NCBI GenBank assembly: GCA_964407865.1 | Contig: CAYOXC010000001.1 | Coordinates: forward strand, 109,642-173,641 | DNA from: an uncultured Gammaproteobacteria bacterium | GTDB lineage: Bacteria; Patescibacteriota; Patescibacteriia; Magasanikbacterales; GWA2-37-8 | Direction of reading: 5' to 3' | DNA: 64,000 nucleotides | Notes under the pieces: model-generated | Databases searched by the model: none | Seen by the model: only the letters and a program-made list of their open reading frames with translations | What the model was told of the DNA's origin: nothing | Made by a program: the position numbers and the translations under genes | In this document: positions 1 through 64,000 of the stretch, piece after piece | How the letters are laid out: each line of letters starts with the position of its first letter | Numbering within the stretch: the stretch's first letter is position 1

Positions 1-9642: not shown

Positions 9643-10671
9643 ATGAAGAAAGCGTTGATTACAGGTATTACAGGTCAGGATGGCTCGTATCTAACCGAAT
9701 TGTTATTGGAAAAGGGGTACGAAGTGCACGGTGTTATTCGTCGTTCTAGTAGTTTTAATACAGGGCGGATCGATCATTTATATAAAGATCCACAAATTCA
9801 GGGAGTGAAGTTGTTTTTACATTATGGTGATTTAACTGACGGCAGTAATATTTCTCGTATCTTGGAAAAAGTTCAGCCGAATGAGATTTATAATTTGGGA
9901 GCGCAAAGCCATGTCAAAGTAAGTTTTGAGATGCCGGTATATACCGGAAACACTGTAGGGTTAGGGTCGCTGAGGCTTTTAGACACGATAAAAGAATCTG
10001 GTTTAAAAACAAAATTTTATCAAGCTGGTTCTTCGGAGATGTTTGGTAAGGTGCGAGAAACTCCGCAAAAAGAAACAACACCTTTTTATCCGCGATCGCC
10101 CTATGCTTGTGCCAAGGTATATGCATATTATATTTCTCAAAATTATCGCGAGGCGTATAACATGTACATTTGCAATGGTATTCTTTTTAACCACGAATCA
10201 CCGCGACGTGGTGGTACTTTTGTAACAAAAAAAATAACGCATGCTTTATCTAAAATAAAGGCCGGTAAACAAGAAAAATTATATCTGGGTAATTTAGAGG
10301 CTAAACGCGACTGGGGCTATGCAAAGGATTATGTTGAAGCGATGTGGCTTATGCTTCAGCAAGATAAGCCTGATGACTATGTTGTTGCTACCGGCGAAAC
10401 GCATTCGGTCCGTGAATTTGTTGAAGAAGCAGGAAAATATTTTGATTTTAATATTGAGTGGCAGAGGAATGGTCTTGATGAAAAAGGTATTGACCAAAAA
10501 ACCGGGAAAACAATTATCGAAATTGATCAGAAGTATTTCAGGCCGGCGGAAGTAGACGTATTACTCGGCAATGCGTCAAAAGCGAAACAGATTTTAGGCT
10601 GGGAGCCGAAAGTTAAGTTTAATGATTTAGTAAAAATAATGTGTGAAGCAGAGTATGGAGAAAAACGCTAA
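9643..10671 (+). CDS. gmd: GDP-mannose 4,6-dehydratase.
   Basis: [30 protein letters not shown]..., and the YxxxK / NHESPRRG motifs are typical of Gmd. Confidence 0.9.
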
Positions 10672-11632
10672 AATTTATATTGCTGGACATAGGGGTTTGG
10701 TTGGTTCTGCGTTGATACGTAAATTGGAAGGTGAAGGCTATGCAAATTTAATTTATCGCACACACAAAGAACTTGATTTAACCAATCAACAAGCTGTGGC
10801 TGATTTTTTTTCTGAAGAAAAACCAGAATATGTATTTCTGGCAGCAGCAAAAGTTGGTGGTATTATGGCAAATAATACTTATCCAGCCGAATTTATTTAT
10901 GAAAATTTACAAATACAAAATAATATTATTCACCAATCATATATCAACGGCATCAAAAAACTATTATTTTTAGGATCTTCATGTATATATCCTCGGGAGT
11001 GTCCTCAGCCGATTAAAGAAGAGTATTTGATGTCCGGCAAGTTAGAGCCGACGAATGAAGGATATGCCATGGCTAAAATTGCTGGAATTAAGATGTGTCA
11101 GCATTATAACCGTCAGTATGGAACAAATTTCATCGCAGTTATGCCGACAAATTTGTATGGACCAGGTGATAATTTTGATCCGGTAAATTGTCATGTTATT
11201 CCGGCTCTTATAAAAAAATTTCATGACGCGAAGGTATTAAGCCAAGAATCCCTGAGTGTCTGGGGTACAGGTTCAGCGCGCCGGGAGTTCTTGTTTGTCG
11301 ATGATATGGTTAACGGTTGCCTATATTTAATGAAAAAATTTAGTCCAAACAAAGCTCAGAATGAGTCTGGTGAAATATTTTTTAATCTTGGTACTGGCAT
11401 TGATTTATCTATTCACGAATTAGCTGAATTGATTAAACAGATTGTTGGTTTTAAAGGTAGTATTTACTGGGATTCATCAAAACCTGACGGAATGCCTCAA
11501 AAATTGCTCGATGTGAAGCGTATAAATAATTTTGGATGGAGTTTTAAAACAAATTTTGAAGATGGTTTAAGGTTAACATACAATTGGTATTTAATGGAAT
11601 ATGTTAATAACGATCCTATTACTACCATATGA
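10655..11632 (+). CDS. fcl: GDP-L-fucose synthase-type bifunctional epimerase/reductase (Fcl/WcaG). It could equally be a ColC-type GDP-colitose synthase. It overlaps gmd by 17 nt.
   Basis: [14 protein letters not shown]...LAAAKVGGI...SSCIYP...YAMAKIAG match the Fcl family. Confidence 0.8.
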
Positions 11633-12801
11633 TTAAGTTAATGAAAAATAGTTTTTATAAGGAAGCTGAGACCAAAGAAAAATTGGCGGATTTTATTCTT
11701 AAGACCGACCGGTTTAGCATGGGAGAACAATGCTCTTTATTTGAAAAAAACTTTGCAGAGAAGCAGGGCCGCCGTTATGCGGTTTTTGTATCGAGTGGGA
11801 GTGCTGCCAATTTGATTTTGATTCAATCACTACTAAATTTGGATCGGTTGAAGCGTAATGATTTGGTAGCAGTTTCGTCGGTAACTTGGCCGACGAATAT
11901 TATGCCACTGATACAGCTGGGTTTAAGGCCGTCGGTTTGCGATTGCGAATTAACGAATTTGAATGTTTCCTCCGAAGAACTGAAAAAAAATTTCAGCCGA
12001 GCAAAATATTCTGCGGTTTTTTTGACTAATGTGCTTGGTTTTTCCGCCGATATATCTATGGTGGTAGAATTCTGTCGCTCAAACAATATTATTCTAATTG
12101 AGGACAACTGTGAATCTCTCGGATCACGTATTGAAGGAAAATTGTTGGGAAATTTTGGTTTAGCCTCGACCTTTTCAACTTTCGTTGGGCACCACTTATC
12201 GACAATTGAAGGTGGAGTAATTTGTACCGATGATTTAGAATTATATGAGATGCTTCTTTGTGTTCGTGCTCATGGCTGGGACCGTAATTTACCGATTGCC
12301 AGCTCCCACAAGTATCGAAAAAAATACAATGTGTTTGATGATTTTTTTGCCTGGTATACCTTTTACGACTTAGCTTATAATGTACGTCCTAACGAGATCA
12401 ACGGATTTATTGGCCTCGAACAATTAAAATTTTGGGACGAAATTATCGGACGTCGAAATATGAATTTTAAGAAATTTCACGACGCGACTCTAACAAATCC
12501 TAGCATAGTTCATTTGGATTTGGAACATATGGATTTTGTTTCTAATTTTGCAATGCCGTTAGTCTTTCACAATAAAACAGAGTACGAAAAGCATAAATTG
12601 CGTTTTCAAAATAGTAGTGTGGAAATTCGCCCAGTAATTGCCGGCAACATTATGCGCCAACCTTGTTTCAAAAAATATATTCAATCAGAATATGTATTCC
12701 CGAATGCCGACCAGATACATTATCAGGGTTTTTATTTCGGCAACAATCCTGAACTTTCGGAAAAAGAAGTTGATGTATTATGTAATTTAGTTGCCGGATA
12801 G
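11629..12801 (+). CDS. PLP-dependent sugar 3-dehydratase of the DegT family, most like ColD (GDP-4-keto-6-deoxy-D-mannose 3-dehydratase).
   Basis: YAVFVSSGSAANLI, IEDNCESLG, and FSTFVGHHLSTIEGG. The last has His-His at the position where aminotransferases carry the PLP-binding Lys, exactly as in E. coli ColD (FSSFYSHHIATMEGG). RAHGWDRNLP is also ColD-like. Confidence 0.75.
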   Translation: MIKLMKNSFYKEAETKEKLADFILKTDRFSMGEQCSLFEKNFAEKQGRRYAVFVSSGSAANLILIQSLLNLDRLKRNDLVAVSSVTWPTNIMPLIQLGLRPSVCDCELTNLNVSSEELKKNFSRAKYSAVFLTNVLGFSADISMVVEFCRSNNIILIEDNCESLGSRIEGKLLGNFGLASTFSTFVGHHLSTIEGGVICTDDLELYEMLLCVRAHGWDRNLPIASSHKYRKKYNVFDDFFAWYTFYDLAYNVRPNEINGFIGLEQLKFWDEIIGRRNMNFKKFHDATLTNPSIVHLDLEHMDFVSNFAMPLVFHNKTEYEKHKLRFQNSSVEIRPVIAGNIMRQPCFKKYIQSEYVFPNADQIHYQGFYFGNNPELSEKEVDVLCNLVAG

Positions 12802-12808
12802 ACGTTCT

Positions 12809-14446
12809 ATGAATGATTATTTTTTCAATTACATTGTCACAGCACACAACAAAGAAGCACTAATTCGTCGAGTTTTAGAATCCATCTTCAAGTGCACGGG
12901 TAAAACTGCTAGAATTTTTGTTGTTCTCGATGGTTGTACTGATTGCACCGAAAGCATTGTGGACCAGGTGGCTGCAAAGTCGGTTGTTCCGATTAAAAAG
13001 ATATATACAGCAGACGTCCATGAGATAAAATCTATAAATGCCGCTCTGCGTGAAGCGCCACAGACAGGTCGAGGTTTCAATATTCTTCTGCAAGATGATG
13101 TAATGCTTCTTGAGCCGGATTTCGAAAATAAAATTATAAAATTCTACGAAACGATCGGATATGACAGTATAGGTCTATTGGCTTTTCGTCATGGTGCGAA
13201 TATGGCCGTTGATTTCGTTAAACAAGAAATTAAAGAACAAGATTTAATGGAGAGTGTATACGGAGTAGGCATGGGGGATCTTCCGCTTTTGGCGGGATAT
13301 TACATTGAAAAGATGGTTGGCGTGCGCAGTCCAGAGTGCATATCTACAGAAGCGATACGTCGAGTTGGTATTATGGATGAACAACTTGCTCCATATACAT
13401 ACGATGACCATGATTATTCCATACGTTGCCTCGAAGCTGGAATGAAAAATTTTGTTTTAGCCGTCAAATTTGAATCTGATTTGAAGTGGGGCGGTATGCG
13501 CACAAATCCGCACCCGGAGGTGAATATGATAATGGAAAGAAATCGAAAGTATTTGTATAAAAAACATTTTACTTTTTTTAATGGTATTTTTTACAAATCA
13601 TTATTACCTCTTCGGTGGGCTGTTCAGAAACCAGCACCCGGGTTTGTTGTAAGCGAGGTTGAGAATATTGTCACGTTTCGCCTTTTTAAATCGAAAAAAA
13701 TTAAATTTCTTGGTTTCACGAATTACTTCATATCGTTGGTTAAAAGGCCACTGAAATATTATTACATTATTTTTCTACGGGTACTTAACCACAATTTGGT
13801 TAACAAAGTTATTCGAATTATAACAAAATTTTTTACTAATCCGCGCGAATTTTGTAAAATTTGTCGCAATAAAGCGCGCACATTTTTTGGTAGGCGCACG
13901 TTAGCAAGCGATCAATCAATTAAAGGAACTACGCCAATAGAGTCAAACGTACTTCGTAAATACTCGAGGTTGGCAAAAATCGGTATTGTTGAAATAGGTG
14001 TTTTAGACGGCGGAACAACGAAGGAAATGGCCGAGGTTGCCACCGTTCCTATTTACGGTATTGATCCAATTATTCCTGACAGCATGAACAATACCTTGAT
14101 TGGAAGCGAACAAAAAATCCGAGAAAATTTAAAATTTTATTCCGATTTTCATTTCTTTAAAGATTATAGCTATAACGTAGTTCAAAATTGGTCAGAAAAG
14201 TTCGATTTTTTATGGATTGACGGTGATCATAGTATTGAAGGCGTAGCGCGCGATTTTAATGAATGGTTTCCTCTTTTAGCGCATGGCGGTTTTATTGCTT
14301 TTCATGATTCGGCTCCGGTGACTTCGATAAACGCCTCATTTTCCGGTTGGCCTGGACCTGTAACCCTGGTCAACTCATTAAAACGTGATGACCGTTTGAT
14401 TTTTTTGGAAACTGTAGATTCAGTTTCAGTTTTTCAAAAAAAGTGA
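12809..14446 (+). CDS. Bifunctional protein: an N-terminal GT2 glycosyltransferase fused to a C-terminal class I SAM-dependent methyltransferase (TylF/CmcI-like sugar O-methyltransferase fold).
   Basis: The N-terminus has a GT-A signature (FNYIVTAHN..., LQDDVMLLEP). The C-terminus has IGIVEIGVLDGGTT and FDFLWIDGDHSIEGVARDF...GGFIAFHDS. Confidence 0.7.
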   Translation: MNDYFFNYIVTAHNKEALIRRVLESIFKCTGKTARIFVVLDGCTDCTESIVDQVAAKSVVPIKKIYTADVHEIKSINAALREAPQTGRGFNILLQDDVMLLEPDFENKIIKFYETIGYDSIGLLAFRHGANMAVDFVKQEIKEQDLMESVYGVGMGDLPLLAGYYIEKMVGVRSPECISTEAIRRVGIMDEQLAPYTYDDHDYSIRCLEAGMKNFVLAVKFESDLKWGGMRTNPHPEVNMIMERNRKYLYKKHFTFFNGIFYKSLLPLRWAVQKPAPGFVVSEVENIVTFRLFKSKKIKFLGFTNYFISLVKRPLKYYYIIFLRVLNHNLVNKVIRIITKFFTNPREFCKICRNKARTFFGRRTLASDQSIKGTTPIESNVLRKYSRLAKIGIVEIGVLDGGTTKEMAEVATVPIYGIDPIIPDSMNNTLIGSEQKIRENLKFYSDFHFFKDYSYNVVQNWSEKFDFLWIDGDHSIEGVARDFNEWFPLLAHGGFIAFHDSAPVTSINASFSGWPGPVTLVNSLKRDDRLIFLETVDSVSVFQKK

Positions 14447-14479
14447 TCATGCGCGTCTTATTTTGAATATTAATCTTGT

Positions 14480-15787
14480 ATGATGACGGTGCAATCATTA
14501 ATTGGGAAATATTTTCATTTCGATGAAGGTTTTAGGAGATATTTTTGGCACACTTCATGGAACTTGATAGGAAAGATTTTTTCGTTAATTTCTGGTCTTG
14601 TCGTGACCGTTGTGGTTATTCGTTATCTTGGACCGGAAAATAACGGTAAACTTGTATATGCCGCAACTATTGTAAATCTAATTTCTTTCGCAGCTAGTTT
14701 GGGAATTGATAGTTTGTTGTACCGCGATCTGATCAGTAGGCCGGATGATCGAGACAAATTGCTGGGTACAGCGTTTGTTGTAAAATCTGCCGGTGCGTTT
14801 ATATCTTTAGCCATATTATTACTGGTGTTATTTTTCTTGCGAAACGATCCATTCATGAATATATTGATATTGTTTAATGCAGCTCCACTTTTATTTAACG
14901 GATTCAATGTAATAAATTATTTTTTTCAGGCAAAAGTTTTATCTAAAGTAATTACGATAAATTACTTGGCAGTTACCTGTGTCATACTTAGTTCAAAATT
15001 GTTGTTTGTATGGTTGGGGAAAGGCCTTCTTTGGTTCGCTGCACTTGTATTATTCGAGACAATATTAATAACTCTCGGCTATATTATCGTATACAAAAGG
15101 GCGAAATTAAATCTGCGATGCTGGAGTTTTGATAGGCCATTAGCCTTCAACCTCCTTAAATATTCGTGGCCTTTAATTCTATCCACTGCGTTTACAATAA
15201 TTTATTCTCGCATCGACCAGGTCATGATACGTCATATGCTCGGTCTAGCAAGTGTAGGAGTGTATGATGTGGCCGTACGCTTATCCGAAGTGTGGTATTT
15301 TTTCCCAGCTATTATCGTTGGTTCGCTGTTTCCGGCTATCATGAATTCTAAAAAGCACAGTGAGACCATGTATCACCAACGGCTGTCGCGACTGTATTCG
15401 TTAATAATAGCTATTTCATTTATTGTGATAATTCCTATTTCATTGTTTTCCAAGTTAATTATCAGTCTTCTGTTTGGAACCGCTTTTGCCGCTGCGGCAC
15501 CTGTATTGTCTATCTATGCTTGGTCGGGGTTGTCCATTGCTATGGCGACAGTGGTCAATCAATATTTACTAGCCGAGAATTATGTCAGGATATTATTTTT
15601 TTTAAATTTAATCAGCATGTTAGCGAATGTCATTTTGAATATTTGGCTGATACCAAAGTACGGCATTGTTGGTGCGGCGTATGCCACACTAATTTCTTAC
15701 TGGTTATCCGTGCTGGGCGTTATCTTTTTTAAAAAAACGCGTAATCACGTAGGTCTAATATTTAAAAGTTTATTTTTTAAATATTAA
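14480..15787 (+). CDS. Wzx-type oligosaccharide flippase (MOP superfamily polysaccharide biosynthesis protein).
   Basis: About 12 transmembrane helices and N-terminal RYLGPENNG.L in typical Wzx/RfbX style. Confidence 0.75.
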   Translation: MMTVQSLIGKYFHFDEGFRRYFWHTSWNLIGKIFSLISGLVVTVVVIRYLGPENNGKLVYAATIVNLISFAASLGIDSLLYRDLISRPDDRDKLLGTAFVVKSAGAFISLAILLLVLFFLRNDPFMNILILFNAAPLLFNGFNVINYFFQAKVLSKVITINYLAVTCVILSSKLLFVWLGKGLLWFAALVLFETILITLGYIIVYKRAKLNLRCWSFDRPLAFNLLKYSWPLILSTAFTIIYSRIDQVMIRHMLGLASVGVYDVAVRLSEVWYFFPAIIVGSLFPAIMNSKKHSETMYHQRLSRLYSLIIAISFIVIIPISLFSKLIISLLFGTAFAAAAPVLSIYAWSGLSIAMATVVNQYLLAENYVRILFFLNLISMLANVILNIWLIPKYGIVGAAYATLISYWLSVLGVIFFKKTRNHVGLIFKSLFFKY

Positions 15788-15790
15788 ATT

Positions 15791-16702
15791 ATGATCGATA
15801 AAGCAATTATTACATCCTGCTCAAATAAATTTTTTCCTTCTGTTTTAAATTTGATTGGGTCGTTAAAACAAATATATCCTGAGCATCCGATAATATATGT
15901 TTATGATCTGGGGTTGTTGTCACCGTTAAAAATGATTCTGAAACGTATAGATCGTGTAAAGGTGCTGCCGATGCCGCATTTCGTCGAATTTTGGCGATCA
16001 TGTTACACCTGGAAAACATATATTTTGGCGAACCCTCTTGCTGAACTGAATTTTTATATTGATGCTGGAAGCGAAGTCTACGATTCCCTCGACGAAATAT
16101 TTTTACAAATTGAAAAAGTAGGATATTATGCAGTAGAACAAAAGGTGCCACTGAATCTGATTGTTCCAAGTGATTATCGAAGCCTTATATCACTGGATCC
16201 GAAATATTATCAGGAAAATTGTCTAACTGCCGGAATCGTTGGTTTCAGAAGGGATTCCGAAGTTTCACCGGTATTATCTAAGTTGCATGACATGTCAATT
16301 GCCGGCATGTGTTTGGGTTTTTCCAAAGTAGACGCCAATCGCAATCGCGGAGTTGATAAAAGTGAATTCGTCCGCGATTGCCAGATTTTTCGTCACGATA
16401 CGACTTTATGGAGCATGTTGTTTCGTTCAGTTTTCGGCGACCGTCTTGTTGCTAAAGTTGATAAAACTGGAGAGTGTGTTTTTTCTTTGAGTGATGGTCG
16501 TAGGTTAATTCGAAACTTTAGACGTAATTATGTAAATTTAACATACGTTAGAAGTGATAATTGGAATAGTGGCCATCGTAGTCTATTATGGTTATTGACG
16601 GATCTGTGTGTGCAGATTTATATATATTTAAAACGTATGAATTTATGCGTTAAAAGATCTATCGGCTTTAAGGGTGTTTATAAAAAATATGAAGAAAATT
16701 AA
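15791..16702 (+). CDS. Hypothetical protein, possibly a GT-A-fold nucleotide-diphospho-sugar transferase.
   Basis: The only support is its position in the glycan locus and weak N-terminal similarity to nucleotide-sugar transferase folds (AIITSCSNKFFPSVLNLIGSL). There are no firm motifs. Confidence 0.4.
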   Translation: MIDKAIITSCSNKFFPSVLNLIGSLKQIYPEHPIIYVYDLGLLSPLKMILKRIDRVKVLPMPHFVEFWRSCYTWKTYILANPLAELNFYIDAGSEVYDSLDEIFLQIEKVGYYAVEQKVPLNLIVPSDYRSLISLDPKYYQENCLTAGIVGFRRDSEVSPVLSKLHDMSIAGMCLGFSKVDANRNRGVDKSEFVRDCQIFRHDTTLWSMLFRSVFGDRLVAKVDKTGECVFSLSDGRRLIRNFRRNYVNLTYVRSDNWNSGHRSLLWLLTDLCVQIYIYLKRMNLCVKRSIGFKGVYKKYEEN

Positions 16703-17537
16703 AAAATACACTCCTTCTATAGTGCTCAATGTAGCACGTAGGCTTCGGTCGAGTTGGTTTAATTTTTGTGATAGTTTTAAACCCTATCTCAATAAGATTA
16801 AATATTTAGGCTTTGATGTATATTATGCGCGCGGTGAAGGGTTGATTAATCGCATTCGTGTTGGTGCGACGGACAGGGTGTATGAAAGAGATCTGGTCGA
16901 AGCGATCGTACATGAACTTACTGATAAATCTGGAGAAAGCATGATAGATATCGGTGCAAATATTGGCTTGATCAGTTTGGCGGTTTTCAGATCAGTTCCA
17001 ACTGTCAATATATTTGCCTTCGAGCCCGGCCCGCACCAGCATGATTTATTAGCTACAACTATTTTGGCTAACCAGCTTAATGAATCGATTGTATTATCAG
17101 GTAAGGCTGTGAGTGATTTGGTTGGAGAGGCACCATTTCATGTTCATGATTATGTGAATTCTTCAGGTGACGGTCTTGTAGATACTGGACGAGCTGGAAA
17201 ATCGCAGATCGTTTTAGTTGAGACAGTAACTCTAGATACGTGGTGGAACAAAAATAACCGTCCGCATATTTCGGTTGTTAAGATTGACATTGAAGGTGGA
17301 GAGTTGTTGGCCTTGCGAGGTGCTCATGAATTTATTTCAAATGTAAGACCAGTCATATTCACTGAAATTTCTGCTGTAAATATTGCTGCCTATAATTACA
17401 TGCCACAAGATTATTTAGATTATTTTGTAAATAATAATTATGAACTTACAACACTAAGTGGCAAGAGGTGTAACCATGATAATTTTAATACCTTAATCGA
17501 AGAGACAGATATTTTTGTTGCAAAACCTTGTTTATGA
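16674..17537 (+). CDS. FkbM-family SAM-dependent methyltransferase.
   Basis: MIDIGANIGLISL...AFEPGP, and VKIDIEGGELLALRGA at the C-terminus. Confidence 0.75.
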   Translation: MFIKNMKKIKKYTPSIVLNVARRLRSSWFNFCDSFKPYLNKIKYLGFDVYYARGEGLINRIRVGATDRVYERDLVEAIVHELTDKSGESMIDIGANIGLISLAVFRSVPTVNIFAFEPGPHQHDLLATTILANQLNESIVLSGKAVSDLVGEAPFHVHDYVNSSGDGLVDTGRAGKSQIVLVETVTLDTWWNKNNRPHISVVKIDIEGGELLALRGAHEFISNVRPVIFTEISAVNIAAYNYMPQDYLDYFVNNNYELTTLSGKRCNHDNFNTLIEETDIFVAKPCL

Positions 17538-18307
17538 TCAGCCTAATTACATCGTTATATAGATCTGAGTGCCATCTGCAGAAGTATATATGCTCAGTAG
17601 AGAAATTTTATTGTGAAGCCGAAGGTATTTTTCAATTTGAGCTTTTAATTATCGCGAATGATCCGACTCAAGCAGAAGAAGAAAAATTATCAATTTTAGA
17701 GAAAATGAAAAATGTGCGGATAATACGAGTGCCCCAGGAATCGCTGTATGCTTCGTGGAATCGTGGAGTTTGTAACGCGCGCTATGACATTGTCGGATTT
17801 TGGAATGTAGACGACGTACGGTTTGCGTGTGGAATTGAAGCTGGATTGCGCGATTTAAGCGATGGTTCGCCGATGGTCTATTTTCCGTTCATTTATAAAC
17901 GGTATGTAAAAATATTTGGCTATAACTTTTTAGTAAAAATAAAGAAAATTAATCCTCCAGCATTTACAGAAAATGAGTTTGTAAGATCGATGCATTGTGG
18001 TCCGTTTTTTATTTTCAAAAAGGATTTTTACGAAAAAGTTGGGCCTTTTGATGAACAATTTAAAATTGTTGGTGATTTTGAATGGTGCGTTCGTGCCGCC
18101 AAATCCGGCCGATTGAAGAGAGTTGATTGCGTTGCTGGTGTTTTTTACAATTACGGAACAAGCCTAAGCGGCTCAAAAGACTGCAGACATATTGCAGAAA
18201 ATAATATTGTTGCCGCACGTCATGGTGTATTGGATAAGATTATGCCGATTCAAGATAACTTTGAAAATGATTACGAAATAAATAAAATAATATCTAAATT
18301 TAAATAA
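17528..18307 (+). CDS. GT2-like glycosyltransferase (GT-A fold).
   Basis: Size and motifs SWNRG...NVDDV plus an acidic motif (GDFEW). This is a weak call. Confidence 0.5.
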   Translation: MFMISLITSLYRSECHLQKYICSVEKFYCEAEGIFQFELLIIANDPTQAEEEKLSILEKMKNVRIIRVPQESLYASWNRGVCNARYDIVGFWNVDDVRFACGIEAGLRDLSDGSPMVYFPFIYKRYVKIFGYNFLVKIKKINPPAFTENEFVRSMHCGPFFIFKKDFYEKVGPFDEQFKIVGDFEWCVRAAKSGRLKRVDCVAGVFYNYGTSLSGSKDCRHIAENNIVAARHGVLDKIMPIQDNFENDYEINKIISKFK

Positions 18308-18312
18308 TTAAT

Positions 18313-19344
18313 ATGAAATTCGACGAGTATAATTCTAACCAAGAATCTTCATTTACTTCAACCGGTGAAAAACTACTGTTCCACCCTAGTGCTGTTAACG
18401 ATCTTAAAGCTAAAAAAAATCACCCTATTGTTCTGCATATAATGCCAACCGAAGTATGTAATTTACGATGTGTGTTCTGTTCGGTAGCGCAAAGAGGTGA
18501 GAATGGTCGGCTTTGTCCGAATTTAACAATGGATCAAATTCGACACGTTGTTGAGGAATTAAAAAGTAGGGGATTGAAAGCTATAATTATTAGTGGAGGC
18601 GGTGAACCACTCATGTATCCCAAAATCAATGAATTGATTGAATATCTTTATAACGAAGGGTTGCAAGTTGGTGTAATTACAAACGGCATATTACTTAGCA
18701 CACATTTAAGGCAGGAAATCTTAGATAAACTAACCTGGATAAGGATTTCGATTAATTCTATGGATTATGTTGAGAAGATTACTATCCCTAAACTAAACGG
18801 AGAAATTACTACATTAGGTTTTAGTTATATATGGAATAATTTGACTAATGATAAGGTTTTAGCACGAATTAAGTCATTTGTTGATGAAGTCGATAAAGTG
18901 AATAAGATAGAATACGTTAGATTGTTGCCAGATTGTAATTTAGAAACATCCATGCTGGAAGCGGAGCATGTAAAATTGCGCCGTATGGCAGAAAAACTCG
19001 GAGCGCCATTTTTTCATCAGTACAAAATACATGAACAGCCGCCCGAATGCCATCTCGGCCGGGTGCATCCGGTGCTTTACACTGATGGTTATATTTATCC
19101 TTGCGACTCTTTAGTATTGAATTCTCCAATGGACGATAAAAAGTTTCATCGCGAATATTCGTTGTGTCGTTGGGATGATGTTGCAAGTTTTTATGACGAA
19201 CCAATTTGTGGTTCACTCTTGGACACAAAAAAATGTCCTCATTGCGTTTTTGCTCGACAGAATAAACTAATTACAAAAATATTAAACAGCGCTGAATTTT
19301 CCATGGAAGCAAAAGACGATATTAAACATGTTAATTTTATTTAA
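18313..19344 (+). CDS. Radical SAM enzyme with a C-terminal Cys-rich (SPASM/twitch-like) region.
   Basis: CNLRCVFCS (CxxxCxxC) and the GGGEPLMYP SAM-binding motif. C-terminal cysteines sit in CHLG...YPCDS...ICGS...CPHC. Confidence 0.8.
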   Translation: MKFDEYNSNQESSFTSTGEKLLFHPSAVNDLKAKKNHPIVLHIMPTEVCNLRCVFCSVAQRGENGRLCPNLTMDQIRHVVEELKSRGLKAIIISGGGEPLMYPKINELIEYLYNEGLQVGVITNGILLSTHLRQEILDKLTWIRISINSMDYVEKITIPKLNGEITTLGFSYIWNNLTNDKVLARIKSFVDEVDKVNKIEYVRLLPDCNLETSMLEAEHVKLRRMAEKLGAPFFHQYKIHEQPPECHLGRVHPVLYTDGYIYPCDSLVLNSPMDDKKFHREYSLCRWDDVASFYDEPICGSLLDTKKCPHCVFARQNKLITKILNSAEFSMEAKDDIKHVNFI

Positions 19345-19346
19345 GT

Positions 19347-19985
19347 ATGCCTAATGCATTAGATTACGACAAAGATTATTTCGAGAATGGTGTAGTAACC
19401 GGCAAGTCGGGTTATTCCAACTATCGTTGGTTGCCTGAATTAACCATTAAACTCGCTTATAATATAATTAAATATTTAGGCATAAAAGAAGAACATACTG
19501 TTCTTGATTATGGGTGCGCCAAGGGCTATTTGGTAAAAGCTTTCCGTATTTTAGATATCAAGGCATATGGAGTCGATATATCTCAGTATGCAATCGACAC
19601 TGCTGATAGTGAAGTAAGGGAATATTGCCGTCTTATTTCCACAAACAATGCACTACCTTTCCAACAAAAATTTGATTGGATAATCACAAAAGATGTAATT
19701 GAACATATGTCCGAAGATACATTGGATGATTTCTTAAAAACATCCCGCATTTCGTCAGCTAGCTCATTTCATGTCGTTCCGCTTGGCACTGGAGATAATC
19801 ATTATGTTGTACCAGCTTATGATTTGGACATAACACACACGCTGGCGAAACCTGAAGATTGGTGGATTAATAAATTTAAGCAAGCCGGTTGGAAATTAAA
19901 ATCTTTTTCATATCACGTACCTGGCGTAAAAGAAAATTGGACATCCCAATACGAAAAGGGAAATGGATTTTTTATTTTAGAGTAG
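19347..19985 (+). CDS. Class I SAM-dependent methyltransferase.
   Basis: VLDYGCAKGYL motif I, and D...ITKDVIEH. Confidence 0.7.
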   Translation: MPNALDYDKDYFENGVVTGKSGYSNYRWLPELTIKLAYNIIKYLGIKEEHTVLDYGCAKGYLVKAFRILDIKAYGVDISQYAIDTADSEVREYCRLISTNNALPFQQKFDWIITKDVIEHMSEDTLDDFLKTSRISSASSFHVVPLGTGDNHYVVPAYDLDITHTLAKPEDWWINKFKQAGWKLKSFSYHVPGVKENWTSQYEKGNGFFILE

Positions 19986-19988
19986 GAC

Positions 19989-20813
19989 ATGTTGCCAACT
20001 ATTACCGCGATTACAATTATATATAATGAGGAAAAACTACTGGACCGCTGTCTTAGTAGTGTTTATGGAGTAGTTGATCAAATAATGGTTTTTCATGATG
20101 GCCCTTGCGGCGATCGTTCCTTGGAGATCGCAAAAAAATATACGGATAAAGTTATTATTTTGGATCATCGTGGTTATATCGAAGCGCATATGGCGGAAGT
20201 TTTATCTCGTGTAAATACTGATTGGGTATTAATTTTAGATGCGGATGAATATTTATCTAAAGATTTGCGGAATGATATAAAAAAACTCGCCGAAGACGAG
20301 CGAGCGGATGGTTACAGCTTTTTAGAGCCGATATACATACCAGACGAAAATCGGTATACCTATGATGTTAAACCGCGGCGCAAGAACGCACTGCTCAGAA
20401 TGAATAAATTTTATTATATCGGATTGATGCATAGCGGTTATATGACATATGGTAATTTGAAATTTACTGATTATATTCTTGAACATAAACCATCATCGTT
20501 TAATTTTACCTTCTCTTCATATTTGAGTAAGTGGCGTCGTTTAGCAAAAATGGATGCAGCAGGAAATTTTAAGTCCTGGTTCGAAATAAAAAATTTTAAT
20601 TACATGGGCCCTGATATTCGTTTAGTTAAAAAGAATGTTTTTAAAAAAAATCACCCACTAATTGCCATTCCGATAGTTTTTTTAACACATTTTTTTCGCT
20701 TACTTGGGTCTGTAAAGTTGTTTTCCCGTGCGGTATATTATTTTGCTTTTTTAGAGGCGCTATATGGTGCAACGGTATGCTATTATCTTTATAAAATCAA
20801 GAAGGATGTTTAA
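19989..20813 (+). CDS. GT2 glycosyltransferase.
   Basis: ITAITIIYNEEKLLDRCLSS...ILDADE (DxD). Confidence 0.75.
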   Translation: MLPTITAITIIYNEEKLLDRCLSSVYGVVDQIMVFHDGPCGDRSLEIAKKYTDKVIILDHRGYIEAHMAEVLSRVNTDWVLILDADEYLSKDLRNDIKKLAEDERADGYSFLEPIYIPDENRYTYDVKPRRKNALLRMNKFYYIGLMHSGYMTYGNLKFTDYILEHKPSSFNFTFSSYLSKWRRLAKMDAAGNFKSWFEIKNFNYMGPDIRLVKKNVFKKNHPLIAIPIVFLTHFFRLLGSVKLFSRAVYYFAFLEALYGATVCYYLYKIKKDV

Positions 20814-20867
20814 TTTTTTCTTACATATTATTTTGTTAATAATTGTGAATATACACTGAGTTTACCT

Positions 20868-22094
20868 ATGAATAAAAAAATTAAAATTGCTTTTATAAAA
20901 GTAAACGGCCTTGCCACAAACGGAACCGAAAAATTTTTACAAATTATATCAGCAAATTTAGCAAAAGATAGATTTGAAGTTGATTATTATTATTGTGACT
21001 CACCTTCGTTTAAGGATTCTAGTGTAAAGCTAACAATGACCACTGATTCTAATAGAGTAAATTATATGACAGAACATGGTGTAAATTTAATTAAATTCCA
21101 TGTTGAGGCTATTGATTTGTCAACCTATACACATGATTGGATAAATACGGATTTCTGGGAAAAATTTGATGAAAATAGATATGATATTATTCAGACCGGT
21201 AGGGCCGGCCATCCGGAATATCCTTTTTACAAGATTAAACATACACCGATTGTGGATTCGTTGCATTTATCTGGAATGGTGGATAATCAGTACAATATTT
21301 CTCGCGTAATGCATATTTGCAAATGGAACGCGGATTTATGGGTAAAAAAAGGCGGAGATAAAAAGCGCATTGAATTAGTTTCTCATCCTATGGATTTAAA
21401 ATATAACGGTGGCGACATGCGTGAACAGTGTGAATTATCTAATAAGTTTGTTTTTGGTTTTCACCAAAGAAAAGAGGATAGTATATTTTCCGAAATTCCC
21501 TTAAAAGCTTATAAGAAAATTGAATTTGATAATAATTTTTTTATACTTTTGGGTGGTAGTAATAAATACCGTAAGCAAGCAAAAGAATTGGGTATAAAAA
21601 ATATTATTTTTTTAGAGCATACAGGTGATATGCAGTTCATATATCGATTTTTAAACACGCTCGATGTTTATGCGCACGGCAGAAAAGATGGCGAAGTGAA
21701 TTCGACAGCCATGGCCGAAGCAATGTATTTTGGACTTCCGATTGTGAGTCATTTATCGGAGATTAATAACGGACACGTTGAGTGTATTGGAAATGCCGGA
21801 AAAGTTGTACAAACAGACGATGAGTATGTTACGGAAATGTTAAAATTACAAAATGAAAAGGTTTATTATGACTATCGCCGTGAAGAGGCAAAAAAAAGAT
21901 TTGCTGAAAAATATGAACTATATGGACAAATTGATCGTATAATTAATATTTATAAAGATGTAATAAAGAATCCATTTCCTCATAAAATACGAAGATTTTT
22001 TTATCACGTTATTAATTATATAATAAAAAGATTAATTGTTAATAAGTTCACTTATCTTAGTTTAAGAAAAATGCAACAAATAATAAATAGATAA
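20868..22094 (+). CDS. GT4-type (GT-B fold) glycosyltransferase.
   Basis: The C-terminal domain has E-x7-E (EVNSTAMAEAMYFGLPIVS). Confidence 0.65.
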   Translation: MNKKIKIAFIKVNGLATNGTEKFLQIISANLAKDRFEVDYYYCDSPSFKDSSVKLTMTTDSNRVNYMTEHGVNLIKFHVEAIDLSTYTHDWINTDFWEKFDENRYDIIQTGRAGHPEYPFYKIKHTPIVDSLHLSGMVDNQYNISRVMHICKWNADLWVKKGGDKKRIELVSHPMDLKYNGGDMREQCELSNKFVFGFHQRKEDSIFSEIPLKAYKKIEFDNNFFILLGGSNKYRKQAKELGIKNIIFLEHTGDMQFIYRFLNTLDVYAHGRKDGEVNSTAMAEAMYFGLPIVSHLSEINNGHVECIGNAGKVVQTDDEYVTEMLKLQNEKVYYDYRREEAKKRFAEKYELYGQIDRIINIYKDVIKNPFPHKIRRFFYHVINYIIKRLIVNKFTYLSLRKMQQIINR

Positions 22095-22095
22095 G

Positions 22096-23025
22096 ATGTC
22101 GTTAATAATACTTACAAAATCGCCGATATTTAGTTTTAAAGATTTGATTAGACAGATTAAATATTTTGTTAAATATGTTTTAGGCCAGAAAAGAGGACCG
22201 GACATTGTGACTAGTAGTTTATTAAATGGTTTGAAAGAATTAAATTACAAATATAAGTACAATATTAATCAAAAGAAAATTTTTATCGAAGACACTATTT
22301 ATGTGAATGACAGTGTAGAGGCATTGAGGTGGGCGATAGAAGCAAAAAAGGAAGGAAAAATTAAAAAATTGATCGTTGGTCCAATAATATCCGTGCTACC
22401 TCACGACCATAACAGTATAATGTTAAATAAAGAAATAGATTTAATTCTGTTTCCCTCAGAATGGACAAAAAATCACTGGCTGTCAACTGAGAAGAGTTTA
22501 GAAAATAAAATCCAAATTTGGCCTGTCGGAGTAACTTTGCCAGTGCTATCAAAGGATGATAGGGATACAGTATTGGTATATTACAAAAAAGTCCCTGGGA
22601 ATTTATTTGAGTTTATAAAGAATTTTCTAAATAGAAGTAATATAAAATTCCACATTATCAATTATGGTTTGTATAGGCAAAAGAGATATTTTTCTTTATT
22701 AAGAAAAGCAAAAGTGATGATATATTTATCCGAGTCAGAAAGCCAAGGTTTGGCAATGTTCGAGGCGTGGTCATATAACGTGCCAACGCTAGTTTGGAAT
22801 CGCGGATATTGGCAGTATGGCAATAATAGATGGGAAGATGATAAAATAAGTTCACCTTATTTAGTAGAGGATTGTGGGCTTTTTTTTAAAAATCAGAATG
22901 ATTTTCCTGAAGTCTTTAATTGTTTTATAAATAAATTGCCATCCTTTTCGCCACGCAATTATATTGCTAATAACTATACTAATAAAAAAATAGCTCAGAA
23001 TTTTTTAGGAATTATAACTGGGTAA
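22096..23025 (+). CDS. Putative GT-B-fold glycosyltransferase.
   Basis: ESQGLAMFEAWSYNVPTLV resembles the GT1/GT4 E-x7-E region. Otherwise it is uncharacterised. Confidence 0.45.
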   Translation: MSLIILTKSPIFSFKDLIRQIKYFVKYVLGQKRGPDIVTSSLLNGLKELNYKYKYNINQKKIFIEDTIYVNDSVEALRWAIEAKKEGKIKKLIVGPIISVLPHDHNSIMLNKEIDLILFPSEWTKNHWLSTEKSLENKIQIWPVGVTLPVLSKDDRDTVLVYYKKVPGNLFEFIKNFLNRSNIKFHIINYGLYRQKRYFSLLRKAKVMIYLSESESQGLAMFEAWSYNVPTLVWNRGYWQYGNNRWEDDKISSPYLVEDCGLFFKNQNDFPEVFNCFINKLPSFSPRNYIANNYTNKKIAQNFLGIITG

Positions 23026-23027
23026 AT

Positions 23028-23729
23028 ATGATTGATAGAATTATTAATATTATAATGACTCCTTTAAGGAAAGCCGCAAATCGTAAATTTTATAAGCAGT
23101 TTATCGGCAAGGGGAAGTTATTTTTTGATATTGGCGCAAATCATGGTGTTCGCACAGCGGTTTTTCGTGATTTAGGATTAAAGGTTATCGCTGTAGAACC
23201 CCAGAGTGCTTGTGTAGAAAAGCTCAAGAAAAAATTTAATTTAGATGGCAATGTAATTATAGTGAATAAAGGCGTTGGTGAAGCCGAAGGTACAAAGAAT
23301 ATTCAGATTTGCTCATCATCAGATACAATTTCAACTTTTTCTGATGAGTGGAAAAATGGTCGTTTTAAAGAATTTAGTTTTGACAGGCAGGAGAAAGTAC
23401 AAATAACAACTCTGGACGAACTTATCGGGGAGTATGGTTTGCCGGATTTTATTAAAATTGATGTTGAAGGTTATGAGATGCAAGTTATTAGTGGTTTAAC
23501 ACAAAAAGTTCCCTGTTTAAATTTTGAATTTTCGAGTGAATTTATTGGAAATACGATTATAAGCCTCGATCGTTTAACTGGTTTAGGTTATGCTTCATTT
23601 AATTTTGTTGAAGGGGAAGATCTAAATTTTAAATTTAATAATTGGCAAACAAAGCCAGAGCTTGTTGATTATTTGCAGATTGCAATTAGCAAAAATCCTG
23701 ATTTGTGGGGTGATATATACGTTAAATAG
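23028..23729 (+). CDS. FkbM-family methyltransferase.
   Basis: FFDIGANHGV...AVEPQ, and FIKIDVEGYEMQVISG. Confidence 0.75.
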   Translation: MIDRIINIIMTPLRKAANRKFYKQFIGKGKLFFDIGANHGVRTAVFRDLGLKVIAVEPQSACVEKLKKKFNLDGNVIIVNKGVGEAEGTKNIQICSSSDTISTFSDEWKNGRFKEFSFDRQEKVQITTLDELIGEYGLPDFIKIDVEGYEMQVISGLTQKVPCLNFEFSSEFIGNTIISLDRLTGLGYASFNFVEGEDLNFKFNNWQTKPELVDYLQIAISKNPDLWGDIYVK

Positions 23730-23738
23730 CACTACACC

Positions 23739-24332
23739 ATGAAACTACATTTAGGTTGCGGCGGTACATACTTGGAGGGATATGTCAATATAGATTTTCC
23801 GCCTGACAAAAAAACAATAATGAATGTTAAAGCCGATATTTATCAGGATATTAGAACATTGAATTACCCTGATAATAGCGTTGATGAAATCCGCAATCAT
23901 CATGTTTTCGAACACTTCAATCGTATTGTCGCCTTGAAGATGCTTCTCCAATGGCGCCGCTGGCTTAGGCCCGGAGGCAGGCTCGTAATTGAAACCCCCG
24001 ATTATTTTTGGTGCAGCTTATTTTTTATTTTTGCTCCACATAAATACAAAATGGAACTTGGACGCCATATTTTTGGCACGCAGGAAGCCGGATGGGCGAA
24101 CCATTTGGATTTTTGGTATAAGAGCAAATTTAAGAAAGTTCTCCGTAAACTTGGTTTTGAATCGTTTAAATTTACACATCCGCTTTATAAAAATCTATTG
24201 CCTAATATTCAGGTTGAGTGCCGAAAGCGCAATAATGAGATTAATGAAGATGTGGTTTTAAAAGAAATTTTATGTTGGTATGTTCTTAAAGCAGAAGATA
24301 AGAAAAAATATTTGGAGAACTGGTTAAATTAA
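23739..24332 (+). CDS. Class I SAM-dependent methyltransferase.
   Basis: KLHLGCGG...LRPGGRLVIETPD. Confidence 0.6.
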   Translation: MKLHLGCGGTYLEGYVNIDFPPDKKTIMNVKADIYQDIRTLNYPDNSVDEIRNHHVFEHFNRIVALKMLLQWRRWLRPGGRLVIETPDYFWCSLFFIFAPHKYKMELGRHIFGTQEAGWANHLDFWYKSKFKKVLRKLGFESFKFTHPLYKNLLPNIQVECRKRNNEINEDVVLKEILCWYVLKAEDKKKYLENWLN

Positions 24333-24336
24333 CTAT

Positions 24337-25122
24337 ATGACCGTAATAAAATTAAAAGGCGGGCTCGGTAATCAAATGTTTCAGTATGCCTACGGAAGAA
24401 GTCTTGAGTTAGCTGGAAAAAATATTATTTTTGATACATCTTTTTTTAACGGTGGGCGGTTAAAAACAGACACACCCAGAGATTTCTCCTTAGGGATTTT
24501 TAATTTACAGACCAAAGTCGAGTTTTTACCGCAACCTCATCTGTTTCGTGATTTTATAATTAAGCTCAAACGAAAATTGGGGTTTCAAATAGACGAGTAT
24601 TTTCAAAATGAAAAATATTTTAAGGATATTTCCGAAGAAATAAGGCATGAATTTACCTTGAAAGACACTTTGTTACCTGACGCACGGAATTTTTTGGAGC
24701 AAATCATTGCATTGAATTCTGTGTCTTTGCATGTGAGGCGAGGGGATTATATTAACGATAAGAAAACCAATGAGTATCACGGTGTTTGCAGACAGGAATA
24801 TTACGAGAGCGCGATGAAAATGATCCAGGAAAAAGTACCGGACGTGAAGTATTTTGTTTTTTCAGATGATATTGAGTGGACAAAAAAGATATTTGTAGGA
24901 GATAAATTCGTATTTGTATCCTCACCGAACATTACAGGGCATGAAGAGATGTTTTTAATGAGTAAATGTAAACACAATATCATAGCCAACAGTAGCTTTA
25001 GCTGGTGGGGTGCATGGCTCAATGAAAATCCTAAAAAAATTGTGATTGCGCCTAAGACGTGGTTTAATGATCCCAAGGCCGATGAAAATCATAGTTTGCC
25101 GGTAAATTGGATAAGAATTTAA
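24337..25122 (+). CDS. GT11 alpha-1,2-fucosyltransferase-like glycosyltransferase.
   Basis: The N-terminal GGLGNQMFQYA and the HVRRGDY motif are hallmarks of family GT11 (FutC/WbsJ-like). Confidence 0.8.
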   Translation: MTVIKLKGGLGNQMFQYAYGRSLELAGKNIIFDTSFFNGGRLKTDTPRDFSLGIFNLQTKVEFLPQPHLFRDFIIKLKRKLGFQIDEYFQNEKYFKDISEEIRHEFTLKDTLLPDARNFLEQIIALNSVSLHVRRGDYINDKKTNEYHGVCRQEYYESAMKMIQEKVPDVKYFVFSDDIEWTKKIFVGDKFVFVSSPNITGHEEMFLMSKCKHNIIANSSFSWWGAWLNENPKKIVIAPKTWFNDPKADENHSLPVNWIRI

Positions 25123-25123
25123 T

Positions 25124-25897
25124 ATGCTAGAAGTTAGCGTAATAATCATTACACATAATCGCAAAAATTATATCAGCGACGCGCTTGATAGTGCGATGGT
25201 GCAATCTTTTAAAGATTTCGAATTGATTATCGTTGATGATAACTCAGATGACGGAACGAGCGATTTTGTTCATAATGAATATCAAAATAAGATTCAGAAT
25301 TTTATTTATATTAAGAATGATTCCAGACAGGGTATAAGCAAAAGTCGAAATATTGCCCTAGCAAAATCATCAGGTAAATTTATCGCCGTATTAGACAGTG
25401 ATGACGTTTGGTCAGATCCAGATAAGTTAAAAAAACAAGTTGAGTTTTTAAAAAATAACCCTGACCATATCATGGTTGGTTGTAATGCGGAAATTATTGA
25501 TGAAAAAGGATTTTCCGTAGGTCGTTTAGTCTATCCGGAGAAAGACGTAAAAATTAGAGAAATAGTTTTATTAAAAAATCAGTTTGTCCATTCAGGTATT
25601 TTATTCCGAAAAGAGGCCGCCATCAAAGCGGGTGGGTACGATGAATCGCTTGTGGTCGGTGAAGATTATAATTTATTTTTGAAATTAGGACTTCAAGGGA
25701 AGCTGGTAAACTTATCGGATGAAATGGTTAAATATAGGAGGCACAAAGGCAATATTTGCCTTGAAGAACGAAGGCAAGCTTTTAAAGATAATATAGCTAT
25801 AATCAAGCGATATAAAAATAAATATCCTAGGTATGTCAGAGCAATGCTTAGAAGATATGTTAGATATTTTATTTACCGATTATTTAATTGGAAATGA
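25124..25897 (+). CDS. GT2 glycosyltransferase.
   Basis: VSVIIITHNRKNYISDALDSAMVQSF...IIVDDNSDDGT, and LDSDD. Confidence 0.8.
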   Translation: MLEVSVIIITHNRKNYISDALDSAMVQSFKDFELIIVDDNSDDGTSDFVHNEYQNKIQNFIYIKNDSRQGISKSRNIALAKSSGKFIAVLDSDDVWSDPDKLKKQVEFLKNNPDHIMVGCNAEIIDEKGFSVGRLVYPEKDVKIREIVLLKNQFVHSGILFRKEAAIKAGGYDESLVVGEDYNLFLKLGLQGKLVNLSDEMVKYRRHKGNICLEERRQAFKDNIAIIKRYKNKYPRYVRAMLRRYVRYFIYRLFNWK

Positions 25898-26997
25898 AAA
25901 TTTTATACTTAATAACTAAATCTGAAGCTGGCGGGGCGCAAACGCATGTTGCCGAACTTTGCCGATATTTTAAATCAAAGGGCGATGAAATAGTCGTAAT
26001 GAGTGCTTCTGGCGGTTGGTTAGAAAAAGAATGTAATAATATCGGCGCGAAATTTATTAGTAATGATTATTTTAGCAATAGCGCAAATCCATTATTGATT
26101 TATAGAGCTATAAAAGAGATAAAGAATTGTGCTTTTCAATTTAAACCGGATATTATCCATTGTCACAGTTCTACTGCCGCATTTCTTGGACGTTTAGCTA
26201 TTAGAGGTAAGGTGAAAACAATACACACAGCTCACGGTTGGGGTTTTAATGAAGGTGTGCCGTGGCTACAAAAATGGGCGGTAATTTTTGCTGAAAAACT
26301 TGTTTCAAAATATACGCATAAAATAATTTGCGTTTGTAAATTTGTAAAAGAATTAGGAGTTAAATACGGAATATCTCCGGAAGAAAAAATGGAAGTGGTA
26401 TACAACGGAGTTAAGGTTCCAGAAATGATTTCCGATCGCGCGGCTCGGCAAAACAATAAATTAAAAATTTTATTTGTCGGCCGTCTCGCTCGACCCAAAC
26501 TCCCGGGACTGTTGATTGATGCTTTTTTATCGCTGCCGGATGATTTAAAAAATAAATCCGAAATTATTATCGTTGGCGACGGGCCAATGTTAGACAAGCT
26601 TAAATCAAAGGCGTCTTTCTTTGGCCTAGATAATAATATTTTTTATGGCGAAAAAAACAGTTTAGAATTAGAAGAAATTTATAAAAAATCAGATATATTC
26701 GTTTTGCCGACCGAATGGGAGGGTTTTCCGTATGTAATACTAGAAGCCATGGCTACGGGCTTGCCGGTAATAGCTAGTGGCGTTGGCGGTATTCCCGAAG
26801 CTGTTACCGAAGAAAATGGATTTGTTGTAAAAAATATTGCCAATGATTTATCTTATGCCTTAAAGATGTTGATTGCTAACGACCAGTTGAGACTGGACAT
26901 GGGAATAAGAGGTCGAGAGATCGTGCAGCAAAAATTTGCAAAAGAAAGCATGTTGTTAAAGGTTGAATCAATATATAAAGAGGTTATTAATCTATGA
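25888..26997 (+). CDS. GT4 glycosyltransferase.
   Basis: GGAQTHVAEL..., and EGFPYVILEAMATGLPVIAS (E-x7-E). Confidence 0.8.
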   Translation: MEMKILYLITKSEAGGAQTHVAELCRYFKSKGDEIVVMSASGGWLEKECNNIGAKFISNDYFSNSANPLLIYRAIKEIKNCAFQFKPDIIHCHSSTAAFLGRLAIRGKVKTIHTAHGWGFNEGVPWLQKWAVIFAEKLVSKYTHKIICVCKFVKELGVKYGISPEEKMEVVYNGVKVPEMISDRAARQNNKLKILFVGRLARPKLPGLLIDAFLSLPDDLKNKSEIIIVGDGPMLDKLKSKASFFGLDNNIFYGEKNSLELEEIYKKSDIFVLPTEWEGFPYVILEAMATGLPVIASGVGGIPEAVTEENGFVVKNIANDLSYALKMLIANDQLRLDMGIRGREIVQQKFAKESMLLKVESIYKEVINL

Positions 26998-28406
26998 AGT
27001 TAATATATATTGGAGCTGGTTTTGTCGGTGCGTGTGCCGCTGCTGCTTCAGCTGATAGCGGACATAAAATATTACTTTTTGATATTGATGAAATCAAAAT
27101 TAAACGCTTGTCATCGGGTGATAGAGATATTATTGAGTCTTGCCTGTACGAAAAAGGGCTTGGTGATTTGTTAGTTAGAAACAAAGAAAATATTACATTC
27201 TCATCTAAGGCCGATAATTTTAAGGACTGGTGTGATGACGCAGACGCGATATTTATTTGTGTCCCTACACCTGAAAAGGATGATAGTAGCGGAGAAACCG
27301 ACTTGCGTTATTATAAAGAAGCTTTATCGTTTTTAGCGCTTAATTTAAAAAATAGAAATAGCACTGATCAGAGTAAATACTTGGTGGTAATAAATAAAAG
27401 TACCGTGCCGATTTCTGCCGCCGATTATGCTTCGGAAGAGTTGAAAAAAAACGGGGTAAAAAATTTCGGCATTGCGTCAAATCCGGAGTTTTTAGTTGAA
27501 GGCAAGGCAATTGAAGGATCTATTAAACCTGACCGAATTGTGATTGGCGCTTGGAATGATATGGATTTTCAGATTATGAGAAAAATTTACGCTCGTTTTT
27601 ATCAGTCACCGAATGTTGATTATATCGAAGTTAATCCTAAGGAGGCGGCAGCAGGTAAACTGCTGGCCAATTACATACTACTCAGTCGACTTGTAACGAC
27701 CTATGGAGTTATCGGCAGGCTCACTGAAAGCTTTAATGATCTAAAGTTTGAAAATGTAAGAAAAATTATTTCTTCTGACTCCAGAATTGGACCATGGGGT
27801 TTGTTTGACAGTGTCTATGCTGGTGGCAGTTGTTTAACGAAGGATGCCGCTTCATTAAAAAAACAACTAACGGATCAAAAAGGAGATGCTTCTCAAGTGG
27901 TGCTGACCATAGAAAACAACATTCAGCAACTCGAATATTTTTATAATCGTGCCTCTGCTAATCATTTTAATTGGAAAAATAAAACTATTGCAGTTATGGG
28001 ATTAGCCTTTAAGCGAGACACAAATGATGTCCGTAATTCAGCGGCTTATTATATCGTTCCAAAGTTAATAGATGATGGAATAAATGATGTCAGAGTTTAC
28101 GACCCTGCAGCCATGCCGATGTTTAAGAGTTTGTTTGATCCGGAAAAAGATGATAGATACAAGGTTATAACCTACCATAATTCTGAAAGCGAAGCCTTGA
28201 AAGGCAGTGATGCCTGTATGATTTTAACCGATTGGCCGAAGTTTCGCGAGCTTGGTGGAATTATTCAAGAAAATTGCAAACCACCATATCTAATCATGGA
28301 CGGGCGGCGGATGCTCGCTTCACAGTTTGAGGATTTGGTGAAAAAAGGTTATGATATTATTGCGGTAGGAAGTCCGACGATAGTCCATAAAGTCAAAAGT
28401 TCATAA
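26994..28406 (+). CDS. Nucleotide-sugar dehydrogenase (UDP-glucose/GDP-mannose dehydrogenase family).
   Basis: N-terminal Rossmann motif IGAGFVGA, the catalytic GGSCLTKD (Cys), and a C-terminal UDPG_MGDP_dh_C-like region. Confidence 0.8.
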   Translation: MKLIYIGAGFVGACAAAASADSGHKILLFDIDEIKIKRLSSGDRDIIESCLYEKGLGDLLVRNKENITFSSKADNFKDWCDDADAIFICVPTPEKDDSSGETDLRYYKEALSFLALNLKNRNSTDQSKYLVVINKSTVPISAADYASEELKKNGVKNFGIASNPEFLVEGKAIEGSIKPDRIVIGAWNDMDFQIMRKIYARFYQSPNVDYIEVNPKEAAAGKLLANYILLSRLVTTYGVIGRLTESFNDLKFENVRKIISSDSRIGPWGLFDSVYAGGSCLTKDAASLKKQLTDQKGDASQVVLTIENNIQQLEYFYNRASANHFNWKNKTIAVMGLAFKRDTNDVRNSAAYYIVPKLIDDGINDVRVYDPAAMPMFKSLFDPEKDDRYKVITYHNSESEALKGSDACMILTDWPKFRELGGIIQENCKPPYLIMDGRRMLASQFEDLVKKGYDIIAVGSPTIVHKVKSS

Positions 28407-28442
28407 AGTTTTTAAAGTATTATAAATAGTAATTGGTTAATT

Positions 28443-29354
28443 ATGTCTAAATATCTCGTTACAGGTGGGGCGGGTTTTATTGGAGTTAATTTGGTAAAAA
28501 AATTATTGAGAAATGGTCATGAAGTAGTGGTGGTAGATAATTATGCCGGAGGAAAAAGAAAAGACCGGATATTGGATGGCGCCAAATATGTTGAAGAAGA
28601 TGTGGTTAATTTTAAGAAGTTTAATAATATCTGCAAAGACGGATTTGACGGGATTTTTCATTTGGCCGCTCTACCTAGAGTGTCTTACTCAATGGAAAAC
28701 CCGATTGAGACGCACCAGACCAATGTTGATGGAACGTTGAACGTCTTGGTGGCAGCAAAAGAAAATAACATTAAACGCGTTATTCTCTCTTCTTCAGCGG
28801 CGGTTTATGGAGATCAAGAAAAATTTCCCGTTGATGAATTACTCCCGGCAAAGCCGGTTAGCCCCTATGGTCTGCATAAGTTTATCGGCGAAGAATACTG
28901 CAAGCTTTTTAGCATGATTTATGGCATAGAAACAGTAAGCTTACGATATTTTAACGTCTACGGCCCGTATTTTGACCCGGAAGGGGCTTATGCCTTGGTC
29001 GTGGGTAAATTCATCGATCAGTGGAAAGACGACAAGCCAATGACGATTTGTGGCGATGGTGAGTATTATCGGGATTACATCCATGTTGAAGATATCGTAG
29101 AAGCAAATTTGGCCGCCATGCAAAGCGATGGTGTTGGCAAGGGCGAGGTTATGAACATCGGTAGCGGTAAAAGCTATTCAGTAAACGAATTAGCAAAAAT
29201 GATTGGAGGGCCTACTGTAAATATTGAATCTAGAGCAGGTGATCCTCGTAAGACCGAAGCCGATATATCTCTTGCAAAAAAACTTCTCGGTTGGGAGCCG
29301 AAAATTAGTCTGGAAGAGGGGGTAGAAGAATTGAAAAAAGAGTGGGGAATATAA
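28443..29354 (+). CDS. NAD-dependent sugar epimerase/dehydratase (extended SDR).
   Basis: VTGGAGFIGVNLV, and YGLHKFIGEEY (YxxxK). Confidence 0.8.
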   Translation: MSKYLVTGGAGFIGVNLVKKLLRNGHEVVVVDNYAGGKRKDRILDGAKYVEEDVVNFKKFNNICKDGFDGIFHLAALPRVSYSMENPIETHQTNVDGTLNVLVAAKENNIKRVILSSSAAVYGDQEKFPVDELLPAKPVSPYGLHKFIGEEYCKLFSMIYGIETVSLRYFNVYGPYFDPEGAYALVVGKFIDQWKDDKPMTICGDGEYYRDYIHVEDIVEANLAAMQSDGVGKGEVMNIGSGKSYSVNELAKMIGGPTVNIESRAGDPRKTEADISLAKKLLGWEPKISLEEGVEELKKEWGI

Positions 29355-29361
29355 TTAAAAT

Positions 29362-29381
29362 CCTAAACCCTAAACCCTAAA
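29362..29381. repeat. Short heptamer tandem repeat (CCTAAAC) of about 3 copies.
   Basis: cctaaaccctaaaccctaaa. The same heptamer seeds the larger array at 33140-33219. Confidence 0.5.
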
Positions 29382-29397
29382 TTTTAAAAAAATGTAT

Positions 29398-29432
29398 AAA
29401 AAATTATCGCTAAATAGCGATAATTTTTATTT
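29398..29432. terminator. Bidirectional rho-independent terminator between the convergent epimerase gene and rpmA.
   Basis: TTATCGCTAAATAGCGATAA hairpin flanked by A-runs and T-runs on both sides. Confidence 0.6.
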
Positions 29433-29442
29433 GAGATATTTT

Positions 29443-29721
29443 TTAGGCGGTGACGATGTTGACAAACTGAGTCAATTTCATTGAGCCGTCAAATCGTTTG
29501 CGTTTGCGTGAAGTAAACTTGACTTTTCCTTCAGCCAATGCAAAAAGAGAATCGTCGTTGGCGCGTTTAACATTTTTCCCGGCGTGAATCCGAGTTCCGC
29601 GCTGTTTAACGATTATCATTCCTGGTTTGATTGTCATGCCGTCGTGAACTTTTACCCCGAGCCGCTTTGATTGAGAATCGCGACCGAGCCGTGTAGAGCC
29701 GCCGGCTTTCTTATGGGACAT
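29443..29721 (-). CDS. rpmA: 50S ribosomal protein L27.
   Basis: [24 protein letters not shown]... Confidence 0.9.
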
Positions 29722-29728
29722 ATATTAA

Positions 29729-29834
29729 AATTTTTAATTTTTAAATTTTATAATTTTTAAACGCTAATGAATCGATATTAATTTATAGACAATTTTTAAT
29801 TTTTAAATTTTGTAATTTTTAAACGCTAATGAAG
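29729..29834. repeat. Two copies of a 44-bp AT-rich direct repeat with a 62-bp period, in the divergent rpmA / mraY-like intergenic region. Related copies lie at 1284-1320 and 32018-32070.
   Basis: aatttttaatttttaaatttt(a/g)taatttttaaacgctaatgaa appears twice. The copies contain TATAAT / TGTAAT -10-like hexamers. Confidence 0.7.
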
Positions 29835-29920
29835 TAATATGTAGCCAGATTTTACTATAATATCTAATATTTGTCAATATTTAGCTAGTTTGATAGAATA
29901 ATAGCTAAATATAGCAAAAT

Positions 29921-30964
29921 ATGGGCATATTCATTGCTTCAATGACATTGGCTTTTGTCCTGACCCTGGCGGTCAGGTATTTAGCTATCAAAATGAAGGT
30001 TATAGATTTGCCGGACAAAGAACGAAAGTTTCACGATAAACCAACGCCGCTTTTTGGCGGTTTGGCAATTTATATCACTTTCTGGCTGGTTTTAGGCTGG
30101 CTGTTATTTTTTACTGATTTTACTCATAAGCATTTGTCTAACGGAAGTTTGTTAGCAATATTTCTGGGAAGCACAATTTTAATCATTGTCGGATTGCTAG
30201 ATGATAAATATAAAATATCGCCAAAAGCTCGCCTGCTTGTCACAGCCATGGCGGCATTATGTATAATTTTAGGTGGAACTGAATTTTCAGCCGTAACCAA
30301 CCCGTTTGGCGGCACAATACCGTTGGATATTTTGAAAATCGGCAATTTTTTAGTTTTAGCAAATATTGTAATTTTTTTCTGGCTTGTAGGCATGACTTAT
30401 ACTATTAAAATATTAGACGGACTGGACGGACTTGCTGCCGGCATCGCCTTGATTGGATTTCTGATGATATATTTTCTTACGAGAAAAGGAATATTTTACC
30501 AGGCGGACATTTCAACAATCTCGCTAGTTTTAGCCGGCGCTTGTTCTGGTTTTTTAATATTAAATTTTCACAAAGCGGAGATATTTTTGGGAGAGAGCGG
30601 CGGGTTGTTTTTGGGTTTTATTCTCGGCGTATTGGCTATTGTTGCCGGTGGAAAATTTGCCACCGCGCTTTTAGTGCTGGCAGTGCCGATATTAGATTTA
30701 GTCCGTGTTATATATTTAAGAATTAAAATTAAACAGCCTCTATTTCAAGGCGATCGCAGGCATCTTCACTTTGAAATGCTCAATTTGGGGATAGGTCATG
30801 TTCAAGCGGTAGTTTTATTGTATTTGATTGCTTTTAGTTTTGGCATAACAACTCTTTTTTTAAAGAGTTGGGGCAAGCTCATAGTTTTATTTATATTGAC
30901 ATGCGGCATGGTAGCGCTTGGAATTTGGCTCACAAAAAAAGAACAAGTAAGTAAACACGCATGA
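29921..30964 (+). CDS. MraY/WecA-family polyprenyl-phosphate sugar-1-phosphate transferase.
   Basis: About 10 transmembrane helices, with DDKYKISP..., ILDGLDGLAAG and NFHKAEIFLGESGGLFLG motifs of the MraY/WecA family. Confidence 0.75.
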   Translation: MGIFIASMTLAFVLTLAVRYLAIKMKVIDLPDKERKFHDKPTPLFGGLAIYITFWLVLGWLLFFTDFTHKHLSNGSLLAIFLGSTILIIVGLLDDKYKISPKARLLVTAMAALCIILGGTEFSAVTNPFGGTIPLDILKIGNFLVLANIVIFFWLVGMTYTIKILDGLDGLAAGIALIGFLMIYFLTRKGIFYQADISTISLVLAGACSGFLILNFHKAEIFLGESGGLFLGFILGVLAIVAGGKFATALLVLAVPILDLVRVIYLRIKIKQPLFQGDRRHLHFEMLNLGIGHVQAVVLLYLIAFSFGITTLFLKSWGKLIVLFILTCGMVALGIWLTKKEQVSKHA

Positions 30965-31434
30965 ACGAAAAAAAAGTTATAAAAAAATGGCAGTTTGTAC
31001 TTTTTGCCGTAATAGCAATATCTTTTTTAGTTTTAAAAGTTTATGATTGGTTTTATTGGCCGAAAGGGGATGTATTATTTGGCGATAAGTCTATCAAAGT
31101 TTTAATCGCCGATAGGCCGAGCCACCAATATAAGGGTTGGAGCGATAGAAATAGCATGGGTTCTGTTGAAGGAATGTGGTTTGATTTTAATTCTCGCGCC
31201 TATTACATTATGGTGATGCGCGATATGAAATTTCCATTGGATATTATTTGGATTGATGACGGTAAAATTATTGACATCGCGCCTTCGCTTCAGCCAGAGC
31301 CTGAACGTGAGGAATCGCAGTTAACGCAATATAGGCCACGTTTGCCAGCTACAGATGTTTTAGAGGTGAAAGCAGGTTTTATAGCAGAAAATAGCCTTAA
31401 AATAGGAGATACGGTTGAATTGATTAGATATTGA
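30961..31434 (+). CDS. DUF192 (COG1430) domain protein with a signal anchor.
   Basis: KVLIADRPSHQYKGWSDRNSM...GMWFDFNS...MRDMKFPLDIIWID resembles DUF192. Confidence 0.7.
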   Translation: MNEKKVIKKWQFVLFAVIAISFLVLKVYDWFYWPKGDVLFGDKSIKVLIADRPSHQYKGWSDRNSMGSVEGMWFDFNSRAYYIMVMRDMKFPLDIIWIDDGKIIDIAPSLQPEPEREESQLTQYRPRLPATDVLEVKAGFIAENSLKIGDTVELIRY

Positions 31435-31462
31435 CAAAGATTGTGTTTTCCGCTATTCTATA

Positions 31463-31598
31463 GCCGGGCAAGCTAAGTTCAAGGTAAAAAAGATCGTCAA
31501 AGCGAACATAAGTCGTTTTACTCCTCGGTTGGTATTTGAACCATCCAAAACGGACTAGAAACGCAGTCGCACAGAGTGTCGAACTTAGCTTGCCCGCC
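31463..31598. repeat. Long-range inverted repeat (18-bp arms, 1 mismatch) enclosing ~100 nt. It is a candidate structured RNA or MITE-like element.
   Basis: GCCGGGCAAGCTAAGTTC (31463-31480) pairs with GAACTTAGCTTGCCCGCC (31581-31598). Confidence 0.5.
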
Positions 31599-31636
31599 AT
31601 TTATAATAAATCTGGTTTACATTCAAAATTGCCAGT

Positions 31637-31661
31637 TACTAATTACAAAATACTAATTACT
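31637..31661 (+). promoter_or_regulatory. Conserved 25-nt TACTAATTAC-type motif abutting the rplU start codon.
   Basis: TACTAATTACAAAATACTAATTACT ends 4 nt before the ATG. A near-identical copy lies at 37714-37737. Confidence 0.4.
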
Positions 31662-31665
31662 CATT

Positions 31666-31971
31666 ATGATTTCAGTTATTGAAACCGGCGGGAAACAATA
31701 TCTTGTTAAGACCGGACAGGTATTAAAAATTGAAAAACTTGAAGCCAAAGAAGGCGAGAAGGTTGTTTTTGATAAGGTTCTTCTTACAGCCAATGATGAA
31801 GGTGGAAATGTCAAAATTGGCAATCCGTATTTAGAAGGTGTTGCTCTAGAAGCAGTAATTGAAAAACAGGGACGCGACAAAAAGATCAGGGTTGAAAAAT
31901 ATAAACGAAAAATTAGATACCACAAAGTTTACGGCCACAGACAGCCTTTTACTAAAGTGAAGACGTCCTAA
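31666..31971 (+). CDS. rplU: 50S ribosomal protein L21.
   Basis: MISVIETGGKQYLVKTGQVLKIEKL... Confidence 0.9.
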   Translation: MISVIETGGKQYLVKTGQVLKIEKLEAKEGEKVVFDKVLLTANDEGGNVKIGNPYLEGVALEAVIEKQGRDKKIRVEKYKRKIRYHKVYGHRQPFTKVKTS

Positions 31972-31984
31972 TTATATTTAAAAA

Positions 31985-32014
31985 CCCCGGAATAATTTCC
32001 GGGGTTTTTTATTT
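31985..32014 (+). terminator. Rho-independent terminator after rplU.
   Basis: CCCCGGAA-taat-TTCCGGGG followed by TTTTTTATTTT. Confidence 0.7.
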
Positions 32015-32140
32015 TCAGAACGCTAAATTTTGTAATTTTTAAATTTTAATTTTGTAAATAATTTTTAATGTCAAATTTTTAAACATTGAAAATTAAGATT
32101 TATTTAAAAATTATAAAATTAAAAATTTTTAAATTATATT

Positions 32141-32743
32141 TTACTTCCGATTCTTCAAAGCACTAGTAAGTGTTATCTCATCGGCGTATTCCAGATCAGA
32201 ACCCATTGGCAATCCGCGCGCTAGCCGAGTCGTTTTTATTTTAGGCCAATTTTTTTTAATTTGCCTTTCAATATACATGGCAGTGGTTTCTCCAGGCAGA
32301 TCAGGGTTTAGAGCTAAAATCACTTCCTTAACTTCATTTGGTTTGGACGCTAGGCGTTTCCACAATTCTTTTGTTTTAAGGCTGTTGTTTACTCTAGATT
32401 CGTCTGCTAAATCAACAACACCTCTTAAGACATGATATAAACCTTTAAATTCATTTGTTTTTTCCAGAGCGGCCAGATCCTGTGAGCCGGCGACAACACA
32501 GACGATTGATTTGTCGCGTCTTATGTCTGCGCAAATTGGACAGGGTGATGTTTCACTAAAATTCCAGCAGACCTCACAGCTTTTAACGCGCTTTAATAAA
32601 TATTCAAGTGCCTGGCGCATTTCATCAACATCTTTTTTTCCTTTCGACAACCAATGAAAAACAAAACGCTCAGCCATTTTTTGGCCGACCGAAGGGAGTT
32701 TTTTCAACTCATCAATCAGCTGGTTAATTGCTTTTGAATACAC
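32141..32743 (-). CDS. recR: Recombination protein RecR.
   Basis: PSVGQKMAERF, the zinc finger CEVCWNF...CPIC, and a Toprim region. Confidence 0.9.
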   Translation of the reverse strand: MYSKAINQLIDELKKLPSVGQKMAERFVFHWLSKGKKDVDEMRQALEYLLKRVKSCEVCWNFSETSPCPICADIRRDKSIVCVVAGSQDLAALEKTNEFKGLYHVLRGVVDLADESRVNNSLKTKELWKRLASKPNEVKEVILALNPDLPGETTAMYIERQIKKNWPKIKTTRLARGLPMGSDLEYADEITLTSALKNRK

Positions 32744-32749
32744 AGGCGA

Positions 32750-33058
32750 TTATTTTCCAAAACCGGGAATATTAAGATCTCCCATGGATTGCATTTTTGT
32801 TGCAGCCGTTCGCTGCATTTTTTTCAGGGCGTCATTATGAGCGTCAACCAGCGCTTTCTGCAATTTATCTTTTTTGTCAGGGCTTAGCATCTCAGGATCA
32901 ATCTCGACATTTTTTAAGGTAAATGTGCCATCCATTGTTATTTTAACTTTACCAAAAGAAGCTTCAGCGGTAGTGGACTCCTGGCTTAATACATCCTGAA
33001 CTTTCTTGCCTTGCTCGCGCAAATCTTTGAACTCTTTTAATTTTGAGAAAACGGACAT
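32750..33058 (-). CDS. ybaB: YbaB/EbfC nucleoid-associated protein.
   Basis: The protein is about 100 aa with ...ASFGKVKITMDGTF....NVEIDPEML, and sits in the conserved position next to recR. Confidence 0.85.
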   Translation of the reverse strand: MSVFSKLKEFKDLREQGKKVQDVLSQESTTAEASFGKVKITMDGTFTLKNVEIDPEMLSPDKKDKLQKALVDAHNDALKKMQRTAATKMQSMGDLNIPGFGK

Positions 33059-33139
33059 AATGTGGATAGATTACTGTTTAATATTTATTAAATAATTTTT
33101 TATAATCCTAACATTTCTTAATAAATTGTCACCAAAATA

Positions 33140-33219
33140 CTAAACCCTAATTTCTAAATCCAAACCTTAAACCTATTGCTAACTACTAACTACTAACTAC
33201 TAATTACTAATTACTAATC
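33140..33219. repeat. Degenerate heptamer tandem array (about 11 copies) between dnaB and ybaB.
   Basis: CTAAACC CTAATTT CTAAATC CAAACCT TAAACCT ATTGCTA ACTACTA ACTACTA ACTACTA ATTACTA ATTACTA. Confidence 0.6.
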
Positions 33220-34704
33220 TCACATTGGCGGGGTTTCGGGATTATTGGGTTTATTTACAAAATCAGATTTAGGTCTAAGTTTTTGTGCCGCCGGCTGAAC
33301 CTGAGCCAAATCTTTTCGCGCTCCCATATCAAGAGTGCGGAATGATGTATAGGCCTCATTAAAGAATAATTTAACTACACCGGTCGGACCATTTCTGTGC
33401 TTAGCAATATGCAATTCAGCGATATACATTTCATCGGGTGGAATATCCTCGCGTCGATAATTTCTATCAGCTGATTTTCTGTAGATAAACATAACCACAT
33501 CAGCATCTTGTTCAATAGAACCGGATTCTCTTAGGTGTGATAGTTTAGGAATAGCCGGCTTGCTTTGTTCAACCACGCGTGAAAGCTGAGATAGGGCGAT
33601 TACGGGCACATCTAATTCTCTGGCAATTCCTTTTAGTCCTCGGGTTATTTCAGATATTTCTTGGACTCTGTTTTGCTCTCCGCGCATCCTGGATTCCATT
33701 AATTGCAGGTAATCAATAACTATAAGCCCCAAACCGTGCTCTGCCTGCAAACGTCTGGCTTTTGTTCTCAGTTGCAACACGTTTATTGTTGGAGAATCAT
33801 CTATGAAAATCGGCGCTTCTGAAAGAGCCCCGATAGCGTGTCCAATTCTTGGAAAGTCGCTATCCTCAGGCCTGTCAGATAGGCGGCCGCTTCTCAATCG
33901 CCACAAATCAACGCTGGCTTCGGCGCAGAGCAGGCGATCAACCAGTTGTTCCTTGCTCATTTCTAAAGAAAATAGTCCGACCGGTTTTTTTAAACGCGCA
34001 CCAACGTGGCGAATAAAATCCAAAGCCAATGAAGTTTTTCCAACACTCGGCCGGGCAGCTAAGACAATAAGATCAGATTTTTGAAAACCGGTAAGTATGT
34101 CATCGAGTTGTCTAAAACCGCTGGCCAGTCCACGCAACTGTCCTTTGTTTTTGTGTAGTTCGTCAATTCTATCAAAAGCTTCAGTCAGCACTCCGCGGAT
34201 TGGAGTAAAGCTTTGTTTAAAATAATTCTGTGAAACTCCAAATAAATGACGCTGAGCTTCATCAAGCACTTGGTCAATCTCACCTTCTTCTTGAAAACCA
34301 AGTCTGGATATTTCATGTGCGGCTGATACCAAGCGGCGTCTAGTTGCCTTGCGATGAACTATTTGAGCGTATTGTATAACATTGGAAGCTGTTGGAACTG
34401 AATCGGCCAGATTGACCAAATAGGATTTTCCGCCAATATTATCTAAAAGCCCCTTTTCACTCAGGCGATTGCTCAGTGTCAAAAGATCAACCGGTTCGTT
34501 TCGTGAATAGAGTTCAATCATTGTTTCATAAATTTTTCCATTTCCAGTTTTATAGAAATCATCCGGTGAAACAATGTCGGCAATTTTTAAAACAGCATCC
34601 TTATCCAAGAGGAGCGAACCTAGAAGAGACATTTCCGCCTCCAAGCTTTGTGGCGGAATTTTATCGATTTGATTATCTGACATATATATCTTTTTTCCCT
34701 CCAT
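33220..34704 (-). CDS. dnaB: Replicative DNA helicase DnaB.
   Basis: N-terminal PQSLEAEMSLLGSLLLD, Walker A ARPSVGKTSLALDF, and the DnaB C-terminal helicase motifs. Confidence 0.9.
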   Translation of the reverse strand: MEGKKIYMSDNQIDKIPPQSLEAEMSLLGSLLLDKDAVLKIADIVSPDDFYKTGNGKIYETMIELYSRNEPVDLLTLSNRLSEKGLLDNIGGKSYLVNLADSVPTASNVIQYAQIVHRKATRRRLVSAAHEISRLGFQEEGEIDQVLDEAQRHLFGVSQNYFKQSFTPIRGVLTEAFDRIDELHKNKGQLRGLASGFRQLDDILTGFQKSDLIVLAARPSVGKTSLALDFIRHVGARLKKPVGLFSLEMSKEQLVDRLLCAEASVDLWRLRSGRLSDRPEDSDFPRIGHAIGALSEAPIFIDDSPTINVLQLRTKARRLQAEHGLGLIVIDYLQLMESRMRGEQNRVQEISEITRGLKGIARELDVPVIALSQLSRVVEQSKPAIPKLSHLRESGSIEQDADVVMFIYRKSADRNYRREDIPPDEMYIAELHIAKHRNGPTGVVKLFFNEAYTSFRTLDMGARKDLAQVQPAAQKLRPKSDFVNKPNNPETPPM

Positions 34705-34780
34705 CTTGCATCAGTATATTACCGAAGACGAGGTATTAAAGCAAGGGTCAAAAAGAGGAAAAAATGTGTTTAAACTGTTA

Positions 34781-34808
34781 ATTAAAACCCCGACGGATAG
34801 TCGGGGTT
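34781..34808 (-). terminator. Rho-independent terminator after the CDP-alcohol phosphatidyltransferase gene (minus strand).
   Basis: AAACCCCGAC-ggatag-TCGGGGTTT, followed by a T-rich stretch when read on the minus strand. Confidence 0.6.
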
Positions 34809-34827
34809 TATGGCAGTAACGAACGTC

Positions 34828-35466
34828 TTAGTGCCTATTATTTTTGTGGTAAAAGGAAAGAAAGGCAAAAGGCAGGGATAATGCAATCAGAGCAATGCCC
34901 ATCCAAAAGGCACCACCTTGCGCCACGGGATAGGCGAGCATCAGGAATCCTAGCCCCCATAACTGCAAATTGAATTTGATTTTTCCGGAATAGTCGGCTT
35001 TGAGCTCGCGCTTTATTCCGCTTTGCATTTTGTTGTGGTGATAGTCGTCTATGCGAATTGCCGCGATTAAGGTTTCTTCAGAAATAGACAGTACCACCAC
35101 AAGCAGTTGCGCGCCAATATTGATATCAGGATCGTTGGTACTAAAAACAATAAAAGTTATGAGAAGGGCGAGTAGGGCATAGTAGATCTTGTCTGCCATG
35201 GGGTCTAGAAATTTACCCCAATCACTTTCACAATTTCTGGATCGAGCCAGCGCGCCATCTACATAGTCAAGCAAACTGTTGACGACGTAAGCAGTGATAG
35301 CCAAGAGTTTATAGTCAAAATAGAGAAGCAAGAAGATCGGTATGACCATAATCACCCTGAAATAGGTGACTCCGTTCGGCGATATCCACAAAGGCACCGC
35401 CCGAAGAAGAACCGGCTGCGAGCATTCGTTTAGCCATTGATAGAATCTTTTAAAGAGCGGCTCCAT
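34828..35466 (-). CDS. CDP-alcohol phosphatidyltransferase family protein.
   Basis: DYVDGALAR...G...DPMADK matches the CDP-OH_P_transf motif, and the protein is a multi-pass membrane protein. Confidence 0.7.
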   Translation of the reverse strand: MEPLFKRFYQWLNECSQPVLLRAVPLWISPNGVTYFRVIMVIPIFLLLYFDYKLLAITAYVVNSLLDYVDGALARSRNCESDWGKFLDPMADKIYYALLALLITFIVFSTNDPDINIGAQLLVVVLSISEETLIAAIRIDDYHHNKMQSGIKRELKADYSGKIKFNLQLWGLGFLMLAYPVAQGGAFWMGIALIALSLPFAFLSFYHKNNRH

Positions 35467-35528
35467 AATATTTTTACCCTCCCTCTATGTTTTGAACCAT
35501 TTCAAAACTGACTTAGAGTAGTACAGTT

Positions 35529-37697
35529 TTGCTATTTCTGTCAATTATTTGTATAATTATAATAATTTTCAATTATATGTATTCGTATTTATTGCGTTTT
35601 CTTGGGCTTATTGCCACAGTGGTTTTGCTTTATGTCAATGTTGAAGTTTGGCAGTTTAACTGGTTGTCCTGGGTGGTTTTGGTGATATTTTTTTGGTTGG
35701 CCTCTTCCCATTATGAGGGTGTCATTGTTGAGCGTTTCGGGTTTCGTTCGGGTGTTAGATCAAAAATTCTAGGCGCTTTTATATTATTGGTTGTTTTTGG
35801 CTGCCTAACAGGCATGACAATTGTTTTTTGGACGCTAAATCCAGTCTCTATTGCAATTTCATTGATCATAAGTAGTTTTATTGGTGCAACACTGGCACCA
35901 ATAGAACATATTCAGACAAATGCGCCAGTGGTTGAAGAAGTAGATGGCGGAGCGGTATTAGTTGATAAAAAATCGTATTTAGTGTTTTTTTTCGTTTTTG
36001 CTTTTTTTGGTTTTATAACGCTTTTTTTGTCTTCAAACGAGATTCATTTATTTACTCCATGGCAGACAATTCCCGGTTATTATATTTATCTATATTTTCT
36101 TTTACTTCTTTTATCCGGCGGAATTGTCTTTTCGAATTTTCGAGTTTCAATTATTTTAACAGTTTTAGTAGTGCAATTTTTGCTTGCTTTTTCATATTTG
36201 CCCCTGACTCACAAAATATTTTGGGGGGCTGATGGCTGGAGGCACAAAGCAGTAATTGACAGCATTGTTTCTGGTGAATCGATAGTTATAAAGAATTTTT
36301 CTGAAAACGCCGGTTGGGTAGAAAAAATAAATCCTGGTCTTTTTTCATATAGTCAGTTCTGGGGAATTTTGTCTTCAACTTCAATAATTACCGGTCTTGA
36401 TTCGGTATATTCAATTGCTTGGCTTTTGCCGCTTTTAGCCGGTATTTTACTACCGCTTTTGCTCTACGAAATTGGGCGAGCGCTTCAGTGGACCAGGCGA
36501 AGTTCTTTATTTTTAGCCTGGTTTGGGCTGTTTCCATTTGCGCTACAAATGGTCGGCGCGTTTTCCTTGCCTGTGAGCATGGGTTTTTTAGTATTTTTAC
36601 TTTTTTTGTTATTGCTGATCAGGCGTTCACATGAGAAAAAGAGAGGGCAAATAGCTTTGCTTATCGGACTGATTATTTTATCATTTTTTGGCTATGCTCT
36701 CTTTACAATCCTGATGATATTTAGCTTTGCGGCATTAGAATTAATGAATCTTATTAGATTTAAAAAAGAAAAAAATGAAATTTTTTCTGTGGTAATTGTT
36801 TCTTTGTGCGCGTTATTTATTATTCCGGTCATAGAATTGGTTGCCGGTTATTCGCATTTTAACGGCAGTATTAATTATATTAATTCAGCAACACAGGTTA
36901 TCGGGAATTTTTCGGGATATTTTTTGGCAGATGGACCGCGGCCGCATATCATTGATACTGGAAATGTATTTTTTAATCAGATACCTGTCTATGCCTTTGT
37001 TTCAAACAGTCTAACCTCTTGGCGCTGGTGGATTATAGCTTTTATGGTCCTATTTTTTATAGGAGCGATTATCGGCCTACAAAAAATATTTAAACAAGGG
37101 TCTCAATCTGAAAAATTTTTAGCAGCAACTGGGGCGGGTTTATTTATGAGCTACGTATTAACCAGATATTTTTTGACTGGCGAACATATTCTTAGCCGGC
37201 GTCTGGACGCCACCTTGGCGTTTCTGGCCATATTATTTGTCGTCGCCTCAATAAAATACGCCATCAACCACAATAAGTTCGCCGCCATGTTTTTTGTTTT
37301 GATTATTTCAATTGGAGCAACCGCTTCATACTCGCTCGGTCCCTATAGCCAGGCGATGAGCAGTGATGAATATCGTGCCGCTCAATTTATTTGGACAAAT
37401 ATAAAAAATGATAATAATTTTTGCATTGTGGCTGACACGTATCCGCTCCTCGCGCTCGAAGCAATTTCTCACAAAAAAATTATCGGAGGCGGTTTCCCTA
37501 TAAATGAAAATTTTGCCCAGCCAGAATTAGGTGTTTTATTTGAAGAAATGCGGGTTAGCTCAACTCCGGTTTTATGGCAGAAAGCAAGAGATTTAACAGG
37601 GGCTACATATTGTTACTTGATTATACCAGAGCAAAATAATTCATCAGAAAATGTGTCTTTAGGAAGATTCGGCAGTTTTACTGTATATAGAAATTAA
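35529..37697 (+). CDS. Large polytopic membrane protein of unknown function (possibly GT-C-like).
   Basis: At least 14 hydrophobic segments, with a C-terminal ~200-aa soluble region. I recognise no catalytic motif. Confidence 0.5.
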   Translation: MLFLSIICIIIIIFNYMYSYLLRFLGLIATVVLLYVNVEVWQFNWLSWVVLVIFFWLASSHYEGVIVERFGFRSGVRSKILGAFILLVVFGCLTGMTIVFWTLNPVSIAISLIISSFIGATLAPIEHIQTNAPVVEEVDGGAVLVDKKSYLVFFFVFAFFGFITLFLSSNEIHLFTPWQTIPGYYIYLYFLLLLLSGGIVFSNFRVSIILTVLVVQFLLAFSYLPLTHKIFWGADGWRHKAVIDSIVSGESIVIKNFSENAGWVEKINPGLFSYSQFWGILSSTSIITGLDSVYSIAWLLPLLAGILLPLLLYEIGRALQWTRRSSLFLAWFGLFPFALQMVGAFSLPVSMGFLVFLLFLLLLIRRSHEKKRGQIALLIGLIILSFFGYALFTILMIFSFAALELMNLIRFKKEKNEIFSVVIVSLCALFIIPVIELVAGYSHFNGSINYINSATQVIGNFSGYFLADGPRPHIIDTGNVFFNQIPVYAFVSNSLTSWRWWIIAFMVLFFIGAIIGLQKIFKQGSQSEKFLAATGAGLFMSYVLTRYFLTGEHILSRRLDATLAFLAILFVVASIKYAINHNKFAAMFFVLIISIGATASYSLGPYSQAMSSDEYRAAQFIWTNIKNDNNFCIVADTYPLLALEAISHKKIIGGGFPINENFAQPELGVLFEEMRVSSTPVLWQKARDLTGATYCYLIIPEQNNSSENVSLGRFGSFTVYRN

Positions 37698-37713
37698 ATT
37701 TTAAAATTTTAAG

Positions 37714-37737
37714 TACTAATTACAAATTACTAATTAT
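37714..37737 (+). promoter_or_regulatory. Second copy of the TACTAATTAC-type motif, abutting the HIT gene start codon.
   Basis: TACTAATTACAAATTACTAATTAT ends at the ATG at 37738. Confidence 0.4.
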
Positions 37738-38139
37738 ATGGATTGTATTTTTTGTAAAATCATATCAGGCGAGGTGCCTTGCCACAAAGTCTATGAAGAC
37801 GATAGTGTTTTGGCTTTTCTAGATATATTTCCACACGCCAAGGGACATACTGTCGTAGTTCCTAAAAAGCATTACACTACAATTTCGGAGTTTAACGGTA
37901 TTGAATGGCAAAATTTTGCCCTTGGTTTATACAGTGCTATGAATCGTGTCAATGATGTATTAAAACCCGAGGGGTATAATGTAGGTGTCAATGACAGGCC
38001 GGTGGCAGGGCAGGTTGTTCCGCATGTTCATTGGCATATTTTTCCGCGTTGGGAAGGCGACGGGGGAGGATCAGTTCACTCAATCATTAAAACCAAAGAG
38101 AAAATTAATGTTGACGAGTTAGCTAAACTTTTTGCTTAA
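37738..38139 (+). CDS. HIT-family (histidine triad) nucleotide hydrolase.
   Basis: CIFCKII..., and the HVHWHIFPR histidine triad. Confidence 0.85.
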   Translation: MDCIFCKIISGEVPCHKVYEDDSVLAFLDIFPHAKGHTVVVPKKHYTTISEFNGIEWQNFALGLYSAMNRVNDVLKPEGYNVGVNDRPVAGQVVPHVHWHIFPRWEGDGGGSVHSIIKTKEKINVDELAKLFA

Positions 38140-38171
38140 CCAAAAGGGTTTTTTGGTGTATAATAAGATTC

Positions 38172-46510: not shown

Positions 46511-47362
46511 ATGGAGAATCTTCTTCTACCATCAAAAATTGATTTTCAAGAAGGTGATACGCCTTATAAAGGCACTGTTTCAATTAGTCCCTGTTACTAT
46601 GGCTATGGTACCACTTTGGGCAATGCTTTGCGCCGAGTGCTCCTGTCGTCATTGCCAGGCGCAGCTGTCGAAGCTTTTAAAATCATGGGCGTTCAGCACG
46701 AATTTACAACTGTTGATGGTATCAAGGAAGATGTGGTAGAGATCATGCTTAATTTAAAGCAATTAATTGTTAAAGTACACGCTGACGAACCTGTTGTGCT
46801 TAGTTTGAATAAAAAAGGTGTAGGCATTGTGACGGCAGCTGATTTTGACAAAAATTCAAGTGTTGAAATTATCAACCAGGACCAGGTTATATGCACCCTG
46901 ACTAACGACAAGCCGTTTGAGCTTGAAATTACCGTCGGGCGCGGTAGAGGTTTTAAAACTACAGAAGAAAAGGATCGAAGCGGTTATGATCTCGGTACGA
47001 TCGTTGTTGATTCTATTTATACCCCAATCAGAGATGTGGGATATTCTGTTGAATATACTCGTGTAGGCGATGTTACAAATTTTGAAAAATTAATTTTGTC
47101 TATTGAAACCAACGGTACGGTTACACCACGTCAGGCAGTACTTGAAGCAACCCAGATTTTAATGGACCATTTCACAATATTGTTTGATGAAGCAAAGGTT
47201 ACATCTTTTGATAATAAAAGCAAAAAAGGCAAGAAAGAAGATGAGGCAGAAGAAGATATGAAAAAAGACGAGCAAGAAGAAGGTGGTCAGGGTGAACCAG
47301 AAGAAGAAACCGAAGATAAACCAAAGGCAAAAAAGAAAGCAACAAAGAAAAAAACCAAGTAA
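46511..47362 (+). CDS. rpoA: DNA-directed RNA polymerase alpha subunit. It has the N-terminal domain only, with a charged low-complexity tail in place of the alpha-CTD.
   Basis: The alpha-NTD is conserved (GYGTTLGNALRRVLLSSLPGAA...). The protein is 283 aa and ends in KSKKGKKEDEAEEDMKKDEQEEGGQGEPEEETEDKPKAKKKATKKKTK. Confidence 0.85.
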   Translation: MENLLLPSKIDFQEGDTPYKGTVSISPCYYGYGTTLGNALRRVLLSSLPGAAVEAFKIMGVQHEFTTVDGIKEDVVEIMLNLKQLIVKVHADEPVVLSLNKKGVGIVTAADFDKNSSVEIINQDQVICTLTNDKPFELEITVGRGRGFKTTEEKDRSGYDLGTIVVDSIYTPIRDVGYSVEYTRVGDVTNFEKLILSIETNGTVTPRQAVLEATQILMDHFTILFDEAKVTSFDNKSKKGKKEDEAEEDMKKDEQEEGGQGEPEEETEDKPKAKKKATKKKTK

Positions 47363-47724
47363 TGATATATATGCGACACCAAAAGAGTAAAATTTCTAAG
47401 TTCAAAAGCACGGCTCACAAGAAATCCCTAGCTTCAAATTTGGCTGAGAGTTTGATTTTATATGAAAAAATCACTACCACCAAAACAAAAGCTAAAGCGA
47501 TTAAGTCTGTTGTTGATAAATTAATCACGATCGCAAAGAAAAATAATTTGGCTGCGCGTCGGGAATTGCTTAAAAGACTTCACACCAAGAATGCTGTTAA
47601 AAAGCTTATGGAGGTTCTTGGTCCGAGATACACAGAACGTCGAGGCGGTTACAGCCGTGTGACTTTAGTTTCTGGAAATAGGGTCGGTGACGCAGCTGAT
47701 AAGGCTGTAGTAGAACTCATTTAA
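47362..47724 (+). CDS. rplQ: 50S ribosomal protein L17.
   Basis: MRHQKSKISKFKSTAHKKSLASNLAESLILYEKITTT... An alternative start at 47371 is possible. Confidence 0.85.
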   Translation: MIYMRHQKSKISKFKSTAHKKSLASNLAESLILYEKITTTKTKAKAIKSVVDKLITIAKKNNLAARRELLKRLHTKNAVKKLMEVLGPRYTERRGGYSRVTLVSGNRVGDAADKAVVELI

Positions 47725-47742
47725 TAATTCTTTAGTGTATTT

Positions 47743-48099
47743 ATGCCTAGCAAGAGAAAGAAATTCGATATTGATGCAGCCGGTAAAACACCCGGACGTT
47801 TAGCGACTAAAATCGCTAAAATTTTAATCGGTAAGCATAAAGTTGGATATAGAACACATATTGATAGCGGTGATAAGGTTGTTGTGTCAAACATAAAAGA
47901 AATGATTTTAACAGGTAAGAAAATCGATCAAAAGGTTTATTACAAACACAGCATGCATCCGGGAGGTCTAAAAGCCATGCCGATAAAGAAATTAATGGCA
48001 GAGAAGCCAGATGAAGTACTAAGGCGCGCTGTGGAGAGAATGATACCAAAAAATAAATTAAGAACGCCTAGAATGCTTCGTCTGACATTTAAAAAGTAA
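47743..48099 (+). CDS. rplM: 50S ribosomal protein L13.
   Basis: ...GRLATKIAKILIGKHK...YKHSMHPGGLK... Confidence 0.9.
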   Translation: MPSKRKKFDIDAAGKTPGRLATKIAKILIGKHKVGYRTHIDSGDKVVVSNIKEMILTGKKIDQKVYYKHSMHPGGLKAMPIKKLMAEKPDEVLRRAVERMIPKNKLRTPRMLRLTFKK

Positions 48100-48104
48100 A
48101 ATCT

Positions 48105-48626
48105 ATGGTCACAAAGCCTATTACAAAGAAAGTTGTTAAAAAAACAACTAAAATCACCGAAACTAACAAATCGGCGGTTAAGACTGCTCCAAAAACGATT
48201 ATTAAAAAAGAAGTTAAGTCTGAGAATAAATCGACTAACGGAGAGATGAGCCGTGCAGTTGGACGCAGAAAGCGCGCTTCAGCTAGGGTTAGAATTAGCC
48301 GGGGTAGCGGTGAAATATCTGTAAACGGAGAAGATTTAAAAATTTACTTTCCCTTCTTTGCTTTACAGGAAATTGTCATATCTCCGCTAAAAGCCCTTGG
48401 AAAAGATAAAGATATTACTGTCTCTGTTAAAGTTGCTGGTGGTGGTAAAAAAGGTCAGGCCGAAGCGATTCGCCTAGGTATTGCCCGCGCCCTAGTTGGT
48501 TGGAATGAAGATTTTAAAAAATCGCTCAAAACTTTAGGTTTCTTAACCAGAGATGCAAGAAAGAAAGAACGAAAGAAATTCGGCTTAAAGAAAGCTCGCC
48601 GAGCCCCTCAATGGTCAAAACGGTAA
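48105..48626 (+). CDS. rpsI: 30S ribosomal protein S9 with a ~45-aa Lys/Thr-rich N-terminal extension.
   Basis: AVGRRKRASARVRISRGSG.ISVNG...and the ending KKARRAPQWSKR. The N-terminus is MVTKPITKKVVKKTTKITETNKSAVKTAPKTIIKKEVKSENK. Confidence 0.85.
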   Translation: MVTKPITKKVVKKTTKITETNKSAVKTAPKTIIKKEVKSENKSTNGEMSRAVGRRKRASARVRISRGSGEISVNGEDLKIYFPFFALQEIVISPLKALGKDKDITVSVKVAGGGKKGQAEAIRLGIARALVGWNEDFKKSLKTLGFLTRDARKKERKKFGLKKARRAPQWSKR

Positions 48627-48649
48627 AAAATCTTACACGCAAACTGCCA

Positions 48650-48677
48650 AACACCCTGAGATACGGGGTGTTTTTAG
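48650..48677 (+). terminator. Rho-independent terminator after rpsI.
   Basis: ACACCC-tgagatac-GGGGTGT followed by TTTTT. Confidence 0.65.
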
Positions 48678-48734
48678 TTTGAATAATAGCCGTAAAGATG
48701 ATATTATAGCCATAATATATGGAGAATAGTTATT

Positions 48735-48764
48735 TTATTTCTGGTAGTTGACATGCCGGGTATG
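48735..48764 (+). promoter_or_regulatory. Third copy (right-arm type only) of the start-codon-embedding motif, at the flippase gene.
   Basis: TTATTTCTGGTAGTTGACATGCCGGGTATG. GGAGAATAG at 48721-48729 and a TTGAAT-N17-TATTAT promoter-like pair at 48677-48705 lie upstream. Confidence 0.5.
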
Positions 48765-50225
48765 GTGTATTCAGTGGCAAAAAATACGTCGTTTTTAACG
48801 GCTGCATCAATAGGACAAAAGATTATTTCTTTTGTTTATTTTACAATTATCGCCAGAATTATTGGTGTTGAGAACACTGGTCAGTATTTTTTTGCGTTGA
48901 CATTTCAAAATATATTTGCCGTATTTGCTGATTTTGGAGTTGCCCAAGTGTTAACCAGAGAGATTTCTAAGTCGTCAGAAAAAACTCAGTCCATTTTTTC
49001 AACTGCTTTAGGCAGTAAATTTGTATTTGGCGGTGCAGCATATGTTGCGGTTGTGATTTTTGTAAATTTGCTTGGTTATTCTGATCAGATCAAAAATTTA
49101 ATTTATTTGGCGGGACTGACGATGTGGTTTGATAATTTTCATTCTTTATTTTACGCGGTTTTTAGAGCAAAGAGGAATTTATTTTTTGAATCAGCCGGAA
49201 TAGTTGGATCCCAGCTTTTAACATTATTAATTGGAACGATTGCTCTTATTTTTCGTTTACCGCTAATTTGGTTAATTGCTGCTTACACTATTCCAAGTTT
49301 TTTGAATATGATTTTTTCTGGATGCTTGGCGGTGAAATACCTTGGAATACGTATTCAAATGTCATTTAAGCAAATTCACTGGAAGGAATTTTTAGCCATG
49401 GCTTGGCCTTTTGCTCTGGCGGGTATTATTGGCAGGCTTTACGCTTATAGCGATAGTTTGCTTATGTCAAAAATGCTAGGAGAACGTGAGTTGGGCTGGT
49501 GGAGTGTGCCCTATAAGATAACCTTTGCTTTTCAATTTATACCCCTAGCTTTATCTGCCAGTGTTTATCCTGTTTTTAGTTCGCTTTGGCTCAGTGACAG
49601 AGCGGCTTTAGCAAAATTATTTGAAAAATCATGGCGGTATTTATTTACAATTGTTTTCCCTCTGTCAGCTGGAATTTTTGCCATTGCAGGGCCCTTTATA
49701 TCAACGGTTTATGGAGATAATTATTTACCTTCAATATTGCCGCTAAGGGTTTTGATGATAAGTCTTTTTTTCGGTTATTTATCTCTTCTTACCGGAGCAT
49801 TATTGAATGCTATTGGTCAGCAACGCAAACAGACATCTATTATGGCAGGTGCGCTTGTTATAAATTTGGCTCTTAATATCATGCTCATTCCCGCTGTTGG
49901 TATAGTCGGGGCGGCGATTTCTGCGCTGGTAAGCAATGTATTTATTTGGATTATTGGTTATGTGTTAATACAAAAATATATAGAATTTAACCATAAGACA
50001 ATATTTATATATGCCTTACGATCGTTTTTCCCCGCCATTATTATGGGTTTGCTGGTCTTCTTGCTTACTTTAAAAGTTAGTTTTATTTTAGCAATACCTA
50101 TTGGTATGGCAGTTTATTTCGTGTTAATGTTTGTAAGCGGAGGTTTATCCAAACAAATTATTTTAGAAGTTAAAAATAAGGTAATTGGAGAAAAAGCCTA
50201 TGAAAATATTGATCACCACACTTGA
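48753..50225 (+). CDS. Polysaccharide-biosynthesis flippase (MOP/Wzx/MurJ-like). The true start may be the second ATG at 48762.
   Basis: About 14 transmembrane helices with an N-terminus typical of Wzx-like transporters. Confidence 0.7.
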   Translation: MPGMVYSVAKNTSFLTAASIGQKIISFVYFTIIARIIGVENTGQYFFALTFQNIFAVFADFGVAQVLTREISKSSEKTQSIFSTALGSKFVFGGAAYVAVVIFVNLLGYSDQIKNLIYLAGLTMWFDNFHSLFYAVFRAKRNLFFESAGIVGSQLLTLLIGTIALIFRLPLIWLIAAYTIPSFLNMIFSGCLAVKYLGIRIQMSFKQIHWKEFLAMAWPFALAGIIGRLYAYSDSLLMSKMLGERELGWWSVPYKITFAFQFIPLALSASVYPVFSSLWLSDRAALAKLFEKSWRYLFTIVFPLSAGIFAIAGPFISTVYGDNYLPSILPLRVLMISLFFGYLSLLTGALLNAIGQQRKQTSIMAGALVINLALNIMLIPAVGIVGAAISALVSNVFIWIIGYVLIQKYIEFNHKTIFIYALRSFFPAIIMGLLVFLLTLKVSFILAIPIGMAVYFVLMFVSGGLSKQIILEVKNKVIGEKAYENIDHHT

Positions 50226-51312
50226 ATATCCGCCACAAATCGGAGGAATTGCTTCCTATGTTGTAAATTTAGCTAAACATTTGCCACCAGCAGACGTTGT
50301 GGTTTGGGCTCCTAAAATTCAGGGAGATAAAGAGGTTGACAGCAAGATGCCATGGAAGACCTATAGAGGAAAGCCTTATTCCATGTTTTTTTGGCCACGC
50401 TGGTTTCGTTGGTATCGAGAAGTAAAAGCGATATGCAAAAAGGAAAAGATTAACCTCTTATTTGTTCAACACGCCTTGCCCGGAGGGTATATTGGATATT
50501 TAATAAAAAAATTTCTAAAAATACCATATTGTGTTTTTCTTCATGGCAGTGATGTTGAAATTGGGCTTAGAAAAAAAATTCGCAAATTTGCCATAGTAAT
50601 GCGCCAGGCAAATAAGGTTATAGTTAACAGTAATTTTTTAAAAAATAAAATTGAATCTCGATTGGGAAAAATTCCAAATCTTATAGTTGTAAACCCGGCG
50701 CCTGGTGACCATTTTTTAAGCCAACCAGATCCAGCTAGAGTGAATTTACTAAAGAGCCAAATCGCCATCCAAGGAAAAAAAGTTATCATTTCTGTTGGTC
50801 GTTTTGACGAAGGAAAGGGCTTCCCGCATTTAATTAGAGTGATGAGAGGTGTGATTGAAAATGTGCCAAATGCCGTACTTTTATTAGTAGGCGATGGACC
50901 CAAGAAGCAAGAGCTTGTTAGTTTAATACAGAAACATGAATTGCAAAACAATATTCGGTTTTTGGGTAAGATAGACAATGATGCATTGCCCGAATATTTT
51001 TATGCTTCTGACTTATTTGTTTTATTGTCGCATCGTGACGAAAAAACTGAAGAGGGTTGGGGGACAGTTTATCTTGAAGCAGCAGCAGCATCTTTACCGG
51101 TTGTGGCCGGTGTTGTAGGTGGGGTAGAAGAAGCAGTTGAGCATTTAAAGACGGGTATATTGGTTGATGCTAGACAGGAAATTCAAGTAATAAACGTTAT
51201 TACTGAACTGTTAAAACAGCATGATTATGCCAGACAAATGGGTGTAGCTGGTAAAAACCGAGTAATTAATAATTTTACTTGGGAGAAACAGATAAAACTA
51301 ATACTTTCGTAA
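50200..51312 (+). CDS. GT4 glycosyltransferase.
   Basis: MKILITTLEYPPQIGGIASYV..., and EGWGTVYLEAAAASLPVVAG (E-x7-E). Confidence 0.75.
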   Translation: MKILITTLEYPPQIGGIASYVVNLAKHLPPADVVVWAPKIQGDKEVDSKMPWKTYRGKPYSMFFWPRWFRWYREVKAICKKEKINLLFVQHALPGGYIGYLIKKFLKIPYCVFLHGSDVEIGLRKKIRKFAIVMRQANKVIVNSNFLKNKIESRLGKIPNLIVVNPAPGDHFLSQPDPARVNLLKSQIAIQGKKVIISVGRFDEGKGFPHLIRVMRGVIENVPNAVLLLVGDGPKKQELVSLIQKHELQNNIRFLGKIDNDALPEYFYASDLFVLLSHRDEKTEEGWGTVYLEAAAASLPVVAGVVGGVEEAVEHLKTGILVDARQEIQVINVITELLKQHDYARQMGVAGKNRVINNFTWEKQIKLILS

Positions 51313-51321
51313 TTCTTATTT

Positions 51322-52032
51322 ATGAATGAGCTAGTAAGTATAATTATTCCAGTATATAATCATGCAGAGACTATTGTTTCTTCGCTTGCTTCAATTATTG
51401 AACAGACATACCGACCAATTGAAGTAATTATCGTTGACGACGGCAGTACTGATGATTTAGACTTTGTCATAAAGCCATATTTAGAGAAAATTAATAGTGA
51501 AGATATTTCATTTAAGTTAATAAAACAGATTAATGCTGGAGCGCCGGCGGCACGCAATAATGGCTATGAACATTCTAGTGGTCAGTATATAATTTTTTTT
51601 GATGCAGACACAGTAGCCAAGCCAGAAATGATTGAAAAATTGCATGATAAATTAGCAGTTACAAATTTTTCTTTTGCTTATTCTGCTTTTAAGTATGGTT
51701 TCAAAACATTTTTAAGCCGTGAATTTGATGCCTCAGAGCTTAAAAAGAACAACTATATTGATGTGAGCGCATTAATTCGCAGAGAAGATTTTCCTGGTTT
51801 TGACAGATCATTAAAAAGGTTTCAGGATTGGGATTTGTGGCTTAGTATGCTGGAAAAAAATAAAACTGGCATTTATTTGCCAGAAGTACTTTATCGAAAA
51901 ATTACGGGAGGACGTAGTGGAATGAGTAGATGGCTGCCGCGATTTTTTTATCATTTACCTTTTAAAACTAAGTCGGTTCGTAGTTATGAGAATTCTAAGA
52001 AGATTGTTCAAAAGAAGCATGGTTTAATTTAG
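51322..52032 (+). CDS. GT2 glycosyltransferase.
   Basis: VSIIIPVYNHAETIVSSLASIIEQTY...IIVDDGSTDD, and FDADT. Confidence 0.8.
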   Translation: MNELVSIIIPVYNHAETIVSSLASIIEQTYRPIEVIIVDDGSTDDLDFVIKPYLEKINSEDISFKLIKQINAGAPAARNNGYEHSSGQYIIFFDADTVAKPEMIEKLHDKLAVTNFSFAYSAFKYGFKTFLSREFDASELKKNNYIDVSALIRREDFPGFDRSLKRFQDWDLWLSMLEKNKTGIYLPEVLYRKITGGRSGMSRWLPRFFYHLPFKTKSVRSYENSKKIVQKKHGLI

Positions 52033-53407
52033 TTGATAAATAAATTAATAAAATTATCCCAAGAACGTGAAATAGAGCTGGAGAAGTAATATTGATTATA
52101 AGCAGTGCGATGATCAGTGAATAGGCAAGCGGCTTGTCAGAGCTGCTTTTTTTAATTTGCAATATAATCTCTCGAAGAACAATTAGCCACAGAATAAGTC
52201 CAACTAATCCCATTTCAGCTAATATTTCAAGATAACCCCAATCAAAGTGTGGAGTGGTGATAAATTGCTTAAAAACAGGACTGTAAACAGTTATGCTGGC
52301 TCCCAAACCAACACCAGAAATCGGTGAAAGAGTAATCGTTTTTATAATTTCAGGTAAGAGAAGCATCCTGGAGAGGGAACTTTCTTCAATCTGAGGCGAA
52401 GCGATACTGGAAAGCCGTAGCCCGAAGAATTCAAGCCCTAAACTAGAAAATCTTGTAGCCAATAAATGAAGAGCGGTAAAGGTCAATAAAAAAATAATAA
52501 ATGTTGCAATAAATGACATTATAGCTCTTTTAAAGTTATATTTTCTTATCAAAAATAAACCGCCGATAATAATTGCTAAAAAATATATCCGCGTTAAATT
52601 AATTGAATAAATAATGAGCAATGACATTAATATATAAACATTAATTATATCAATTTTATTTTTTATAATTTTATATAGATAGTAAATTATTGCTGGAGCA
52701 AGAAGTAAATGTTCGTTAAGAGTAATTCTGAAAAAACCGTTTTGCAGATCAGTAATTTTTCCCAAAGCAACATCACGAAACCAATGATAATAATTATCCT
52801 GAAGAATAAATAAATGAGAGCTAAAACCCGAAAAAGTAAATAAAATAAACAGGGCATTTCCGACAATAGCAACTAGTAGCATTGATGATAAGTGCTTTGA
52901 AAAATCTGAATCTTTCCAAAGTTCGAATAAAGGAAAATAATAAAAAAGAAAGAAGTAGGGTATGAGGTCTGAAAAAATTAGTCTAATCGGATGACCAGAG
53001 AAGTAGCCGACAAAGGATGAAATAATAGACCAAATAATTAGAATAATAATTGCACTAATTGAGTATTTGTTAATATTCCGTAAATATGTAAATTCCTTTT
53101 TATAAATTTTTTGACTAAAAAATACAGTTAAGCTGGCAGCCAAAAGAGCGGTTCTTAAAGCGACCGGTCCAACAGAAAGGTATCCGCCGCTTCCGCCAAG
53201 CAATATTTCGGCCACGACAATAAGCCAGCCCCGGATGTCATTACGCCAAATAAAATACACAGCACTGATTAAAACAGCTACTGATACAATCGTGTTAAGA
53301 AAATGTCCGGTTAGTAAGGGTGTCGGTGGAGTAAAGAAGTAAGAAAATATTTTTAATCCTACATAAATGAAGAAGTAAAAAATTATTTTTTTTAATTCAA
53401 TCTTCAT
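51995..53407 (-). CDS. O-antigen ligase/polymerase-like (Wzy-type) polytopic membrane protein.
   Basis: At least 11 transmembrane helices and a periplasmic-loop region typical of Wzy_C-family proteins. This is a weak family call. Confidence 0.55.
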   Translation of the reverse strand: MKIELKKIIFYFFIYVGLKIFSYFFTPPTPLLTGHFLNTIVSVAVLISAVYFIWRNDIRGWLIVVAEILLGGSGGYLSVGPVALRTALLAASLTVFFSQKIYKKEFTYLRNINKYSISAIIILIIWSIISSFVGYFSGHPIRLIFSDLIPYFFLFYYFPLFELWKDSDFSKHLSSMLLVAIVGNALFILFTFSGFSSHLFILQDNYYHWFRDVALGKITDLQNGFFRITLNEHLLLAPAIIYYLYKIIKNKIDIINVYILMSLLIIYSINLTRIYFLAIIIGGLFLIRKYNFKRAIMSFIATFIIFLLTFTALHLLATRFSSLGLEFFGLRLSSIASPQIEESSLSRMLLLPEIIKTITLSPISGVGLGASITVYSPVFKQFITTPHFDWGYLEILAEMGLVGLILWLIVLREIILQIKKSSSDKPLAYSLIIALLIINITSPALFHVLGIILLIYLSTKLNHASFEQSS

Positions 53408-53408
53408 A

Positions 53409-54329
53409 TTAACTTAAAAATTCACCATTTATAGATGCATGTCCGTTTATAAAGAGTTTTGCGGCCATATTGCTTTTAGACTGAAGTTGTAATTCTAGTA
53501 CCTCAATAGAAGTGCTTAATCCGCAGCCAATATAAATTTTATTATTCTCGAATAATATCTCACCCTGTTTTAAATTACTTTTTTCGGCTATTTCAATTTT
53601 AGTTAATTTTATGCGCTGATTTGCGTGAGAAGCCCAAATGCCTGGCCACGGCGTCATTGCACGCCAAAGATTGTATATTTGAGCGGAGTTTAAAGAAAAA
53701 TCAACATGACCATCGTCGCGTGATAAAAGCTTTGTGTATGTTGCCTTAGTATGATCCTGGTCATTAGCCGTAATTTGATTGTTAATCCAAAGAGGAGTTT
53801 TATCTAAAAAAATTTGAGAAGCAACGGGCGCTAATTTTTGAAATAAATCTGCCTGAGTATCGTTCTTTTCAATAGTAATAGTCTGAGTGGCAATAATTGG
53901 CCCGTGATCCATTTTTTTGTCGACCACCATCAAAGTTACACCAGTTTCAGTGTCGCCATTTTTTAAAGCTTCTTGTATCGGTGAAGCGCCTCTGTATTTA
54001 GGCAGAAGAGAAGTGTGAAGGTTTACAGTACCTTTTTTAGGAAGGCTTAGTAGGTTTTCCGGTATAATCAAACCGTATTCCGCAACTACTGCCAAGTCGG
54101 CACGAGTAAGTTCATTTATTTCAAAAAATTTTAAAGTTTCAGGTTGATAAATTTTTAGATTATACTGTTCAGCCACCGATTTAACCGGTGAGGACAAGCT
54201 TTCTCGTTTTCTACCAGTTTTTTTGTCGGGTTGAGTGATAACGGCTAATACATTATAATCGGCTTCAATAATTGCTTTTAATATAGCGGCAGAAAAATTT
54301 CCAGTACCGTAGTAAACTATGCTTATCAT
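53409..54329 (-). CDS. fmt: Methionyl-tRNA formyltransferase.
   Basis: NLHTSLLPKYRGASPIQ, with formyltransferase N-terminal and C-terminal domains. Confidence 0.9.
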   Translation of the reverse strand: MISIVYYGTGNFSAAILKAIIEADYNVLAVITQPDKKTGRKRESLSSPVKSVAEQYNLKIYQPETLKFFEINELTRADLAVVAEYGLIIPENLLSLPKKGTVNLHTSLLPKYRGASPIQEALKNGDTETGVTLMVVDKKMDHGPIIATQTITIEKNDTQADLFQKLAPVASQIFLDKTPLWINNQITANDQDHTKATYTKLLSRDDGHVDFSLNSAQIYNLWRAMTPWPGIWASHANQRIKLTKIEIAEKSNLKQGEILFENNKIYIGCGLSTSIEVLELQLQSKSNMAAKLFINGHASINGEFLS

Positions 54330-54814
54330 AATATGTAATTGTCTGCACGAATAATATCTTTTGCCTTATCAATAAACAGAATACCGTTTAAATGGTCGAC
54401 TTCGTGTTGAATGGCACGGGCAAAAAAATCATCGGCTTCAAATTGGGTTTTATTACCACGCGTATCAAGAGCTTCAACCATAATTTTATCATATCGTTGA
54501 ATTTTTCCTATTGTATTTGGCACAGACAAACAACCTTCTTCACCCCAAGTTCGTTTAGTTGCCTTTTTACGCCACACAGGATTAATGAGAACCAGGTCCA
54601 TCTTCTTATCTTTTGTAAATTTTTTAGCAATAACGCAAATTTGAATAGATTGTCCTACTTGTGGCGCGGCGATTCCAACCGCATCGCAAGCATACATTGT
54701 ATCAATCAGAGCATTGATAAATTGATTGAATTTTGCATTAGCAAAATCAGAAGATTTGACAAGTCTTCCTTTTTTTCTAAGAATTTGATTTGGTTCAGTT
54801 ACAATTTGTAGCAT
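54326..54814 (-). CDS. def: Peptide deformylase.
   Basis: GIAAPQVG, EGCLSVP and HEVDHLNG motifs. The likely start is the Met at 54814; the track ORF extends to 54865. Confidence 0.85.
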   Translation of the reverse strand: MLQIVTEPNQILRKKGRLVKSSDFANAKFNQFINALIDTMYACDAVGIAAPQVGQSIQICVIAKKFTKDKKMDLVLINPVWRKKATKRTWGEEGCLSVPNTIGKIQRYDKIMVEALDTRGNKTQFEADDFFARAIQHEVDHLNGILFIDKAKDIIRADNYIL

Positions 54815-54815
54815 A

Positions 54816-64000: not shown

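Follow-up and report, generated by a model that had tools for sequence, protein, structure and literature searches.

The stretch of DNA that we analysed (64,000 nucleotides, hereafter the window) carries three consecutive, overlapping open reading frames on the forward strand between positions 9643 and 12801: gmd, an Fcl-type gene and a ColD-like gene of the DegT family, all of which had been listed in the initial annotation. Judging by the names of homologues and by synteny, the window derives from the chromosome of a member of the Patescibacteria (CPR), probably a relative of Magasanikbacteria. The overlap between gmd and fcl is 17 nt, and the fcl stop codon and the colD start codon share 4 nt (ATGA). 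The three genes are translationally coupled into one cassette, which stands at the head of a surface-glycan locus about 24 kb in length; the locus contains a Wzy_C/TPR protein, a Wzx flippase, at least eight glycosyltransferases including a GT11 member, several methyltransferases (at least five methyltransferase domains), one radical-SAM gene and a WecA-like initiator. The start ATG 10655 of the Fcl-like gene is favoured over GTG 10643, in agreement with the called gene P0123 and with the N-termini of homologues. For the ColD-like gene, the conserved N-terminus MIKL(I/M)K favours ATG 11629 over position 11641 chosen by the gene caller; a 386-aa form starting four codons later (P0001) is found on two short contigs identical to the window.

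Table 1 Features of the gmd-fcl-colD cassette and of the surrounding glycan locus (positions in the window)
Feature	Position	Strand	Remarks
Wzy_C (O-antigen ligase/polymerase-like) membrane protein, C-terminal TPR	7093..9198	+	PF04932 4.7e-18, TPR families
gmd	9643..10671	+	342 aa
Fcl-like	10655..11632	+	325 aa from ATG 10655; ORF opens at GTG 10643
ColD-like	11629..12801	+	390 aa
His188 codon of the ColD-like gene	12190..12192	+	catalytic His instead of Schiff-base Lys
GT2-Methyltransf_24 fusion	12791..14446	+	PF00535 and PF13578; 11-nt overlap with colD 3' end
Wzx-type flippase	14480..15787	+	PF01943 and PF13440
GT11 alpha-1,2-fucosyl/colitosyl-transferase-like	24337..25122	+	261 aa; PF01531 1.2e-36
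WecA/MraY-family polyprenyl-phosphate sugar-phosphate transferase	29921..30964	+	PF00953 9.6e-29

The Wzy_C gene is the conserved head of the locus and is syntenic in relatives at 51-62% identity; the GT2-Methyltransf_24 fusion gene is also present 3' of the module in the related loci L047, L067 and L091 (43-64% identity). At the far end of the locus, the WecA/MraY-family protein is probably the initiating enzyme (106.5 bits against the WecA model TIGR02380, under its cut-off). No manB or manC was found within the window, and scans of the window for tRNAs, Rfam families and promoters or terminators gave no useful result. With a GC content of 0.376, similar to that of the neighbouring genes, colD showed no compositional sign of recent transfer.

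The first gene product scored 577.9 bits against the Gmd equivalog model TIGR01472, above the cut-off of 415, and matched PF16363 with 2e-152. It is 58-59% identical to Gmd from E. coli O55/O111 and 73-82% identical to Gmd of syntenic relatives from Patescibacteria.

The ColD-like protein matched Pfam PF01041 (3.5e-52), and its closest solved relative was E. coli ColD (2gms, E = 5e-66), with which it aligned nearly end to end (residues 18-384 versus 19-385). In the PDB ranking, ColD was followed by E1 (5.6e-37) and then by Lys aminotransferases (2.5e-20 or worse). A Foldseek search with the AF2 model (pLDDT 93.2) returned ColD for all of the top 12 matches, with TM values of 0.87-0.90, and the predicted fold gave the same order as the sequence, with ColD well ahead of E1 and E1 well ahead of the aminotransferases. 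The mechanism of ColD and its hallmark, a His in place of Lys, have been described (PMC8987622), and this substitution had already been proposed for the third gene. Indeed, the quoted peptide FVGHHLSTIEGG is encoded at nt 12181-12216, IEDNCESLG and RAHGWDRNLP align with the corresponding ColD blocks, and the His itself aligns with His188 of ColD, the column in which the deposited mutants H188N, H188K and S187N/H188K depart from the wild type. This His is invariant (203/203 aligned relatives) and is not an alignment artefact. The same complete conservation, with the residues of E. coli ColD, was found for Ser58, Trp87, Asp159, Glu162, Ser183, the RAHGW-R block including Arg219, Glu332 and Arg334, and Asn251 is kept in 201 of the 203 sequences; the active-site roles of residues beyond His188 are assigned by conservation. 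Residue 187 is Gly in the window protein and in 198 of the 203 aligned sequences, and Ser in both E. coli ColD proteins. Because Ser187 is not conserved among characterised dehydratases (preprint 10.1101/2021.09.04.459008), its absence carries little weight.

For comparison, we back-translated the PDB sequence of ColD and used it as a blastn query against E. coli genomes, which yielded the E. coli sequences of ColC and ColD. In a neighbour-joining tree with 100 bootstraps, the clade of the window protein was monophyletic (100/100) and sister to ColD from E. coli O55/O111 (100/100), and both E1-type and Lys-type paralogues fell outside this grouping. A phylogeny of the DegT-family protein, recommended in the initial annotation, thus places it with ColD and away from the Lys aminotransferases. 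None of the characterised enzymes that we found belongs to the clade of the window protein. With only 36-37% identity to the characterised ColD of E. coli O55/O111, the window protein stands outside the tight group of characterised ColD-type enzymes, which are 62-67% identical to one another (PMC10440746); for this reason, we speak of a predicted activity and a predicted final sugar. We infer that the third gene encodes a ColD-type, PMP-dependent GDP-4-keto-6-deoxymannose 3-dehydratase.

Members of this clade were seen in 544 species genomes, mostly of Patescibacteria, but also of Streptomyces and archaea. The module also occurs in cultured organisms, among them Minisyncoccus archaeiphilus PMX.108, Streptomyces sp. 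NPDC020192 and Luedemannella flava JCM 13250. Among the best 80 matches, about 50 were from Patescibacteria species genomes, and several close syntenic relatives were found as well. Within 3 kb of the ColD-type gene in the best 80 related loci, gmd was present in 58, an Fcl-type gene (defined by at least 45% identity) in 46 and both in 38, with the order gmd-colD-fcl in 34. As the clade usually adjoins gmd and an Fcl-type gene, its occurrence in Patescibacteria is not unexpected, and the earlier remark that colitose would be a surprise in this lineage was overstated. This agrees with a genome survey that singled out TACK archaea as lacking both L-fucose and L-colitose and thereby implies that predicted L-colitose pathways extend well beyond enterobacteria (PMC7725333). 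In the 34 of the 80 loci outside those 46, no Fcl-type gene was found within 3 kb; those that we inspected had the ColD-type gene followed by an RmlD-like SDR, a split transketolase or a GtrA-like protein, which shows that the clade is not tied to one end product. Among relatives, colD lies in the variable part of the locus, whereas the Wzy_C-gmd-fcl head is conserved.

The second gene had been left open as Fcl, ColC or both. Its product scored 468.2 bits against the GDP-L-fucose synthase model NF047922, narrowly under the cut-off of 500, matched E. coli GFS (1bsv) with E = 1.8e-112 and keeps the catalytic Ser107, Cys109, Tyr136, Lys140 and His179. The Ser/Tyr/Lys triad, the Cys/His pair and the adjacency to colD are shared by ColC and Fcl and do not discriminate between them. 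The protein shares 53% of its residues with E. coli Fcl and 37-38% with ColC from E. coli O55/O111, and in a tree it fell inside the Fcl clade, grouped with the Fcl of ColD-less relatives, with ColC far outside. Furthermore, it is orthologous and syntenic (69-73% identity) with Fcl of the loci L086-L089, which have a gmd-fcl pair and no ColD within the 13 kb examined. Judged by identity, tree and synteny, the gene is a canonical fcl, and the ColC-like option can be dropped. At least five genomes of this lineage (the window, L006, L090, L091 and L092) have an intact ColD adjoining a canonical Fcl, with colD 3' of fcl in the window and between gmd and fcl in L090-L092. In L006, the 3 kb to either side of the ColD gene contain no second Fcl/ColC-type reductase, and the genes called in L090-L092 include none either. 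Since the same Fcl orthologue is present in syntenic relatives with and without ColD, a single canonical Fcl probably completes both GDP-fucose and GDP-colitose.

A candidate discriminator between Fcl and ColC was Asn73 of GFS (ANNTYP) together with a long loop, as opposed to Met/Ile with a short loop. Among the Fcl-like proteins of the best 80 loci, this motif tracked adjacency to ColD in 46 of 47, and the residue in E. coli ColC is Ile. We dropped the rule, since the ColD-linked Fcl of the window, L006 and L090-L092 retains ANNTYP, and since the solved protein 8du0, deposited as GDP-L-fucose synthase, has Ser and the short loop.

The GT11 gene named in the initial annotation is present and scored 127 bits against PF01531, above the gathering score of 23.9. 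Its product and the GT11 protein of the E. coli O55 cluster share 35% identity (E = 1.7e-47). WbgN from E. coli O55 is a GT11 alpha1,2-colitosyltransferase that also accepts GDP-fucose (PMC12723683), so the idea that such an enzyme could transfer colitose has a precedent, although the donor cannot be read from the sequence. We regard the window protein as a candidate transferase for the pathway product, with GDP-Fuc or GDP-Col as the donor.

Based on these data, we propose the following pathway. Gmd, as shown by homology above a curated cut-off, converts GDP-mannose to GDP-4-keto-6-deoxy-D-mannose. The active site, phylogeny, structure and gene context suggest that the ColD-type enzyme then removes the 3-OH to give GDP-4-keto-3,6-dideoxy-D-mannose, with PMP regenerated from L-glutamate, His188 as the general base and neither an Fe-S cluster nor a reductase partner. 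The canonical Fcl, the only Fcl/ColC-type enzyme present, would epimerise C5 and reduce C4, yielding GDP-L-colitose (3-deoxy-L-fucose), and would also turn unprocessed Gmd product into GDP-L-fucose; this step presumes that the 3-deoxy ketosugar is a substrate of a canonical Fcl. GT11 and other transferases may then assemble an undecaprenyl-linked glycan, which Wzx would flip and Wzy_C proteins would ligate or polymerise. Very probably, the cassette makes colitose as well as fucose. For the explanation as a whole, i.e. a coupled cassette in which Gmd, the ColD-type enzyme and a canonical Fcl supply GDP-L-colitose and GDP-L-fucose to a surface glycan, we estimate a probability of roughly 60%. 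The core of the initial proposal, that Gmd, a His-type ColD-like 3-dehydratase and an Fcl-type enzyme lead to a GDP-3,6-dideoxyhexose, is thus retained, without a ColC-like enzyme and without the unexpectedness. A C3-dehydratase homologue has a kcat of 0.17 s-1 and a Km of 840 µM (PMC10440746), and published kinetics of human GFS give a kcat of 2.1 s-1 and a Km of 1.7 µM. As Fcl and ColD of the window share their substrate, these values, if valid here, would direct most of the flux to GDP-fucose. A chemical report of colitose from any Patescibacterium was not found in the literature searched.

These kinetics, which favour Fcl over the C3-dehydratase on the common substrate, also fit a cassette that is essentially a GDP-L-fucose module, with ColD contributing little or making a side or dead-end product and the glycan bearing fucose; so do the orthology of the canonical Fcl to that of gmd-fcl relatives without ColD within the 13 kb examined, and the GT11 family, which consists mainly of fucosyltransferases. 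We consider this unlikely, as ColD is intact with all conserved active-site residues, is translationally coupled to fcl and has been retained alongside canonical Fcl in five or more genomes of the lineage, as well as next to gmd and genes of the Fcl type in dozens of further species, a retention which argues that the gene is not useless. It is also quite unlikely that ColD acts as proposed but the end sugar is not L-colitose, being instead a D-configured 3,6-dideoxyhexose formed by a 4-reductase encoded elsewhere, or a further-modified 3,6-dideoxy sugar (O- or C-methylated or branched) produced via the methyltransferases or the radical-SAM enzyme of the locus. The only ColD-coupled enzyme is an Fcl-type 3,5-epimerase/4-reductase, a type of enzyme that turns a 3-deoxy substrate into a sugar of L-xylo (colitose) configuration; apart from it, the window has a single SDR, which is GalE/TviC-like and adjoins a UDP-glucose dehydrogenase, and methylation after transfer would still begin with colitose. 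What speaks for another sugar, besides the at least five methyltransferase domains and the radical-SAM gene, is that the ColD clade occurs with an RmlD-like 261-aa SDR in L065 (near-identical ORFs in L060, L066, L079 and L083) and with a split transketolase and an SDR in L016, and that Campylobacter jejuni reaches several stereoisomers via a separate epimerase and reductases (PMC10440746).

Two further readings concern the identity of the third gene. A sugar aminotransferase making a GDP-4-amino-4,6-dideoxy sugar such as perosamine would agree with the Pfam family PF01041 and with the NCBI names of homologues and of E. coli O55 ColD, but it is very improbable: all 203 sequences have His at the position of the Schiff-base Lys, Lys-type paralogues lie outside the clade, GDP-perosamine synthase matches only with about 5e-17 (ColD: 5e-66), and an amino-sugar-type N-acyltransferase was not found adjacent to the gene. 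The sequence thus contradicts this identity. Scarcely credible is an E1-type CDP-4-keto-6-deoxyglucose 3-dehydrase (RfbH/DdhC) of the abequose/paratose/tyvelose/ascarylose route. Although RfbH is the best NCBIfam match, many homologues carry E1 names in IMG and true E1-type paralogues exist in the related loci L007 and L008, the RfbH score of 198.5 bits is far under the NF011936 cut-off of 423, and the protein has the length of E. coli ColD (390 versus 388 aa) rather than of E1 (437 aa). The [2Fe-2S] ligands of E1 are absent, the columns of Cys251, Cys253 and Cys261 being occupied by Arg219, Leu221 and Tyr229 (lack of this cluster motif distinguishes ColD from E1 and SpnQ), and the coupling is to gmd and fcl, while neither CDP-glucose pathway genes nor an E3 reductase were found in the window. 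Score, Cys ligands and partner genes therefore contradict an E1/RfbH identity. The CDP-3,6-dideoxyhexose pathway (E1/RfbH/DdhC) does resemble the window in using a DegT-family 3-dehydrase with His for Lys to form a 4-keto-3,6-dideoxy sugar (PMC8987622), but E1 contains a [2Fe-2S] cluster and requires both E3 and a CDP-sugar.

The preferred pathway to GDP-L-colitose uses the same three enzyme types as that of E. coli O55/O111 and Yersinia pseudotuberculosis (Gmd, ColD/WbdK, ColC, WbgN), including a PMP-dependent dehydratase of the His188 type, predicted for the window to act without an Fe-S cluster. The folds of E. coli ColD and of the window model are alike (TM 0.87-0.90), the Fcl-type gene is directly upstream with a 4-nt overlap in both fcl-colD of the window and colC-colD of E. 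coli O55/O111, and the O55 locus also has a GT11 gene. In contrast to the E. coli pathway, the window ColD (36-37% identity) belongs to a separate clade and has Gly187 for Ser187, a canonical Fcl takes the place of ColC as reductase (53% identity to E. coli Fcl, 37-38% to ColC), manB/manC are missing from the cluster, and the host is a Patescibacterium. Patescibacteria are not known to produce LPS, so the glycan acceptor would not be an O-antigen on lipid A. The GDP-3,6-dideoxyheptose pathway of C. jejuni HS:5/HS:11 comprises a 4,6-dehydratase, a PLP-dependent C3-dehydratase, a C5-epimerase and a C4-reductase (PMC10440746) and shares with our prediction a ColD-type C3-dehydratase that takes a GDP-4-keto-6-deoxy sugar as its substrate and makes use of L-glutamate. 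Its enzymes differ in being 62-67% identical to E. coli ColD, in their heptose substrate and in the separate epimerase and reductase proteins, whereas the window has a true gmd, a fused epimerase/reductase (Fcl) and no heptose genes. From the ordinary Gmd-Fcl module for GDP-L-fucose, represented by the orthologous and syntenic pairs of L086-L089, the window differs by a ColD-type gene that follows fcl and is coupled to its 3' end.

The 3,6-dideoxyhexoses act as strong antigenic determinants, and the literature that we found reports them from Gram-negative O-antigens and related surface polysaccharides. The prediction that a separate ColD clade makes them in Patescibacteria, cultured Streptomyces and some archaea would widen their expected range, and the gene set is common in Patescibacteria genomes, though unstudied. 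The advance is incremental, since both chemistry and gene logic follow a known pathway, and colitose pathways well beyond enterobacteria had already been indicated (PMC7725333). A broader proposal, which we put forward tentatively and consider possible rather than probable, is that in Patescibacteria one canonical Fcl serves two pathways, that the presence, absence or position of ColD at the Wzy_C-gmd-fcl head acts as a switch from a fucose to a colitose glycan, and that, through this ColD clade, GDP-3,6-dideoxyhexoses are widespread beyond the LPS of Gram-negative bacteria, with Actinomycetota and DPANN-type archaea among the producers. Such a switch, if true, would give ultrasmall episymbionts a serotype-like diversity, and variation of surface glycans is a possible factor in recognition between episymbiont and host.

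In public databases, the window protein is annotated as 'DegT/DnrJ/EryC1/StrS family aminotransferase'. The labels of its homologues, aminotransferase in NCBI (applied even to E. coli O55 ColD) and CDP-sugar E1 dehydrase in IMG, are both misleading.

The three ORFs of the cassette lie on the + strand (see the table below). Together with the profile scores, the peptides cited in the initial annotation, all of which we found in the window sequence, confirmed its assignment of gmd, an Fcl-like gene and a ColD-like gene to this stretch. The Fcl-type protein matched E. coli GDP-fucose synthetase with E 1.8e-112 and kept Ser107, Cys109, Tyr136, Lys140 and His179. The gmd and fcl genes overlap by 17 nt, taking ATG 10655, which is the start in the called gene and in homologues, as the fcl start, and ATGA is common to the fcl stop and the colD start. 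The colD start was set at 11629 by the conserved N-terminus MIKL(I/M)K; gene callers gave 11641.

Positions of genes and regions in the window and in related loci
Sequence	Feature	Position	Strand	Match or remark
Window	Three-gene cassette	9643-12801	+	
Window	gmd, 1st ORF		+	TIGR01472 577.9 bits, cut-off 415
Window	Fcl-type extended SDR, 2nd ORF	10655-11632	+	NF047922 468.2 bits, cut-off 500
Window	ColD-like DegT/DnrJ/EryC1-family protein, 3rd ORF		+	PF01041, 3.5e-52
Window	Small HTH_17 ORF	9320-9601		excisionase/MerR-like
Window	GT2-Methyltransf_24 fusion	12791-14446		551 aa
Window	ORFs without family	15791-16702; 22096-23025		
Window	Methylation genes, region	16674-24332		
Window	FkbM-type methyltransferases	16674-17537; 23028-23729		
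Window	Radical-SAM gene	18313-19344		best NCBIfam match viperin-like, weak, sub-threshold
Window	Class I methyltransferases	19347-19985; 23739-24332		
Window	GT11	24337-25122		
Window	ORF without Pfam match	35529-37697		722 aa
Window	Small HIT-domain ORF	37738-38139		
Window	TrwB/TraG-like coupling-protein domain ORF	38172-39968		PF10412, 5e-09
Window	Second small glycan locus	48753-53407	+ and -	
L003 (E. coli O55)	ColD	8953-10119		
L004 (E. coli O111)	ColD homologue	7951-9117		
L007	E1-type paralogue	5255-6364		
L008	E1-type paralogue	6303-7391		
L016	ColD-type gene and neighbours	11167-14001		
L025	gmd-colD-fcl and neighbours	8961-17650		

In a search of all PDB sequences, the best matches of the third protein were four entries of E. 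coli ColD, the PMP-dependent GDP-4-keto-6-deoxymannose 3-dehydratase (E 5e-66; residues 18-384 aligned with ColD 19-385). Next were the Fe-S-dependent CDP-sugar 3-dehydrase E1 (5.6e-37) and then a putative NDP-sugar 3-dehydratase (1.2e-26), ahead of the Lys aminotransferases, none of which scored better than 2.5e-20. Structure matches of its AlphaFold model (pLDDT 93.2) gave ColD chains first (TM 0.87-0.90), E1 next (0.83-0.84) and then aminotransferases. The His at the catalytic position is residue 188, and its equivalence to His188 of ColD is fixed because the deposited ColD mutants H188N, H188K and S187N/H188K differ from the wild type in its column. When the window protein was aligned with 120 database homologues, 80 genomic loci and 2 E. 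coli ColD, His188 was kept in all 203 sequences, as were Ser58, Trp87, Asp159, Glu162, Ser183, Arg219, Glu332 and Arg334; Asn251 was present in 201, and position 187, which is Ser in E. coli ColD, was Gly in 198. Cys251, Cys253 and Cys261 of E1, which we take to be its [2Fe-2S] ligands, were opposite Arg219, Leu221 and Tyr229 of the window protein. The numbering of this E1 alignment agrees with that of Asp194, Tyr217 and His220 in 10.1101/2021.09.04.459008. In a neighbour-joining tree, the window-type ColD clade was recovered in 100/100 bootstraps and was sister to E. coli ColD in 100/100, with the E1-type (AHH) and Lys-type paralogues outside. The mutant-column match, the conservation and the tree therefore dispose of two alternatives, namely that the protein groups with Lys aminotransferases or that its His is an alignment artefact; the His-for-Lys substitution is real. 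This hallmark and the ColD mechanism (PMP, enamine hydrolysis, glutamate regeneration, no reductase) have been reviewed (PMC8987622). In our view the third gene is soundly identified: its product is an enzyme of a known kind in divergent form, within known pathway logic.

As to the divergence, the window protein is 36-37% identical to ColD of E. coli O55 and O111, and the characterised enzymes from E. coli, Yersinia and C. jejuni HS:5/HS:11 are 62-67% identical among themselves (PMC10440746). The window clade is separate, and no characterised member was found in it. The best NCBIfam match was RfbH, below the RfbH cut-off, so this collection seems to lack a model for ColD. In RefSeq, the experimentally characterised O55 ColD and its O111 homologue are both named 'DegT/DnrJ/EryC1/StrS family aminotransferase', and the O111 ColC (GDP-L-colitose synthase) only 'NAD-dependent epimerase/dehydratase family protein'.

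The closest proteins in a 5.8-billion-protein collection (55-64% identical) came, where named, from Patescibacteria groups and were annotated as DegT aminotransferases or, in IMG, as CDP-sugar E1 dehydrase. When one genome per species was scanned, a relative was present in 544 genomes, and the best 80 of these (50-62% identity) were analysed, with taxa assigned by record title. About 50 were Patescibacteria, including the cultured Minisyncoccus archaeiphilus; 8 were Actinomycetota (with Luedemannella flava and three cultured Streptomyces strains among them), 3 were archaea, a few were from other phyla, and 10 were MAGs with Proteobacteria labels (Gammaproteobacteria, Pseudomonadales or Burkholderiales) on which we would not rely. 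Besides M. archaeiphilus, the cultured carriers of the module include Streptomyces sp. NPDC020192 and NPDC007856 and L. flava JCM 13250. The ColD-type module is thus common in the window's lineage, contrary to the initial view that a colitose route would be unexpected there. A gmd gene lay within 3 kb of the ColD-type gene in 58 of the best 80 loci, an Fcl-type gene (at least 45% identity) in 46, and both in 38; the order was gmd-colD-fcl in 34 and that of the window, gmd-fcl-colD, in three. That these genes are linked so often is the chief independent support for a clade that acts on the Gmd product and passes its own product to an Fcl-type enzyme. The inspected loci in which no Fcl-type gene follows have an RmlD-like SDR with a GT2, a split transketolase with an SDR, or a GtrA-like protein instead, and these varied downstream enzymes therefore indicate that the clade feeds more than one end product.

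In the Patescibacteria locus L016, the ColD-type gene is followed by a transketolase split into N and C subunits and an SDR, with no Fcl there, a possible sign of a branched-chain 3,6-dideoxy sugar linked to GDP. Two other related loci, L007 and L008, carry E1-type (AHH, 437-438 aa) His-dehydratase paralogues a few kb from the ColD-type gene, which would mean two distinct 3-deoxygenation systems within one glycan locus. The gmd-colD-fcl genes of M. archaeiphilus PMX.108 (L025, positions 8961-12104; NZ_AP038758.1) adjoin a PEP-mutase/cytidylyltransferase fusion, a TPP-dependent decarboxylase and an Fe-alcohol dehydrogenase, which suggests a phosphonate-decorated glycan in this strain.

The Fcl-like gene had been proposed to be Fcl (GDP-L-fucose synthase, GFS), ColC or both. 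Catalytic residues do not decide between Fcl and ColC, because ColC has the same set. Identity and tree spoke against a ColC-like protein: the window Fcl shared 53% identity with E. coli Fcl against 37-38% with E. coli ColC (ColC and Fcl share 36-39%), and it fell among Fcl sequences including that of E. coli, with ColC far outside. Its nearest homologues (67-74% identical) are annotated as GDP-L-fucose synthase and, where named, are mostly from Magasanikbacteria. No second Fcl/ColC-type gene was found in the window, where the only other SDR is GalE/TviC-like and adjoins a UDP-glucose dehydrogenase. Four loci of Fcl relatives (L086-L089) have the window-type arrangement, with Wzy_C-gmd-fcl-HTH_17 ahead of a variable set of glycan genes; two of the four also have MgsA and/or QueH upstream (86% identity for the L086 MgsA). 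A DegT gene was absent from the 13 kb fetched per locus. The three closest Fcl homologues (L090-L092) have the same neighbourhood with a ColD-type gene between gmd and fcl (57% identical to the window's; motif FSSFVGHH). Most of the locus head is common to L091 and the window (gmd 81%, fcl 70%, HTH_17 71%, GT2-MT24 64%, orf303 58%, FkbM 58%, radical SAM 74% identity), and the order in the related locus L006 is gmd-fcl-(255-aa ORF)-colD. One canonical Fcl orthologue is therefore found at a single locus both in the company of ColD and without it. On sequence grounds, the most economical reading is that one Fcl does both, and would turn the Gmd product into GDP-fucose and the ColD product into GDP-colitose (3-deoxy-fucose). 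The initial pathway interpretation is supported in part: it holds for the ColD-type assignment, but not for a ColC-like Fcl or for an unexpected occurrence in the lineage.

ColD and Fcl are rivals for GDP-4-keto-6-deoxymannose. The published constants of homologues (C. jejuni C3-dehydratase, kcat 0.17 s-1 and Km 840 uM, PMC10440746; human GFS, kcat 2.1 s-1 and Km 1.7 uM) suggest that the larger share of the substrate could go to a canonical Fcl. Colitose might in that case be present in small proportion, barring differences in expression levels or enzyme properties.

The ColD proteins of the window and of its syntenic relatives formed a joint clade in 0/100 bootstraps, and the window colD is on the opposite side of fcl compared with these relatives. 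Tree and position are hints that it was separately acquired or replaced; its GC content is unremarkable.

Among the 80 species loci, Asn73 of E. coli GFS is replaced by Met, Ile, Leu or Lys in 46 of 47 ColD-linked Fcl-type genes, in which a loop is mostly 8 residues shorter; the loop is also short in E. coli ColC, where this residue is Ile. The Fcl of the window, L006 and L090-L092 retain the canonical ANNTYP beside ColD, and PDB 8du0, deposited as Fcl, has Ser at the equivalent position and a short loop, so the pattern is lineage-confounded. If the E. coli-to-human +7 offset of the catalytic residues applies here, the segment corresponds to residues 74-82 of human GFS, which fold onto the sugar pocket upon GDP binding (PMC12362431).

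Judged by 40 of the 77 colitose papers that we found, this literature is largely on Gram-negative LPS. The one paper in our search that names both colitose and Patescibacteria is unrelated, and the Minisyncoccus species description makes no mention of fucose, GDP-sugars, polysaccharides or glycosyl-related genes. A genome survey names the TACK archaea as a group without L-fucose and L-colitose, wording that implies a predicted colitose pathway in other phyla (PMC7725333), and ColD and ColC have been annotated in a verrucomicrobial endosymbiont (PMC8204192). Modestly new are the separate, uncharacterised ColD clade, the probable use of a canonical Fcl in place of ColC, and a conserved locus that is polymorphic for the presence of ColD.

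The cassette stands at the head of a glycan locus extending to about 31 kb, which comprises Wzy_C/TPR, HTH_17, the cassette, the GT2-Methyltransf_24 fusion, Wzx, several GT2 and GT1/GT4, two FkbM-type and three other methyltransferase genes, the radical-SAM gene, GT11, UDP-glucose dehydrogenase, a GalE-like epimerase and a WecA-like initiator. The window contains no manB/manC, CDP-glucose pathway genes or E3 reductase (the partner of E1), and its remainder is housekeeping (ribosomal proteins, RpoA, DnaB, RecR, AlaRS, ClpB). The GT11 is 35% identical to that of the E. coli O55 cluster, WbgN, which has been characterised as an alpha1,2-colitosyltransferase and can use GDP-fucose as well (PMC12723683). 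The window GT11 is a candidate transferase for fucose or colitose, and its donor cannot be called from sequence.

The GT2-Methyltransf_24 fusion overlaps the colD stop by 11 nt and may act on the cassette's sugar. It also follows the gmd/fcl/colD module in the related loci L047, L067 and L091 (43-64% identity), and its counterpart in L086, which is without ColD, is two separate genes. Methylation genes are unusually plentiful in the glycan locus. The small HTH_17 ORF is conserved at 52-79% identity in the relatives searched for it (L006, L086-L089 and L091) but varies in position: it precedes gmd in the window and in L089, whereas in L006, L086-L088 and L091 it comes after fcl or colD. It seems to mark where the conserved head of the locus gives way to the variable part. 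On the + strand, the second small glycan locus encodes GT1, GT2 and a Wzx-like flippase; its Wzy_C protein is encoded on the - strand. The 722-aa ORF lies near the TrwB/TraG-like ORF, with the HIT-domain ORF between them, and these ORFs may be connected with the type IV secretion or competence systems reported from Patescibacteria.

What the first reader, a model, noticed from the sequence alone, without database searches (positions are those of the whole stretch)
48721..48764. Third, partial copy: the motif spans two in-frame ATGs of the flippase gene
GGAGAATAG-N11-TTCTGGTAGTTGACATGCCGGGTATG. Here the motif includes an earlier in-frame ATG at 48753 and ends in the ATG at 48762. By analogy with the alaS and rpmJ copies, the second ATG is probably the real start. 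I found no left-arm partner within 200 nt upstream, so right arms may exist without left arms. That argues for a leader or binding-site motif rather than an obligate TIR element.
Basis: seen in the sequence. Interest (0 to 1): 0.5.

Follow-up and report, generated by a model that had tools for sequence, protein, structure and literature searches.

The report
Leftover end of a mobile nuclease element
The motif in front of the flippase gene is the broken-off right end of a small mobile element that is widespread in ultra-small (Patescibacteria) bacteria, whose intact copies carry a GIY-YIG nuclease gene, sit exactly on the start codon of host genes and hand the gene a new ATG.

Summary
The sequence is at 48721-48764, contains two in-frame ATGs, and has no left arm anywhere nearby.

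The interpretation as a leader or binding site does not hold. The arms are the two ends of a mobile element family found in over 120 Patescibacteria metagenome contigs and three genomes. Its layout is TATG, left arm, interior, right arm, TATG, then the host gene.

- **Intact copies:** about 320 nt, encoding a ~101-aa GIY-YIG nuclease. It starts at the left ATG and stops at a TGA in the right arm, 10 nt before the host ATG.
- **Short copies:** 71-246 nt, internally deleted.
- **Host genes:** about 92% of right ends abut a long ORF, and the host genes are unrelated.
- **Relatives:** four syntenic loci lack the element before alaS, rpmJ and the flippase, and have a single TATG there.

The flippase copy is a 43-nt, 5'-truncated remnant still flanked by TATG (48718-21 and 48761-64). 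The ancestral ATG (48719) now opens a 10-codon uORF ending at the family's stop (48749-51).

Homologue N-termini (MxYSVAKNTSFLT) and the family rule favour 48762 as the start. I found no description of this family, and its transposition mechanism is unknown.

The parts
48718..48721 (+). Left flanking TATG. ATG 48719-48721 is the presumed ancestral flippase start codon and now opens the uORF.
   Evidence: sequence. Relatives have one TATG at the flippase start. 88 of 101 family copies have TATG at the left flank.
48722..48760 (+). Body of the remnant (39 nt), GAGAATAGTTATTTTATTTCTGGTAGTTGACATGCCGGG. It is the 3' end of the element. The left arm and most of the interior are missing.
   Evidence: GAGAATAG plus the right arm is shared with the rpmJ copy (44879-44926).
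48741..48764 (+). Right-arm core CTGGTAGTTGACATGCCGGGTATG. It differs at 4 of 24 positions from the alaS arm.
   Evidence: (family D3).
48719..48751 (+). 10-codon uORF MENSYFISGS*. It runs from the ancestral ATG to TGA 48749-51, which is the family's conserved nuclease stop codon in the same frame.
   Evidence: win_flip: the left ATG reads through to the conserved TGA.
48753..48755 (+). Upstream in-frame ATG, created by ATA>ATG change inside the arm (consensus TGATATAC, here TGACATGC). Probably not the main start.
   Evidence: The same A>G change occurs in L051 and L086.
48761..48764 (+). Right flanking TATG. ATG 48762-48764 is the most likely flippase start.
48762..50225 (+). Flippase (Wzx-type, PF01943/PF13440) coding sequence from the preferred start.
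48679..48707 (+). Promoter-like site TTGAAT-17-TATTAT with a TG extension. It lies 11 nt upstream of the ancestral ATG.
   Evidence: Relatives have TGATAAAAT, TGATACAAT or TGTTAAAAT 10-22 nt upstream of their ATG.
48649..48673 (+). Terminator-like hairpin after rpsI.
41716..41924 (+). Full-ended but non-coding copy in front of alaS. TATG 41716-19, body 41720-41920, TATG 41921-24.
   Evidence: Relatives have mnmA or the small CBU_0592-family gene (carS in L001) directly followed by alaS.
44720..44930 (+). Full-ended but non-coding copy in front of rpmJ. TATG 44720-23, body 44724-44926, TATG 44927-30.
   Evidence: The empty site in relatives reads ..ATATGAAAGTT.
6995..7146 (+). Probable old, strongly diverged copy in front of a 700-aa membrane protein. 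Its right arm ends in ATG 7144.
   Evidence: It scores only weakly against the family profiles (E = 1.4 and 4.9).

Best explanation
The motif at 48721-48764 is a 43-nt, 5'-truncated fossil of a small mobile element. It is not an independent regulatory motif.

**The element family**
- It lives in Patescibacteria and has the layout TATG | left arm CCCNGTAATACAACTTCCAG | interior | right arm CTGGAAGTTGATATACNGGG | TATG + host gene.
- The two arms pair with each other.
- Intact copies are about 320 nt. They encode a ~101-aa protein that is little more than a GIY-YIG nuclease catalytic domain. Its start codon is the left ATG, that is, the host gene's original start codon and initiation signals. Its stop (TGA) lies in the right arm, 10 nt before a regenerated ATG that now starts the host gene.
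- Shorter copies are internal-deletion derivatives. They keep the arms and two inner helices.

**In this genome**
- The element entered the TATG at the start of alaS, rpmJ and the flippase gene after the split from the sampled relatives.
- The alaS and rpmJ copies lost the nuclease gene but kept both ends.
- The flippase copy also lost its left arm and most of its interior, so it can no longer pair or move.
- Its present-day effect is passive. It lengthens the flippase leader by 43 nt and leaves a 10-codon uORF (48719-48751) that ends at the family's stop, 10 nt before ATG 48762.
- Flippase translation most likely starts at 48762, either by re-initiation after the uORF or by direct initiation on this unstructured leader.

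**Shown:** homology to the family, the TATG flanks, absence in relatives, the uORF frame, and the homologue N-termini.

**Inferred:** that the nuclease mobilises the element, how it does so, and how the host gene is translated.
For: **The arms belong to one family**
- Window copies share the arms.
- The arms pair as a closing stem of >20 bp in the alaS copy and 11 bp in the rpmJ copy. Both folds beat all 200 shuffles (z = -4.1 and -3.4).
- The same arms occur in Azambacteria, Saccharibacteria and another Patescibacteria genome.

**Architecture of the metagenome copies**
- Left arms sit at discrete distances from right arms. The flank is TATG in 88 of 101 copies. The variable arm base is complementary in 92 of 101.
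- The 317-326-nt class has one ORF from the left ATG to the TGA in the right arm. It matches Pfam GIY-YIG at E = 2.8e-15 and the solved UPF0213 protein 1zg2.
- At least 875 protein clusters of ~101 aa match it, and those with a source name are annotated only generically.
- Third codon positions are 97-98% conserved in the arms and 66% in the interior.
- Three helices carry compensatory changes.

**Position at gene starts**
- The terminal ATG opens an ORF of >=50 codons in 78 of 85 complete cases, against 30% for all TATG sites.
- Host genes are diverse, for example L20, L15, L22, DnaB, Pgk, PheS and MreB (names assigned by eye from N-terminal sequences).

**Insertion rather than ancestral motif**
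- Four syntenic loci from relatives have no arms and a single TATG at each of the three sites.
- Tandem copies share one TATG.

**Truncated remnants exist elsewhere**
- L023 and L041 keep only the 3' end of the nuclease gene plus the right arm.

**The flippase copy**
- TATG lies on both sides and the uORF is in frame to the conserved TGA.
- Homologue N-termini favour 48762.
- The leader shows no significant RNA structure.
Against: - **Weak profile score:** against the independent family profile the flippase copy scores only E = 0.19. The case rests on that score together with its exact position on a gene start, the TATG flanks and the shared GAGAATAG with the rpmJ copy.
- **No intact element here:** no intact GIY-YIG element was seen in this 64-kb window, and the rest of the genome was not available. 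An autonomous partner in this organism is therefore not shown.
- **Loss not excluded:** absence in relatives could in principle be precise loss rather than gain.
- **Biased sample:** the metagenome sample was selected with a right-arm-plus-TATG pattern. It cannot reveal copies in the opposite orientation or with divergent right ends, so the start-codon and orientation rules may be overstated.
- **Coupling is not general:** only 15 of 52 short copies keep the frame open from the left ATG to the conserved TGA. Re-initiation cannot be the general way host genes are expressed.
- **No activity data:** nuclease activity, the cleavage site and the transposition chemistry are all untested.
Confidence: 0.8

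Rival explanations
1. First reader's view. The right arm is a self-standing 5' leader or protein-binding motif placed in front of certain genes, and left arms are optional.
For: The arm always abuts a start codon. 5'-truncated copies keep the whole right arm. The sequence of the arms is far more conserved than the interior.
Against: The motif is not present at the orthologous sites in four syntenic loci from relatives. Host genes form no functional group. All but two copies with 400 nt of upstream sequence have a left arm. The right arm contains the C-terminus and stop codon of a nuclease gene. No Rfam family matches.
Confidence: 0.07
2. The remnant has been co-opted. The 10-codon uORF ending 10 nt before ATG 48762 now couples flippase translation to initiation at the old start codon. 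Selection then keeps the frame and the stop.
For: The 43-nt remnant preserves the reading frame from the ancestral ATG to the family's conserved TGA. 15 of 52 short copies elsewhere also keep this frame open over 18-50 codons, which looks well above chance by a rough estimate that was not computed with a tool. The promoter-like site lies 11 nt upstream of the old ATG. The leader has no Shine-Dalgarno-like sequence.
Against: For a 10-codon stretch the open frame has an appreciable chance probability, roughly one in six by a rough estimate. Most short copies (37 of 52), and the alaS and rpmJ copies here, do not keep the frame, yet their host genes are presumably expressed. There are no expression data.
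Confidence: 0.3
3. The family's arms act mainly at the RNA level. The long P1 stem joins the two ends of the insert in the host transcript, so that it is cut out or unmasked (as with intervening sequences in rRNA). This lets the host tolerate the insert. DNA mobility would depend on something else.
For: Compensatory changes occur in three helices, including inside the coding region. Both arms carry ATA on the same strand, giving a 3x3 loop, which points to a single-stranded structure. The TATG/TATG flanks pair only with G-U wobbles, which fits RNA. GIY-YIG-encoding, non-intron insertions have been reported in rRNA genes of these bacteria (PMC11270868).
Against: Single-stranded DNA would give the same covariation. 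Near-identical 155-158-nt copies sit in front of different genes, which needs DNA-level mobility using the conserved ends. No processing data exist. This does not apply to the flippase remnant, which has no partner arm and no significant fold.
Confidence: 0.25
4. Chance resemblance. The flippase upstream sequence merely looks like the arm.
For: The independent profile E-value is only 0.19 for the whole window.
Against: The match ends exactly on a homology-supported start codon. It is flanked by TATG on both sides. It shares a further 8-mer with the rpmJ copy. It is an insertion relative to all relatives. A match to 16 fixed positions with at most 1 mismatch is expected about 0.0015 times in 128 kb by my own arithmetic (uniform base frequencies assumed, not corrected for the AT-rich composition, not a tool result). 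The shuffles for <=3 mismatches expected 0.32.
Confidence: 0.03

Closest known systems
Miniature inverted-repeat transposable elements of bacteria (for example Correia elements of Neisseria, Rickettsia palindromic elements)
   Same: They are small (70-330 nt) and multi-copy, with terminal inverted repeats of about 20-24 nt. A short direct repeat (TATG) lies on both flanks. Non-coding deletion derivatives share ends with a coding parent. They are inserted in transcribed regions next to genes.
   Different: The coding parent carries a ~101-aa GIY-YIG nuclease, not a DDE transposase. The ORF spans the element from end to end, so that the arms encode its N- and C-termini. Copies sit on start codons in one orientation. 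Inner helices are conserved as well as the ends.
Free-standing GIY-YIG homing endonuclease genes (T4 Seg proteins; I-TevI as the intron-borne relative)
   Same: A GIY-YIG catalytic domain is encoded by a selfish insert between or in front of conserved host genes. Decayed copies are common.
   Different: There is no DNA-binding domain; the protein is about 101 aa, against 220-250 aa. There is no single cognate homing site, because dozens of unrelated host genes share only TATG. It has inverted-repeat ends and non-autonomous derivatives, which homing endonuclease genes lack.
IS200/IS605-family single-strand transposons
   Same: Insertion lies next to a specific tetranucleotide in a fixed orientation. 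Conserved subterminal hairpins are present. There are strand-specific sequence features and very small non-autonomous derivatives.
   Different: There is no HUH (Y1) transposase. The two ends pair with each other over more than 20 bp. The tetranucleotide is present at both flanks.
UPF0213 / YhbQ-type stand-alone GIY-YIG proteins (PDB 1zg2, 1ywl), related to SLX1 structure-specific nucleases
   Same: This is the best sequence match for the element's protein. It has the same size and consists of a single domain.
   Different: As far as I know, those proteins are ordinary chromosomal genes without inverted-repeat ends. The relation to SLX1 comes from my own knowledge, not a test here.
GIY-YIG-encoding, non-intron insertions in rRNA genes of CPR bacteria (PMC11270868)
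   Same: They occur in the same group of organisms. A GIY-YIG ORF lies in short inserts that are neither group I nor group II introns. [quoted passage not shown]
   Different: Those inserts are in rRNA genes, and no ends or inverted repeats are described in the passages read. Whether they are the same family was not tested.

Membership tests
Start-codon GIY-YIG mini-element (family defined here from metagenome copies) | Right arm CTGGAAGTTGATATACNGGG followed by TATG whose ATG starts the host gene | tested here: met
   48741-48764 has 4 differences from the consensus. It ends on the homology-supported start.
Start-codon GIY-YIG mini-element (family defined here from metagenome copies) | Left arm TATGCCCNGTAATACAACTTCCAG upstream, pairing with the right arm | tested here: not met
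   The flippase copy has none on either strand. The arm is present in the alaS and rpmJ copies. The flippase copy is therefore filed as a truncated remnant, like L023 and L041.
Start-codon GIY-YIG mini-element (family defined here from metagenome copies) | TATG on both flanks and a single TATG at the empty site | tested here: met
   TATG at 48718-21 and 48761-64. Relatives have one TATG at the flippase, rpmJ and alaS starts.
Start-codon GIY-YIG mini-element (family defined here from metagenome copies) | GIY-YIG nuclease ORF from the left ATG to the TGA in the right arm | tested here: not met
   There is no GIY-YIG coding capacity anywhere in the window (tblastn). It is present in 32 of 34 copies of the ~320-nt class elsewhere. 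The window copies are non-autonomous.
Miniature inverted-repeat transposable element | Terminal inverted repeats, flanking direct repeat, small size, many copies | tested here: met
   Met for the family and for the alaS and rpmJ copies. The flippase copy has only one end.
Miniature inverted-repeat transposable element | Derived from, and mobilised by, an insertion sequence encoding a transposase with the same ends | tested here: not met
   The only coding relative with these ends encodes a GIY-YIG nuclease. No longer element was seen: every left arm lay within 400 nt, and none lay within 3 kb for the two solo ends. Mobilisation itself is not testable here.
Free-standing GIY-YIG homing endonuclease gene | GIY-YIG catalytic domain | tested here: met
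   PF01541, E = 2.8e-15, in intact family members. Not present in the window.
Free-standing GIY-YIG homing endonuclease gene | Spread into one cognate, long target site by cleavage and recombinational repair | tested here: not met
   More than 50 different host genes share only TATG and an A-rich upstream context. The protein has no room for a DNA-binding domain.
   No arm was found in L001 and L003-L005, which are syntenic over about 20 kb.
   Rfam 15 gave no hit at the gathering threshold, nor at E<=1 on the window region and on five element-bearing loci.
IS200/IS605-type single-strand transposon | HUH/Y1 transposase or TnpB | tested here: not met
   The only ORF in intact copies (~320 nt) is the GIY-YIG protein.
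IS200/IS605-type single-strand transposon | Insertion 3' of a fixed tetranucleotide in a fixed orientation, with subterminal hairpins | tested here: inconclusive
   The TATG flank and the conserved helices P2 and P3 are present. The sample was selected for one orientation, and the arms also pair with each other.

The most novel reading that the evidence does not exclude
The flippase motif is a fossil of a previously undescribed class of prokaryotic mobile element. It is a ~320-nt transposon-like unit whose only protein is a bare GIY-YIG nuclease domain. The unit folds, as single-stranded DNA or RNA, into a three-helix structure closed by its own ends. It inserts specifically at TATG start codons of leaderless or short-leader genes, takes over the host's initiation signals for its own ORF, and returns a new ATG to the host gene 10 nt after its stop. 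It has spawned families of 70-250-nt non-autonomous copies across Patescibacteria. Under this reading the conserved stop-to-ATG spacing, kept even in the 43-nt flippase remnant, is a built-in device for keeping the host gene translated.
Probability: 0.4. Interest if true: 0.85.

Novelty: new variant of a known kind. Interest (0 to 1): 0.62.

Why it matters
**For this window**
- It settles what the three or four 'motif' copies are.
- It fixes the probable flippase start at 48762. The database protein (P0001, 490 aa) is probably three residues too long.
- Translation of the right arm (...LEVDIRGM, MPGM) can produce spurious N-terminal extensions in automated annotation of these genomes.

**More broadly**
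- These bacteria have tiny genomes with few recognised transposons.
- The family colonises the one position where an insertion need not kill a gene.
- If the bare GIY-YIG domain is what moves it, that would add a new enzyme type to the short list of prokaryotic transposases.
- It would also give a compact, structure-guided nuclease to study.
- It may explain the unexplained GIY-YIG inserts reported in rRNA genes of the same bacteria.

Tried and rejected
- **Right arm as a -10 element for a leaderless transcript:** the hexamers at -12..-7 are GATATA, CATAAA, GACATG and GTTATA. They lack the conserved final T, and the promoter scan finds nothing there. Rejected.
- **GGAG of 'GGAGAATAG' as a ribosome-binding site:** it lies 37 nt (flippase) or 46 nt (rpmJ) upstream of the ATG. 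The first G belongs to the flanking TATG. The 9-mer is not enriched in the window. Family upstream regions almost never have such sites (2 of 100). Rejected.
- **Integron attC site:** the arms do not fit RYYYAAC / GTTRRRY, and the context is conserved core genes. Rejected by reading the sequence.
- **Group I intron or other known ribozyme or riboswitch:** copies of 71 nt exist, the ORF spans the whole element, and there are no Rfam hits. Rejected.
- **Recent copies of one master in this genome:** the interiors of the alaS and rpmJ copies barely align. They are old or come from different subfamilies.
- **Genome-contig scan with a full-element pattern:** it did not return the window's own genome. 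It gave three true hits and two chance hits, in Fictibacillus and Azonexus.
- **Look-up of a nuclease cluster seen on 62 contigs (P0190):** it was the same locus of one organism in many samples. It gives no evidence of multi-locus mobility, although it shows the same 10-nt stop-to-start spacing.
- **Literature:** eight full-text searches, including the arm sequences and the N-terminal peptide, found no description of the element. Subscription journals are largely outside that library, so prior description cannot be excluded.

Full report
**1. The observation**

The sequence is exactly as reported. GGAGAATAG lies at 48721-48729, 11 nt follow, and TTCTGGTAGTTGACATGCCGGGTATG ends at 48764. In-frame ATGs sit at 48753 and 48762, at the head of a 490-aa Wzx-type flippase ORF.

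The repeat finder groups this stretch with sequences ending in ATG at 41925 (alaS), 44931 (rpmJ) and 7147 (a membrane protein) (family D3). A spaced pattern taken from the alaS and rpmJ arms finds the flippase site with one mismatch. The window has seven hits at <=3 mismatches against 0.32 expected. Four of those hits are the right and left arms of the alaS and rpmJ copies.

No left arm is near the flippase gene. This was tested with a pattern and with a profile built from unrelated copies, over the whole window and both strands.

**2. What the arms are in this window**

Upstream of alaS and rpmJ the arms are about 160 nt apart. They pair as a closing stem of >20 bp in the alaS copy and 11 bp in the rpmJ copy. 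Both folds are better than all 200 shuffles.

Each copy is bracketed by TATG:
- alaS: TATG(41716-19)-CCCCG...CGGGG-TATG(41921-24)
- rpmJ: TATG(44720-23)-CCCTG...CAGGG-TATG(44927-30)

The interiors of the two copies hardly align. Neither encodes anything recognisable.

**3. Relatives**

The flippase has hundreds of homologues in Patescibacteria, several named Magasanikbacteria. The nearest are 62-68% identical. Loci around three of them (L001, L003, L004, L005) are syntenic with the window from mnmA to clpB.

None of these loci contains an arm. In them:
- alaS follows the preceding gene within 5-20 nt.
- rpmJ is preceded by ...ATATGAAAGTT.
- The flippase is preceded by a terminator, a TGnTAnAAT-type -10 box and, 10-22 nt later, TATGG.

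Each site has one TATG where the window has two with the element between them. The window sequence with the element removed is colinear with the relatives. At rpmJ, for example, TTTTTTGCTTAAAAAAT is shared with L004 just upstream. So these are insertions, or precisely lost insertions. They are not conserved leaders.

**4. The family**

A scan of species-representative genomes for both arms gave three true hits, in an Azambacteria, a Saccharibacteria and another Patescibacteria genome. The hits are mostly from groundwater and sediment.

In 101 unique copies:
- The left arm TATGCCCNGTAATACAACTTCCAG lies upstream at discrete distances.
- The left flank is TATG in 88.
- The one variable arm position is complementary between the arms in 92 (CCCAG/CTGGG 55, CCCCG/CGGGG 34, CCCGG/CCGGG 3).

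Element sizes fall into classes of about 150-160, 200-250 and 317-326 nt, plus two of 71 nt.

The 317-326-nt class is one ORF running from the left ATG to a TGA inside the right arm, for example MPSNTTSSVFFYVYVLES..RYIGYTNNLKKRIEEHKKG...DAKRRE.YLKTTQGRRFLGLRL...AFGTGS*. This ORF:
- matches the Pfam GIY-YIG catalytic domain at E = 2.8e-15
- matches the solved UPF0213 protein BH0048
- has at least 875 database clusters of ~101 aa, and those that carry a source name are called only 'excinuclease ABC subunit C', 'GIY-YIG nuclease family protein' or 'putative endonuclease'

The arms therefore encode the N-terminus (MPSNTTSS) and C-terminus (AFGTGS*) of the nuclease. The stop is always 10 nt before the terminal ATG (TGATATACNGGGTATG).

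**5. Constraints on the ends**

In 33 intact copies, third codon positions are 97-98% conserved in the arms and 66% in the interior. First and second interior positions are about 90% conserved. So the protein is under purifying selection, and the ends are also constrained as nucleotide sequence. Part of the right-arm figure is imposed by the search pattern. The left flank and the inner helices are not.

RNAalifold on these copies gives three helices:
- P1, the arms: 11 bp, a 3x3 AUA/AUA loop, then 10 bp
- P2: UGUUCUUCUA / UAGAAGAACA
- P3: GCCAAACGC / GCGUUUGGC

Each carries compensatory changes. At one P2 pair there are A-U 12, G-C 17 and G-U 3. At one P3 pair there are C-G 25, U-A 6 and U-G 2. 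The short derivatives keep P1, P2 (often as a tight hairpin) and P3, and delete the rest.

Both arms read ATA on the same strand. A purely double-stranded, symmetric recognition would not require that. This points to a single-stranded form, but DNA and RNA cannot be told apart here.

**6. Where copies sit**

Among right ends with a complete downstream ORF, 78 of 85 are followed by at least 50 codons starting at the terminal ATG. The figure for all TATG sites in the same DNA is 30%.

The host proteins are unrelated to one another. From their N-terminal sequences I read them as ribosomal proteins L20, L15, L22, L17 and S6, DnaB, Pgk, PheS, MreB, YidC, sigma factors, response regulators and others. 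These names were assigned by eye; no domain search was run on them.

Upstream of the left ATG the sequence is A-rich. It has a Shine-Dalgarno-like site in only 2 of 100 cases and often has a -10-like box 6-12 nt away. The targets therefore look like leaderless or short-leader genes.

Tandem copies share a single TATG (L024, L083, L117). Near-identical 155-158-nt copies precede different genes. This is the signature of mobilisation of non-autonomous copies.

**7. The flippase copy**

Read against the family, the flippase copy is TATG(48718-21) + 39 nt + TATG(48761-64). The 39 nt are the last part of the interior plus the right arm. The 8-mer GAGAATAG is shared with the rpmJ copy at a similar offset, so the two probably belong to one subfamily.

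Everything to the left is gone: the left arm, P2 and most of the interior. Two metagenome copies (L023, L041) are truncated in the same way. They still show the C-terminal part of the nuclease...RFLGLRL...AFGSGS*. Of the right arms with 400 nt upstream, only these two lacked a left arm. Solo right ends are therefore rare decay products.

The remnant lies between a promoter-like site (TTGAAT-17-TATTAT with TG, 48679-48707) and the gene. That site resembles the TGATAAAAT-AGCC box of relative L001.

The old ATG (48719) now opens MENSYFISGS*. Its TGA (48749-51) is the family's conserved stop, in the family's frame. The leader has no significant fold (z = +1.1).

**8. Start codon**

Nearly all of the first 70 homologues listed (of 120 returned) begin MxYS/TVAK/QNTSFLT. 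The window protein read from 48762 is MVYSVAKNTSFLT, identical in this stretch to P0010. From 48753 it has an extra MPG.

The 48753 ATG arises from an ATA>ATG change inside the arm. The same change is seen in L051 and L086. Together with the family rule, 48762 is the better call, at roughly 75%. Use of both codons cannot be excluded, because 48753 lies only 1 nt after the uORF stop.

**9. How it most likely works**

*Shown:*
- insertion at TATG start sites, with TATG on both flanks
- a nuclease ORF that uses the host's start codon
- a regenerated ATG 10 nt after its stop
- conserved, pairing ends and inner helices
- non-autonomous derivatives and truncated fossils

*Inferred:*
- The GIY-YIG protein mobilises the element through a folded single-stranded or cruciform form. 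It is related by sequence to UPF0213. From my own knowledge, not tested here, it is also related to SLX1-type structure-specific nucleases.
- The asymmetric TATG fixes the orientation.
- The host gene is translated by termination-reinitiation, or because ribosomes on the left ORF open P1.

The last point cannot be general in its simplest form. Only 15 of 52 short copies keep the frame open to the conserved TGA.

For the flippase remnant the element functions are lost. What remains is a longer leader with a short uORF.

**10. Comparison with known systems and novelty**

The family shares features with several known systems but fails a defining feature of each:
- **Bacterial MITEs:** it shares the ends, the flank repeat and the derivatives. 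It has no transposase-type parent.
- **Free-standing GIY-YIG homing endonuclease genes:** it shares the domain and the selfish habit. It has no DNA-binding domain and no single homing site.
- **IS200/IS605 elements:** it shares the fixed tetranucleotide, the hairpins and the strand asymmetry. It has no HUH enzyme, and its ends pair with each other.

Rfam has nothing for it. Eight full-text searches found no description.

The nearest report is of GIY-YIG-encoding, non-intron inserts scattered in rRNA genes of the same bacteria, judged not to spread by homing (PMC11270868). Whether they are the same family was not tested.

The finding itself is a decayed member of this family. The family is at least a new variant of known mobile-element kinds, and possibly a new class.

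**11. Limits**

- The metagenome sample was chosen with a right-arm-plus-TATG pattern. Reverse-oriented or divergent copies are invisible to it.
- The rest of this genome was not available.
- The flippase copy on its own scores weakly against the family profile (E = 0.19).
- No expression or activity data exist.

Noticed in passing
window 44612-44697: A long hairpin followed by a T-run lies between infA and rpmJ (ATCAATCATTGCGGTGTAG...CGCGGCAATGATTGAT-ATTTTTTG). Its stem sequence is almost unchanged in L001 and L003-L005, although those genomes are only about 65% identical at the protein level. It has no Rfam match. It is a candidate attenuator or autoregulatory leader of the rpmJ-rpsM operon.
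   Followed up: partly
window 6995-7146: A strongly diverged fourth copy of the element sits in front of a ~700-aa membrane protein. Both arms are recognisable and pair, but its TATG flanks are degraded. An in-frame ATG at 7093 lies inside the element, so the annotated start of this gene may also be too far upstream.
   Followed up: partly
window 41895-41924, 44901-44930, 48753-48764: Mechanical ORF calling extends alaS, rpmJ and the flippase upstream through the right arm (MLLEVDIRGM..., [10 protein letters not shown]..., MPGM...). The database protein identical to the flippase (P0001, 490 aa) uses 48753. Such arm-encoded N-terminal extensions are probably common in annotations of these genomes.
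   Followed up: partly
L093 (element at ~2280-2543), L011 and L119: Other small hairpin elements are nested inside family copies. One has related but different arms (CCCAGTATGATAACTTCGAC...GTCGAAGTTGCTCTACTGGG) in L093. A ~40-nt palindrome (CCCCGTATAGCTCCCC...GGGGTGATTATACGGGG) occurs in L011 and L119. This suggests a wider set of such elements.
   Followed up: no
L024, L083, L117: Tandem copies of the element share a single TATG between them. The right arm ...GGGTATG is followed directly by CCCNGTAATACA.
   Followed up: partly
L131-L140: One intact nuclease gene (P0190) is seen in the same HD-domain / GIY-YIG / DUF72 / amino-acid-kinase locus in many samples. The upstream gene's end overlaps the nuclease start by 11 nt, so the insertion changed that gene's C-terminus. 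In eight of the ten loci the downstream gene is called 10 nt after the nuclease stop; in L132 and L134 it is called from an upstream start that overlaps the nuclease gene.
   Followed up: no
window 1276-1325, 29720-29840, 32010-32150: AT-rich repeats of the type TTTTTAATTTTTAAATTTTGTAATTTTTAA occur in direct and inverted orientation in several intergenic regions (families D1, D2, D5 and I1-I6). They are unrelated to the element studied.
   Followed up: no
PMC11270868 (literature): GIY-YIG proteins in rRNA-gene insertions of CPR bacteria are reported to lie in inserts that are neither group I nor group II introns and not to spread by homing. They could be the same element family inserted in rRNA genes.
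   Followed up: no
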